DNA of 64,000 nt, from contig NC_134032.1 of the NCBI RefSeq assembly GCF_964204645.1, positions 2,628,175 through 2,692,174 of the forward strand. The letters run 5' to 3'. The notes beneath the pieces were generated by a model. That model worked only from the letters and a program-made list of their open reading frames with translations, did no database searches and was not told the DNA's origin. Source of the stretch: Tubulanus polymorphus. Taxonomy: Eukaryota > Animalia > Nemertea. Both the position numbers and the translations under genes were made by a program. Shown one piece after another: positions 1 to 64,000 of this stretch (its first letter is position 1; the number at the start of each line of letters is the position of its first letter).

Positions 1-205
1 GAGATTTTGCAAGGTGAGTTAATGTTTCATTACCACACTGGGCTTAAAATGGGCTTGTGATCTCTCCATAGAAGGCTGGGTCTGTGTACCTGCTGTTATT
101 GCATTCACTTTTCCATATTTGAGATTTGGCCATGCGCTTATTGGTTTTAAAAAACATTGACTCGGTAATGCTGTTTCTCGTTTCCATATGAGAAATTGCT
201 GAAAT

Positions 206-663
206 ATGCTTAATCAACAACAATCAAACATCATTTTCTTAGCGACCGCTGGCCATAGCCTGTGTATTTGTGGTCAAGCAGGTACTGGCAAGTTGTTTTG
301 TTTGCACCATATATATAAAACCATGCGTAGAAATGGTAAGGTGGAATCAGTTTGTGCGAGTACTGGCATAGCATGCCTCCAGCTAAGCAATATGAATGCA
401 AAGACTTTACATAGTTGGAGTGGTATTCAAGATGGACGATATTCGAAATCTGAATTATCTCATCGGTTTTTACATAATTCTTCATTATCCAATGTAAAGT
501 CTGCTATATCTGAGACAGAGGTTTTGATCATTGATGAAATCTCGATGATATCCCATCATGTTTTCGAACAGCTAAAGTAGGTTTGTCGGTTAGTTCGTAA
601 TAATGATAGTAATTTTGGAGGATTGCAAGTATTCTTAGTGGATTGCAAGTTATTCTTACAGGC
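206..663 (+). pseudogene. PIF1-family helicase fragment, probably transposon-derived
   Basis: Walker A GQAGTGK, ASTGIA, TLHSW, Walker B IIDEISM. In-frame stop at 578-580; homology continues as NFGGLQV and a short duplicated GLQVILTG, then is cut by a tandem repeat. Confidence 0.85.
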
Positions 664-935
664 GCGCATTTGATCAATGCGCATGCGCTTATCATAATTA
701 TAAATTTATTCTGTAAAATTGAAATGAGCGAACATAGAAAATTCAAACGCATGCGCACTGGGCAAAAGCGCGCACACAGGCGCGCTTTTGATCAATGCTC
801 ATGCGCTAATCATAATTATATATTTATTCTGTAAAATTGAAACGACGGAACATAAAATATTCAAACACATGCGCACTGGGCAAAAGCGCGCCTGTAAGCG
901 CGCGTTTGATCAATGCGTATACGCTAATCATAATT
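661..935. repeat. Tandem repeat, ~118-bp unit, ~2.3 copies
   Basis: TTTGATCAATGC...ATCATAATT...CATGCGCACTGGGCAAAAGCGCGC recurs near 668, 787 and 905. Confidence 0.85.
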
Positions 936-1198
936 CAAACGGCCGAACATTCACCAAGCAGATTTACACAATACATTTACAAGTATGTTCGGTTGTTTCA
1001 TCCAATACATTATTTGATTTCTATAAATAATAAAAAAAACCAATATTACTGAAATACGCGTAATTATTCATCTCCCGTTGAGGAAAAACTTGGTATGTGT
1101 TTAGTCTTAACTAAACTTGACTAGACTGCTATACTAGACTATCTATCTTTGTAATCATTATTATCTGTGGCATTTGCTTTCTCCATATTTGTAATCAA

Positions 1199-1199
<1 letters not shown>

Positions 1200-1260
<61 letters not shown>

Positions 1261-1263
1261 CAA

Positions 1264-1304
<41 letters not shown>

Positions 1305-1320
1305 GTTATCATTATTATCT
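1200..1320. repeat. (ATT)n microsatellite
   Basis: Direct reading. Confidence 0.95.
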
Positions 1321-1354
1321 TTATATGTATCTATCACTTAGTTTATTTTTTTTT

Positions 1355-1510
1355 CTCAGGGCAATCCCCCTATCAGGCTCAGCCCCTAGGGCTTGGGGTT
1401 GTCCTTCTTATATATGTCTATTTATCTATGCAATCATATCCAAAGAAACTATGTTTATAATCTTGTACATATTATAAGTAAATAAATCATTCAATGTTCA
1501 TTCAATGTTG
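1355..1510 (+). mobile_element. Probable LINE (CR1/L2-like) 3' end
   Basis: Stem AGGGCAATCCCC...GGGGTTGTCCTT, then AATAAA and an ATTCAATG-repeat tail. Confidence 0.4.
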
Positions 1511-1529
1511 GATTAACATCAAAACAATA

Positions 1530-1742
1530 AAAACCCTGCCCTGGTGTATAAAAAAATTAACTCATCTAAATTTATATCCACCAGAGCGGACTGAATCAAG
1601 AACCCTGCCCTGGTGTATAGAAAAATGATCGTATCTAAATTTATATCGACCAGAGCGGACTGAATCAAGAACCCTGCACTGGTGTATAGAAAAATGATCT
1701 TATCTAAATTTATATCCACCAGAGCAGACTGAATGAAGCCCA
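1530..1742. repeat. Tandem repeat, 69-bp unit, 3 copies
   Basis: AACCCTGCCCTGGTGTATA...TCTAAATTTATATCCACCAGAGCGGACTGAAT repeated three times. Confidence 0.9.
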
Positions 1743-2314
1743 GGCCAAGGGGAATCATGTCCTGTGATTGATCATGTATGAATAATGGATTCGTTAGACA
1801 TAGATTCAAAAATTAGTTATCTTACAATAATTAGGCCTATTTGAACGTTGAAAATGAAGTAGATTGGATGTATTACTGTGATCACAAACTTCGGCGCTCA
1901 AACTTCAAAATTACGAACTGTTGAAGTAGCATACCTATCGAGAAGGGTCCCTTGTCTTTTTACAATAGTACTAGGATACACTGGGGTCAAAAACTGTTTG
2001 TTTCAGGCCCCTATGCGCCGAATTTACGACATCCTCGTGTTCGAACTAACCGCCGATCAGTGTGCACATTTGTAAGCAAAGTATTAAAACGCACCCCGCA
2101 TTGGACTAGAGCATGCGCAGAAGAAATATGCTGTAGCAGATAGAAAACAACGCGCTCCCACATACATTATCGGGTGTGACTTAATTGATCACTCACAACC
2201 ACCTTTTGAAGGCTAGTGGGGAAGGTCTTATTCCAATTCAGTGGCTCTATCGCATGCGCATGAAGGTGTACGATTCAACGATAGTGTGAAAAGATGATGA
2301 AGAGAAAATATAGC

Positions 2315-2388
2315 GTATAGGGAGAGATTCGAACCCGGGTCAATAGTAGTTTGCTAGCGTAGCGTCTCCCCACTAGACTATTGAGCTC
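2315..2388 (-). repeat. tRNA-derived (SINE-head-like) sequence
   Basis: Minus strand has A-box-like TAGTCTAGTGG and B-box GGTTCGAATC at tRNA spacing; no clean cloverleaf. Confidence 0.5.
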
Positions 2389-3214
2389 GACGAAATCCAA
2401 TCGATTGTTTTAACTACATATTTAAAGCCTCACCTTTCTTTGCTTCACAAATGATTGCATTTTCTAAAGCTCGTTCCTTTGGTGAAATAATTAAAACTCA
2501 TTGAAATATCGGGTTTAGTATGGTATATGGCGAAATAGTTCGCGGAGAACTTACATTGGAATGAGTAATTCGGTCCTATTCACGACCGATTTTACTTGTC
2601 GGCAATGTCTCCACAATCTTGGACGGCATTTCCAAAGCCGGTGTGAAGCTACAATTAACAGCGTGCCATGCTAAAATTTGAAATCTAACTGGAGGAATAA
2701 AACCCAAACAACAAGTTCAACATAACCGTCCTACGGGATGGGTTTTTTAGGCCTGGAGTAGCTTCAACGGTCGGTTAAGTTCGTCTCACTGCTTGTTAGT
2801 AGATAATTTCCAAAAGTTTTCAGCTGGTTTTTGCGTTATGCTGATATTGAAATAGGGATGATCATCCCTCTTAGTTACTGTGATTTGATTTATACTAATT
2901 TGCTGTGTAGCGTACAAACCCGACATCAGTCTCACCGCCCGGGCACTTGTCACACCTGCCAGGCACCAGTCACAACGCCTGGGTACAACTCACACTAGCC
3001 GGGGATGAAATGGGGGCAAGATCAGAAATTGATGAGGCTTACATGTACTCAAAAGTTTTGATTAGCCCAAAGTAAAATTTAACCGGAAATTGTGTATTGT
3101 AAAGCATTCTAAAGAACTGTGGTCTGCGGGTGGTGAATGGTTGCAGGATTTTTCAAGCAGCGCAACCTGATTAAGGAACCAATGTATCAAAGCAAAATAA
3201 ACCGGACGTTGGGG

Positions 3215-3500
3215 TTCATTTAATTTTCATTTAATTTTCTTTTGATTTTCATTTCATTTTCATTAATTTTCATTTCATTTTCCTTTAATATTCATTTCAT
3301 TTTCATTTCAGTTTCATTTCATTTTCATTTCATTTTCATTTCATTTTCATTTCATTTTCATTTCATTTTCATTTCATTTTCATTTCATTTTCATTTCATT
3401 TTCATTTCATTTTCATTTCATTTTCATTTCATTTTCATTTCATTTTCATTTCATTTTCATTTCATTTTTGTCTTATTTTCATTTCGTTTTCATTTCATGA
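3215..3500. repeat. (TTTCA/TTTTCA)n microsatellite
   Basis: Direct reading. Confidence 0.95.
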
Positions 3501-4041
3501 TCATATCATGATATTTTGATAATTGTCTTCTATCTATATAACGTTTAACAGTTTATTTTCAAGAGAGTGCGCGATATGATCAACGAGAAAAACGCTAAAA
3601 TGCGTATTAGTCCACGCCCAGTCGCATCCCAGTGTTTATCAAAATACGCTTGGAGACAGTTAGCGATAGTGTCTTACGTGAATACGTTTGCAGGCAGATT
3701 GTTCTATCGGATTTTAATATTGAAGGCGAACTACGTAGTGTCCGCGAAGGTTCGTCTTGCATCTCTGTTTTCAGATTTTGAATATATTTTGGTCTAAAGT
3801 CCATTCCGGCTTCGCTATTGATCCAATTCCTCATATCTTTTTCGGTTAATGTCAACAAATCCGCTTGAGTGCAATCATTTGAGTGGGCTTGAAATCTATT
3901 CGGAAATACCATTGTATTTCCCGATTTATGCCCAGACTTTCTTAAACACGTCACCCGGACGTTTTAGACTCCACGATGAACCGATTATCAATTATTTCCG
4001 TAAACATCAGGAATTCAACAAACCATGCACGTTTTACAGGA

Positions 4042-7000
4042 ATGGTTACTGAAATGCAAGCTTTATGTATAGTTTTGTTGTCAGTAGTAGCAGCAACGAC
4101 GGTGGCAACAGCAGCGGCGGCAGCACAAGCACCAGGTAATAAGTCTCTTACGATTCATTGAAAGCAGTTAACGGTGCTTATTCTGATTGGTCAATAAGAC
4201 CGGTGCCCTCGGAAACGTACTCGCAGGCAAACGTGCACCAATCCACTCGATGGTGACCAGAAAGCGTGACATAAGCTTGTTTTGTAGCTAATGCTAGTTA
4301 ACTACCTGACGTATCACCTACATCGAATAGATTCGCCCTTTGATTATTTTTATAACAATAATTTAAGAGCAAAATTCATCACCGGATATGTCTGGTGTTT
4401 CCACACGAAAATCAACTCCAAAATCGTTTTAATTTATCTTGGTCAGCCCTTCTGCATTTGGTGATGTACGTATAGAAAAGGTTTGCAATTATCTTATTTA
4501 TATTATTTTATGATGTTTTTACTACAAGCAAGACATAAACGAAACTGCAATATGGTAACTAACCATAACGACTTCAGCGCCCCCACAGGTAAAAATATGA
4601 GGACCCTAGAGTGGCAATATGTTTATAAACAATAAGATCTGATCTATCGATTGATGTATGTTGCCAACCATTAACACAAAATGCCGTAATATCCAATTTT
4701 TTGAACCTTCGGCAGGCCGACTATTATTCATATCTGTCATGTTCGCGTGTATTGGGCCTTTCCGTTTTTCTTTCTATAAATGTATTGTATTGTTTGTTCA
4801 ACTCTGTGCAATGAGCTGATTGGGGAGCAATAAACTTAACTTAACTTCATTATTCAGTTATAATTGCAGCTATGATTTCCTATGTATTTATGTGCGTCAA
4901 TCCAACTTATTAAATCTATTCACTTTTATGCGAGTTTTTACATTACAGCAGTTAACGGCGGTTATACTACATGGGGAGGTTGGAGCCCTTGTTTCCAAAC
5001 TTGTGGCGGCGGGTCTCAGACGCGTTATCGATCGTGTACCGATCCAGCACCATCCAATGGCGGTTTGAGCTGCGCCGACCAAAACCTCGGACCTGATAGC
5101 GACTCGAAGCCATGCGAATTAGTAATTGCGTGTCCCGGTGAGTGTTTCATTGCGTTGGTCACCGACTAATAAAATTACTGATTTCAGTTGCTGAAACGTT
5201 AAGCGGTGGATAAATACCGTAGAAACAATGAACTTAATTGTCACTGGTTAACCCTGAACAATCTTTTAGGCCTTTTTGAATTGCTTGGTTTACGGGAACC
5301 GCCTCCGAAATTTAAAGAAAAGTCAAATGAAAATATTTTATTTTTCTTATTCCCGTGCGTGGAACAAATTCAGTGAAAAAATGAGCAAAAAAAGTTTTTT
5401 TCACCACCGCCGAACAAGTATCCTGGCTGGAATGATATAAACATTGGAAAACGCGAGTTTTTTTTATCTCACTGTGCAGAATTCGAACTTCCCAAGAAAC
5501 ATTTGTTTGGATAGATGTACAATGCCCTATCGGCAGTTCCGTCTTCCTTTAAAAAGGGATTTTATTTCAATAAGGGATTTTCTTTTAAATTTCTATTTCC
5601 TCCTCAGAAGTGATATTTGAATAGGTCTACCGCGTAAACCGAGCAGCTATTAAAAAGGCCTCAGGACCTGACTCCAGGGTAATCCGAATTGGTGATTGCT
5701 AATTTCACCCAGAGTGTTTCACCTGCACTGAAAAGATTCGCCCTAGCTAGTTTGTCTTCATATTGATACAGACTATGTATTTGTGTGTGGGTCAATCGGA
5801 CTTATCCTAATTCAGATAATCAGATGATAATCCAGAATTCGGATAAGGCCGAATCATCTTTTTCAGTCGCAACTCTTTACCGTAAAAACCAGCGTAAATT
5901 ATTTGGTCCGCTGAGATTTCGGCCCCGATTATATCACTCATTGACCATGAGTTTACTGAGTACGTACGCAATCAATATTGATGACGAAGGCAAAGTTTCA
6001 TTAGGGTAAGGTTAGCAGTGGGTGAGGTCATGGTTTGGGAATTGGAGAATTGTACAAATTAGTATATAAGTCTAAGGTTTTGGTTCAGGGAAAGAAGAGA
6101 ACAGGAGGGAGCTAATAATTTAACAATAGGAAGAAGAATAACAGAAACAGTGTGATCATATAAGCAAGACGTGTTAGCACTTTATATCTGCCTGATCGAG
6201 GAAAGAGGAAGATCCAGCGGTACGAGATTAATAAGAACAACAATAGAGGAGAGTCAGAGGACACAACACTGGTGGGTAACTTCGTGACACAACAAGTTGT
6301 GGGGAATCGAGTGGAATAACTAGGTACAGATTGTTACGTGACATATCAGTGGTTGAGATTGTAGTTTTATAACAGGCATATATATGAGGACGATTGAAGT
6401 AGAACATTAGAAGAAGTAGAATTTTTAAGCTACCTAGGTACGGCTTCAAATAGACTGCTGGCCGATATGTTCTAAGAGATGAGGGGGAAGAAAGGAATTT
6501 TGTATGAAGGAATGGAATGAGGGAAATTACAATGAATCAGTTTCTTGATCACATTTCAAAAGTTATCTTAATTTTGGCTATTTAAAAGGTCTTTCGGAGA
6601 AATAGTGAGCGAGTTTCTCGGAACGGAGCTTTACAAAATACGTGTATCGTTTCTCGTCGTCGTCGTCGTCGTCTTTGTTGTCAATGAAGATCGAAATATT
6701 CATCATCTTTATTTCCAGCTCAAAACTTTTGCGACTCGACCAACGACTGCGGGTGGATGTCGATTGCATCGATACAGAGAATTCTTATTATTGTAAATGT
6801 CAGGATGGTTTTGTGCTCAGCGCTGATCGAAATCGGTGCAAAGGTAAGCAGGCATGCAATTTCTTATTACCGACTGCCCCGTGTGCCATTAGCTATCAAT
6901 TCAGGAGACGTATTAGCCGATTGTTTGTTCCTGTATTTTTTTCTGTTTATTTCTATCAACGGTTAAGGCATTTATTTGTTTGATAGGTAGATTTCGCTTG

Positions 7001-10000
7001 ATTTGTCTTGATTTGGTGTCCTTCACAAACCCATCACTCACACCTGCATTTTCATTCAAACAATCTCGAGATCTTGGTAATAACTGTTCTACAAGGTTAA
7101 TGATCATTACATTTTGGCCGTTTTCCACATGTAAATAGTCCGATTATAGTTCGTGTTGACGAGATTGAAAAGAAAGAAATTTCGAAACGCAAATAATCAA
7201 CCTACACAATTTGATTATGCCAAACGAATGCTAAAACATTTTCATAAAAGATCCTACCTTTTTGTAATTATCAACAACCTAATAATTACCTGGTGAAATT
7301 AGCAGGGATGAGGTGCACGATTCTGAATTTTCAAATTTTTCACATTGCCATTTTTTCACATTAAAAAAACAGTTCTTTTCACATTTTTTTCATACGAAAA
7401 GCTAATTTTTTTCGCATTTTTTACACAACATACCAATAGATAATCTTCTTTTTCTACGTGATTTTATGCAAGAGGGAAGTTTCCAGTTACCAGGCGCCTT
7501 TTGAGTCCCGCATAGTTGGGCGGATTTTTACATTTTTACAGTAAAACTTTTAGCACGATTTATCGTCGTCCATCTTCATTTTGCCACAAAATTAAAAGTT
7601 ATGGTTGGTTAGAAAGGTAATTATTTTCTGATGGAGTTATTTCTATTTGCTCGGCTGCAGCGTTCGGACGCGGTTAGAATTAAAAGGAATTTTCACACAA
7701 AAGTTTACTTAGCAGGTTTTTTTCAGATGCGTAGTTTCTACAGACCGGTACTTTTATTAACAATATTGATAACTATAACAAATTGGAAGACACTCGATAT
7801 CGCTGCTTTGCAGCTATATTCGTTCTTCTTATCTTATCATTCTTCGTTCAATCGACAGTGTCAACATGTTATATTTCACAGCATCAATAATCGTACGTAT
7901 TTGTTATAACAATATGTAAAGGTTTCCGTTCGATTGTTATTTCCCTTTACACAGAACTGAATTGCGCATGCGATAGCGGTTGGACGCGAGCATCGCCAGG
8001 CAAATGCTTCAAGTACACTGCGTCGGGCCGGGATGACATTCGCTCACAATTGGCCAAGATCGACAACGCAAACGAAAACGAAGTGGCCAGAAGTAAGTAT
8101 GCCATACATTTTTCGGAGCAATTTTTCGATTTGTTAAATCTTGTTCACTCCCGTCCAGAACCTTTTGAAAAATACGCAATAATTTTGGGTTTTCTGGTTT
8201 TTTTCACCTTTTTTGATGGATGATATAATACATGATTAATTAATGATTTCGTATCTGCTGGTACAGTATTGAGGCTAAAGTGATCGGAGAACGCCGGCCT
8301 TAAAAACCGGCCCAGTTTTTTCTATATCGGTAAACGAACTTTTCTATCACCGCTTTTTTATAGAGCTCATACCGAACTACACGGGCGCGTTTATTGGTTT
8401 TAGGAGACCGTTCAAAATGGTGAGTGTGATGAAATCTTGGACAAGCCACCTTATTTTCACTGAGACGAACAACGTCAGACTATACTTCAACAGGAAAGAA
8501 CACTAACGTCCAATCAAGGGCAATAATTCAATTCATTTCAAAAATATCTTGATCTATACGGTTATATCCATACGGATTTGGACGTACGGAGTAAACAGAT
8601 AGGAAATAAAAATAAAAAACTATACAATTGCAACATATTACCGATTACAGATGAATACACGATATGATAATGGACAGGTGCAACGCAGATTTCCCCGCCA
8701 GATGGCGTGGCGAATACTCGGTATCAGTTAATTAGCAATGAACTTCAAATTAGATTTTTTGGCTACCGAATCCATACATTAGCATATGACCCAGCAAATA
8801 TACTTTGAATTGATTTAAAGTTCAAAAATATGTAGTTTCAATAATATTTGATCGATTTAAGAGAAAAGACCATTCGGTTTTCATTGAAATTTAGACGAAA
8901 TTAAACGCAAATGACCGAGCATAACTACTATGGAGCGAACCTAGTGGACCCTCGCTTGCTACAAGAGCGTTGGTAGTTGGTAGTTATGAAATAAGGATCC
9001 ATAAACGTAAATGGAGTCTGCGGTGCATTTTTAGACATCTGCCATTGAAAATTTTGCAAAACTTTGGTGACCACATTCATAACAGACCATGATAAATTGT
9101 AGGACTGAGACCTGGAAAAAAGGAGCACCCGCAGCAATTCGACCCATCGGCTGTCGTCAACCGTAAAAACGTTTTATTGCAGGCATACTCAAATTGGAAT
9201 TGGGATGAACCTAACAATAGACCTGCGCCTGAAAACTGTGTGGAAATGTTTCCAAATAATGGAAGGTGGAATGACGTCGACTGCGCATACTCGAAACCCG
9301 TGATTGAATATTATTCCTGTAGTTGTCGTGGCGGTTACGAGTTAAGTGATGATAAAAAGAAATGCATCGGTACGTAGTGCACCGTCTTCTTACTCATAAC
9401 TTCTGCAGATATGAACAGATCTGCTTGACACCCCCTCAGACAATCCACTGTCGGTACCCTGCACCCCCTCAGATAGTCTGCTGTCTGTACCCTGCAACCC
9501 GTCAGACAATATGCTCGCTGTACCCTGCAACCCCTCAGATAGTCTACTGTCTGTACCCTGCAACCCCTCAGATAGTTTACTGTCTGTACCTTGCACCCCT
9601 TCAAACAATCTGCTGGCTGTACCCTGCAACCCCTCAGACAATCTGCTGTCTGTACCCTGCAACCCCTCAGACAATCTGCTTTTTGTACCCTGTACCCATT
9701 CAGATAATCTGCTATCTGTACCCTGCAAACCCTAAGACAATCTGCTGTCTGTACCCTGCAACCCCTCAGACAATGTGCTGTCTGTGCCCAATAACCCCTC
9801 AGACAATCTGCTGTTTGTACCCTGTACCCATTCAGATAATCTGCTATCTGTACCCTGCAACCCCTCAGATAATCTGCTATCTGTACCCTGCACCCTGTGT
9901 TGTAAATTGATGTTCGGTTTGCTACTATAGAATTTGATTGTAGTCTAGTTTAGCATTAGTACTGTAGGATTTGTACCTCTTTACTGAACTCCTTCATGCT

Positions 10001-12960
10001 TGAAAGAGCTGCAGCAATTGTAAGTTATGAATTTCTAGGAATACAATAGGTTAATTTTCCTCAGCTTAAATTCAATTAATTACTTTCTATCTTTGTGGCA
10101 AACTTGAGACGCCGAGTTTGATTTAAGCTAAGTAGCTAAGTTGTGTAGATTTGTCGCGGACTCGTTTCGCCTGTTCGGAACACCCTGCACCCCGTCGGAC
10201 AATCTGCTGTTTGTGCCCAGCACCCCTTCTGTACCCATCTCCCAGACAATCTGCTGTCTAACATGAAATTGCTTTTTTTAGATATAAACGAATGCGCTTT
10301 AGGGCTCGACAAATGTGGTCACGTGGGAACGTGCGTCAACACTGAGGGTTCCTATCGGTGTAACTGTAGCGACGGTTATGAATTAAGCGCCGACCAGAAA
10401 CGATGTGACTGTAAGTTCCATCATTCCAATCGCTCTCGTCGATTATTATTCTCATTCCTCATTCTTCTTGTTTTTCCCTCTCCCTCTTAATCTCCCTCTC
10501 CCTCCCTCTCAATCTCCCTCCCTCTCCCTCTCAATCTCCCTCACCCTCCCTCTCTTTCTCAATCTCCCACTCCCTCCTTAATAAGAAAGCATTCTCAATT
10601 CTATTTTTGTTTTGCCGGTGAATATTTTACACATCCCAGTTTTACAACAAAGCTGATAGCACTCCTAACTTCACATTTTAATCAAAAGCACGGCGATTAA
10701 CATCCTCCAGAGATTGCCACGGTACGAAACCCTGCCACACTAGACCGAGTGCGCAGTTACACGCGAAGCTTAGATGATGTCATTATCAGCCAATCGGATA
10801 TCCCGTTTGATTTAAGCTCGGGTTTTCCCTTTTATAGTTCGTACGTGAAAGCGATTAAACAACGAGCAATCGCATTGGTGCCGCAAGTTTTTGTGCGGCA
10901 AAGTTGCGCGTGTACTTGCGCACCTGGTCTAGTGTGGCAGGGGTTCGTACTGTGGCTGAGTGTAGCGATGTCATTAGGTTCGAATCCCTGCCGCGGGAAG
11001 ATGGGTGATAAAAGGGCCTTTTCTATTCCTATTTCATACGGATGCAGTTTCAGCGAATTGTGGTTGGATCCCGGTGGGAAACAACAAATGTTTCAAGATT
11101 TCTGCGCTTGCTAGTACGTTCAATCGGACCAAACTTTGTCCCGGCTTTTCAATAGCTGAAGTGGAGAGCTGGACTGAAAATCAAGCGGCCAGAAGTAAGT
11201 ACAGAAAAGAGTCGATGATGATACACCTGGGTCTCGTACGTAGAAGGCAAGTGTGCTAACCCGTAGACCAATCGAACCAGACCAAGTTCGGTAGATATGA
11301 GCTTCTAGTTGTCCGTCGATTTACATTTTTACTTTAATAAGATCACTTTTAATAGTGACGATATACAAATTCAAGATACCTACCGACCATCTTCGCCCAA
11401 CCTTCTTCGCTTTTATTCGGATTGAGAAAATTGCGATTTTGAAGTTTATAACCGTTTTCATTAGGGCTCATTCCCGCAGACTACGGATCAACGTGGCTTA
11501 ACTTCACTAGACCGTTTACAATGGTGAGTCTATTTGGTAGTTAGTAGCTTTTCCATGTAAATTGATTAACTGGTTATATATATATATATATTCAAAAGAC
11601 CGTATCAATGTTGATTTTGATGGCTTTATCAGGCGCCCTCGAGGGGTCCACTTAACTAGACATGGGAAAAATGAATTACGATATTAGCTAGATGAATTTT
11701 GCCACCAAGACTTTTCAGCGACAAATATTTTGTCAATGTTTTCTAACAAACTAGTTCATTCATTCCATTCATTGATATACTCCAGCACATTAGCATTCGC
11801 TAGTATTGTTGGAGCGTGCGCGTCTGTGTTAAAAGAGGAAGGAAAAGAATGTGCATGGAAAATCTGATTAATAATAATGATAAAAGAGATAATGTACATT
11901 TTTAAAAACACTCAACAGGATTTCGGAATAAATCTAGGGTTGTGCCACAGATACCAGACTCCTGAAGGATACGGGTGACTGGGTAAGAACATCTAATGGA
12001 GGGAGAGTATTCACTTGGGCTTTGGAAATTGCTTTTGGAAAAAAGAGTACTTGTAGCAGTGTTTGTAGTTTCTTGAATGCTTAGAAACGACGCTATTTTC
12101 AAAAAATCTTATAATGGGAATAATTTATGGTTTTGATTATGTGGTCGGAAAGCGTCCATTATCGTATTCGAACATAAATTCATTGAGGAATAGGAAGTTT
12201 TAACAATTTTACGTCGAGCCTTTTTTGCTACCGGCCACACCTGCCTGGAAGGAAACGGGGTATTTTCATGAAATGGGATACCGAACAGATGTATTAGATG
12301 TATTGGGTACAGGTTAATTCTCTTTTTTGATCGATGTGTTGAACACTTCGGTTTCAGTTTGGATCCGATAAACAACCTTCCTAGACCAGGAAGTGACCTT
12401 AATGGGGACATGTTTGTCCATTGCCTAATCTAATGCCGACAACTTTACCCGTAGAGTAGAACATCATACTACTCCGGAAGCTAGCTCAATTGTCTTTCTC
12501 ATGCACATGACGTCGTGGTTTGTTCGCCAACCAGTTTGTTACTTACTCATGTTCGGAGTTAATATGGAAATTTAAACCATGACCATAGGGAGAAACTGAC
12601 CCCAACCAGACACGTCTGAAATTTGGCCCGTGTCAATTTAAAAGTGCACAATATTCACCAATTCGCATTCACACGAAGATTCATAATTTGGCACGGGCCT
12701 GGTCTTGCGTTTTGGGCGGACTATATTCTTCCCGTTTTAAACAGGCATGATTCCGGCACCTCCACGCGCGGGCTCAGGTCAGAAATTATCGGTGATTGCG
12801 ATGAATATTATTTCAGAACTACAGCAACTGGATGCGGGGAGAACCAAACAATCGGAACAATGAAGAAAATTGCGTCGAAATTCAACGCTCTTATGGCGCA
12901 TGGAACGATGAACGATGCACTTCCAAACTTGTGCCTGCTGTTTGCTCGAAGGCTTGCTAA
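4042..12960 (+). CDS. Secreted multidomain protein: signal peptide - TSP1 - EGF - C-type lectin - EGF half - Ca-binding EGF - C-type lectin (10 exons, one apparent 1-bp frameshift)
   Basis: GT-AG exons 4042-4135 (hydrophobic leader), 4949-5137 (TSP1: WGGWSPC..TCGGG.QTRYRSC), 6719-6843 (EGF), 7955-8092, 8364-8419, 9183-9369 (CTL1: EPN, WND; then CSCRGGY..C), 10282-10410 (DINEC..CVNTEGSYRC), ~11048/11054-11194, 11465-11523, 12817-12960 (CTL2: EPN, WND, stop). All phases are compatible except exon 3, which is 125 nt. Confidence 0.85.
7785..7820 (+). mobile_element. Orphan Helentron/HINE-type 3' end
   Basis: GCTGCTTTGCAGC hairpin followed by TATATT, nearly identical to the terminus at 19358-19376. 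Confidence 0.5.
9408..9897. repeat. 33-bp minisatellite, ~14-15 copies, intronic
   Basis: Unit CAGACAATCTGCTGTCTGTACCCTGCAACCCCT; degenerate copies also at ~10180-10260. Confidence 0.95.
10716..10956. mobile_element. MITE with ~55-bp imperfect terminal inverted repeats
   Basis: GCCACGGTACGAAACCCTGCCACACTAGACC at left; GGTCTAGTGTGGCAGGGGTTCGTACTGTGGC at right. Confidence 0.75.
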
Positions 12961-12976
12961 TAACAACAAAATATGC

Positions 12977-13115
12977 GACGAGGCGAAAAGCACTTTAGAT
13001 AGGTTAACTATAGTTTTCTAGACTAATTCGCCTATGGCGAAACTACTATACATAAGTAACGAAAACTCGTGCGGCTAATTAACTAGTTAACCTATAAAGT
13101 ACTAGTAGTCTCGTC
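12977..13115. mobile_element. Small MITE just after the lectin gene stop codon
   Basis: GACGAG...ACTTTAGATAGGTTAACTA inverted against TAGTTAACCTATAAAGT...CTCGTC. Confidence 0.6.
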
Positions 13116-13719
13116 ACCGGAGAGCCTATCTTAAAATTTTTTACCCGATTTACTTATCTTAATCCTTATGATTTAAATGTATCGTACTTGAAACGGTAAT
13201 AACGGTATAACTCCACAGCTCTGCGTGCATACGCTTAGTTGTTTCCTTTTTAAAAATATGTCCATTTGCAGGCTCGAAAAAGTAATCCATTTTTTTAAAC
13301 TATCAGGTTTTCACCGACAAGTTCGCTCTATCAATTCCACCTGCTCGGTCAGGGTTTATGTCAGCTTTTTATTATCAGGCTTATTATTATTACCATATTT
13401 AGTGCTGTGTATCCAAGTAAAAGTACATGCTGAAAATCACTTACAGCATATTAAAAGATCTTCTGAATAAAATCACGATATTCTATTCGGACCAACAGTC
13501 TTCTCTTCAATAGATTGAGTCGATACTATGTGAGAGGTCGATTATCCGGACCGTATCTTTTGGATAGGGCCTTTTAATCTTCATGGGCCTTTTAATCTAC
13601 ATGGGACATAGTGGTCTTGGAATCGTAAGTCGAGTCATAAAGCTCAATTTTGCTGAATGAAGCGAATGGGATTTCGTTTCTTTTTATACAATTAGAAACG
13701 TGTCCTTAATTTGTGCTAT

Positions 13720-14325
13720 TTGTAGCTAATGGTCCATTTACAGCCCAACCAAATGCTGTTCCAACGCCAAACGCGCCATAATTTATAAGCTTTTATTATT
13801 GCCTATCAAAAGGCCGATCTCCACATTGATCGATAGTTACACAATGCATGTAGTGCCATATGTGAACTTCCTGTCTAGGAATATCTTCATGTGAAACTGG
13901 CAAAGATGGTCTAGAATAAACATCCTTGAGCTCTATCATATTCACCTCGTCTAGGTCATATGACCTACCAGTCAGCTTCACTGTCATTATTTTCCATAGT
14001 AGGCAACGAAAGTCGCACCTTTTTGCGCGTGACGCCAATACGTCCTACCAATTTCTCAGTACTGAGGGAGAGTAGTATGAGCCTGTGTCGTGGAGTGCAT
14101 ATGTAATAATGACGTCATTGTCATTATGTTTAAACTGAATGGGAACAATCGGCAAGCCAACGATTACACCTGTCTTCTTTGTAAAATCATTCTGCGCCCC
14201 AATGGTTAATGCATTGTTAGACGAACTGCCATTTTGATCAGCGGCCCGGCATTCAATACAGCGTGTCCTGTTGACATGCGACAAAGGGGAATGTTCCCCG
14301 CTACATATATTGCAGGCGAGGAATC
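13720..14325 (-). mobile_element. Degenerate BEL/Pao LTR retrotransposon gag-protease remnant
   Basis: Minus-strand fragments CNICSGEHSPLSH (zinc knuckle), LPIVPI...YALHDTGS (aspartic protease), VYSRPSLPV..EDIP, TAFGWAVNGP; multiple frameshifts. Confidence 0.75.
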
Positions 14326-16351
14326 AAATAGGTGAAACGCAATCCATTATCATTCACGAATTTCACCTGTTTATCGTAAAACCTCGCCTTAAAATCGGAA
14401 CAATCTATTAACTTAACAATTTGTACATAATACAAGTTTTATTGCTTGTTGTCTGTTGTGACTTGTCACGCTTGATTTCACGCGATGAACCGAAACAGCT
14501 TCTAGCTGGGCTCTGCTGCCTGTATCGGCCCCACTCCGCGCAGGGGCGCCACCGTGCGGGATTTACGCGAAGCAGCAAACACAAACATGGCCACTCTCTC
14601 AATTTTCAATGATAGAAATCGTGTGTGCTTTGCAATTATTTCTGCTGTTAGGGTTTTAAGGCACAATATAAGTTGATGATGTGATATGGCGATGTTAATT
14701 AATGATAATTACGCGGTGAAGCTAGTCACGAACGGTGCCGATTGAGTGTACAGCTGCCAAAAACACTGAAATGTGCGTAGTTGCGTAACTATTTGCAGTG
14801 AATTGCAGACGAAACATGAAGCCTTAACGACCGTTTAAAAAAAAATTATACCAATCGCAATAGTAAAATAAAAATGAGATAGAAGTTAAAATTCTGGCCA
14901 TTTCTAAAATGTTATTACTAATTTTTAGTCAGTGCGGAACGTTTAGTTTTCCAACAATAATGAGGGGTCGTAAGTAGTCATGCAATTCAAGTCATCATTT
15001 ATTACACGTTACTTCCGTGTTGTTGAAAATTTCGCGAGTCCTGGACCAAACCCCATTGAACAATGTGATCTGTGTGCTGGCCACAAATGCACACTGATCA
15101 CACTACCCTACCCATTACACACTCCAGTTCCCACAGCTTTCATATATCCATCCAAATATTTAGAGGGTCTTTCTTCCTGGATATTGTCCGTTATCCTACC
15201 GAATACTGGGTGGTTGACAATCCGCACCTAGTTCTCAATAAAGGCGCTGATATCTGCGAGAGTAATTTTGCGAAATTCTAGTTGAGTAATATAGTTCGCT
15301 TTAACTCACCACCGTTTCCGGGAGTCGACCGGTTACTTGACGCAGATTGTCGGGATTTTGTTTAAATAACCAATTTCGTTCGTTCAGCGTGTTTCTACAA
15401 GTAATCGATGATAAAGAAAATCAGATTAGGTGAGCCATTAATCAGACGATCAACGGGAGCGATAGCAATGCGATGATTATTGCTGTATTTTCCAGACAGG
15501 AGATGCTTCGTTTATTTATATCATCTTTTCATCAGTTCTTGTGCGTCGCTTCTAGTGTACTGAACTTAATAATACAGTCGTTCACTATTACCAACGTTTT
15601 TGTAACCATTGAAAGCTTTCCATCTTTGTTGACTGGCAGCACGTATATGTTTAAACCTTTACAATCTTAAGACATATCGTTACTATTGTAATGAGATATA
15701 TCAAACTTTCTATTCAAATCCAAAATCCAGAATTAAAAGTAACGGGTTCTTAACTTAACCCTTCATTTTTGGAAAAGGGGTTCAATAAGAATGTCCAATG
15801 AGCGCGATACCTCACATAATAGCAGCAAAACCACTAAAATACGCGAAAACAACACCAGAAAAGAATGAAACTACCAGACAACACAGAACTTAAAATCGAA
15901 CAGTATACTAATAACACTATACTATGTGTAACTGACTTAGAATCACTGAATGAAGTCTTGACAACTTTAGCTCTTTTTGAACGGGCATCGGGTGCAAAAA
16001 TTAAACTAATAGGGAATCTATTCTGGTGAGCTTCGAACTCGCAATAATTCGTACAGCAGCGTATCGCCTATACCACCCGAACACCGGGTCCAGTCAGCAG
16101 TAGTGATGATTGGCGCTTTTATACATGTATCGCGTGTGTCTTATATGCCTCTCATTTGTTGGTATTACCCCCAGCCTATAACTCTAAACACGTACGCATC
16201 AGTCTGAGTTCGATTCGGATGATTCGATTTTTTTCTGAATAAGCTACTACTTCCGAGGTAACAGCCTCTATGGCACTTTATGAACGGTGCACATCCGCGA
16301 TTTTACAGCGTCCACTAACGACCAACTTTACAGGCGAATGCGACGAATAGA

Positions 16352-17365
16352 TTATCTTTTCGATGCATTACAAATAGTAGTTAAGAGATCTTTTCTAAAC
16401 TGTTCGCTACTAGCCAGATAAATAAAACCATTCAAAACATGATTCGCCCTATATAGTAGAGTTGCACCCACGTGGCCAAAAAGTACAAACCAAGCGTATG
16501 AGCCGAATAGTCTACAATTAGGGACATAATATGTGGTGGTTTCCTCCAACGAGCCTTTCTCCAGAACTAACGTGTCAAATAGACACATCGGGAAAGTAAA
16601 ACACAGGAACGCTAACGCTGTTGTAACGACTAAAGCTGTGATCTTATTCGACGCTCCTTGTTTTTTATAGGATGCAGTACCTTTGGCGACAGGCAGTTTA
16701 GCTGATTTTCGAACTGATGAAATTATTATCCAATTAGCTACGGAGATAACGACAAAAGGAACATAAAGGGATATAGTATTTGTAGTTGCGTAGTAAGCAA
16801 AAAGTACATATTTTTCTACAATTTGACAGTTTGTCCAGATTCTATATTTAATTGACTCAAACTGTGAACACCAGCCGAGATTCTGCACCGTCAATAAAAC
16901 TGCCGTAACGAATAGCAGTTTGCAGCTGCGTTTAATCGTACAGATAGACACTGCTTGTAGGGGTTTAGGCACAGCTTTAGCGCGATCTATAGTCATCAAC
17001 ACTAGAAACCATATAGCGATCTGACTTGGCCCGATCTTGTGGAACTGCTTCAAAACGCATTCGACATCGTTGAACGGGTGTCCGAAGTAGTTCATCAGAT
17101 ATTGAGTTTCAACCGATACAATAGCGTACAGATCGGCGACACCGATGACCAACATGTGGAAATAACTGGTACTAGACGCCGAGCGTTTAAAAGTGCCCAA
17201 AAGTACGATACCAAAGTTAACGCATCCAACAGCGGGAAAAACGAACGCCAAATACCAACGCATGTCTCGACTGATATAGGCCGCGTCGTTAAACAATCTG
17301 CGTAAACGTTTACAAGCTTGCCTACGAGCCAACTTACTGGACATCAGTGAATCCGTTATATTCAT
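16352..17365 (-). CDS. Intronless rhodopsin-like (class A) GPCR, orphan peptide/chemoreceptor type
   Basis: 337-aa ORF with seven hydrophobic segments: TM2 VADL, Cys at top of TM3, MTIDR, TM6 FLCFTFP, TM7 NHVLNGFIY, helix-8 FRKDL. Confidence 0.9.
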   Translation of the reverse strand: MNITDSLMSSKLARRQACKRLRRLFNDAAYISRDMRWYLAFVFPAVGCVNFGIVLLGTFKRSASSTSYFHMLVIGVADLYAIVSVETQYLMNYFGHPFNDVECVLKQFHKIGPSQIAIWFLVLMTIDRAKAVPKPLQAVSICTIKRSCKLLFVTAVLLTVQNLGWCSQFESIKYRIWTNCQIVEKYVLFAYYATTNTISLYVPFVVISVANWIIISSVRKSAKLPVAKGTASYKKQGASNKITALVVTTALAFLCFTFPMCLFDTLVLEKGSLEETTTYYVPNCRLFGSYAWFVLFGHVGATLLYRANHVLNGFIYLASSEQFRKDLLTTICNASKR

Positions 17366-18344
17366 CGTGGTATTGTTGATAAGTGACGCACGTCACAAAA
17401 TCCTCAAATAGCACGGAAGAGTTTAAAACCATGGCGGAAAACCGACACTGCTCCCAGCAAAGATACTAACGATAATGATAATTTCCTTCTTACATAGCAC
17501 TTTGAATATAAAATCATTACAGCGCTTTATACCAAATTGGAAAGCATGTCGATCAGAATGAACTGCCATCTCATAATGTTATTGAACTGAACATGTCTCC
17601 TCGCATATCAGAAAATCAATTCCGATTTACTACAAGGGATATAATAGAAATAATTTGATATTCAGTCTTTTATATTACAATCACAATTTCATTTGCAGGA
17701 GGTATTACTTACATCTAATTGAAAATCAACTCTCACAAACCTCACACAATTTAATTAGATAGGCCTTATAGCAAGCGTTTGTGAATGTGTAAAATATAAA
17801 CGCAACTATATTGAATATCATTATTCTTTGTCCAAGAATTCATCATAAATTGTGAAAGTAAAACTTCTGAACTGGTTGGAAAATATATTCATCAATTATA
17901 TACGGGGACACGCATGTCGAAATATGATCAGCTCATTAGAACCACGTATTTATAATCAAATCCATAAGAGAAACAAGTGTTGTGATTACTTTATAGTACA
18001 GCCCTATCAATGATATTAGTCATAATTAGAAAAATAGATAAAATGCATGTACGAAGATCTAGTTATTGAGATCCAGAGAGAATATCCAGATTAAGCTATG
18101 GCACTGACATGGGACATGCAACCATACGGACCTGATCCGACTGACGAGAGACAACCACAATAAACAACGTGCATTGGAACTAAAGTATACAGAAATCAGT
18201 ATCAGTTATACTAGGAAGAAACATGGTGAAATAGCATCACATTATCCGGTTTGCTCGACTACAGTAGTAGAAATTGGGCTTTTCATACCAGAGGTATGAG
18301 GCATGTTGTAAGTAGGTTTTGGGTAAAAATACTATGTAAAATAT

Positions 18345-19377
18345 ATTAATGGTTTTTGCTGCCTTGCGACAGCTTATAAACGTAATTTTCAATTCTGTCA
18401 GAAATATAACTCAGCGCCTGACGATTTCGAATTTGCGAATAGTAATTTATTATGAATTAATCCAGCGTAATTACCGGGTCTAAACAGCGACAAGAATAAC
18501 GCAAAGAATCGTCATCCATTGATAAAAGTGCACCACGAAAAGCCTTAAATTTACCGGGCGACCTTGAGCGTCAACTCAACCGTAAATCTCGGATTCGAAC
18601 TCCTATTAGTCCGGACACGTCAATTCTCGCTATCTGATTCATATATGAGCGATTCAAAACGCCTCTATTTTGTTTACGCAAATCACGTAATCGGACTGAT
18701 ATAAGTCCCGATGCGTCATTTCCCGTTTCTGTTTCATATATCTCCACCATTTTGTACCATCATCCGTTTGGCAGATGAACTCAACATTATCTAGATCGCT
18801 TCAAAGACATCGACGCAGTTGATGCCACATCATGTTCGAATCCATCCCGACATCGCTATGATTTTGTTACCTATAATTCCATATTGAAGTAAATTAATGT
18901 TCATTGAGTATACGTGGTTAAGTTAGTTTTCAAAGTAGATTTAGTTCAAACTTATGTGCAATATGTAAACTGATAAATGGAAACAAAAGCAACTTTTTAA
19001 AAAATCGTTGTTTATTTCTGAATGCAAATTCCTCAATGAACAATTGATGCATAAAGGTAGATCAACCTAGTATTAACGAAATTATCGAACAAAACGCGCA
19101 AGGAGAGCATGTGCGACGGACTAGTTCATGCAACTGCCACCAGGGGACTTTGAAAAACCATATCTTGGGTTAAGCCATTTTGGTACATCGATACTTTCAC
19201 GCGAAAGCCCTTATATGTAGCTGGATCCACATTATCCAGCATATTGTTGACCCAGGTTGCGCTTCTCGGAAATAAGTCATATGTTATAGACTGTAGAATT
19301 ATTTCGATGACACTTCCCAGTGAGATAAATGAACCAGTTAGGCAGAAACCCGCTATTGCTGCTATGCAGCTATATTT
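18345..19377 (+). mobile_element. Non-autonomous Helentron-associated element (HINE-like)
   Basis: 5' ATTAATGGTTTTTGCTGC; ~18370-18575 aligns with 41052-41257 of the large Helentron; 3' subterminal IR GCAGAAACCC (19342-19351), hairpin GCTGCTATGCAGC, then TATATTT. Confidence 0.75.
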
Positions 19378-22300
19378 GGTTAAGTTTTATCTATATAAAT
19401 GGAGAATGATAATGCAAATCGTTGGGGCTTCATACCAGAAGTATGAAGTATGTAGGTAGGTTTTGGGTAAAAATATTAAGTAAAATACATTTGGTAAATT
19501 CCTGCTATTTGAATGCAGAATGATAATGCCCTTAAAATTTCTAAAATTTCAAGAATTTGTAAATGTTGTATTGAATTTAATAAATCTAATTCCATGTAAG
19601 AATATTTAGGTAGAGGCACGAGAAAAAATACACGTTTCGCACCTAAAAAAACAGAATTTTCATCTAAAAAATTAAATGAATTATCAGAAGACGGTGAATA
19701 TCATATAGATAGATTAGAAAAAAAATTGATATTTAATATGGAAAAAGAATAAGCGCATATTTAAGTCATACAGGATTAAATAGCACACATAGATGTAGAC
19801 CTATATTACCTGAAAGATACATTCAATTATCAGATGAAGAATTAGTTGATAATAATAATTAATAATAATGTTTATTTAGGATATAATAGAAAAAGGAAGA
19901 TGGTTGTCATTTAATAGAATTCATTGAATCGGAATAATATTTAATAATTAAAAGAAAACAAAAAAAACAAAAAAAAATTGAAATCATGAAACCAAAGATA
20001 TATTAAGCGATTAAAGGATAAGATATGATTCATTATCAATAAATTATCTGGACGGAATTATTTATTGCTCTGCATAGATAGATAAACATAGTGAGATATT
20101 TAATCACGTGAATATTCTAAAGTATTTATAATATATGTATTACAGTAGTCTAATTGTTTTTTTTTCAAATTGAAAGATGACAGTACATAGAAGAACGTTT
20201 TGTTTTAATTAATGCACATTTAATTAAAACCATTTATTTTAATCGATAATTAATTCAATTTTTAATCAAATCATAATTAAGCTGAAAATCCTCAATTCAA
20301 TAATAAGTTTTCATTCTTTCATTCTTTTTAATCGAAATAATATAAAATCTCAAATAACGTTTTCCTAGGAAACAGAGTTAATATTGGTTTCGGTGTTTTG
20401 AGCTAGTATGTATACATATATAGTAATCTGTTTCACTTATAAAATTGGCTGCCCGGTCTTGCAGGGCTACACGTAATAATAATTAGTATACCTTTTAGAA
20501 TAATGTAGATTTAAAAACAACATTGAATCGGCAGCTTCTATTCACTACGCCTAATTTACAACTTGATCGTCGAGTTATTTACCTAAGGTGAAGGTAACTT
20601 TTTCCTTCATGGAAGTCGGTATTGAAATAAGTAACACATCTTCCGAGATATAATGAGAGGTCATCTGTTGTTTTATTGGACTTTTTCACTACTGAGGGAT
20701 GCGTGTTTACTAAAAACTACGAGATGTTGAACCGATTTAGTGGGATTCAATAATGGTAGAGGTGAACAAAATAGTAAAATCTTCAACGAGTAGCCGAATC
20801 GGGAACAAGTTATACGTATTTCTTAATGGAAGGTATCATTTGAACAAGTAACCGAATCAAGAATAAGAAACGAGTAACTTACTTCACTTGGGTTTTGTTT
20901 TGGTGACAAATCGCGGATTTATACGAGCAATTCACGAAGCTGAAATAGGAAAGAACAAATCGGTGATATTTTGACTGATTTTCAAAAATATTCTATTGCT
21001 CATAAAAGCTAGTAAACGTTAGTAGAGAATATCACAGTCCTACAGTTAGAAACAAGTTTTATTGGTACCACATTCAAAATTGTAGTCGATAGCTATCAGG
21101 GTGTGATTTGAATGATGATAGATGTTTACAGAATGGTGACAGAAAGACCACTAGTTGTACGACTTATCGATGCGAAACTAGAAATGGATACATCATCCAC
21201 TGATTAATTTCAACAGATATATGAAACATGTTACTGAGGGTCTTACTGTTGATTACTGATTAATTTGAACAGAAATATGACGTATGTTACTGAGGCACTT
21301 ACTGTTGATCATTTTCTTTCATATTCCAATGAAGTTCATGAATATAGTCAATTTGTTACTGATAACACTATTCAGCCGTTGAGACTGTTCATAAGAAATA
21401 AAAACCCCGTAATATCACTGAAACTATACGATATACGTAGGTCTAGCAATAACTATCGCCTAAACCTGTCAATGACACCAACGGTTTCGATGTTTTTCAA
21501 ACTTTGTAGCGGCTCGAATTAAACTTTATAGATAAATTCAAACCTTTCTTTTGTCCATTTTTATAAGCCGGACATTCTAATATATCTGAATGCTACAAGT
21601 TTCAGCTTTCAATGTTCTGTCGCCCACTGATTAAATTATTCATACTGTTTATCAATTCAGTTTGCATGGCTCTGATACAAATTGGTTGGAATTAGAATAA
21701 ATGCGAGTGTTTCAGTTATTGCAAAGATAACGGACTCACAGAACTGCTGCATGTCATGAAAAGAATGCACCGTAGAACAGACAGCGACTGGAGCTAGCAG
21801 GGACAAATACCTCAGATAGATCTTTTCCCTTGGTCTTATTGATTTGAATGCGGAATAAAATTGAATTTTCTGAAATTTGCTCAATTAATAAAAATGGATT
21901 TGCTGTCTAACCTTGTTCAATAAAGTAAAATTGAATTGAATTGGATTTGTTTTTTTTGCAGAATAAAATTTCATTGAATTTGTAGTTTGAGCACATGGCT
22001 AATTAGCATATCAAGGTCATCCACCCGATTTGAGAAAAAGCTATTTTTCCCGGAATTCTGTGGTGCTAATAAAAATATTCCTCCCAGAAACCAAATCAAC
22101 TAAAGATTTCACAGAAATCGATATTGAAATATAATTTTAGATCATAAAATGAAACCCAGAATTAAAACGGTAGACAATACCGCGGGTTCACGTGAACACC
22201 TGCTGATCTCTACGGCTAAGCCAATCATAGAGGAGTCTTTGCTTTCTGATTGGCGTTTTTAAACAGATATTTTTGCGATCAGATTTTTCAGATCAGAAAA

Positions 22301-23364
22301 AGCTCATACAAATTTTAACGAGGCCTTCTTTCATGGATGATAATGCTTAAATGAATGATTTGTATGAATATATGCCCAGTTGCACTGTCAAAGAGCCTCA
22401 TCTGGAAACCATGTCATTCAAATTTGCTCCATTTGTAAAGTAATAGTCTCAGCCTACGGCCTTCCTTTATTGCACACTTGCACACTCACCCTGCCCCCTT
22501 TTTGGTATAATAATGTAACTTTATTGTTTATGTCCGGCATGTGCATTTTGGTTTCGTTCTTTTTGTAAATTTTCCTAAAATGTGCATTCGTGCGCGGTGG
22601 CAAATCATTATGTAATGTATATAATTTCATAAAGGTAATAAACTTATGCTATAAAAAACGAACTGATATATACGGAACTGACTCTGTCAACACTCGTAAA
22701 AATACGTCAATGTTACATAAAAAATCTTTTGATTTCTAGTTCTTCCTTTATGTTCTTTATAAAAACTTTACTGAGATTCAGTATTTTCTTGTTTACTGGA
22801 AGTTTTCTAAGAACTCGCTCTGGTGAGCTTTGAGATCATATTGTAAGCAGGACAGACAATCTTTTATTTGTTACAAGAAAAGTCTACTTTTCTTATCTTT
22901 TTTTAGATTCCGAAATCATAAATCCGAAGCAACGTCACATAGTGACTGGTCGGTCGAGATTTTGTTTAAATCAAAGTATCTATTTGTAGGTGTAGACCTT
23001 GCCGAGACATCACTATCGAGTCCGCGCATGCGCTATGGAAGTTGAAATTGTTTTGAAGGATTCAATACCATTATTTGTTAAAGGGTAACTGACACTTTTT
23101 TTTTATTTCAAAATTCGATAAGTTCTATCGAACTAAGGAAGACTTTGAAATAGTTCTGTTCAAAAATGTGTAGTTTCCGCGAAAATCGTGATTTTGTAAG
23201 ACAACTTTTGACCTCATTTCGTTGTATACATCGCGTTAGAAATCATCGGCAATTTCCGTCGATCTCCGGCGCTGTGACGTCAATAAAGTGAGCACTGAAA
23301 ATTCTCTTCTATGAAATAACGTTGCGTTTTTACTACTCGGCGTGTTTTCACTGCTTTTTCTCAA

Positions 23365-25953
23365 ATGCCAAATCGTTGTGTTTGCTTTGGGTGCGATTAT
23401 TCGGATAGGGGTATATTTCTTTTTCCGAAGAATCCTGTTCTTCGAGAAAAATGGGCTTCTTTTGTAGGTTTAAAGCGATTGAATTGGAGCGGCCCAACGT
23501 CGAATAGCGTCGTGTGTTACCGGCATTTTACCAACGATGATTTCGTTAATAAAATGCAGTATGATGCACAATTTGCAAAGAGGTAAGTTTCATTCAGTCA
23601 TCTTAACATTTATTCGAGACATGGTTTGAGAATAATTATTGTATGGGCTTGAAAATCACTGTTAAAAGGGTCGCATTTTCAAGTCCAATTCAAATCAATA
23701 AAATTTATTTTTTCCACGCGCGGTATCCAATTCATAATTTTTTATGTCAAAATGCCGTTTAACTTTTGTTTGCTAAGCGTGATTGTAAAACCATGCCTTC
23801 TAGGTCAGCTTACATCGTGTGACAATAGAAACATCTTTTCATTGAACTACTACTATAGGCCACAGTGCATTGGCCATCGTACAATAGGCTTTTATTGTCA
23901 TTGTGAGTGCCTTACTTCACTCACTAACTACAATAACAAAATGAATATTTCACGAGCCTTGTGAATTAACGGTTGCCTTTTGCTTGAAATAGATTGTTGC
24001 TGAAACAAGGAGCCGTGCCATCGATCCACACTGTGATAGAAACCCCTGAATCTACATCTCAACCAGAGGATTTCTTCTCGCCACCACGAAAGCCTGGACG
24101 AAAAGTGTTTGAGAAGAGGGAGAGACGGCGAGTCATTGCTGAGACTGAGAGCCAGGTTTTGCATAATCTTCAACCAAATTTGGTTGAAGATTATGCAAAA
24201 CCTGGTGAAGATGACGGCGGGGAAGTGTATGCGGAACCCGGTATCAAATCAGAGTTCGAGGCGACAAGAGAATTTGCTGTGCAGGCTGAACCGGATTGTA
24301 AATCTCGAGGTAGGATTTTCATGATGGTATGGTGTATCATTGTCATTCAGTTTTGAATATATCACTGTAATCATTGAATTTCATGTTATTTAATGATAAT
24401 TTTTTCTAGGGATGCAAACGCTGAAAGAAACTGCACAGGTGAAGACCAAAATTGTGTACCGCATCAAACCTAAGATTATCTACAGAACGCCATTTAAGGC
24501 TCAGCGTTCAGTTGGAATCCAGGAAAATGCATTGAGTGAGTATTCTTTATTCAGTCTATATCGTATTATGGTACGGCTTGTATTATGGGGTTTTTTATGA
24601 TATCATCTATTCTCCCTATCTATTTAATCCTACTACTGTGATTGGTCTGTTTTAGCCCGAAACATTGGTATTCAATGTAAGCGACCTGCTGAAGAACTTA
24701 CAAATACCTCAAAAGCCATTTGTATTGGAGAAGAATCAGATTTAGGGAGTGACAGTGAAGATGATGACTATCATCCAGATTCGGCAGAAGAGTCAGAGAT
24801 GGACAGTGGCTCTGAGGATGATTCTGAAGGCAGAGTTATGTTTGAAGAAATGAGGTTAGTAAAGTATAATATTTTAATCATGAATGAACGTTGTTAAAAG
24901 TAAGTTCAAAAATTCTTTGTGTAGAATTTACATATCACTCACGGAATCAAAAATGAGACGAAATACTAATTTTTCATTTCAAGGTTTAACTAAGAAACTA
25001 GAAATAATGTCAAGGAAAAAGGAATGTGAAGAAATCAAGGATTGGATAAAGTCAATAAAATGTCATTTGTACTGGTGCGCTGCATCATCATCACCCAGGG
25101 ATAAAGAAGGCATCAGTAAAAAATGGTCATCAGCAGTCAAACACATCCAAGACAATCATGAAGACTGCAGCCATGAACCCATAACATCAGAAAAGAAATG
25201 GCTTTATCCAGGTAAGATATTATCTATTGCAACTACTGAATCAGAAATTATATCTAATTTCATGTGATGAAACATTTGATGTACTATTTACAGGATCTTT
25301 GGTTGGTGATTCTATGCAAAAATATCTGACGAATACACGGGTTATAAATAAAGTGAAGATGATGTCACCATACGGCCAGACCAGTAAACTGGAGTGTCTT
25401 CACAGTTTATTCAATCATTTTGCCCCGAAGATGATTCAGTTTTCTTACAATGGAATGACAAGCAGGTAAGCAAAGTATATAACAATTGAGTGATTTCTAT
25501 TTTTTCATACATATGTCCCTGCTAAGACTTATATCAATGTCTTATGTCTTCTCTTAGGTTACAAATAGCTGCCCTACATTTCAATGAGAATAGTGACAGA
25601 ATACAAGGCACAAAGATTGATGGGACAAAAAAATATAGCATTGTCTATCCAAAATACAAGGACACCCACACATTACGAAAACTACTCACTGATGCCACTT
25701 ATGGTGAATATTAAAGTCATTAACTAAACTTATGTAAATAATTCATTACCAAACACATTGTTGGCTAACAGTGTTTTTTATTTCAGAATATGTCGACATT
25801 TGCTGGAACAAGATACTCGAGGACGTGGAAGAAGCAGATAGGCCGAGGAAAATAATCACAGTACCACCAAATCTCACATCAAACAAAGAAAAAATCACCA
25901 AAGAGGAAGCCATCGCAATGCACAGGACAAGATTCAAAAAAACTAATAGATGA
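23365..25953 (+). pseudogene. Kolobok THAP-domain transposase lacking the central catalytic exons
   Basis: Exons 23365-23582 (THAP C2CH: CVCFGC..FP..W..CYRHF), 23993-24309 (AVPSI), 24410-24535, 24656-24854, then ~24984-25211 (HLYWCA), ~25294-25465 (QTSKLECLHS), ~25559-25704 (AALHFNEN), ~25789-25953. Phase-2 donor at 24854 meets a phase-1 acceptor at 24984, and the first catalytic Asp motifs are absent. Confidence 0.85.
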
Positions 25954-26947
25954 TTGAATGGTAAGTCTCTTGACATTTGTATTGAAGGTATAATTTCATT
26001 TAAAATTGTAATACATGCACATGAAAACATGACAATTATATTGATTTTCTTAAAAAATACATTCTTTTTAGGTCTGCGGAAAAAATGATGACCCGAAGTG
26101 ATGATTTAATTCGAAAAATAATGTACGAAGAAATATATTTGAAATTTGGCAGTTCAAAGATACCGAGTACGTTTTATTTCAACATCAGGAATCATGATAT
26201 ATCTTGTATTCGTTTTATAATTCAACCTAAAATATTTTTCATGTCTTTTTCAGGTGATAAAGACAAAATATCTACATTTGCATGGGAAGATTAATGGTGA
26301 AACTACAAGTCTAAGTGAAAGTTGTAGACACCAGTTCACTCAATAAATGATCTGTAGAAAATTGATAGGAAACTGAAAATAAAATTATTGATCTGCTTAA
26401 GCATAACAAAACTGCTCCTTACTTGAACAATTAATTGCGATCAGATGTTTAAATTAGAACTCAATGGATTGAAAGCAAAACGTTTTATACATTATAAATA
26501 TGCAATAAAATTTATATTTTATATCTAAGCGATGTCATTGTTTTATTAAAATATCTGTAAGAAAAGCACAAGTTAAGAAGAATATATAAACATCGTTAGA
26601 ATTTTTAAGTTGAATTCTTCTATTTTAATTCATTATGGTCCATCTGTGACAGTGGTATTATTGAGTTTCAACAGCAGTCTCAATTCATAGGCAGTGCTGC
26701 CATCTTCTAACGATATCATAAACTATTCCGCATTCATTATCCAACTCATTCAACAGTGCCATCTTTCGTGATAAAACTTTCGAACTTTGTTCCAGCGTCA
26801 GCTTTCATATAACTTTTTGTACTGAGATTGAACCTTAGGAAAATTACGACTAATGCGCGTCAGTTGCTCGTAAGTATTTGCTTCTGCGAGCAACGACTGC
26901 CGCTGAAGAACATAATTCAAAGTTAATGTTACATTTTTCTGGGAAGC

Positions 26948-27263
26948 TGTCACGTATAATGTCCTTTTGTAATTATTTCGGTTGAATAATGATATTTTTA
27001 TGGGCAACGCTGTTGCGCTAACGACAAATTAACGGGCTTTGGCAATGTCGTTCGCTAATGAGATGGGTTGGAGAATTGACTATATATACTGGGGTTTTTT
27101 GGACCGTGGGGGAGACCGCTAGAAATTTTTAGATCGTTGAGATCAGTTCGTGAAATAAAAGTAATTTTGAAGACAGGAACTCTGTGTGTTGCGACTCGTT
27201 TATTCTTGGACGTTTGTTAACATTCTATCACTCAAGTGGAATTCAAAGATCCCGATAGTGACA
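26948..27263 (+). mobile_element. Gypsy-type LTR (single copy) followed by a primer-binding site
   Basis: TGTCAC...GTGACA termini, TATA-like ~27082, AATAAA 27154-27159; TGGTGGAGAA at 27266 is complementary to a tRNA-Ala 3' end; gag follows. Confidence 0.85.
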
Positions 27264-27546
27264 AATGGTGGAGAACCTGGCGGGCATTTTACTTGAGTGA
27301 GGTATCGAGCTATTTAACAAAACCAACGGAAACAAAGATAATTCACTGGAACAATACAGGAAGTAGGAACTCGAGAAACGCACGGAAAATGGATTTTGGT
27401 AAATATTGAACAATACTTGTTATTTAATTTTGATTTCGTCGTGTGCGTAGAACAATTTTCTGTGGATAGACCGAATATTTTGCTGTCTCCTCCGGTCTAT
27501 CGTACATTTAATTGACTTAATATTGAAGAACCTAGAAATTATTTGA

Positions 27547-28523
27547 TTGAATTTGTGTATGCCGGTCGAAACGAGGTCTGGAATGGACCGCGCTTTGGCA
27601 GATAGACTAGCTGAAATGACAGCCAAAATTGACGATAAGCCAATGGGCATGACTCGTCTACAACCGCCACAGTTTACCGGTACGGTAAGCGAAGACGCTA
27701 ATATTTGGTGGCGGCAGTTCACCCAATATTCTACTTTCATGGGCTGGACCAATGAAAAGAAACTTAAAGCAGTGGGGCTGTTTTTAGATGGACTTGCTTC
27801 GGCTTGGTATTGGACCGTGGTCGAGGCAAGCAAGTCAAAAGACGCAACCGTTAAGACAACGGCGAATAGTATCTTATCAGATATTGACAACTTTGAAAGG
27901 GAATTCAAAAAGAAATTCGATTCTGGATCAATGAAATGGGTGCGTGAGCAAAGTTTAATGAACAGAAAACAATTACCGGGGGAATCGTTGGACGTCTATC
28001 TTCAAGACATCCAAATACGTTCGGCGGCTCTTGAAAAGAACGATCATGATTTAATGGTCCTATTTATCAATGGCTTGGCGGACAATTTGAGAGCGTTTGT
28101 CGTATCTAGATCACCAACAACTATGGACGAAGCCGAACAATACGCGCGCTTGTATGAATCCGTGTTGGCGCTGCAGGCGAAACCGCCTCCAATTGCCGGC
28201 ATCATATCATCCACTGAGAACCGAAATGAAATTTCGGATCTCAGGGATGAAATCAGGAATTTAAGCCGGGAAGTCTCGAGACTTCAGGTACAGGTCCGGA
28301 GGCAGGATAATAACCTGCCGCCACGAACTTCAGATCTGCTTCCGGATCTGTAGTTTGTGGTAGATGCAATCGAGTTGGGCATCACGAACGTAATTGTTTT
28401 AGGCAGAACGGTAGTTATCGGCCGGATAGACGGTTTAATAATTCTAACAATAATTTCGGTAATCGTTCCAACGATAATCCTAATAGATTCAGGCCGGGAA
28501 ACAACCCCAGGCCCGGATTTTAG
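27547..28523 (+). pseudogene. Ty3/Gypsy gag with CCHC knuckle, 1-bp frameshift
   Basis: PPQFTG, LDGLASAWY, RKQLPGESLDVY, FINGL; after a frame change near 28326, CGRCNRVGHHERNC and an Asn/Arg-rich tail ending in TAG ~28523. No pol follows. Confidence 0.88.
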
Positions 28524-28653
28524 GGGATGATTCCGAGCCAAAACATTCGTTTACAAAAGGTTGCCTAATATATTCATCAGAGATTTTACTGTTTTAATTC
28601 CTGCTTTGTTTCTCGTGTTGTTGTTCCTGTTCTTTGTACGTGAGTCTGTCACG

Positions 28654-29126
28654 ATGTCGTTAATCGTTCATCTTCCACGCGTGAATGGAGAATTCGAGGC
28701 AGGCATAGCAGCCGGCGTCGATCCCCGTCTCGCCGACACTGACAAGCTCCCGATACATAACGCTGGAGATCACCAGGAAGCAAAGTCCATCGCCTGTGCA
28801 TGGCTCTACCACAAGTATCGAGCATCAGCAAGCGATGAGGTACTTGCAGTTTTGATGGGAGGAGTCATAGGTGGTCTGGACCTAGGGCTTTTCTCTAATG
28901 CGGATGGAGACGTGCTTGTGTCCAACCATGCTACTATATCGGCAACCGCACCAGAGCTGGAGACGTTTGTTAAGGATAAAGTTAGCATGGACGCTGTCCG
29001 TAAAGGAGTTACTTTGGCCATAGCTACAAAGGCAACTTGGTGGGCCATGAACCACCACACAGGCCAGGGCCGAGCGCAGGGCTACGCGAGAAAAGTGATG
29101 AGCACCTTTTTTGGAGAATCCAACGT
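28654..29126 (+). other. Endogenous viral element: 3'-truncated ORF resembling a negative-strand RNA virus (qinvirus-like) nucleoprotein
   Basis: ATG at 28654, ~158 stop-free intronless codons, visibly higher GC than the flanks, motif IATKATWWAMNHHTGQG; ends at the right TIR. The family assignment rests on recalled motif similarity, not a search. Confidence 0.65.
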
Positions 29127-29182
29127 AGATGGCAGCACTGCCTATGAATTGAGACTGCTGTTGAAACTCAATAATACCACTG

Positions 29183-30129
29183 TCACACATCAATCGACAC
29201 ATTACGAAATCCTTTATATACATGGTCCTCCTCATAACCGTCCTCAGGGAAATGTGCGCGGATGCACGAAACGACACAAGCAGGCAAAATTCTCCTATTT
29301 TCCTTGCCCAAATATCCCCAACACCACCGAACAAATGATCTGTATGCTACATGTCTTAATTTCGCATTTGCTGGCCCTTCAAAACTTTTCCGTCCGTACT
29401 GCCGTTTAAATTCGGTCCACATCAGCTGCAGGACCCAAGGGTTCAAACAGATCGAAGCGAAAGCTGCTGTGTCCGTCATGCAGGTCTCTTCATTTTGTCC
29501 GGACTCCTCCCAAACCCATTCCAGTCTTCTTTTCACGACATCAATCTCCATACAGCACACACACACTTGCTCCGTCTCTAAGATCTGACAGTGTCCACAT
29601 TGGCACCTAAAAAGATTATCCATAAAAATATTTTTAAGGTATGGATATAGGTATCTACTTGTTGTAAGCCTATGCTGATGCAATGCAGTGCAAGAATAGT
29701 CCAGCAGTGCCAGCACAACGACGTTGAATCGCACTGAGCTTTTGAAACGAACATGATAAGATTCTCTCAACTTCGCCAACAAAGCTCAAAAACCCATAAT
29801 TAAATCTACGGCTTAATGAATCTTAAAATATATATTTTTAAGTTAATTGTTATATGAACATACCACTGATTCAGATTATCCAGCTCCAAACGGTTTATTC
29901 GGCCTTCGTCGTCGTCTCCCTCTGCCTCCGGTCTGGGTCCATCGCCGTTTCGCTTCGGTTCTGCCTCTGGTTCGTATAAATACGGCCCGATCATTAATTC
30001 CTCTTCGTCACTTGTTTCCTGCCATTCAAAATCACTAAGCGATTCATCTGAATTTGATGCCGAAGTGGCATTAAATTCAGATGAATCGCTCCCATTGTCC
30101 GATTCTCTATTCATTTCTATAGACGCCAT
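29183..30129 (-). CDS. KolX: KolX accessory protein of Kolobok (P2X7 C-terminal 'ballast'-like Cys-rich domain)
   Basis: join(30129..29864, 29606..29183), GT-AG phase 2, 229 aa. Acidic N-terminus, WCQCGHC..CVCC.E, RHVAYRSFVRWCWGYLGKENRRILPACVVSCIRAHFP, YKGF. Confidence 0.9.
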
Positions 30130-31384
30130 TATTGAGTCGCTGCCTTTAATGACGTAGTTCTATAAATAGCCCGCAGTACACGTGTTTTTCCGGAACGATG
30201 TAAAAAAACGAGGCGCGCGAAAATCAAAATCATCAAATATCATTATAAATTGAAATTTTTTCCGATCTTTCAAATTGTCAATCTCAATAGTATACTATAA
30301 TGAATCATTTTATTCCAAAAGTAGAAAATTCTTGAAAAAGTGTCAGTTACCCTTTAATTTGTCCCTTGTTCAATGACATGCGCGCAGCGCACGTTATACC
30401 TTAAAATTGGACCGAGTCATTTAAAACTCTGCCAACTTGTAAATTCTACAGGAAGAACACTTTTAGATCGATTGTTATACTGCCATCTTGTTGAAAGCAA
30501 TTTTCGCGAATTTGTACTTTTTGCTCGACGCAAATTATTTTTTTTTGTGCAATAGAATATGAATAAATGAATGAACCGCAAATATTTCAGCTTTTCAACA
30601 TCGATGGTTTTGCGTCACCGTTTCCATCGTTTGCTATTCAGAGGTAACACTTTTCATCGTCGAATATATTTGTATAGGGACAGGGTGGACCTATCCAAGG
30701 TTTTTGATTACTGCTTAGCTGCGGAAGGGCACCTTTGTCATAGAAAATTTTGGGGCTCTGAGAGGCAATCTGAATCAATTTGGGGCATCATATCCCTTGT
30801 CTGCATCCACTAAATATGACATTTTGACATGTTAAAGACAAATCATTGATAAAAAAAGAAGTTTACCCATTTTCGACTGTTCACATTTGTAATTTTAAAA
30901 TCTATTCTACCTGAACTTCAAAAATAAAAGGACACTTCTTATCTTCAATCATGAGTACCGTTCAAGCGGTAGTAGCGGTAGGCTGGATCCGTCACTGAGG
31001 TATTATCCCCGACCCTTGACTCCCATTCAGTCTGTTACTTGACGAATTTTGTTTTGTAATGCTAAGATTTCATATGGGGAAGTACCCGGTGTAGGTTATG
31101 ATTCTTGCGAGAAAAGTGATCGCTGATGACATCTATATCAACTGCTGCTAATAAAGCGAATTCATCCTGTCAAATCAGAATTGATTTTGCTCTTTGCTGG
31201 CCGCGTGTCATTCGATCGAATCAGATTTGCACAGCAGGATAAATTTTACGATTTGTTAAAAACGACGGACAAGAAAATACTGTCCCTGATTTTCTATTAT
31301 TATTACTAGTACGGTATTTCTATTCTATTATTACTAGTATTTCTACTTATGCATACAAATCTATATAGTTCTATCTATTTGATT

Positions 31385-31512
31385 CACTTGTATTTCATCT
31401 GATGAGGGGATATGATCTCGAAAACGTTCGTGTTTAATAAACCATTTTTACTCATTAGAAAATGAGGTTTTCAACGTTACCGCTTTTATGGTTGTTCGGA
31501 TACTTGAACTCT
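31385..31512 (+). mobile_element. Penelope-like pseudo-LTR with minimal hammerhead ribozyme motif
   Basis: CTGATGA (31399-31405), short imperfect stem, GAAA, palindromic AACGTT, then AATAAA; downstream sequence shared with 62513-62658. Confidence 0.55.
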
Positions 31513-32857
31513 TTACCCATGATCAATTTTCTAATACCGCGTGAGTATCAGTTTCACTTTGAGTTTTGACCATTCGGATCAGTTTTACAAGTTGAGCTTT
31601 TCATGTTTTCCATTTGACAACCGTAAACCTTTGTAAGTACCTAATAACCCAGATCACGACGAACTAAGACGCACTTAAATATCCCTCCAGGTGATATGAG
31701 TCAATACTGAGATATTGAATTCGGTTTCTAATGACTATTAAAAATATGATCATCACGTAGTTATAATTGTTGTCTCACTCGGCTGAGATTCTAACAGATG
31801 GTTTATATGGATCTTTAATCAATTAAAACACCGAATATTAATGCAATCATCAGCGCACAGGGCGCGGATGATTAGTCAGAAGTCCCGCGGTATTCGATGA
31901 GAGAGGAGATCAGTTAGGAGACCGAAAGCAAGTCTAACTTATCAAATTTCGGAGCCGCCACGCATCCAGACTGTTGTAGCTATAATGAAATCAAACTCAA
32001 CGATTGATTTTCTCATAAAAGGTGCGTCAATTTTTTCCACTGTAAAAACCGTTATTTATGGTGGATGGCATGTAAAAAAAAATGTTTACGTTTGCTGGTT
32101 TTTGTTCTCACCCGAGCATTCAAAACTTTTTGGATTTCTCACACGAGAATTTGAAGATAATGTGGTTTTCTCGCGCGAGCTTTCGAAACTGCGTTTTCTA
32201 AAAAAGAAAACATAAACGTTTTGTAATTTAGTAAATGATATCATTTTTTGACGCCTTATAAAACGTTACCATTATGAAACCTAAACAATGATAACCATTC
32301 AGCGTCATTTTACAAACGACAACCGTAAATCGATGTGCAAAACGTCATAGGTTTATGTGTACACATACAAGCTATTTGGCAAAATATTATTGATACAGAT
32401 GTAGAATGGCTCCCTGGGATTATATAATGACCTCTATTTGAACGTCGAAATGTTATATCGTATTGAATATCATGAGAAGACGTATTGTAATAGTAAAGGA
32501 TGTATGATTATATCAGGGGCGGCAGGGATAAATAGAAATGATAAGTTAATCGGATTATTCGGTTAAATGGCGGATGTATACACGATTTGGAAGTCTGATA
32601 TAAAAGTCAGACCCTGACATGGGGATGCTAGTGGAATGACGAAGCTATCTACGATCTGAGTTGGGCCGGCGTGAATTTCATCGGCGGCTACAAGCGGTCT
32701 ATATAAAAACGTGTAAACATATAATTTCAATATTCAAATGTTTTAGAAAATATGTTCGATATAAGACGAATGCAGGTTTCATGAGATTAGCAATTTATAA
32801 TAGCATAGCTGTCATATACGGCTCCGCATCGACTGATGGCATGTGTATAAGGTGACA

Positions 32858-33200
32858 ATTAAATTCAATACTTTATTGATCCTTATTACATTGAAATTCC
32901 GGGATAAAATTCCAAAAATCAATACATTTACAAATTTTAAAATAAGAAAATACAAGACACACGGGTAATTCATACAGAATAACATGAATAAGTTAATTAT
33001 ATGACAATGTCTACTTCAACCCAGACTCAAGTCTAGGATATCAAGTGACAGCCAGACCGGGCCCCAGGACCGGGCTGGCTGGCTACACGATATGCTCAAA
33101 GTCATGATGAAGCAGACATCAGAAGAGCTCTTTCTTCAACCATGGAGGCAATGAAGTTTCAGACCAGCTTAGAAGCAAAAGTGAATCGAAGTCACAAGTT
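32858..33200 (-). mobile_element. Probable LINE 3' fragment
   Basis: Minus strand: degenerate coding tail (NFIASMVEERALL), GC-rich stem AGCCAG..CCGG..CCGG..CTGGCT, AATAAA and TTGAA-type tail. Confidence 0.4.
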
Positions 33201-33532
33201 GACAATTTTTTTTTGTTGATTAGACCAGTCGAAAACTGTATCATCTACCCAATCGCCAAATCTCATAATTCCCGAAATTTCTTAAAACTTCGTTTTCAAA
33301 TTTGCAATTCCACATTAGCTTATACCAGAAATTCTACATTTTTCCGCAGGCGTCAAATAATTTATTAAAGTTAATTTTCTTGTTTCCATTTACCTCCAAA
33401 GTCTCGCTGACGGCTGGTTATTTGATTGAAGCGATTCGGGTAAGAAACGCAATCCGTATAGTGATACCTGGATGATTATTCGAATCCATCAAAACTACGT
33501 TCTAATGAATTGTCCACGTGACTGGTTTTTAG

Positions 33533-36500
33533 GGTACGACTTGTGATGCGCGATTCGAACGTTTCGCTACCGATCACGCCATGTGTCTGAAAAGAGGCGC
33601 CGACTCAGGTAAGAATACCGCTAAATCGATAAAAACAGAAAATTCTGTAAACTCGACCGCCGATTCCACAACTATGTACTTCTGTAGGCCCCTACTTCGA
33701 GATTTCCGATTTCAAAATCAAACCCACTGTTTCGCTCGCGGCAGCAGATGTAGTGGGTTTGTAAGGGACACCAAATCAAATCAAATCTACGAATCAAATG
33801 AATCAGAGGGTCAATCCTTATTTTCAGAACACGTAATAATAGCTTAAATGTTTAGAGTGTTTTCCAGATGCTGTTTCCAGTTGTGATGAACTGAAATAGC
33901 GTCAAAATAATAACGAAGATTGTAATGTTTGCAAGATTGGAATTTCAGATAGATTTTTATTTCGGATATCCAATTGATTTCATTTAATTGTTCCTTTTCT
34001 CGTCCTGTCTAAATTTCGATGAACATCCTCCGGGATCGAATCCCCCCCTGTCTGGTTTTGTTTCAGAAATGGACGGCGCCTCACGAGACGTTTTGCCAAA
34101 AATCGTCAACAGTTTTAGAACTCTGAAAATGACCCGCGATCGGAACAGATACATGTTCCGTATGGTAAGCTAGTAGTAACAATGACAGAAAATATAATAA
34201 TGATAATTATCAAAGCGATTTATAAAGAGCTTCACCAGAGCGATTCACATGTTAAAAATGCCTACACAAAGAAAGCATTTTAACTGCTCCATCGATGGAA
34301 GTGACTGCCCGGCTGTGATAGGAAACTCGTCCCACTTAGGGGCACAGTTGGAAAATGCACGACCACCATTATACTGTGACTATGAACAACTTCGAGCAAT
34401 TATCTGAAAGATTAGATAATTGCTCGTAGGAACAACTAATGAAACTTGATTAGCTGATCGAATTGCACGTGTGTGCTGCTTGTTATAGTTGGGTAGTCAG
34501 TGTTAACTAATGATGTTACTCGCAGGTCCTAAGTAGAGCCGGTTTTTGACTCTAAGTGACATGTTTTGTGCTGGGTGTCAAATCCATTGCATATGGAAGA
34601 CAGACGATGGAAGTCAGATCATGTGGACGTAACGCTTAAAAATGGGCACATTTCGCGCGCGTTATGAACAGCCCCCGATTTTGTTAGGAACCATTTAATA
34701 ACCGGGAGCCAGACACTTAAATGATAATTTTCTCTTCTCATTACACGTAAAATCGATATTGCCGATGTTATTGTGTTTCAGTATTGGGATACTGTATTGA
34801 GTCGTATGGCTGAAAACTACGCGTCCACTTGTCCCGATACCGTCATATCCGAAACGAGGAACTATATACCAGGTAATACACAACCATCCAGAAATAAAAC
34901 AAGAGACCTCCCTCCGTACAACCCTAATGACGTCATCATCCAATAATATAATCTATACGATTCAGGTCGAGGTCGCGTGGATCAGTTGGTGTTAGTAATG
35001 GCGGATGAGGTGATGAACGTCTACCGGAATTACGTCACTGCGGCCGAGTCACGTGACTACGCGGGTATTCTCATGGATGTGGCTGGAGAACTCAGTGACG
35101 GAACGACGAATCAGTTTCTGTCGATGTTCCTCTCCCCGGATAATGCGGTGAAAGTAAGAGCTTATAGCACCTCCCGTCGATTCGAAAAAAAAGTTTTGTA
35201 TTACCAAAACAAATTCGTTTATTCAAGAACTAATTATCTTTTCAATTTTTAAAAGTTTTATTTTAAAGTTTTCCACAAACTCAAGATGTAACGCGCTATG
35301 TCAATCATGTCAGGGATTTGATTCTAAAAATGGCTTGATTTCTATGATTATATTTTCTTGTTTCAATGTTATAGTTTGAACATGCTACTGCTATGAAGTT
35401 GGGCTGCGGTCTGAAGGCGTGTTCACCGCAAAAGAACGTGCTCGTTTGTAACATAGCCCCCAGGTATTTAGCATTTCACTCAAGTTTAGAATTGATCATG
35501 GAGTCACCCGCATGGAGCTTGCAGAATTGGTGTCTAATGTCAATATCAAATTGCTCCGGGTCGGGTTCCTGCTGAGCTGTCTTTTCAGTAGTACATACCT
35601 GATAAAGTTGTTTAGTAGGGCAAGCACAGATGAGCAGCTTAACTAAAAACATCGATCATTTCATTGAAATGTTACCGAAAATTCTCCTTTAGAATTGGGT
35701 TGTCTTCAAAGAGACTTTTTGGTAATCCCTCATTACAGCATAAAATGGATTTTAAAGGTTGATGTTTCAGTTCAGCTGCCTCAATCTGTGCTGGTTCAAT
35801 AAACACCTATCAAGTTTGTTCCACTAAAACTGGCTGAGCTAGGCCACCCAACTGACGTCCTCTCACGCAAAAGTTTAAACAAAAATTTACTAAACGAATA
35901 TTTGAAAAAATCTCAAGAGCTTTAAACCGACCTAATAAGCAGATTATCATAATCAGGCTGTCCCGGGTTCGAAACCGAGTTGATTCCGAGTTGGTCTCAG
36001 ATGCTGAATCGATGATAAGAGAGGTCCTAGGTTCGAACCCATTGATTGTAAATTCTAATTGGTTCCTAATTAAACATAAATCATTAATTCGGGAATGATC
36101 CTACCTTTTCGATTTTCGTTTAACTTAACAATTCCGGACATTCAGTAATTTTTGGAAAGTTCCAAAAGATGGCGAGCTATGATTATGGTCTTTTCGAACA
36201 ACATGTCTTTAGTAGCTCCATCGGAATTCAGTCAGTTCCGGTAAATTCTGATAGATGACGATCCATGATTCCAGGAACATCTGCAAATTTTAATTCATCC
36301 TGATTATTTTTGCTTTACCATAGGAAAGTTCGTCAAAACAGTGAGCGAATGTCGAGTGCGGAACCTTCACTGGATTGTCCCGACAACTTCAACGCAGAAT
36401 ATCAGTTATGCGGTGAGTTTCAAGTAACGCATTGGGCGGGGGAATATAAAATAAATGAAGGACAAAGACATTATTTCTTATGACTGGATGATTCTTTGGT

Positions 36501-37501
36501 CGTTTTCCTACTCCGATGGACAGGGGTAGGGGTAGTTCAATGTAGACATTTATATGCGGACATGGGGGAGGGAGGTCAAAACTTTGAAATTTAGCGTGGA
36601 CGTCTTTTGTTGAAAAACTCCTTAAGTTGTTTCAGTCGGTAGATCACCATTATAAACAACAATTTTATTCTGGTTGTTTTTATTTGATTGTTTTCAGATT
36701 GTGGTGACAGGAATGTGTGCAGTTATAACGCTTTGCTTTATCCGGTCACCTGCAGTTGTTGGTGCGATAGAGTTTTCGTATATTCCGTCAAACCGTACGT
36801 TAACAGAGACGATTCATGTTCGCGTAAGTGTCTCGAAGGTTCTCACGAGATCCCGTCGCGTTTCCCGAAGTTTCAAGCGAGGATCTCGTATGTTCCTCGC
36901 GAGAACCTTTGAGAAACGATACAGGATCTCGCGAGATCCTTCGAGAAACGATACGGGATCACTAATCGTTTCTCAAATGTTATCGCGAGATCTCGTAATT
37001 TTCTCGAGGGTTCTCGCAAGATCCATCTGTACAAATACAATATTATCCTTAACATACAATTTGTATCACATAATTCGTTATCGACAACATTACGAAATAT
37101 GTTTTATTTTTCAAGGCGTTGATAAACTTCATTTTCTCGTTTGTTCTGTAGTAAATTGTACAAAAGTGAGAAAGGATGAAAGTGTGACGCAACAGTTTGA
37201 CGGGATCGATTCTAACCTGGAGATGAAGGATTTAGAAGCGTCTTGTATGACACCGGATACATCTCCAACAACTCCGGCTCCAACGACTCCAGTTCCAACG
37301 ACTCCAGCTCCAACGACTCCAGTTCCGACGACCCCAGCTCCAATGACACCAGCTCCAACGACTCTCGTTCCAACATCAACAACGACTCATAATTCGAAGA
37401 TAACTTCGACTCCAAGTACCAGGACTCCAGCTCCAAGTGCGCCACATCCAGACGAGTCAAACGGTAGGGTATCTCTAGCAGCCAGTGAAGATAGTCACTG
37501 A
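33533..37501 (+). CDS. Divergent CAP (SCP/CRISP-like) protein with EGF-like domain and Thr/Pro mucin-like stalk; first and last exons unresolved
   Basis: Phase-compatible GT-AG exons 33533-33608, 34067-34164, 34782-34872 (YWDTVLSRMAENYASTC), 34966-35153, 35375-35463 (KLGCGLKAC..LVCN), 36324-36412, 36698-36823 (EGF-like), 37152-37462 or stop at 37501 (PTTPA/PTTPV repeats). Confidence 0.8.
36828..37025. repeat. Intronic palindrome-rich repeat (CTCGCGAG motifs), MITE-like
   Basis: Recurrent TCTCGCGAGA/GGATCTCG motifs in both orientations. Confidence 0.5.
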
Positions 37502-39568
37502 AAATTTGTCAAATGCCTCGTGAAAAAATTCGCTCAACACAACCATTCAGCCGGAGACCGGGTCTCTAGTCGACTTTCCCAAGTGAACATTCAAACTAAA
37601 ACGGTTTTTCGATTTGTTTCTAGGACGACAGAAATTTGTTATCTGCAAGATACGTTTTACAAAGAAAAATGGCCGCTCTCCGGCGCGTCGCCGCAAGAAG
37701 AGGAGATACATGTGTAGGCGGCCTACAAACTCCAGAATATTGAAACATTTATTCGGGCGACTGGCAAATAACACCGCACAGGTGAATATAGCGCCATCTA
37801 GTGGACGACTCCGTGACTAAACAGGCGAAATCAAATGTCGTAGATTTATTGATGTAGGCGTATGTATGTATATATGCATATGTATGCCAAATATAGCAAG
37901 AAATACATGAACTGCAGCCTACACAAACTATATTAGTTTGATTTCTTACAATGGGCGACTCGTAATCAGAGAGGGTTTAGGTACTGCAGTAACCATAGAA
38001 TGAGCGGGCCGTACAAACGGCCAACAGTCACCATGCACCAAGTCACTTCATCTGACTGGTCACTAGTCACTTCAATCGCTAGACAAACTTACAAACTTCG
38101 TCAGTCACTACTGGTCTATGGTCGAGTGATTAGCGTGTTCGTCTGGCGCGCGCTGGAGGTCGCAGGTTCGAGTCCATCTTAAGGCGTATTTAAGGCGTAT
38201 CTTAGGGTTATCGGCATTTTTTGTCGTTTATTTTATTCTCGTGTTCCAACCTAGTCACTCTGGAAGGTCTAGGATTTTTAGGAGATTATCCCTCATGAAA
38301 TAAAGAAGCGTCTTTAACCATTTCTGGTCGTTGATTTTACAACTTATGACGTTATTCAATGAAATTAATTAATTGCTAATTTCACCGATCGATTCCGGCG
38401 CCCAATTAGCGACAACGGGACGAAAACAAAACAGGGAGTCGGATCACAGGAATCAATTCTAATTCGATCGCAGCTGCAGCAGCAGCAACCTCCTCTTATC
38501 GTCGCTTTTGTTAGATCTTCGGCGCGACTACGCAATCTATTATCGGGAGCGTTAGATTGGCGGCAGCTCGTCCAGTTATATATAATTGCTGCGAGGTGAC
38601 ACTAGTGCAGATAATTGAAAAGAAAATTAGCAACTCGGGATGCAACACTGTTTGTTGTCTAACGATCTGGAGCAGGTTCTTCACCTGTACCACTGAAATA
38701 CTGTTCGTTCAGAATCGTCGGTGATTGTCAAACTCTCTGAAGTCGTCATCGGATGAGTCACGTCGATTGAAATCGTTTGTCTCATCGCTCTTAACTAACT
38801 GTAAGTCGTATTTTCTTTTCTCGATACACTCAAATTCACCACTTCTTCCAATTCAATTTATTAAGTGTATGTTATACGCATTTGGATTAGTCGTCATATT
38901 ACTGAAGTCATCCGATGGGTTTCCACCGCTGCCTGCGCGTTGCAGTTTTGGCAAGGATGTTATTAATCAAAGAGATATTGACACCAGAGATATTGTCAAT
39001 GGCATTTGTAATTTCTGACTGGATATCCGCAGCAGAGGGAGCAGTTATATATCTTGCGACATCAGAACAAGGCTCACAAAAAAATCCAACGGGTAGGGCG
39101 TTGTCCGAGATGGAATTGTAAGCAACCGTGAGGGGGATATGGAAGGAACCAGTTTAGATTAGAGTAGATAGCTTACAATGGATAGAGTGCGCAGATGTTG
39201 GATTTATATACAACATTTCAACATTACAAAATATTCTCCCATTCCAACTAAATAACCAATTGTACTTGGTGCACGCACCATGGTGGTTGTAACAAGCAGA
39301 TTTACCCGTTTAGTCAGCTGAAACACGACCATTGGTGATTCTGAAGTTTCACATAGATCTAGGAGCTTTACCCCAAGAGCATCAACAGCATGGTTGCCAC
39401 TTGGGTTTCCCAGTTAAGAGGCTATCACACCCAACCCATAAACTAGATCATTAATCCTATAATTTAATACGATACATGAATTGTCCATTTTGAAAATTGT
39501 TTATATCTGCCAATTAAAAATTTTTTGCAGATTTAAATAATGGTGAGGTATGGGCTCTAATATCGGTC

Positions 39569-40905
39569 TTAAAGATAATGCGGAACGCTTTCTTCTGGAG
39601 AAGTTCCAGCTTTCATAAGTTTGAGATGGCAATAAATGAAAGAATAATACAACTGCAGTAAAGTTGTTTTTGACAAAATTCCATAAAGTCTACCCATTAT
39701 ACAAATGAACCGTAATAGTTTAGTACAGATGCCATTCATTTGTGACTTCCAAGTAAGCTGGTCGTCAACTTGAACGCCTAGAAATTTTGTTGTCGAAACT
39801 TGTGATATAGACATATTGTTGATTTTGATAGAAATTGAGTGTTTATGTTTAGCACGACTGAAAAATATGAAATGAATCAAATTCAATGAAAGCCTGTTTG
39901 CCCGAAAACAGATATTCAGTTAGTGTAGTTCTGTATTAACTATCATAGTTAACTCGTTAAAATATTGATATGAGAAGTGAATACACTGGCATCATCAGCA
40001 AACATGATAAAATTAAAAACGCTTGATGCGTTTACAAGATCATTTATATATAATAAGAAAAGGATCGGCACCAAAATAGAACCTTGGGGCACACCACATA
40101 ATACATGATAGGTAGTGGTAGTAGTCTCTTTAAAAAGAACAGTCGGAAAACGGTTTGAAAGATAATTTCTAAACCAGAGTAATGGCGTACCTCTGATGCC
40201 ATAATGGCAAAGTTTTGACAATAAAATTTCATGATTCACTCTATCAAATGCACGCGAAAGATCTAGAAATATTCCTATAGTAGATTTGCCATTGTCTAAA
40301 TTATTGATGATTTTATCTATGATAACAGTAATTGCCATGTTGGTGGAATGGTCTTTCCTAAATCCAAATTGACATGGAGATAGCATTTTATACTTGTCGA
40401 AAAAACTTTTTTGTAAACTACTTTTTCTAAGATCTTGGAAATACATGGTATTGATATTGTTTAGGTCTGTAGTTTGAAAAATGTGAAACATCTCCCGATT
40501 TGAACAAATGTAATATCTTTGATATTTTGAAGCATTCAGGTACTTGCCCATTAATCAAACTTAGATTTAAAATATGAGATAACGGCAGAGATATAGCGTC
40601 AATTACTCTCTTGAGGATCTTTTGATTGATACCATCATGACCAGTGTTATTACTATTTTTAAATTTTGAAACAATATTTTTAATTTCTAAAGAATCTGTG
40701 AGAGAGAAAAAGATATCATTTTGTTGTGGCGGACCCAGAAAAGAGAAAAATGTTAGTAGGTAAAATATCATTGGCTAAATTTGGACCCGCTTGTGCAAAA
40801 CACTTATTAAATTCATCGGCTATACTAACATTATTTTTGTACATCACACCATTCTGTTCAAAACATGCGAAAATTTAGAATTTGACGATGTTATATTAAT
40901 AAGCT
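39569..40905 (-). mobile_element. Degenerate LINE (CR1/L2-group) reverse transcriptase
   Basis: GHDGI, NYRP, QFGFRKDHST, FLDLSRAFDRVNH, GVPQGSIL, FADD, KFLGV; frameshifts and stops; cut at the Helentron end. Confidence 0.92.
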
Positions 40906-40957
40906 CATTAATTAGGGTTTCTGCTGCTTTCGCAGAAACCCTCTTGTAATTCTGTTG

Positions 40958-40990
<33 letters not shown>

Positions 40991-42147
40991 TTTCCCCTTT
41001 CCAGCCAAAAATTTTTCATAAAATGTAACTCCTCTCAGATTCGACTACTAGCAGCTTATAAACCTAATTTTCAATTATGAAAGAAATATAACTCAGCGCC
41101 TGACCATTTCCAATTTGCGTATTATAATTGATTATGAATTAATCCCGCGTAATTATTTGGTCTAAACAGGAAATAAGAATGTCGCAAGAATCATCATCCA
41201 TTGATAAATGTACATCGTGAAAAGCCTGCAAATTACCCGACGACCTTGAGCTTCAAAATAAATCACGGATTCGGATTTATAAATCGGTGTTCGACCTACG
41301 ACATCCATTCAATGTTTTCAGATTTCGTGCGCATGCGTCAATTTAGCTCGGACGCCATTTTCTTTATTTTACAACGTGCGACGCCACTCTACGTTACTTG
41401 CATTTTTACGACTTTGTTGTGTGTTTCTGTGACCAATCTTCAGAGAGGTATGTATATATAACGGTTAGGCCTAATATGATGTATTTTTCCACGTAATCTG
41501 ACGACTGGTATTAAAAGCCGACCGGAATTCGTCTTGATCCGCGCGTTGTGGTAGCAGTCGGGTCTGGTTGGTGTGAGATCGATATCGAATCCCGCATGAC
41601 TTACACATAGAAGTAGCTTTTAAAAGGCCAAATTTGGGCTAGGTGTTAAGGTTGACCCAATGCGTATGATTTAATAATAGTGTTTGTGGTATGGGTAGAA
41701 AATATTTAGGCCTATATAGACAGCAGCTTAAATATTGAATTATGGGATTTGAACTGCACTAGTGTGTGTGTGTCTGTGTGCGAGAGCAGGGAGCACTCCA
41801 TCTCCCTGACCCTGTGACTTATGATTAAGCCACCCGATTCTGCTGAATGCGAACAAGTCATCAGGTTTTCGTGAATGTGAATAAATACTATAAGAAGGGA
41901 CTGCCAATTTTAATGAACACAGAAATATCTTAATTGAAATCGTATGTCAGCTAATTTCAAATTGAAGGCCTATTATACATAAATTACAGTACACTCCGCC
42001 CACTCATGTCAGACCATTTGGGAGTGTAAAAATGTATCCTGCTTTTCGGATCTGATTCAAGCTTAAGTCTACTGTTTGTATATTCAATCTACCTAGGCCC
42101 ATAGGCCTAATTGTGCCTGCCTAATTATTGGGGAAATCGACAATGTC

Positions 42148-42943
42148 AGGTTCTTGAATTTCTCGACTGATGGCGCTAGTTAGAACTGGATATTGGTACC
42201 TAAATCTGCCATGTTCTAGTTTATTTGCAATAAAAATCTGGCCTCTCAATTTTTTAGTAGGCAGTAGTTATTTTACTGGATCTGGTCACTGACTTCTGAA
42301 CGCTATTTTGCCAAATATTGTCTCTAAATTGGCTGATTTACTACGCACATGCGCAAAGAGGTGCGCGGCTTAGATAATTGGAAGGAAGTGTGGAGAACAG
42401 AGTTTACCCGGACCAGTGAATTACTAGCCTAGCGTCTTCCTATTAGATCACAGAGCTCATTGAAAACCATCCGAATGTTTTAGCTACATTTAGCCTCACC
42501 TAACCCTAACCCTATCCCTACTTGTGAAATCGAACCCTGTGGACCCTCTTCTCACCCTCTTGACACTAACCCTATCCAAACCCTTACCCTAAACCCAATA
42601 AAATGATTTAATTGTTACATAATAAATGGATTTGGCAAAATAGCGTTCAGAAGTCGGTGACCGGATCCAGGTTAAATATGCACTTCCTTTTTAGTAAGTG
42701 TATTTTACGTACATACATCATCACGTTTAATCCTTTAAGTATGATATCCTGGAAATCTGTTAGATTGGACAAAACGTTACTTCAACTGTCAAAAATTTTC
42801 CAAAAATCACAAATTTAGTGAAAAAAAATGCTCATTAAAAACTTGAAGCGAGAGATCTTTATTGCAAATCAACAAAACAAGGTGGATTTAGGTTCCAATT
42901 TCCGGTTCTGACTAGTGCCATCATACGAGTAATTCCAGAACTT
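42148..42943. mobile_element. MITE (~90-bp imperfect TIRs) containing a nested MITE at 42276-42670
   Basis: Outer arms 42148-42238 and 42853-42943; inner arms CTGGATCTGGTCACTGACTTCTGAACGCTATTTTGCCAAAT and its near reverse complement; CCTAAC-rich core. Confidence 0.7.
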
Positions 42944-43555
42944 GAATTTGTTGATATTTGTATTGGCATCATTCCTTTTCTAAAACGGAACCTGACGACC
43001 AATTATTCAATTTTCTATTTATTTATTTTTTTAAACAAGACTCATCATGCAGGTATTCCCCACAACAACAGGTTTCAGAGGGAAGACCACCCTTTTATTT
43101 TTGTTTCAACCCATCTTAAAATGAGCCACCAATCGGTAATCGGGCGAACCATAATAGTGTTCACTGCCTGTTTTAATACTCGTCGTTGCACATTTGTTCA
43201 GGATACTACGTCTAGCCTATGTGGGTTATAGGGTTTATTCCAAAAGTTTGCAAACAAAATCCAGTTAATTTGTTTAGTTTTGGAGACATTTTTGATGCAT
43301 TGTTTTCAACACATTTTATTCAATTTTCTTCCAATCTTGCCATCAACCAAACCCAGCGGAGCTATCACAGCTGACAGGCTGCTTGTTCAACACACCATAC
43401 CTATTTGTAGCAGGTGTCACCTATTGTTTCGAAATTTTAGAGAAAGTTCCTACAGGCTGATTAATAATGCTGTGATAATGTTTCTTTTGTGATAGGTCAC
43501 ATACTTGATACTTGTTGATACTTGAAATAGGATATTGATCAGTACATTACTCATC

Positions 43556-46500
43556 ATGCCTAAAAGGAAAAGAAGAGCTGGTAGCTTTCAGCCGAAGAAG
43601 GTAAGACCCTCTTTTCATAGGCAAATGTTAATCTTCTAGTAAGAAGTATGTAGGCCTTTTTTCCGAGTAAAAAATTCATTAAACTGTTCATCACATGTGT
43701 TAGCTGCGCAATATTTTGGTGCCTGATTTTGGTATTTTATCAGAAAAAACCATATCAGTAAATCATAAACCAGTTGCTTAGAGGGTGTGTAACTGACCAG
43801 TGTCGTATCATCCCTGGTTCTTGTTGAGATAATTATAAGCTATTGAATTGAATTGAACTCATTAGAAAATTCTACGAACGTATAGTGAATGAATTTTTTT
43901 TCTATTTTCAGAAGGTGGAGGTGGTTGGAGTTCCCTCAGCCCTAACTGGACAAAACAGAGATGAAAAAAGGATCAATGGAAAAAAATTATGAAAAATCTC
44001 AAGATGAAGACTACAGAAGAGTTGAAAATGAAATCTTAAATGAAAACCTAAAAAACGCTCAAAATGAAAACTTTAACGAAACGCAAAAAGAAAACTCTGA
44101 TAACAATCAAAACAAGAAGTATGAAGTGAAAATCAATGAAAACTTTGAACCAAAAACTAATGAGAACTATGAATTGAATGCAAATGAAAAAGATGAAATG
44201 AAAATGACTGAAAAACATGGAATGAAAATGAATGCAAAATATGAAATGCATATGAATGGAAACTATGATTTGAAAACAAATGAAAAAGATGAAATGAAAA
44301 TGACTGAAAAACATGAAATGAATATTAATGAGATCTATGATCAGACTATGAATCAAAATTGTGGAACTAATTCGAATGAAGATATGACAAAAAACAAAGT
44401 TAAGACAATTGAAGTGAAATCAGTTTTTTGTGACTTCAATCATGACAACTGTGATACGATTATGCATGACAACTATGATAAGACTAAACAAGGCAACTAT
44501 GAAAAGGCTATATATGGAATCTGTGAAAAGATTACACTTGACAACTGTGATAAGATTTAACATGATAACGCTGGTCACAATATACATGAAACCTCATCGA
44601 AAATGAAAGCTGACTCATCTATTCAACCAATTTCGAGTATGATTTCGTGTAGAGATTGTGATGGCAATTTTGGTAACAGTGAGTCATGTTTAAGTGCTGA
44701 GAATATGAGATGTTCATCAATTCATGGAAATTTCCACCAGGGTCATCCAAAATACGGTATTCATTCAGGTAAGCAATGTGTAACAAATGCATTAGCTGCA
44801 ATGATTCATGCATCAAATAAAGCTGTATGCCTCATGATATTGATTCAGTATTGAATATTGGAAATGATTTATACGCAACATTGACTAATATGAATACAAT
44901 AACAAATATGTATTTATTGATCAGTGAGCTACCAACTGCTGTTGAGATTGGAAATTCCATTTATAATGTGACTGTTGGATCCCCTCAAGTTGCTATATCT
45001 GAATTATCTGATGAAATGAGAGCTGGAAATTTTGGAATTATCAGTGAACTACATGAATGTTTGCACAATAATCTGCTTAATTACGACACATGCTTTATAA
45101 CATTTGCTGGAAATACATTTTGTGTTTTAAAACAGGATGACATGTACTGGGTATTTGATTCACATTCGAGAGATGCATCAGGAATGATGCCCGCTGATGG
45201 ACATGCTGTATTAGTAAGGTACTCTTGTGTTAATTGTATTGTCAAACATTGTCAGAATCTTGCAGCTTCAATGAATCAGAGGCAACCAATACAGTATGAA
45301 ATTACAGTGGCTTCTATCAACCATGAAATTGAAACTACTGTAGAGAATAGCATTATCGAAACAACGACTACATACTCTCCAAACTACCAACAAACAAGTA
45401 GTGAAGATGAACTGCCCTATACAAACCCAAAAGTAGATGAATGCGATGTAATTGTTACTAGTGAATCCGTGCAGCATGATGATTTAATTTACAACCCACT
45501 AGAAAAAGGTCAGTGCAAAACATTATGCTCTATTCTAGGTATTCATTGTCGACCCTCAACTCTCGGATATGAATGTATGCCCAAATATGATGGACAACTC
45601 TACTCTCCATGTAATACGCAGAAAATTAAAGGCGATGGAAGCTGTTTTTTTCGGGCAATTTCATATTCAATCTGTGGAACTGAGCAATATCATCGGGCTA
45701 TACTCACCGAAGTTTTAAAGCACATGCGGCAGAATTCCGACAAATTCCAACCACATCTGAGAAATCCACAACTTACTATAAATGAGTATATTGATGAATC
45801 CCGTATGAAATATACAGGTACTTGGGTGACAGAGGTTGAAATTCTTGCAACAGCTGATTTACTGCATGCTGATATATATACATTTGTAGGCAATGGTTGG
45901 TTACGATTCGCTGGTTCTACTTTCAGTGCACCAAATCGTGTGTGTGAATTAAATGGCAACATTTATTTGAAAAATTGCAGAGGTGTACAATATGAAGTTG
46001 TGTCATGTGTGAAACAATCTGAGGAATGTATTTGCTCTTGGTGTGGCAAGCGACGAAATACTGAAAAAACGGATGATAAAAAAGCCCTGAAAAGGCAGTA
46101 TAATTATCAAAGATATCATGAAGATGAAGATTACAAACAGCACAAACAGAAATTAGCATGTATGAAATCAAAAAATGACGAGGCCTATCGTTTAAATCAA
46201 AACCAGCAGAGGCAAATCAGATACAATGATGATGACTCGTCTTATCGTAGAACGAAGATGTCTAGTACTCTTAGAAGATACTATAATGATATCAATTATA
46301 AGCAAAAGGTAAATAAGCGAACATCAGAGAAATACAAAAGTGACGTTGACTTCAGAAATAAAGCTAAGCTTTGTAGTATTCAGAAATACAAAAGTGATGA
46401 GCAACATCGAGCACAACTAAGAACTAACAGCATCGAGAAATATCATAATGATGAACAGCATCAAGCCCAAGTTAAATCTTACAGCATTGCAAAATACCAA

Positions 46501-46937
46501 AATGATGAACAGCATCGACGCCAAGTTAAATCTTACAGCATTGAAAAATACCAAAATGATGAACAGCATCGAGCCCAAATTAAATGTTACAGCATTGAAA
46601 AATACCAAAATGATGAACAGCATCGAGGCCAAGTTAAATCTTACAGCATTGAAAAATACCAAAATGATGAACAGCATCGAGCCCAAGTTAAATCTTACAG
46701 CATTGAAAAATACCAAAATGATGAACAGCATCGAGGCCATGTTAAATCTTACAGCATTGAAAAATACCAAAATGATGAACAGCATCGACGCCAAGTTAAA
46801 TCTTACAGCATTGAAAAATACCAAAATCATGAACAGCATCAAGCCCAAGTTAAATTTAACAGCATTGAAAAAACCGAAATGATGAACAGCATCGAGCCCA
46901 AGTTAAAACATTCAGTGTTGAAAAGTATCAAACCAAC
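43556..46937 (+). pseudogene. N-terminal part of the Helentron polyprotein: basic leader exon, low-complexity repeats, herpes-tegument-type deubiquitinase, OTU protease, 18-aa repeats; disrupted
   Basis: Exon 43556-43600 (MPKRKRR), acceptor at 43912; GNFHQG..GKQCVTNAL and FDSHSRD; KGDGSCFFRAIS..W.TEVEI. Stop at 44558-44560; frameshifts near 43985, 44827 and 46870. Confidence 0.85.
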
Positions 46938-46945
46938 ATGCAACA
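46375..46945 (+). repeat. 54-bp coding tandem repeat (YSIEKYQNDEQHRAQVKS), ~10 copies
   Basis: Direct reading of the near-identical units. Confidence 0.95.
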
Positions 46946-49900
46946 TCGTGATAAAATGAAAAGACTAAGCATCAACAAGTATGCAGGTGATCCTAAAATC
47001 AAGGAAATGGTTGTTGCTTCCACAAGATCACGTCGTGAAAATGAAAAATTGAAAAAGAAAGACATCAACTATGTGATCAGTGAATTTCGACGTGTATCTA
47101 AAGACGGTCCTGAATATGTCTGCTCTGTGTGTCATCGACTCTTGTTCAGAAATCAAGTTAAAGATCTTATTGAAAACAATTACACTACTCATGGACCTAC
47201 ACATGCTGAAATTGCTCAAAAATGTATAACAAATACATATCTACATGTCTGCAATGAAGATTGTCCAACACCATGCACCTTGAAAACTGAACCATCAATT
47301 AAGCAGTGGATTTGTCACAATTGTCATCATAAGTTATTGATGGCTAAGATACCATGTGAGGCTGCTTGCAATAATTTGCAGTTAGATAGAGTTCCAAGAG
47401 AATTATCACATCTGAATCCACTGGAGGAGCATCTTATTGCGATAAACATTCCATTCATTAAGATGATTGCTTTGCCGAGGCAAGGACAGCATGGTTGTCA
47501 TGGGCCTGTTGTATGTGTGCCAAGTGATGTTAAAAAAACTACTACAATATTACCTCGTGATTCATCTGATGATCAAATGATGAAAGTTAAATTGAAACGC
47601 AAACTCACGTACAAGGGTCACTATCAGTATCAGTTTGTTGACCAGAAAAAAATCATGGATGCTCTTACCACTTTAAAATCAATTAACAAACACTATCGTG
47701 ACATTGAACTGAACCAAGACTGGACCAATTGTCTTGAAAAAATTGATGAAGAATCAGAATCTGAAGTGCTCTCAACTGATAAATCGTCGTCCAATATAGA
47801 TGAAAGCTGTGTGAATTCCTTACCTACTGCTAAGAGTGAAGCAGATAAGGAAACAAATGGAACTGATTCACAGGAAGAAACCGAGGCAGAAAATCTACAC
47901 GAAATGTATATGAATTCATGTCTACAACCAATTGATATTGGTCAAGAAATTCTTGATGCACACTTTAATGATATTTTGTGTCCGGCACCAGCTGAAAATA
48001 ACAGCCCAATACAAATATTAACCGACAAAGAAAATGAAGCCAAATCATTCCCCACATTGTTTCCTACTGGAAGATTCACTTATCATGCTGTTCGTGATGA
48101 AAGAATCACTCTCGCACGATATTTACATACCCGATTGATGAACGCTGATCCAAGATTCTCTCGAAATACTGACTTTATTTTCTATTCACAATTTTTGTCA
48201 GAAATTAATCAGGTTGCATCAAATGTATCGATAGCGCTACGAAAAGGAGTGAAAGATAGCACTCGGCAATTTCATGTCGGATTGGATAGTCTAAGAAATC
48301 TCAAAGACGTGAATGATATCTTCAAGTATAATGATGGCTACAAGTTTTTGAAACCAATACGAGGAACACCACCATTCTGGCAGGCTGCTCAAAAAGACTT
48401 ATTGGCTATGGTTCGGCAATTAGGTGTCCCTACATTTTTTGTGTCATTTTCAGCCGCTGAAATGAGATGGAATGAACATTTAGAAGCTATAATGCGAATC
48501 GATGGATGCAATAAACCAGTTAGTGAATTGTCATGGTCTGAGAAATGTGGTATTTTGAGACGCAATCCTGTCACTGCTGCACGCATTTTTGATCACAGAT
48601 TTCATACATTCCTTAATGATGTTATCAAATCCCCAGCGCAACCTATTGGTGAAATTCAAGACTTTTTTTATCGAGTAGAATTCCAGATGAGAGGCAGCCC
48701 ACATGTACATGCACTGATATGGGTAAAAGACGCACCGAAATCAGGAATTGATGACGACGCTAATGTCACCTCGTTTGTAGATCGATATATCACCTGTAAA
48801 TTACCTGATGATTCTGAGGATCCTGAATTACATGAAACTGTAACCAGTGTCCAAATGCACAGCAAAAGACACTCAAAAACATGCCGCAAGAAAGGTACTA
48901 AATGTAGGTTTAATTTCCCAAAGAATCCTTCATTACAAACATTTTTGACTCAAGAAAAATACGAACCCCCACCACCACCAAGTACTGATGAATCGAATAA
49001 TGAAGAACCATTAAATGAACAAATTGAGGCAGCTAGCAATGCAATGAGTCCCGATCAAGCGAAAGAAATATTACAGAAAGTGTGGGAATTGATGAACAAA
49101 GAGGATACTGATTTATCAACTACAGAATCACTGTACAGATCAATTGGAATCACACAAGATATGTTTGAAGAAGCTTATCGTTGTTTATCACGTAAGAGTA
49201 GTGTCGTTTTGAAAAGGGAACCAAATGAATGTTGGGTAAATCAATACAATCCTGCATTATTGAGAGCCTGGCAGGCTAACATGGATATACAGTATGTGAC
49301 TGATGCATTTGCATGCGTAGTATACATAGTATCGTATATCTCAAAGAGTGAACGAGAAATGGGTCTTTTATTAGAACACACAAGAGCGGAGGCTGCAGAT
49401 AATAATCAAAGCGCGAAACAAGCCATGAAATCATTAGGTTCAACTTATCTCCATAATCGTGAGGTGTCAGCTCAAGAAGCAGTGTATCGAGTTTGTAATC
49501 TAAAAATGAAGCAAGGATCTCGAAAAGTTCAGTTTATTCCTACAGGTGACAATATCATTAAATTAAGTAAACCACTGAGCGTATTACAATCAAAAAGCGC
49601 AGATCACGATTTGACTGATGATGATGTATGGATGACTGGCATCGTAGAACGATATCAAAATCGACCTGATGATGAGGAATTTGAACAAATGTGTTTGGCT
49701 CAATTCTGCTCTGAATATAGGATTCTCGCAAAATCTCAAGTGAACAACAGCAGCATAGCATTGAAAAATGAGAGTGGATATATCAGAAAGAGAACCAACA
49801 CAGCCCCGGCAGTTGTCAGGTATGCTAGATTTTCAAAAACAAAACAACCTGAAAAACATTATCAAACAAGTCTACAATTATTTCTGCCATATCGTCAAGA

Positions 49901-52361
49901 TGAACAATTAAAACCACCAGGTTTTGAAACATTCGAAGTTTTCTATGAAACAGGGCATGTATGTTTAGGTTCAGCACCATTAACGGCTGTTAAACATATT
50001 GTAGACAAACATCGCAGTTGGTTCGAAGCCGATATTGAAACATTTGACATGGCGCAAGAAATGTTGAATACAAATGATGAGTACGAGGATGCATGGGCTC
50101 AAATTGCACCGGAATGTGAACATGAAAGACATGAGGCTATTGCTGAATCACAACCTAATACCCACGATGACAATGAAAATGACCCTAATGATATACCGGA
50201 TTTGCAGTATACCGCAGAAAAAAAATCACCTGGCAACTATGCAATTGAAAATTCAAATGCAGCCCTATCAAAAGACGCTGCATGGAAATTAATTCGATCA
50301 TTGAACAATCAACAGAAAGAGGTATTCTATAAACTGAGACAGTGGTGTATTGATATTCGTAATGGTCATAACCCTAAACCATTTCATATATTTCTAACAG
50401 GCGGAGCAGGTACAGGAAAATCACATTTGATAAAGGCTATCAAATATGAGGCATCAAGAATTCTTGCACCAACTGCTGAAAACCCAGATGATGTAACTGT
50501 TTGTTTGACTGCTCCAACAGGTGTTGCCGCATACAATATTGGTGCGACTACAATTCATAATACGTTTGCTATTAACATTGGAGCTAAATTACCGTATGTA
50601 CCTTTGAGCGATGACAAAATATCTGAATTACGTGTGAAGTTCAACAGTCTCCAAATAGTGATAATCGATGAAATATCTATGGTTGATCATAAAATGCTTG
50701 GTTATGTACACGGCAGATTGAGGCAGATAAAACAATGTCCTGATTATTCTCCATTTGGTAATGTCAGTGTTATAGCTGTCGGTGATTTCTATCAACTGCC
50801 TCCAGTCAAAGGCAAACCTCTGTATTCACCGCCTGATAATGGTGTTGATTTATGGACTAATGTATTTGAAATTGTAGAATTACAAGAAATAATGCGCCAA
50901 AAAGGTGGTGAATTTGCAGCTATGTTGAACCGACTAAGATCAAAAAAGAAAGAAGATATGCTATCAGATACAGACGACGCAACCTTGAAAGCAAGAGTTA
51001 CAGGTGAAACCAATGCAACTGCTTTAGGTATATACTCTACGAACAATCAAGTAGACGACGTTAATACAGCCATGTTGACAGAAAACTGCACTAACATTGT
51101 TGAAATTGCAGCACATGATTTGACTAAAGATCCAAGAACTGGCAGATTGATAAAAAAAGTTAATTACCACATAAGCAATAAGAGCTTATCATCGGCAAAA
51201 AGCTTATTGTTAGCCTATAATGCAAGAGTTATGCTGACTAAGAATATCAATGTTTCAGATGGACTAGTCAATGGAGTTCTTGGCACTGTGTCGCATATAT
51301 CATTTGATGATGACATGGAATGTACTACAATATATGTGATTTTTGATGATAAAAAAATCGGTAAAGAACTACGTAATACGTCTAATGTTTCTAATGTGCC
51401 AGAAAATAGTACACCAATAGTACGAGTTGAGGAATCAGCGATGAAAAATAAAGGCGTGCGTCGACAATTCCCATTGAAATTAGCTTGGGCCTGTACAGTT
51501 CATAAAGTTCAAGGAGTTACAGCACAAAACGCAGTAGTTTCGTTGAAAAAGATTTTCTCACCTGGACAGGCAGACGTAGCACTGAGTCGAGTGACATCTA
51601 TTGAAGGTTTAATTCTTGAGGATTATTCACCCAAGGCAATTTTTTGCAATGAGCTCATTAAACCAAGCGTTGAAAATATGACTCCATTCATACAAACTGA
51701 AAATGATCTATGTAACGACTGTACCCTCACTATGGCTCTACATAATACTGAAGGTTTACCCGCCCACTATAATGATATTGCTAATGATGAAAGGCTTTCG
51801 GGAATAGATTATATTTGTGTCACTGAAACCTGGTTAACTGATGATCACAACAGTGTCGACATTCAGGGATATAACTTCCACCATCAGACAAGATCTATGA
51901 GTTATGATATTGATCATGAAATGGTAACACAAATTCACGGTGGTGTAGGTATTTATGCAAAATTAACATCAGATTATGACCAGATTCCGCTACAAACAAA
52001 GAATATTGAATGTATGGCCATAAAGGATCACAAATCCGGAATAGCATTTGCTGTAATATATCGTCCTCCCTCCTACAATGTAACTCCATTCAAAATAGCT
52101 CTGAGAGATGTTATTTGTGAAATACGATCACACTCTGATCAAATAGCTATTGTTGGTGATTTCAATGAAAATGTATTAGTATCGTCGAGTGTTGCAAATA
52201 TGCTCGAAACATTTGGATATGTACAATGTGTTACTATGCCAACTACAAATGCTGGAACGCTTGTAGATCATGTATATGTCACTGGTTTTGCACGACCGCA
52301 CATTCATATAGTACCCACTTTCTACAGTCATCACGATATAGTTTCGCTAGGATTCCTCTAA
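46938..52361 (+). CDS. Helentron Rep (HUH) - PIF1 helicase - AP endonuclease
   Basis: 1807-aa ORF: Zn-finger Cys pairs, RVEFQMRGSPHVHALIW, YIVSYISK, GGAGTGKS, IIDEISM, GDFYQLPPV, FPLKLAWACTVHKVQG, VTETW, IYRPP, VGDFN, DHVYV. Confidence 0.96.
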   Translation: MQHRDKMKRLSINKYAGDPKIKEMVVASTRSRRENEKLKKKDINYVISEFRRVSKDGPEYVCSVCHRLLFRNQVKDLIENNYTTHGPTHAEIAQKCITNTYLHVCNEDCPTPCTLKTEPSIKQWICHNCHHKLLMAKIPCEAACNNLQLDRVPRELSHLNPLEEHLIAINIPFIKMIALPRQGQHGCHGPVVCVPSDVKKTTTILPRDSSDDQMMKVKLKRKLTYKGHYQYQFVDQKKIMDALTTLKSINKHYRDIELNQDWTNCLEKIDEESESEVLSTDKSSSNIDESCVNSLPTAKSEADKETNGTDSQEETEAENLHEMYMNSCLQPIDIGQEILDAHFNDILCPAPAENNSPIQILTDKENEAKSFPTLFPTGRFTYHAVRDERITLARYLHTRLMNADPRFSRNTDFIFYSQFLSEINQVASNVSIALRKGVKDSTRQFHVGLDSLRNLKDVNDIFKYNDGYKFLKPIRGTPPFWQAAQKDLLAMVRQLGVPTFFVSFSAAEMRWNEHLEAIMRIDGCNKPVSELSWSEKCGILRRNPVTAARIFDHRFHTFLNDVIKSPAQPIGEIQDFFYRVEFQMRGSPHVHALIWVKDAPKSGIDDDANVTSFVDRYITCKLPDDSEDPELHETVTSVQMHSKRHSKTCRKKGTKCRFNFPKNPSLQTFLTQEKYEPPPPPSTDESNNEEPLNEQIEAASNAMSPDQAKEILQKVWELMNKEDTDLSTTESLYRSIGITQDMFEEAYRCLSRKSSVVLKREPNECWVNQYNPALLRAWQANMDIQYVTDAFACVVYIVSYISKSEREMGLLLEHTRAEAADNNQSAKQAMKSLGSTYLHNREVSAQEAVYRVCNLKMKQGSRKVQFIPTGDNIIKLSKPLSVLQSKSADHDLTDDDVWMTGIVERYQNRPDDEEFEQMCLAQFCSEYRILAKSQVNNSSIALKNESGYIRKRTNTAPAVVRYARFSKTKQPEKHYQTSLQLFLPYRQDEQLKPPGFETFEVFYETGHVCLGSAPLTAVKHIVDKHRSWFEADIETFDMAQEMLNTNDEYEDAWAQIAPECEHERHEAIAESQPNTHDDNENDPNDIPDLQYTAEKKSPGNYAIENSNAALSKDAAWKLIRSLNNQQKEVFYKLRQWCIDIRNGHNPKPFHIFLTGGAGTGKSHLIKAIKYEASRILAPTAENPDDVTVCLTAPTGVAAYNIGATTIHNTFAINIGAKLPYVPLSDDKISELRVKFNSLQIVIIDEISMVDHKMLGYVHGRLRQIKQCPDYSPFGNVSVIAVGDFYQLPPVKGKPLYSPPDNGVDLWTNVFEIVELQEIMRQKGGEFAAMLNRLRSKKKEDMLSDTDDATLKARVTGETNATALGIYSTNNQVDDVNTAMLTENCTNIVEIAAHDLTKDPRTGRLIKKVNYHISNKSLSSAKSLLLAYNARVMLTKNINVSDGLVNGVLGTVSHISFDDDMECTTIYVIFDDKKIGKELRNTSNVSNVPENSTPIVRVEESAMKNKGVRRQFPLKLAWACTVHKVQGVTAQNAVVSLKKIFSPGQADVALSRVTSIEGLILEDYSPKAIFCNELIKPSVENMTPFIQTENDLCNDCTLTMALHNTEGLPAHYNDIANDERLSGIDYICVTETWLTDDHNSVDIQGYNFHHQTRSMSYDIDHEMVTQIHGGVGIYAKLTSDYDQIPLQTKNIECMAIKDHKSGIAFAVIYRPPSYNVTPFKIALRDVICEIRSHSDQIAIVGDFNENVLVSSSVANMLETFGYVQCVTMPTTNAGTLVDHVYVTGFARPHIHIVPTFYSHHDIVSLGFL

Positions 52362-55300
52362 TTATAAGCTGTAACTTTTCGTATACAAAATTCGAATCAC
52401 CTCGACAAAATATCCCACTGACCTTCCATATATGCATGTATTTGATAAATGTTTTTTCAGACATAACTGTTGATATTACCAGAAGATATTGAGCTAATAC
52501 AGGATGTTGGTTAATGGATCATGATCGCAAAGAAGAAGAATATTCAAGACATGAATGGGATTTACTCGTCAACAAATTAATAATTATTGGTAATTACAGA
52601 TACTTGATCAATAATTTCTATGTTTATACAAAAGAAAATAAGGCTCAACAAAAATGATACCTTGTTTCTTCGCAGCGGTCGGGTCATATTTGTAAAATAT
52701 GGTAAAATTTGTAAACAGTTCATTTCTATAGCGGCCGGGTCTGTTGTGGTAAAATTGGTCACGTTTTTAAAGATGTAATGTATAGGGTAGATAGGGGGCT
52801 GGCTTGGTCAAGTTTTAAGCTCAGCAGAGCTGAAAACAAGGTATCAATTTTTTTAGCCTAATGGGAAATAAATAATGTATATAAATATTTTTTAGATGCC
52901 AATATTGAGAAATGTTTATAAATACACAAATTTTCATAATGTTTTACAGTAAAAATTATGATTTATATGACTGGCTATGAAATTTAAATCTGTGATATAA
53001 TTCCAGGAATGATGATGCACCATCGTGCTAACAAATACAACAAACCAATCAACTATTCCTGGCCCCAGATTTAGTATCTAATGACACTGCCTCATATGGG
53101 ATACTACCTGAACTAGAATAAAATAGATACAGTACATTGAAAAATATATCAACATGATAAAATAATAAAAGTATAGATACCAATACATGGTCAAAATTGA
53201 CAAATGACACTGCATTTGATCAGTACGCAATGTGTATGAGTATCAGTGATGTGTATCAGAGCATGAGTATGTTAAAGTGGATTCAATTGATAATCGTTTA
53301 ATAAATTACCAATAACTTTATACTGGTATGATACCTCTTGTGATTGAGGCAATCAACTGAATTTCAAATCGCTGCTCTATCAGAATCTCTCACAAAACCA
53401 TATGCAGTGATTTATATTATGATATCTTCAATGGAGACTAGATTTTTGGTTCATATCTCAGAATCATGCGATCTTATAATAGGACCCCATATTGCATTGG
53501 GATATCAAAAGTGATGATTTATCTTCAGTATTTGCACCCATGAAATGACCAATGAATAAAACAATGATTTTTCCCAGACTGTGTGATACGAAAATCATGA
53601 ACTAGTAAACAACCTGTGAAATCAAATAACATCACGATGCCTCAAATCAAATAACATCAGGAAATCAAATAACACTAGGACACTTCAGTGGACAGAAACT
53701 GTCCATTGAGGTGTAGCTGTCCCACCTTATATGGACAGTTACACAGCAAAAGTTCTTCTATATTGAGGAACATGCATTGATATTACTATTTTTAAAAAGG
53801 TAGGTTACAGAAAGGTAGATGTACCTCCATGAAAACGTATCATTAAGAACAATTACTTAGAAAATTATTTAACTATTTTCAGGCCACGTAAAACAAGAGG
53901 ATCCATTGTTCGTATCATGACTGGCTACAGTATCTACAAAACATGCCATTAAAACATATGAACTGTTTCAACAATGTCTCCACAAGGTAAAGTAGCAGGG
54001 ATGAGATAAATGCATGAGAAAAATGTGAAAACTCCTGAAATTGTTAGAAATTACCAGTAAGATTTTATGTGGTTTTCCTGATGGGCTGTTTAAAATGTTT
54101 AGAGTATGGGTCCTTTTTGACCCTAGATAGTTCATTATACATGTACATGTTCTAAATGTAGTGTCAGTCATCCATTTATTTACCCTTACCGGACAGAATT
54201 GTTTTATACTGTATCTTAAAAAATTTAACTCTGCAGTTCTCGCATGTAACTTTGTTGAAATTGATGAGATCACATTAGGTATATGTCCCCTTTGAACACA
54301 ATTCTGTTTTTGGGATGAAAACATTTAAAATCTTGTTTTTTGGTGTGATGATAATAATATGACAAAAGTTAATAATGACCACATCATTAACTGTGAAATT
54401 TTCACATTTTTCATCATATCCTTGAAATATTGAGGAAATTCCTTCGCACCAATAACTGATTATAAATATCTTTCTCACTTTCAGAAAAGTTATGTAACTT
54501 TCTATTATTCAACATATTCCTCTACTTCAAACATGTCTACTTCAACAAGTCACTTCGCTTATCCTGGCAAAATACAATATGCCTGCAACAACATTACACT
54601 TCGACACCAACCCAACAGACCACACTTGTACTGAGGCATTAATGCATGTTCTTGCACATACCAGTATACTCAAGATGGAGCCATTCGAGTCATATGTCTG
54701 AATTGACAATAAATCAGGTAACTTATAATGTCTGCTTTGATGTACACTATTGTGTATTTTAATTTCTCTGCTATTTCTCTGCTATTCAAATAATAACTTT
54801 TAAATTTAACATTTCAGCAATTAACAAGCTTTATGTATATCACTGCAACATTCACTCGCAAAAATGGATAAAGAAGCGTAACATGAACTCTTATAGACTT
54901 AATGTTACTTTCTGGTTATGACGACATCTTGCTAACTAAGAGCATGACTTGTCTATGAATTCATCAGACATTCATCCACAATCTAGCTTGCAAGATGTTC
55001 ATGTTAACTTTCATATTTAAAATATATTTAATCAGATATACATAAATTACGTCATGTTCATGTTTCATATTATATATCTGTATTATTCTCTGCATAATTG
55101 ATTCATAGTAAATAAGTAATTTTTGTTACCTATGTGTTTCCTACTAAAGATCATATATGTAGATTAGTTGAAATCCAATGATTGAATGAAATAATTTTCA
55201 ATATTACTATATCTATAAACAACATATTTGATGCTTAATTACTGATTTTCCCATGGGATTTTCCTTAGTCACTGTGCATGTACAGGTCTGCAAATTGTAG

Positions 55301-55897
55301 ACTATTTGATTAAATATATGTCTCTTCCTAATAAAGGTAAACTTAAATTGCTTCCTTGCTTCATTTTTATTAACCATTTGAATTTGGAAAATCACAAAAG
55401 AATATACTTTTTCACAGCTTAAATAACTTAAGGAGATGAGATGGTGACTGCCCAAGCCTGAGTCTGACATGCACCAGTCAGTGCTGCCACGCTGTGGTCA
55501 AATAATTATGATCTAAGTTATTTTGGATGTGATGTTTACTCGTCTCCGTTTATTTCAAAAAGAGGATTGCACCGAGAGTATTAAAACCATCGTAGTGTTG
55601 ACCGTTTCATTTTTCCCACCGATTCTGCTTAATCCCTTTAGGTCACATATCGAAGAGCCCGTTGTTATGCAGCTATAGGCCCTATTTAGGGATTTCTGTT
55701 GTTACACAGAAAACCTTCATGAAAGATTGTCTGACATTATTCCTCTTCAGTTAGATGCCTTGAATCCTAGGACACCACTTTTGCAGTTGCCCTCGGGTTA
55801 TGAGGATTAATCGAGGATTATCGTTTTAAATATGATCCCCCATGCATGTGGCTAAAAAGACGTTGCTCCTCATTGAAAAACTAGTGATTAATTCCTG

Positions 55898-56034
55898 GGC
55901 CCGGTTGTGCAGACGTGACTTAAGTCCAAAAGTGGTTTTAAATCATAAACTGGTTTTTACTTGTTAGATTAGCTATAGAACTAATTTGGTCTTAGACTGG
56001 TCTATAGACTAAGCCATGACTATGCAACCGACCC
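55898..56034. mobile_element. Small Harbinger-like MITE
   Basis: GGCCCGGTTG...CAACCGACCC termini flanked by CTG on both sides. Confidence 0.55.
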
Positions 56035-58009
56035 CTGAATTTCTAAGGTATGAAGCCTAGTAAAGGATCAATCAATGTCTAGTGGCGAAGCAGCGATAAC
56101 CGGGTTTTCCGCAGTCTTGATCGTATTATTTGGATACTGTGTCGACCACGATCGTGGTATCATGTTGACGCAGCAGCACCATGCTATTCAATTGAGAATG
56201 CATGGAATTTAACCTATATTTTTTTGAATAAAATCACAGTCACTACCTACAAAATAACAGTTCATTGATACTAAATTAGTAACTACAGAGTGATCGCACA
56301 ACTGGAATATCACCCCAGACAATTTTTTTAAATTAGGATAGCCGAGACACAATCAGGCCATGAGCAGAGTACGATTATGTACTGCAATATGCAATCATGA
56401 TAACAGATTTTCAAATTTTACAATAACACTAAAATTACTGATTTAACATAGACCATATTCATGTATTCATATTCGTGCCCATTACTTATAATGCATCATA
56501 ATTAATGATAAATAATGCTAACTGAAATCATGATTATAGATTACCCTATACACGATTACAACATTTCTGATTTTTATCGCTGACAAATATTATTTAATTT
56601 TAGCCCAATACATACATTGCATTCATGCTACACAATAAAACCATGATAGTATTTATCACATACAAATATTACATCATGTGATAAATATCAATGGCAATTA
56701 CCATTTTGTTCCATCCAATTACATCTAATGCAACATAATCATCGCTGACAAATATAATGTTATTCATGCAATACAAAGAAGTCCTCGTCATGAGTGATAG
56801 CTAATATTAATTAAAATCATGACAATACATTATCAAATACATTAATTGCAATATCAAACATAATATCATATATTTATCATCAGCATATATTTTCATATTA
56901 AAGCCCATTACAAATAAAAAAAACTCGCAGCTGATCCCCGGAACGACGATGTAGTGACACACGTCGATACGCCGATGATTGATGAAAAGTGACTACAAAA
57001 TGGAAAACTAAATCATCACGTGAAAAACGAAAGTTGAATCTGAAAAACGAAACACTATTAATGTAATGAATGTAAAAAGGATATAAATAAATGATGAAAA
57101 TACATTTATTTGATTGTCTATTTTGGGAAGCGTTACATAAGTTTCATTAAAGTGATAACATGTTATAAATGGGGTTATTATTGTTAGGAGTTGTTTGGTT
57201 TTCTAATGCTTGATGTAAAGCGATGATTGTCGTGGACTGTGTGAACACAATAGCGCAGAGGAAGTGTTACTGGCATGGTGATTGGGTTGTCTAATTGTTG
57301 TGATAGGCATTCATTTAGGGGATAATGCTCTGGTAATTAATAGGCCATGCAATGTTGATATAATGATGTAATGGTTGTATAAAGATTGCACTGTTTGGTT
57401 TAGAAAACAATCGGAAAGAAACTGTGTTTGGATGGATTTGTGGGCTTTGGCAAAAAGTGTGTGAATGGATGTATTGTATGGGTGGGGTCATGGTGTAATT
57501 GGGTGCGTTAGTGAATAGTGTAATGTTTGATGCTAGGTGTGAATGTGCCTGGGAAAATTGTGTCATATATGGTCGAAAAAAATGTGTCAGTGTTGCATTA
57601 CTGATTTAGTAAATTTCACATCAAATAACGCCTGAGAACAAACTAAGTATTTGTGTAAAGTGCTCATTAACCATAATATAGAATTCATTAAGGTTGAGTG
57701 AATAGTAGGCTTAGAATTTTGGCATTAATTATTGCTTCCAATTGAGAAGATATGATCTTAATACATGATTTCCCAATGTAAGTAGATGTTACATTTATAA
57801 TAAAAATAATTACAAGTGAGGGAGAACCATTTTGTCGCATACGGAACGTGGAACACAGTCGAGGGGAATGTTGTTAATGTCACATGACATTATCAGGAGT
57901 GATGAAGCAAATATTTGTGTCAATAGCACAATAAACTATGATATATGAATCATGTTCTGGCGTTGGGAATACGTGGATGTATATTTTATCGGGTCCCTCG
58001 CAATTCATT

Positions 58010-58245
58010 TTGTAGGTTACCACCTTGTACGATCGCGCAGTTTTTTTGCGGTTGTCCTAGGCCGATTTGGTCCGGGGATGAGTCCGCGGCCGTGCGCGTG
58101 TTGTGTGGTCGCGGCTGTGGAGGGACATGGCGTGTTGTTGTGGCAACTGAGAAGACAATGGATGAAATGCGTGCGTGTGGAAGGCAGGCTTTGGCGATTG
58201 GTTTGGTACTGCAATGGGCGGGGCGTGACGTCAGGGCGCGGGTAA
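58010..58245 (+). promoter_or_regulatory. CpG-rich promoter-like island upstream of the OB-fold gene
   Basis: High CpG density; GGGCGGGGC GC-box directly followed by TGACGTCA (CRE) at ~58216-58233. Confidence 0.45.
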
Positions 58246-58551
58246 TATAGGTGTTTGGGTGATGTGTGGGTACTAGCATTGTGTATTAATAAAAGGTCTG
58301 CGGATTTGGTCTTTAGTATATAGTCGGTGTTGTTTTGATTGCAGTGATTCATTAGGCTCGCGGATAGATACGGATAGTGGATTGTTGTAGATAAAATAGT
58401 AGATTGTTGATCATTTGGAGTTTGTTCTTAGCGGTAAGTGTTTAGTTGGGTATAAGAGCTGATCTGCACCTCTTTCGTGATGGCAATATACTGAATTGCA
58501 AGTCACTGTTCTAGCATCAGAATGTGTAATGAAATCCTATGCAGTGATTTA

Positions 58552-58756
58552 GGTGCGATTTAAGAATAGGGGACTATAGCAATATATATATGTAGTGATA
58601 GTAATCAAATAAGTAATAATAATCGTAATTGATAATGATGATATATAATAATAGTAATATATATAGTAATTAATGAAGATTAGGGAACTAAACCTAACCC
58701 TAAACCTAAACCTAACCCTAAACCTAACCACTAGTCCCCTATTCTTGAATCTTACC
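58552..58756. mobile_element. MITE with ~25-bp TIRs, 8-bp TSD and (CCTAAA/CCTAAC)n core
   Basis: GATTTAAGAATAGGGGACTA / TAGTCCCCTATTCTTGAATC; GTGATTTA at 58544-58551 and 58757-58764. Confidence 0.8.
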
Positions 58757-59362
58757 GTGATTTATATGATGATATTATGAGTAGAAGAAAGTACATTTGT
58801 ATCGCAGAATCGTGCGGATGTTTCAACAGGAGACCCTATTGGATTGGGGAATGTTTTGTGATAGTTTATGTTCAATATTCGTTTACGGTTTTTCTTACAG
58901 AGATGACGTAATTTGTTGAAACAGTGTGTGCATGCAACTAATGCACTTTCAGCCAATGGTCACTGCCCCTAGGCAAATTGTCTGATATAATTGTAGGAAT
59001 TGTGAAGAAATGTTATTCTCTGGCTCAAATTTGTTAGTCATGAATGATTGTTTCATCAAAAATTCTGATATCATTGCCTTTAGTTTGACGCATGTGATCA
59101 GGTGTTGTTCAAAGATTGTGGAAATTTGAGATATAATCCAGGCTACAAATCTACGTTCTTGTGGAGTTATCATAAGATAAACCACCGTAATGTTTTTGTG
59201 AAGACATTCTCAGTCTGGAGCAGCGATTTTGGATTTGAAAGTGGACAAATCATGCATAGAAATAAGCTCTGCTATGTGTTATCCTGTTGTTTTCTGCTTT
59301 GCAGTAGGAATTATAGATATTGCAATGTGACTGATTGTGAATTGTTATGTTGTAGGTAGGCT

Positions 59363-61309
59363 ATGTCTTGCAACAACAGCACTAGGGTGAAAGTGATCGG
59401 AGGCCCGGAAGACCGAAAGAAGTCTATGATGATAGCTGTTATAACAATGAGTAATGAGGTCAAGGAATTGATTCTCACAAAGGATTTGGCATGTAAATTG
59501 GTTGTTGGTGCATTCAGGACTGTAACCAATTTAAAATTTACAAGTGGTCCTGTATGTTATGGGACAAAGAATTCCAAGGTATGTAGTGTTCGTGTTGAAA
59601 ATGGTTGCTTAGGTGATTCTATAATGGGTGGCTGGGTAGCTGTTGGTTGTTATTGCATGGATAGACCAGATTCATTTTTTGGATGGTATAATGTTATGTG
59701 GAATATCTTTAAAAAGATAGTATGGGGATGTTGTGAGGTTGACAGTTATTTACGAAAGGATGTTGTCATGATTGAAGAGGGAGTGGTTGATTAGTGCGGT
59801 GTTTTGTAGTAAATAGCATGGATGATGTGTTTGGTCATACTTTTGATTTATTTCAGATATTTAAGACTAAAGACTTTGAAGTTGACAGCGATGTGGTGTC
59901 AGGATATCTGCATGCCCCTAAGGTGTCTGTCGCTGATGCTCTGCGTTCCCCGAAGCGACGCAGGGTTAGTGTAAAGGGCAAGGTGACAAAGGTAAATGCC
60001 TATTGTTGTAGTTGGGATGGGATGCGTAGGACTTGGTAAGGATTTGTTGTAGCACTAGATGCTACACATATGTAGTACCAATGTTGTTGGTGCCGTATTG
60101 AAGTAGGACATAAATTGATTTGAATGACAGACTCCCTAAGTTGGTATTGCCTGGATGAATGCAGTTACATGACGCAGAGTTAATCCGTTGAAAGTGAAGA
60201 GTTAATTCTATAACTTACAACTGTGAAACTTGGATCCTGAGTTCAGAGTCTAAATTCTTGATGATCAAATAAACTTGAGTTAACTCACCACTGTGGAACT
60301 GGATTCCGAGTTCAGAGTTTAAATTCTTTATTGATGATATGAACTAAAGTTAACTCACAACTGTGAGACTGGATTCTGAGTTCAGAGTTTGAATTTTATA
60401 TTGACCAAATGAACTAGAGTTAATTCACAACTAAGAAACTGGATCCTGATTGTGTGATGTAAATGTGGTTGTTGAGAGGGCATTAGGATGTGTGGCATGT
60501 AGTGGCATTATGTTCCCAAAATAATGGTTTGTTGTATTAAATTTTAGGTGTATGGTGTAACATCTGGTGTCAGCGGTGACGATGTGGAATGGAAGCGTCG
60601 TGATGTGCTTATAAGTGATGAGGAGACAAGTTCTTCGATACGATTAAAATTGTGGAACGAAAATTATGGCGTTTTGGGCGAAAAAGACGAGGGTCGGGAA
60701 GTAGTAATTGAAAATGTCATCGTTAGTGTGTTTAAAGGGATCAGTTCGTTAGATAGTACAGGGATGATTCATGTGGAGGTATGGCCAATTGTGCTGGATA
60801 GTTTGTGTGGGTATGAGGATTTATATTTGAATTCATAAGTGTCTAATGTGCTATTGATATATGTTGCAGGATGTAACAGATGAGGAATCTAATATTATTG
60901 AGTTACTTGTAGTTGGTGTAGACACGCAGGAGGACGGGTATGTAGAATAATTGTATTTCATGATTTAGTAATGGTTGTGTTAGTTAATATGGCTTGCTAT
61001 AGATTTGTGGCTGTATTGCAAATGTGGTGTAGTTCTGTGTATAGGAATGTGCGGGCATGGTATAATATGTATAGGTTGTGTATGGACACTGTGTATGGGT
61101 GATATAAGTGGCTAGGAGTTGAGGTATTTATGTCATTATGTGTGATTTGGAATTGCAGGAAATTGGTTGTGGTGGCAGATAGCGGCAAGGAATTTGTGTG
61201 TGGTGCTGGTGTGATGATGACGGAAGATGATATTTTGGAGTGTGTGCCATCGAAGATGATGGCAATCATAGAGAACAATGTTGTTGAGTCGCTGGCCCCT
61301 GCTGAATAG
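59363..61309 (+). CDS. OB-fold single-stranded DNA-binding protein, RPA70/SSB-like, 5 exons, ~266 aa
   Basis: GT-AG exons 59363-59578, 59857-59991, 60548-60778, 60870-60937, 61159-61309 join in frame. VSVKGKVTK...KRRDVLISDE..SIRLKLWNE...VVIENV.V..FKG is an RPA-type OB pattern. Confidence 0.82.
60195..60450. repeat. ~70-bp tandem repeat, ~3.5 copies, intronic
   Basis: GAGTTAACTCACAACTGTG..ACTGGAT.CTGAGTTCAGAGT recurs near 60198, 60277, 60348 and 60417. Confidence 0.8.
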
Positions 61310-61529
61310 TTGTACGTATGTGGTTTGAATATTTGTGGGTAATGGTTATGCAATGAGGGAATTGTGTGATGAATGTTGTATTTTTGTTATTGCAGTGGTG
61401 ATTGCTGTGGTTACGGACATTTTGGGTGATAGATGTATGGATATGAATATGTAAAATATACCAATCATTGGAGCGTGGTATGCGGTTGTACTATGGGGAG
61501 GTGTGTTAATGTTTGTGGGAGGTTGATTA

Positions 61530-63065
61530 TTTCCACTTGTGTAATTATTGTGCAGATTTGAATTTCAATGTTGTTTATTAATCATGACTCATGTGTAGGA
61601 GGTTATGGTATATCAGAGTTTCTTATTTGGATGGGTCTTGCAATTTCATAGTGTCATAGTGTCGTCAGTTGGTAATGTCGTTTAATGCTGTCCACATGCG
61701 TAATTATTGTACAGATTTGAATGTCGATGTTGTTCATTCGTCATGACTCATATTTGTAGGAGCTTATAGTTTGTTATGTAACTGGAGTGGTGTGTGGATG
61801 TATAGGTGGTTTTTATTTTATAAGCGTACGTTATGTGGAATGTCCTATGTGGATATAGGGTCAGGGGGTGTTATTAGTGGGGGTGATGTGTTTGTAGTGA
61901 ATATTTCGATTATCAGAGTTTCCTATTTGAATGGGTCTTGTAATTTCATAGTGCGATAATGTCTTAGTTAGTAATAGGTTTATGTAGTTAATTCTGTCCA
62001 CTTGCATAATTATTGTACACATTTCAATTTCGATGTTGTATATGTAGGAGGTTATGGTATGTGCTGTTATTGGCGTGTGGTGTGTATGTTTAAGTGGGTT
62101 ATAATATTTCGTTATGCGAAGTCTCCTATGTCAATATATGTAGGAGAATCAGGCGTGTTATTTAAGGGGGGCGGTTGTGTATGTAGTGAATGTTTTGATT
62201 AGCAGATTCTCCAATGCAGATATATATAGTAGGGTCAGGTGGATATGTTTGTAGGGGTGTTGTGTATTTGGTGTGAATGTTTCAATTAACAGAGTCATAA
62301 TGTCATAGTGTAGTGTGTTAGTGTGTTGGTAATACGTTTGCATAATTATTGTGCACATTGAATTTTGATGTTGTTTATTTATAATGACTGAGATGTGTAG
62401 GATGTTATGGTTTGTGCTGTTATTGGCGTGTTGTGTGTATGATTAAGTGGGTTATAATATTTCGTTCTGTGAACCTCCTATGTTGATATATGTAGGAGGG
62501 TCAGGCAGATTTAGATCTTAGGAAGAGAGTTCAAGTATCCGAATAACCATAGAAGCGATAACATTAATAACCTCATTTTCTAATGAGTAAATACAGTTTA
62601 TAAACTGTATTTACTCATTAGAAAATGAGGTTTTTAATGTTATCGCTTTTATGGTTATTCAGGCAGATTTGTTTATAGGGGAGTTGTGTGCTGGTGCAAA
62701 TGTAGTAAATGTTTCGATTATCAGAGTCTCCTATTTGGATGGGTTTTGTAATGTTATAATATGATAATGTCACAAGTTGGTAATAGGTTTATGTTGTTTA
62801 ATTCTGTCCACTTGTACACATTTGAATTTCGATGTTGTTTGCTTATCATGACACATGTGTAGGAGGTTATGGTACTGGGTTGTGTAAATGTGTATGGGAG
62901 GTTATAATATTTCGTTCTGTAGAGTCTCCTCTGCGAATATATGTCAGAGGGTGACGCGTATTAATGAAGCAGGGTGTTGTGTAGTGGTGTGTATGTAGTG
63001 TATGTTTTGATTTCGATATGTGGAAACATCTATGTGGATGTATATAGGAGGGTCAGGTGTGTTAC
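61530..63065. repeat. Degenerate long-period tandem array
   Basis: ATTATTGT.CA.ATTTGAATTTC.ATGTTGT...TGTAGGAGGTTATGGT recurs near 61543, 61702, 62008, 62343 and 62812. Confidence 0.75.
62513..62658. mobile_element. Palindromic Penelope-like insertion with 12-bp target duplication
   Basis: Fold-back centred on TTTATAAA (~62592); TCAGGCAGATTT at 62501-62512 and 62659-62670; arms match 31446-31512. Confidence 0.7.
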
Positions 63066-64000
63066 AAAGTGGGGTTTTGTATATACAGGCATGTGTAGTT
63101 ATGATTTTAATTTTATGTGACCTTTATGTGAATTCATTTATGAGTGACAGGGTTTATATTTTAGTGTTTTTGAAGATTGTGTGACAATAGTAAATGGGTA
63201 AATTGATGTACCTAGTTTCTAGGGAATGAAACAGTGTGTATTTGGAATTGATATGTTGTTAAGTAACAGTGGTATAAGCTGGGGAAAGTATGTAGATAGT
63301 TGTAATGGGGCATGAATGATATTTGACATTGTGATTGATATGTAGCAATGTAACAGTAAGATATGGTGGTGGATGTATATATCTAGCTGTCATGGGGATG
63401 AAGCAGTCACTGTGTGGAATGGATGTGTTGGAATGTAACAGCTATGTACAGTGTACAAAATGAGTATTATTTCATGCTGGGGGATATTGATGCGTTGTTG
63501 CCATAGGTTTTGATGTGATAACACTGTACATATATTACCACCATTAATATTACTAAACACATATGTACAGTCTTATGAATGATTATGTATGGAACTGTAT
63601 GAAGGATTGTATTGAATATATAGGAAATGGTAATTGATCATGTAGCAATCATTTGTGGCGATGTATGTATTTTGTATTGTGCAGTGAGATAGTATTCAGA
63701 AATGTTTGTAATCAATGTTGTGGGATGAAATATAAATAAAAGGTGGATGGTATGATGATATGTGTTGTGTATAATTATTGTTTCCAAATTTGGTGCTTAT
63801 CCCCATATGCTTGGCCAAGTTCTGATGTCATTTACTACATTGTCCCTGGCAAGGATTTGAGCTTGATGGCATGGCGACTGCCACAGTACAATGGGGTTCC
63901 TGCAGTGCTGCTGTGGCAATTGAGGATTCCACTCATAGCTAGTGACAATCCGCCAGGTTGCTAGTAAGTAGTTCGTCATTCGCCAGTGCGACATATGAAA

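What the first reader, a model, noticed from the sequence alone, without database searches (positions are those of the whole stretch)
26641..29191. Integrase-style cassette: perfect inverted TGT...ACA ends packaging a Gypsy LTR-gag joined to a virus-like gene
Seen: a 2543-bp insert with identical 61-bp inverted termini and a 4-bp TSD (CATC), containing 242 bp of unassigned DNA, one LTR, PBS, gag, then a non-retroelement ORF where pol should be. It encodes no integrase or transposase. Known: TG...CA ends with 4-bp TSDs are typical of Gypsy integrases and Ginger transposases, and LTR-element reverse transcriptases can copy RNA-virus RNA by template switching. Inference: either a chimeric cDNA capped at both ends by the same LTR end in inverted orientation and integrated in trans, or a non-autonomous Ginger-like vehicle carrying captured cargo. 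If the same termini flank different cargoes elsewhere, this is an undescribed virus-sequence capture and mobilisation system. Zero mismatches between the TIRs imply a recent event.
Basis: partly seen in the sequence, partly recalled or inferred. Interest (0 to 1): 0.92.

Follow-up and report, generated by a model that had tools for sequence, protein, structure and literature searches.

The report
Virus gene capped by inverted LTR
An animal chromosome carries, in more than one individual, part of an RNA-virus nucleocapsid gene fused to a Gypsy jumping gene and closed by a flipped copy of that element's own front end, likely a one-off copying error in which a stray retrotransposon DNA strand primed on viral messenger RNA and the product was inserted whole.

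Summary
The 2543-bp insert, its identical 61-bp inverted ends and the CATC duplication are real. Raw reads of another study cross the gag/virus, virus/arm and right outer joints, and empty sites exist.

The ends are not transposon TIRs. Reads show one 619-bp multi-copy LTR (26645-27263) preceded in other copies by a polypurine tract. The left arm and the '242 unassigned bases' are therefore U3, and the right arm is an inverted copy of the U3 tip. The cargo is the probable leader plus the first ~157 codons of a qinvirus-like nucleocapsid gene, in the sense of gag.

Best explanation (0.68, inferred): a plus strand primed at the polypurine tract switched after 61 nt to viral mRNA, then to Gypsy RNA at the gag/pol border, and integrase inserted the U3-U3-ended DNA into a Kolobok transposon. 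No second cargo or second flank was seen, but no genome was available and single-copy events elsewhere are not excluded. It lacks the 3' LTR and polypurine tract, so it would be a dead end. It is a new variant of known LTR-mediated virus capture, not a mobilisation system.

The parts
26641..26644 (+). Left target-site duplication CATC
   Evidence: empty site with one CATC in 34 reads and 2 contigs
26645..27263 (+). Complete 619-bp LTR of a multi-copy Gypsy-type family (TGT...ACA; TATA-like box at 27081, AATAAA at 27154)
   Evidence: flat depth, loose ends before 26645 and behind 27263, purine tract before the start in other copies; motifs
26645..26705 (+). Left 'arm' = first 61 bases (U3 tip) of the LTR, not a separate TIR
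27266..27287 (+). Primer-binding-site-like tract starting TGG, two bases behind the LTR; tRNA-Ala-like (recalled, not tested)
   Evidence: sequence; no tRNA gene in the window to compare
27583..28523 (+). gag: capsid part 27583-28353, reading frame broken by a frameshift near 28320-28350, CCHC zinc knuckle 28356-28397 in another frame, stop at 28521-28523
   Evidence: PF03732 5.2e-06, PF19259 0.0084 below cut-off; frames as they stand
28524..28540 (+). Last 17 Gypsy bases (gag/pol border); other copies of the family continue differently behind 28540
   Evidence: 65 reads of X6 break off behind 28540 with full agreement, same in contigs of X1, X2, X5
28541..28653 (+). 113-nt probable 5' leader of the viral mRNA (inferred from position and depth; no nucleotide homolog)
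   Evidence: same low depth as the ORF; leaders of 8 related contigs with a full ORF are 49-229 nt
28654..29126 (+). First ~157 codons of a qinvirus-like small-segment nucleocapsid gene, no stop or frameshift, cut before the conserved GHW motif; not in frame with gag
   Evidence: 176 proteins at E<=0.001, best 2.7e-23; top 7 Foldseek rows; alignment
29127..29187 (-). Right 'arm' = inverted copy of the LTR's first 61 bases (second U3 end)
29188..29191 (+). Right target-site duplication CATC
23082..30353 (+). Host element: multi-copy Kolobok (Kol0-type) DNA transposon with perfect 19-bp TIRs and TTAA duplications; THAP domain on +, KolX (P2RX7_C) on the minus strand; the insert lands two codons before the KolX stop
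   Evidence: definition in PMC9587614

Best explanation
This is a single inherited insertion of Gypsy LTR, PBS-like tract and gag joined to the 5' part of a qin-like virus nucleocapsid gene and ended by an inverted U3 tip, likely made in one faulty round of reverse transcription and likely inserted by the family's integrase acting on two U3 ends. Steps: (1, inferred) viral N mRNA was packaged in a Gypsy particle; (2, inferred) a plus strand primed at the polypurine tract left its template after 61 nt and primed on the viral mRNA; (3, inferred) reverse transcriptase copied 586 nt to near the mRNA's 5' end, then switched to Gypsy RNA 17 nt behind the gag stop and went on as if it were a minus strand; (4, inferred from the Ty3 pathway) a normal plus-strand strong-stop DNA supplied the left LTR, so both strands begin with the same U3 tip; (5, shown by the 4-bp duplication and the empty site; enzyme inferred) one integration event put it into a Kolobok copy in the germ line. 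Having no 3' LTR and no polypurine tract it would not retrotranspose again; it could move only as a passenger of the Kolobok.
For: LTR limits and the purine tract before 26645 in other copies. The right arm ends exactly at the LTR tip next to the duplication, and the empty site shows both ends at one CATC. The viral gene has the sense of gag and begins with a leader of the usual length (113 nt against 49-229 nt in 8 related contigs), as expected for copying an mRNA towards its 5' end. No purine tract longer than 9 nt and no second LTR lie in the insert. In Ty3 the polypurine tract primes repeatedly, earlier plus strands are displaced, and dead-end plus strands pile up in particles (PMC5371799, passages), which would supply the stray primer. 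Hybrids of Ty3/gypsy and RNA viruses form without sequence homology in mosquito cells (PMC6797480, passages). Raw reads of an independent study cover the gag/virus and virus/arm joints at depth 6.9-11.7 without loose ends at 28541 or 29126, and about 5.6 of depth runs on into the right Kolobok flank.
Against: No step of the synthesis is observed; the sequence shows only the product. Microhomology at the joints cannot be read because the source virus is unknown (nearest proteins 33-40% identical; residue comparison inconclusive). No strong hairpin marks base 61 as a pause site (-5.6 kcal/mol for the first 61 nt). That the 113-nt piece is viral and reaches the mRNA's 5' end is inferred. Activity of this integrase on two U3 ends is not shown. 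The left outer joint was not isolated in reads. Read support in X6 is thin (9 reads from 5 starts at one place) and X1 may be the sample the window came from.
Confidence: 0.68

Rival explanations
1. Two separate cDNA molecules were inserted by their U3 ends at one site, leaving a chromosome break. Repair trimmed one molecule back to gag, the other to 61 bp, and joined them with a viral cDNA as filler.
For: It also gives two U3 ends and one 4-bp duplication. Capture of cDNA at breaks is known from yeast (recalled).
Against: It needs three molecules and long, unequal trimming. It does not predict that the viral piece has the sense of gag or starts with an intact-length leader, and the viral cDNA would still need its own primer.
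Confidence: 0.13
2. The same particle-borne error in another order: a Gypsy-virus hybrid strand was made first, and its growing top strand, on running out of viral cDNA, jumped onto a displaced plus-strand strong-stop DNA at base 61 and copied it back to the U3 tip.
For: It gives the identical product and uses the same displaced plus strands (PMC5371799).
Against: It needs an extra, unrecorded primer for the viral cDNA, which the best explanation supplies for free.
Confidence: 0.08
3. An ordinary two-LTR capture (LTR-gag-cargo-PPT-LTR) integrated first, and a later repair event replaced its right part by an inverted copy of the left tip.
For: Two-LTR captures are well documented (PMC5131818, passages).
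Against: The inverted copy stops exactly at the LTR tip and the duplication is intact on both sides. No read or contig shows the viral piece continuing into other Gypsy sequence.
Confidence: 0.05
4. A non-autonomous Ginger-like DNA transposon with 61-bp TIRs that carries captured cargo and is moved by a transposase in trans.
For: TIR length (40-270 bp), TGTNR ends and 4-bp duplication fit the description of Ginger (PMC2836005).
Against: The arm is the tip of a multi-copy LTR: 163 reads continue into the LTR at 95% agreement and a purine tract precedes it in other copies. The target is neither CCGG/CCGT nor RTATAY. Only one version of the viral piece was seen.
Confidence: 0.04
5. Assembly artefact joining host repeats with a contaminating viral sequence.
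For: All flanks are repeats. No listed contig spans the whole stretch, and the X1 contig has only 30 letters beyond each inner joint, one short of the tool's bridging rule.
Against: Raw genomic DNA reads of another study cover the viral part and cross three of the four joints. The matching duplication and empty site could not be invented by an assembler. An RNA virus would not be in a DNA library.
Confidence: 0.02

Closest known systems
Retrotransposon-virus hybrid cDNA and EVEs: LCMV with mouse IAP (Geuking et al. 2009, seen only through review PMC3205384, passages); Ty3/gypsy with Sindbis virus and other viruses in Aedes (PMC6797480 and bioRxiv 10.1101/127498, passages)
   Same: Viral RNA joined to an LTR retrotransposon in the same orientation, explained by template switching in the particle, then integrated.
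   Different: Here a fixed germ-line product keeps both joints, the duplication and an empty site. It has no 3' LTR and ends in an inverted U3 tip, which points to a plus-strand primer. The passages read do not describe such ends.
LTR-mediated retroposition of mRNAs (Tan et al. 2016, PMC5131818, passages)
   Same: Cargo replaces part of the element's internal genes; partial mRNA; integrase-type insertion.
   Different: That model has two switches during minus-strand synthesis, keeps a 5' and a 3' LTR in direct orientation and can retrotranspose again. This insert has one LTR, two U3 ends and could not.
Ginger1/Ginger2 DNA transposons (PMC2836005, passages and part 3 of 5 with the Discussion)
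   Same: Outward shape: TGTNR ends, TIR of 40-270 bp, 4-bp duplication.
   Different: No transposase, no family, other target; the TIR is a copied LTR tip. The paper calls the route from LTR element to TIR element unclear and suggests two LTRs in opposite orientation from two insertions; this insert reaches that shape in what appears to be one step.
Qinviridae small-segment putative nucleocapsid (Wenzhou qinvirus-like virus 1, Shahe, Sanxia, Beihai sesarmid crab virus 4, Xinzhou nematode virus 3; family description in PMC10496375, passages)
   Same: Sequence family and predicted fold of the N-terminal ~157 residues.
   Different: Fragment only, 22-31% identical to the named proteins, no close relative (tree unresolved), no polymerase segment to classify it.
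Complex insertions by abnormal template switching (Sabot and Schulman 2007, PMC1950507, passages); HIV-1 proviruses with asymmetric LTRs or inversions (PMC9278108, passages)
   Same: Faulty reverse transcripts are still inserted by integrase as one unit.
   Different: Those products, in the passages read, keep ends in direct orientation and carry no foreign RNA.

Membership tests
Ty3/Gypsy LTR retrotransposon (parent family) | LTR with TG...CA ends, multi-copy | tested here: met
   26645-27263; depth and loose ends
Ty3/Gypsy LTR retrotransposon (parent family) | Polypurine tract before the 3' LTR | tested here: met
   commonest flank before 26645 in 83 reads and an X1 contig, (other copies, not this insert)
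Ty3/Gypsy LTR retrotransposon (parent family) | Primer binding site complementary to a host tRNA | tested here: inconclusive
   TGG tract two bases behind the LTR; no tRNA gene in the window; tRNA-Ala likeness is recalled
Ty3/Gypsy LTR retrotransposon (parent family) | Gag with capsid domain and zinc knuckle | tested here: met
Ty3/Gypsy LTR retrotransposon (parent family) | pol with order protease-RT-RNase H-integrase (separates Gypsy from Copia and BEL) | not testable with these tools
   pol is absent from the insert and no genome is held; the Gypsy label rests on gag and LTR features
Ty3/Gypsy LTR retrotransposon (this copy) | Two LTRs in direct orientation | tested here: not met
   one LTR plus an inverted 61-bp tip
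LTR-mediated retrocopy / virus capture | Cargo replaces part of the internal ORFs, same sense | tested here: met
   break at 28540 against other copies; N and gag on one strand
LTR-mediated retrocopy / virus capture | Both 5' and 3' LTR retained | tested here: not met
LTR-mediated retrocopy / virus capture | Microsimilarity at the switch points | tested here: inconclusive
   source virus unknown; residue comparison with 58 relatives uninformative
Ginger DNA transposon | TIR 40-270 bp starting TGTNR, 4-bp duplication | tested here: met
   against PMC2836005
Ginger DNA transposon | Target preference CCGG/CCGT (Ginger1) or RTATAY (Ginger2) | tested here: not met
   target CATC; one site only, and preferences are not absolute
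Ginger DNA transposon | Ends belong to a TIR family with a Gypsy-like transposase or non-autonomous copies sharing both ends | tested here: not met
   arm continues into the ordinary LTR in 163 reads at 95% agreement; no transposase ORF; a single further inverted pair is not excluded
Qinviridae small-segment nucleocapsid | Homology to segment-2 protein | tested here: met
   6 of the top 7 Foldseek rows are named qin-like virus proteins, 1 unnamed, E 6e-5 to 2e-2, next row E 0.79; relatives on 1.2-2.2 kb contigs
Qinviridae small-segment nucleocapsid | Polymerase segment placing the virus in the family | not testable with these tools
   no polymerase piece was sought or seen; N tree unresolved
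Kolobok (Kol0), host element | TTAA duplication, 5'-RR ends, KolX with P2X7 C-terminal likeness | tested here: met
   PMC9587614
Kolobok (Kol0), host element | DDD/E transposase | tested here: inconclusive
   THAP found; three exon-sized pieces gave no Pfam hit

The most novel reading that the evidence does not exclude
Stray plus strands primed at the polypurine tract are a recurrent, overlooked way for Gypsy elements to seize viral and other mRNAs in the germ line. The products have two U3 ends, escape LTR finders, look like TIR transposons, and show a one-step route from an LTR element to the Ginger-shaped architecture whose origin is open; this genome would hold more of them with other cargoes and arm lengths.
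Probability: 0.3. Interest if true: 0.78.

Novelty: new variant of a known kind. Interest (0 to 1): 0.52.

Why it matters
Most fossils of non-retroviral RNA viruses only lie near LTR elements, and the capture step is inferred. Here the whole record survives: both switch points, both integrase ends, the duplication and the empty site. The geometry points to a primer (a displaced plus strand) that differs from the usual minus-strand switch model and gives a simple signature to search for: an LTR tip inverted against a sense-oriented cargo inside one duplication. It also shows how a TGT...ACA, 4-bp-duplication, TIR-bounded unit can arise from an LTR element, a route PMC2836005 calls unclear. It is further germ-line evidence that a qin-like virus infected this animal's cells; PMC10496375 notes that hosts of most qinviruses are uncertain. 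As it stands it is one dead-end insertion, and qin-like nucleocapsid fossils occur in other genomes.

Tried and rejected
Word-based protein searches with the ORF found nothing; Pfam, PDB sequence search and the ESM Atlas were blank for it; VIA against solved structures gave best Z 3.9, no information; the single-sequence model was poor (pLDDT 51). Only the index-free HMMER search and the alignment-based model (pLDDT 81) identified it. The idea that the arm is a viral panhandle end was dropped: it is the LTR tip, and its first 30 bases match no viral contig. A gag-N or pol-N fusion was rejected: three different frames. High identity of arm-encoded residues 161, 162 and 166 to relatives (52, 52 and 48 of 58) is taken as an alignment jump to a motif about 20 residues downstream, not as evidence. 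The higher relative depth of the central 286 nt in X2 and X3 (one sample, identical contig ends) was not read as extra copies; the tool warns that contig depth is no copy number and that records are filtered. The N tree was a quick tree with 38 of 69 inner branches open; 74 of 76 rows were used. No RNA holder listed. Paper searches listed no paper on a virus-retrotransposon chimera with two U3 ends; the library is open-access only, and Maxwell and Curcio 2007, Schacherer 2004 and Lauermann and Boeke 1997 were not held. I recall, unverified, that yeast Ty1 retrosequences include inverted Ty segments, so the geometry may be in print. No supplements were read; those of PMC5131818 and PMC6797480 list junctions and may bear on novelty.
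Full report
Observation. The insert spans 26645-29187. Its first 61 bases and the reverse complement of its last 61 are identical and differ at base 62; CATC stands on both sides. Chance is excluded. It contains gag and a second ORF; apart from these two and gag's antisense frame, no frame exceeds 101 codons, so no integrase or transposase is encoded. It sits in a Kolobok DNA transposon, 23082-30353, with perfect 19-bp TIRs beginning AG, TTAA duplications, a THAP domain and a KolX gene (features as in PMC9587614, passages).

It is not an assembly artefact. No genome is held, so I used public runs. Of 10 runs listed, 5 hold the stretch or part of it, from 2 studies; X6 is a raw genomic library of a third study added by species label. 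X6, X1, X2 and X5 were laid on 26300-29600, and X6, X1, X2 and X3 on 28521-29207, leaving only 20 flanking bases on each side. X6 depth is 6.9-11.7 without a gap from 28521 to 29118, no loose end is listed at 28541 or 29126, and the last bin, pure Kolobok, has 8.35, of which 2.7 comes from other LTR flanks matching a few bases by chance. A 646-base X1 contig matches 28511-29156 without a difference but reaches only 30 bases past each inner joint, one short of the tool's bridging rule; X2 and X3 (one sample) hold 28718-29003. X1 may be the window's own source. X6 differs at one leader base in 9 of 9 reads from 5 starts, so it is another haplotype. The empty site appears as a 2547-base skip with four shared letters in 34 X6 reads and in X1 and X2 contigs; since the Kolobok is multi-copy this does not tell whether the insertion is fixed. 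The left outer joint was not isolated.

The arms are LTR tips. X6 depth is 153-184 in all six bins from 26633 to 27298. 83 reads break off before 26645 (agreement 0.53) and their commonest flank is a purine-rich G-run tract, as expected before a 3' LTR; 69 break off behind 27263 (agreement 0.45). No break at 26947-26948 is among the six X6 rows shown, the smallest of which has 16 reads; 76 rows were not shown. From the other side, 163 reads carrying the arm continue into the ordinary LTR at 95% agreement. Behind 28540, 17 bases after the gag stop, 65 X6 reads and contigs of X1, X2 and X5 continue with one other sequence: the intact family. Relative to the viral part, X6 depth is about 18-fold for the LTR and 6- to 9-fold for gag. 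No single-copy control was laid, so one locus is likely but not shown. gag in the window is broken by a frameshift before its zinc knuckle.

The cargo. Word-based searches, Pfam, PDB and the Atlas were blank. The index-free search found 176 proteins at E<=0.001, 70 at 1e-10, best 2.7e-23 at 40% identity, nearly all aligned over residues 1-160 of proteins that are mostly 360-500 residues when full-length. Nine of ten clusters looked up have a representative on a contig of 1.2-2.2 kb; three viral contigs of 1601-1883 nt carry one such ORF each. A model built on 54 sequences (pLDDT 81) matched seven viral structures with probability 0.99-1.0, six named as qin-like virus proteins, three of them nucleocapsid or nucleoprotein, and one unnamed; the next row had E 0.79. 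Qinviridae are negative-strand viruses with a 1.6-1.9 kb second segment for this protein (PMC10496375, passages). The window holds the first ~157 codons, uninterrupted, cut before a conserved GHW motif, preceded by 113 nt that have the same low depth and the length of a viral leader (49-229 nt in the 8 of 10 loci with a full ORF). No other part of the window matches these proteins. The tree placed it with no starred group.

How it most likely arose. Read 5' to 3', both strands start with the same U3 tip, which is where polypurine-tract priming starts a plus strand. The bottom strand reads: 61 nt of U3, antisense viral mRNA up to its leader, antisense gag, PBS and LTR. That is the path of a plus strand that left its template at base 61, primed on viral mRNA, reached or neared its 5' end and switched to Gypsy RNA. 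A normal strong-stop strand then supplies the left LTR. In Ty3 the tract primes several times, earlier plus strands are displaced and dead-end strands accumulate (PMC5371799, passages); virus-Gypsy hybrids form without homology (PMC6797480, passages). Integrase, supplied by an intact copy, would join both CA ends at a 4-base stagger. Shown: the product, its ends, the duplication, the empty site. Inferred: all synthesis steps and the enzyme. Against: no microhomology can be read, no clear pause structure at base 61, thin read support. Rivals are two-molecule insertion with repair and filler (0.13), the same error in another order (0.08), later rearrangement of an ordinary capture (0.05), a Ginger-like vehicle (0.04) and misassembly (0.02). 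Without a 3' LTR or purine tract the insert would not retrotranspose.

Is it a system? At base 61, agreement of 95% among 163 reads excludes many cargoes but leaves room for about one other single-copy joint; joints at other U3 positions would fall below the rows shown. One version of the viral piece was seen in the four runs. So no system is shown and none is fully excluded.

Comparison. It works like known retrotransposon-mediated capture of viral and host RNA (PMC3205384, PMC5131818, PMC6797480, bioRxiv 10.1101/127498; passages) but fails that model's feature of two direct LTRs. It has the outward shape of a Ginger element (PMC2836005) but is not one; that paper calls the step from LTR element to TIR element unclear. 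Searches listed no description of a virus chimera with two U3 ends, but three key yeast papers were not held and no supplements were read. Earlier AI notes of this scan, looked up after my reading was fixed and not checked here, describe the same two-U3 geometry with a host mRNA in a shark and with Gypsy sequence in a fish, a two-molecule case in an octopus, and three other qin-like fossils. They are leads: they make a recurrent by-product class more plausible and the virus fossil itself more ordinary.

Verdict. Observation partly confirmed, first interpretation partly supported. New variant of a known kind; interest 0.52. The most novel reading left open, a recurrent plus-strand-primed capture route that yields TIR-shaped units, has probability about 0.3 and would deserve 0.78.

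Noticed in passing
window 24152-24205: A perfect 54-bp palindrome without a loop lies inside an open frame of the Kolobok transposase region and reads through; an imperfect 53-bp one lies at 30038-30090 in the KolX region.
   Followed up: no
window 29186-30159, minus strand: The insert lands two codons before the KolX stop, so a KolX transcript that reads on would be antisense to the viral gene and would carry both 61-base arms; expression untested.
   Followed up: partly
window 26948-27263: An internal TGTCAC pairs with the LTR's closing GTGACA like the ends of a shorter 316-bp LTR; diverged contigs share the tip and the 3' part but differ in between. The long LTR may be a composite.
   Followed up: no
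window 62541-62660: Near-perfect hairpin with 60-bp arms and no spacer, inside a strongly G-skewed, repeat-like tract from about 57 kb to the window's end.
   Followed up: no
window 44821-52361: Helitron/Helentron-type ORFs: OTU protease, then Rep, Pif1 helicase and endonuclease in an 1830-codon frame, with a 54-bp coding repeat at 46253-46933.
   Followed up: no
L004 1-1471: The best protein hit (P0001) is itself a broken qin-like nucleocapsid gene in a metagenome contig, next to a frame that resembles a Penelope-type reverse transcriptase (resemblance recalled; no Pfam hit); L010 holds a degraded second copy.
   Followed up: partly
P0009, P0156, P0169: Relatives of the viral protein are annotated as hypothetical genes on long contigs of an ant and two beetles, so qin-like nucleocapsid fossils occur in insect genomes.
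   Followed up: no
window 27716: All 72 X6 reads and the contigs of X1, X2 and X5 differ from the window at this gag base: a private change of the window's copy or an assembly error.
   Followed up: no
window 16352-17392, minus strand: Single-exon rhodopsin-family receptor gene (7tm_1); 33-bp tandem array at 9330-9956.
   Followed up: no

Follow-up and report, generated by a model that had tools for sequence, protein, structure and literature searches.

A qinvirus-like nucleocapsid fragment between a Gypsy-type retrotransposon half and an inverted LTR start in the genome of Tubulanus polymorphus

A copy-choice hybrid between LCMV and an IAP element has been described in mice (Geuking, 2009; PMC3205384), and SINV/CFAV-Ty3 hybrids have been reported from Aedes cells together with a CFAV endogenous viral element (EVE) that is flanked by LTR and gag sequences (PMC6797480). 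In mosquito EVE-LTR pairs, virus and element lie on the same strand in 543 of 614 cases (10.1101/127498), and in Bursaphelenchus xylophilus the nodavirus EVE eBxnv-1 resides inside a Bel/Pao element (PMC5177903). LTR-mediated retrocopies of host mRNAs are likewise documented in animals (Tan et al., 2016; PMC5131818). For non-retroviral RNA viruses, germline entry has mostly been inferred from decayed EVEs in LTR debris or from hybrids formed in cell culture.

The Qinviridae are negative-sense RNA viruses whose S segment, 1.6–1.9 kb in length, encodes a nucleocapsid protein (N) related to paramyxovirid N, and whose virions and replication are unknown (PMC10721934). Qinvirus-clade EVEs have been listed for a basal hexapod (PMC6955108). 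Within the 64,000-nucleotide stretch of the nemertean Tubulanus polymorphus genome analysed here (the window), a 586-nt piece of a qinvirus-like N gene is joined on its left to the 5′ half of a Gypsy-type LTR element and on its right to the first 61 nt of that element's LTR in inverted orientation. This arrangement is judged, with good confidence, to be a hybrid likely produced by reverse-transcriptase template switching onto viral RNA and likely inserted by integrase as one unit of 2.5 kb. Public sequencing runs under the same species label were consulted for this locus; five of the ten listed cover part of the window, and a genomic run, X6, was added, of which ∼12% was read.

Identity and extent of the viral fragment

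The foreign insert occupies positions 28541–29126 (586 nt). From an ATG at 28654, 158 codons run without a stop as far as the inverted repeat, within an open frame (28531–29409) that continues through the repeat into the flank. Mononucleotide shuffles of these 474 nt were free of stops in 10 of 20,000 cases, and the GC content of the viral frame is 0.52, versus 0.30 in the left flank and 0.43 in the right. An intronless, stop-free and GC-richer frame beginning at this ATG had been described in the initial annotation of the locus, and is borne out by these values. The ∼90 nt of T-rich, UTR-like sequence said to precede it are indeed T-rich (41% T across 28524–28653) and hold no ATG, but the leader, as delimited by composition and by read continuations, is 113 nt long (28541–28653, forward strand), and the insert begins 19 nt ahead of the start first given (28560). 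This foreign leader is inferred to be a viral 5′ untranslated region. The gene behind it, assigned through phmmer, a family profile and the fold of a relative, comprises the N-terminal 158 codons of a qinvirus-like nucleocapsid and is truncated at its 3′ end (28654–29126, forward strand).

A phmmer search with the 158-codon frame retrieved 171 protein clusters at E ≤ 0.001, 69 of them at E ≤ 1e-10. The best match is an unnamed protein (E 3.6e-23, 41% identity), and the nucleocapsid of Shahe qinvirus-like virus 1 was matched directly (E 1.3e-6), with 28% identity across 166 aligned columns. The top matches align from their own residue 1, which identifies ATG 28654 as the authentic start codon, and the median length of 374.5 aa among the 150 relatives listed of the 171 implies that the fragment represents about 40% of a full protein. 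The motif from which a viral identity had originally been guessed recurs in a relaxed form, K..[WFY][WYF]..NHH.G, in 120 of the 150 listed relatives, the Shahe qinvirus-like virus 1 protein among them. A profile built from 98 relatives, with both the query and the Shahe protein left out of the build, recovered both, with an E value of 6.7e-49 for the query and of 8.2e-87 for the Shahe sequence.

Thirty of the 150 listed matches were looked up, 20 of them among the top 33 and a further 10 selected for a length close to that of named qinvirus proteins; 26 of the thirty lie on contigs of 1.3–2.4 kb, which corresponds in size to a qinvirid S segment. One of the thirty is the Shahe protein, one a hypothetical protein of Formica fusca and one a sequence that clusters with a Popillia japonica protein, the rest being unnamed or hypothetical. 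Three relatives of qinvirus N (P0010, P0157, and P0027) are annotated as host hypothetical proteins of Formica fusca and Popillia japonica and are likely to be unrecognised EVEs; in P0027, a DUF7869 domain is fused to the N-terminal half of the nucleocapsid.

The fold was approached through a full-length relative, P0005 (model pLDDT 86.4), and the structural kinship to mononegaviral N described here is that of this relative rather than of the fragment itself. Against BFVD, the P0005 model gave eight matches at E ≤ 0.001, comprising Sanxia, Wenzhou, Frankliniella, Beihai sesarmid crab 4 and Shahe proteins (qin-like or ICTV-type), one unnamed entry, Xinzhou nematode virus 3 and lastly a yue-like protein, with E values from 9e-20 to 5e-13 for the five named, the unnamed and the nematode-virus entries. 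Against the PDB, the ten best rows are all mononegaviral N proteins (Z 4.7–5.6, rmsd 5.5–8.9, 193–260 aligned), each weak singly at a Z below 8, and Foldseek on the PDB returned no match at E ≤ 0.001. These fold matches agree with the ICTV profile of qinvirid N (PMC10721934). The query's own model is too poor to lean on (pLDDT 51); its fold search placed a qinvirus N first at E 0.14 and gave no match at E ≤ 0.001.

Pfam yielded no family for the query and none common to the N region of 35 relatives, and two word-index searches with the query alone, one among longer proteins and one among proteins near its length, produced no match. An alignment search with the query returned four proteins, none informatively named, IMG/VR gave 12 pattern matches of which none was confirmed, and a sequence-profile search of the PDB gave one irrelevant row. 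In a quick N tree the query sits on a long branch (1.04 changes per column) without a close relative, in a topology that has no outgroup, an unfinished careful search and 41 of its 65 inner branches open; the input was the first 230 residues of the top 69 matches, the query and the Shahe protein, reduced to 68 rows after three were dropped for late-starting alignments.

The sequence matches and the modelled fold of a full-length relative support the identification of the frame as part of a qinvirus-like nucleocapsid gene. The Qinviridae are recognised by a bisegmented negative-sense genome of 7.3–8.2 kb with an L segment and by RdRp placement in Muvirales, and the assignment made here is that of an N fragment only; no RdRp domain was present in the 47 other frames scanned in the window. 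The qinvirus-like nucleoprotein proposed at first has nevertheless stood up well to the protein search and structure prediction suggested with it, in that the direct Shahe match, the profile and the relative's fold point to the same family and a viral nucleoprotein aligns with the frame, the NHH.G region included.

The Gypsy-type carrier and its inverted end

The left part of the hybrid opens with a complete 619-bp LTR (26645–27263, forward strand, TG...CA) of a multicopy Gypsy-type element, delimited by loose read ends in X6. These number 83 before 26645, 52 behind 27263 and 17 behind 27264, and they agree poorly with one another, as is to be expected of the two ends of an LTR that sits at many sites. 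A PBS-like site beginning with TGG follows 2 nt after the LTR on the same strand (27266–27286, the right limit being approximate and taken from sequence); the window offers no tRNA genes for comparison with it. The gag gene (27562–28523, forward strand) ends in a stop and contains a frame break near 28325, where most X6 reads of other copies differ, followed by a CCHC zinc knuckle that is seen in the translation of the next frame. It matches PF03732 above the cut-off (E 5.9e-6) and PF19259 (Ty3_capsid) below its cut-off (E 0.0094). Past 28540, 65 X6 reads and contigs of X1–X5 continue with one other sequence, which indicates that the element was cut 17 nt after the gag stop. No pol, whose domain order (PR-RT-RH-IN) and RT phylogeny also define Ty3/Gypsy elements, is found in this copy, and the window contains no second copy of the element. 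The 4-bp target duplication described below is of the length typical of Gypsy, and together with gag it makes a Gypsy-type carrier likely; the Ty3/Gypsy features found are the TG...CA LTR with its PBS-like site, the Gypsy-type gag and the short target-site duplication, with a purine-rich, PPT-like tract ahead of the LTR start in X6 reads of some other copies.

The right end of the hybrid is an inverted copy (29127–29187, reverse strand) of the LTR's first 61 nt, corresponding to the U3 end. Arms 26645–26705 and 29127–29187 are identical at 61 of 61 positions, and each is flush with a CATC, the left (26641–26644) and right (29188–29191) copies of a target-site duplication. In X6, 163 reads run from before 29127 into LTR sequence, which identifies the right arm as the inverted start of the LTR. 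A joint from 26640 to 29188, which skips 2547 bases and in which four letters fit both sides, is carried by 34 X6 reads as well as by X1 and X2 contigs; it represents the state before insertion and confirms the 4-bp duplication, a chance 4-bp match having a probability of ∼0.5%. The integrated hybrid thus measures ∼2.5 kb and consists of a single LTR, gag, the viral piece and the inverted arm.

A 2.5-kb TIR DNA transposon that had gained gag and the viral fragment in the style of a Pack-MULE or MITE and moved by cut and paste would likewise end in perfectly matching inverted repeats, here of 61 bp, next to a short duplication, and the repeat had initially been taken for such a TIR, with the Gypsy-type carrier, whose inverted LTR start mimics one, overlooked. 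The repeat itself is real, but its arm forms the beginning of a 619-bp LTR into which the 163 reads continue, a purine-rich tract stands before it in other copies, and the far end of the LTR abuts many flanks. Moreover, the insert is present at about one seventh of gag depth and has not been amplified. The 2.5-kb unit does not fit the pattern of a family of transposase-moved copies bounded by terminal inverted repeats, and this explanation, contradicted by the reads, retains very little probability. A DIRS-type element was rejected as well. Inverted terminal repeats are normal in DIRS-type retrotransposons, which make no target duplication; here a 4-bp duplication accompanies the insertion, and the 619-bp repeat behaves like a direct LTR in that both of its ends meet varied flanks in other copies.

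A DNA-level rearrangement would require that a full-length element was inserted first and that its pol and 3′ LTR were later replaced, during break repair, by an unattached viral cDNA together with a scrap of LTR in inverted orientation. Mosquito EVEs have been reported among LTR fragments, with inversions (PMC8048955), and a multicopy family would keep LTR scraps at hand. However, the inverted arm stops exactly at the first base of the LTR and at the duplication, so that repair would have had to restore a proper attachment end with single-base precision where the old boundary lay. The two arms are moreover identical in all 61 positions. A later rearrangement is accordingly considered unlikely, and insertion of the hybrid as a single unit is the preferred reading.

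Copy depth, age and genomic surroundings

In X6, read depth is ∼9x in the insert, 65x in gag, 167x in the LTR, and 43x and 100x in the two flanks. The LTR is thus ∼19 times as deep as the insert, and the insert stands at ∼1/7 of gag depth, which indicates that the hybrid was not amplified; such ratios vary widely among the runs of unknown kind. The insert is present in X1, X2–X4 and X6, that is, in three samples from two studies, from one of which the window itself may derive. One X1 contig, the only one to span the entire insert, matches 28511–29156 with zero differences, extending 30 letters past each junction and thus one short of the bridging rule. X5 covers gag with the insert uncovered and X7 yielded no matching sequence, neither of which is proof of absence. 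The shallow insert between deep flanks in X6 might suggest an assembly chimera, or contamination from an infecting virus. Against this, the flank depth is explained by a multicopy transposon, the insert recurs in genomic DNA reads from a second study (X6) as well as in contigs from two further samples, the X1 contig shows no difference across it, and an RNA virus would be absent from a WGS library, leaving an artefact with next to no probability.

The captured RNA could also have been the transcript of an older qinvirus EVE or of a domesticated host gene rather than of a replicating virus, given that copies of qinvirus N stand in the Formica fusca and Popillia japonica genomes as hypothetical proteins and that host mRNAs are captured by LTR elements in a similar way (PMC5131818). 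A longer second copy of this kind should produce loose read ends at the inner edges of the insert; none are among those listed for X6, in which depth across the insert is flat. The frame is in addition intact, intronless and GC-richer than the host flanks, and the family profile detects no second copy of the viral sequence in the window. An older endogenous source therefore appears quite improbable, and capture from a replicating virus is preferred.

At position 28629, all nine X6 reads (9/9) differ from the window, with which the X1 and X4 contigs agree, and at least two versions of the insert must therefore exist. At flank sites 29300, 29565, and 29795, the window is contradicted by 86 of 95, 89 of 92 and 86 of 94 X6 reads, respectively, which suggests a few copy-specific changes in ∼700 nt. 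These flank changes, the intact frame and the identical arms point to a young, inherited insertion. The recent infection and young element claimed at the outset fit the same data, within formal bounds that are loose (an intact frame allows less than 6–18% neutral divergence, and 0 differences in 61 arm positions less than 4.8%).

The hybrid sits inside a Kolobok Kol0-like DNA transposon (23078–30357) with TTAA ends, 23-nt inverted arms (23078–23100 and 30335–30357), a THAP exon on the forward strand (E 9.4e-10) and a KolX/P2X7-ballast gene on the reverse strand (P2RX7_C, E 4.2e-11). A TTAA target, 5′-RR termini and a KolX protein similar to the P2X7 C-terminus are given as the marks of Kol0 (PMC9587614), and all three are found here. 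By read depth this surrounding element is multicopy, and because the flanks are multicopy the empty site may stem from other copies of the transposon rather than from an allele. Its KolX frame loses the last codons only; read-through from this convergent gene may give antisense viral RNA. No splice joint of the neighbouring gene is among the joints listed.

Elsewhere in the window, Helitron-like frames of 712 and 1830 aa (44821–52361) carry OTU protease, Helitron_like_N, PIF1 helicase and endonuclease domains, and a second PIF1 piece lies at 203–577. A reverse-transcriptase fragment (39949–40554, reverse strand; RVT_1, E 1.9e-21) looks LINE-like by eye and is apparently unrelated to the LTR carrier. 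An intronless frame of 346 aa (16352–17392, reverse strand) encodes a rhodopsin-family GPCR (7tm_1, E 2.2e-14), and TSP1 and EGF exons (4876–10487, forward strand) probably belong to one extracellular-matrix gene. Taken together, the genes of the window are those of an animal. A 15-nt tandem array at 37236–37449 encodes a Pro/Thr-rich stretch, and positions 57001–64000 show a sustained strong skew of G over C (0.30–0.55) with internal repeats.

Proposed mechanism and comparison with known systems

Read along its minus strand, the hybrid comprises 61 nt of U3 start, antisense viral N with its leader, antisense gag, the PBS and the LTR. The components of the hybrid and the location of its two junctions are directly observed, as are the 4-bp duplication, the unoccupied site and the occurrence in three samples. 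An order of template switches can be proposed, and within the template-switch model one that begins with the plus strand is somewhat favoured. A plus strand primed at the PPT would copy 61 nt of U3 and switch to a co-packaged positive-sense viral RNA inside the N gene, copy that RNA to or near its 5′ end, and then jump to the element RNA 17 nt past the gag stop, from where it would run on as a minus strand through gag and the PBS until the left LTR was completed by second strand transfer in the usual way. Such a molecule would carry a U3 attachment end on both sides and would be accepted by integrase. Two U3 ends would have to suffice for integrase, and the presence of U3 attachment sites at both ends of the hybrid, bounded by a target-site duplication, argues that integrase used them. 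Against this stands the statement by Tan et al. that integrase requires both LTR ends (PMC5131818). In favour of the proposed order, Ty3 is described as re-priming its PPT several times, with a build-up of spare plus strands (PMC5371799). The earlier suggestion that the 5′ part of a positive-sense viral RNA was captured fits these data.

The same sequence would result from a mirror route, in which synthesis of the plus strand proceeds through gag, transfers to the negative-sense viral genome at its 3′ end and passes from there to plus-strand strong-stop DNA. Because negative-sense viral genome RNA is encapsidated, this order is judged less likely and holds a minor share of the probability. Because pol, a PPT and a 3′ LTR are all missing, no further movement of the hybrid is predicted, and it is most likely neutral.

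The locus is valuable for preserving a whole integration product, in which the two points of template switching, the two processed ends and the target duplication can all be read, alongside the unoccupied site. Germline capture is thereby linked to integrase, the choice of the strand that switched is narrowed, and the plain geometry lends itself to searches of any assembly. A germline copy is also stronger evidence of a true host than a metatranscriptome contig. On a more speculative note, a PPT-primed plus strand that itself primes on viral RNA might generate two-U3 hybrids that integrase inserts, which would constitute an overlooked and searchable route to a germline memory of RNA viruses, marked by an inverted LTR stub that annotators take for a TIR; the viral gene, antisense behind a transposon gene, could then serve as a ready source of antiviral small RNAs, and the locus would be germline proof that a divergent qinvirus infected this animal. 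This broader proposal is tentative.

Compared with the N proteins of Qinviridae (Yingvirus), such as those of Shahe and Sanxia qinvirus-like virus 1, the fragment shares homology from residue 1 and the K..WW..NHH.G motif (PMC10721934), its relatives are proteins of 370–500 aa on short contigs, and one of them has a mononegavirus-like N fold. It differs in its identity to the named member (28%) and even to the best unnamed match (41%), in retaining ∼40% of N on a long branch, and in that an RdRp was not found in the window.

The copy-choice hybrids of viruses and LTR elements resemble this locus in the joining of viral sequence to the LTR and gag of a Ty3/Gypsy element, whereas here a duplication and an empty site delimit the whole unit, which closes on the right with the start of U3 in inverted orientation rather than with a direct 3′ LTR. 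Virus and element share a strand, as in most of the mosquito EVE-LTR pairs (10.1101/127498); the main text of a mosquito population study does not contain the terms target site, TSD, integrase or breakpoint (PMC8048955). A search of titles and abstract openings, in a collection short of subscription journals and of older retrovirus studies of abnormal cDNA ends, turned up no published case matching the mechanism or the inverted-U3 geometry.

Like eBxnv-1, the hybrid is a natural, recent and low-copy germline capture of a non-retroviral RNA virus in an LTR element, although the eBxnv-1 element has two direct LTRs, a PBS, a PPT and pol, whereas one LTR, gag and an inverted stub are found here, with a negative-strand virus and neither pol nor PPT (PMC5177903). 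The retrocopies of Tan et al. likewise have an internal region partly replaced by foreign RNA through two template switches followed by integration, but they keep both direct LTRs and can move again, whereas a switch to the opposite U3 strand, as proposed here, is predicted to be a dead end (PMC5131818). The capture of RNA viruses by LTR elements is already known, and the inverted-U3 geometry is the part for which the search gave no precedent.
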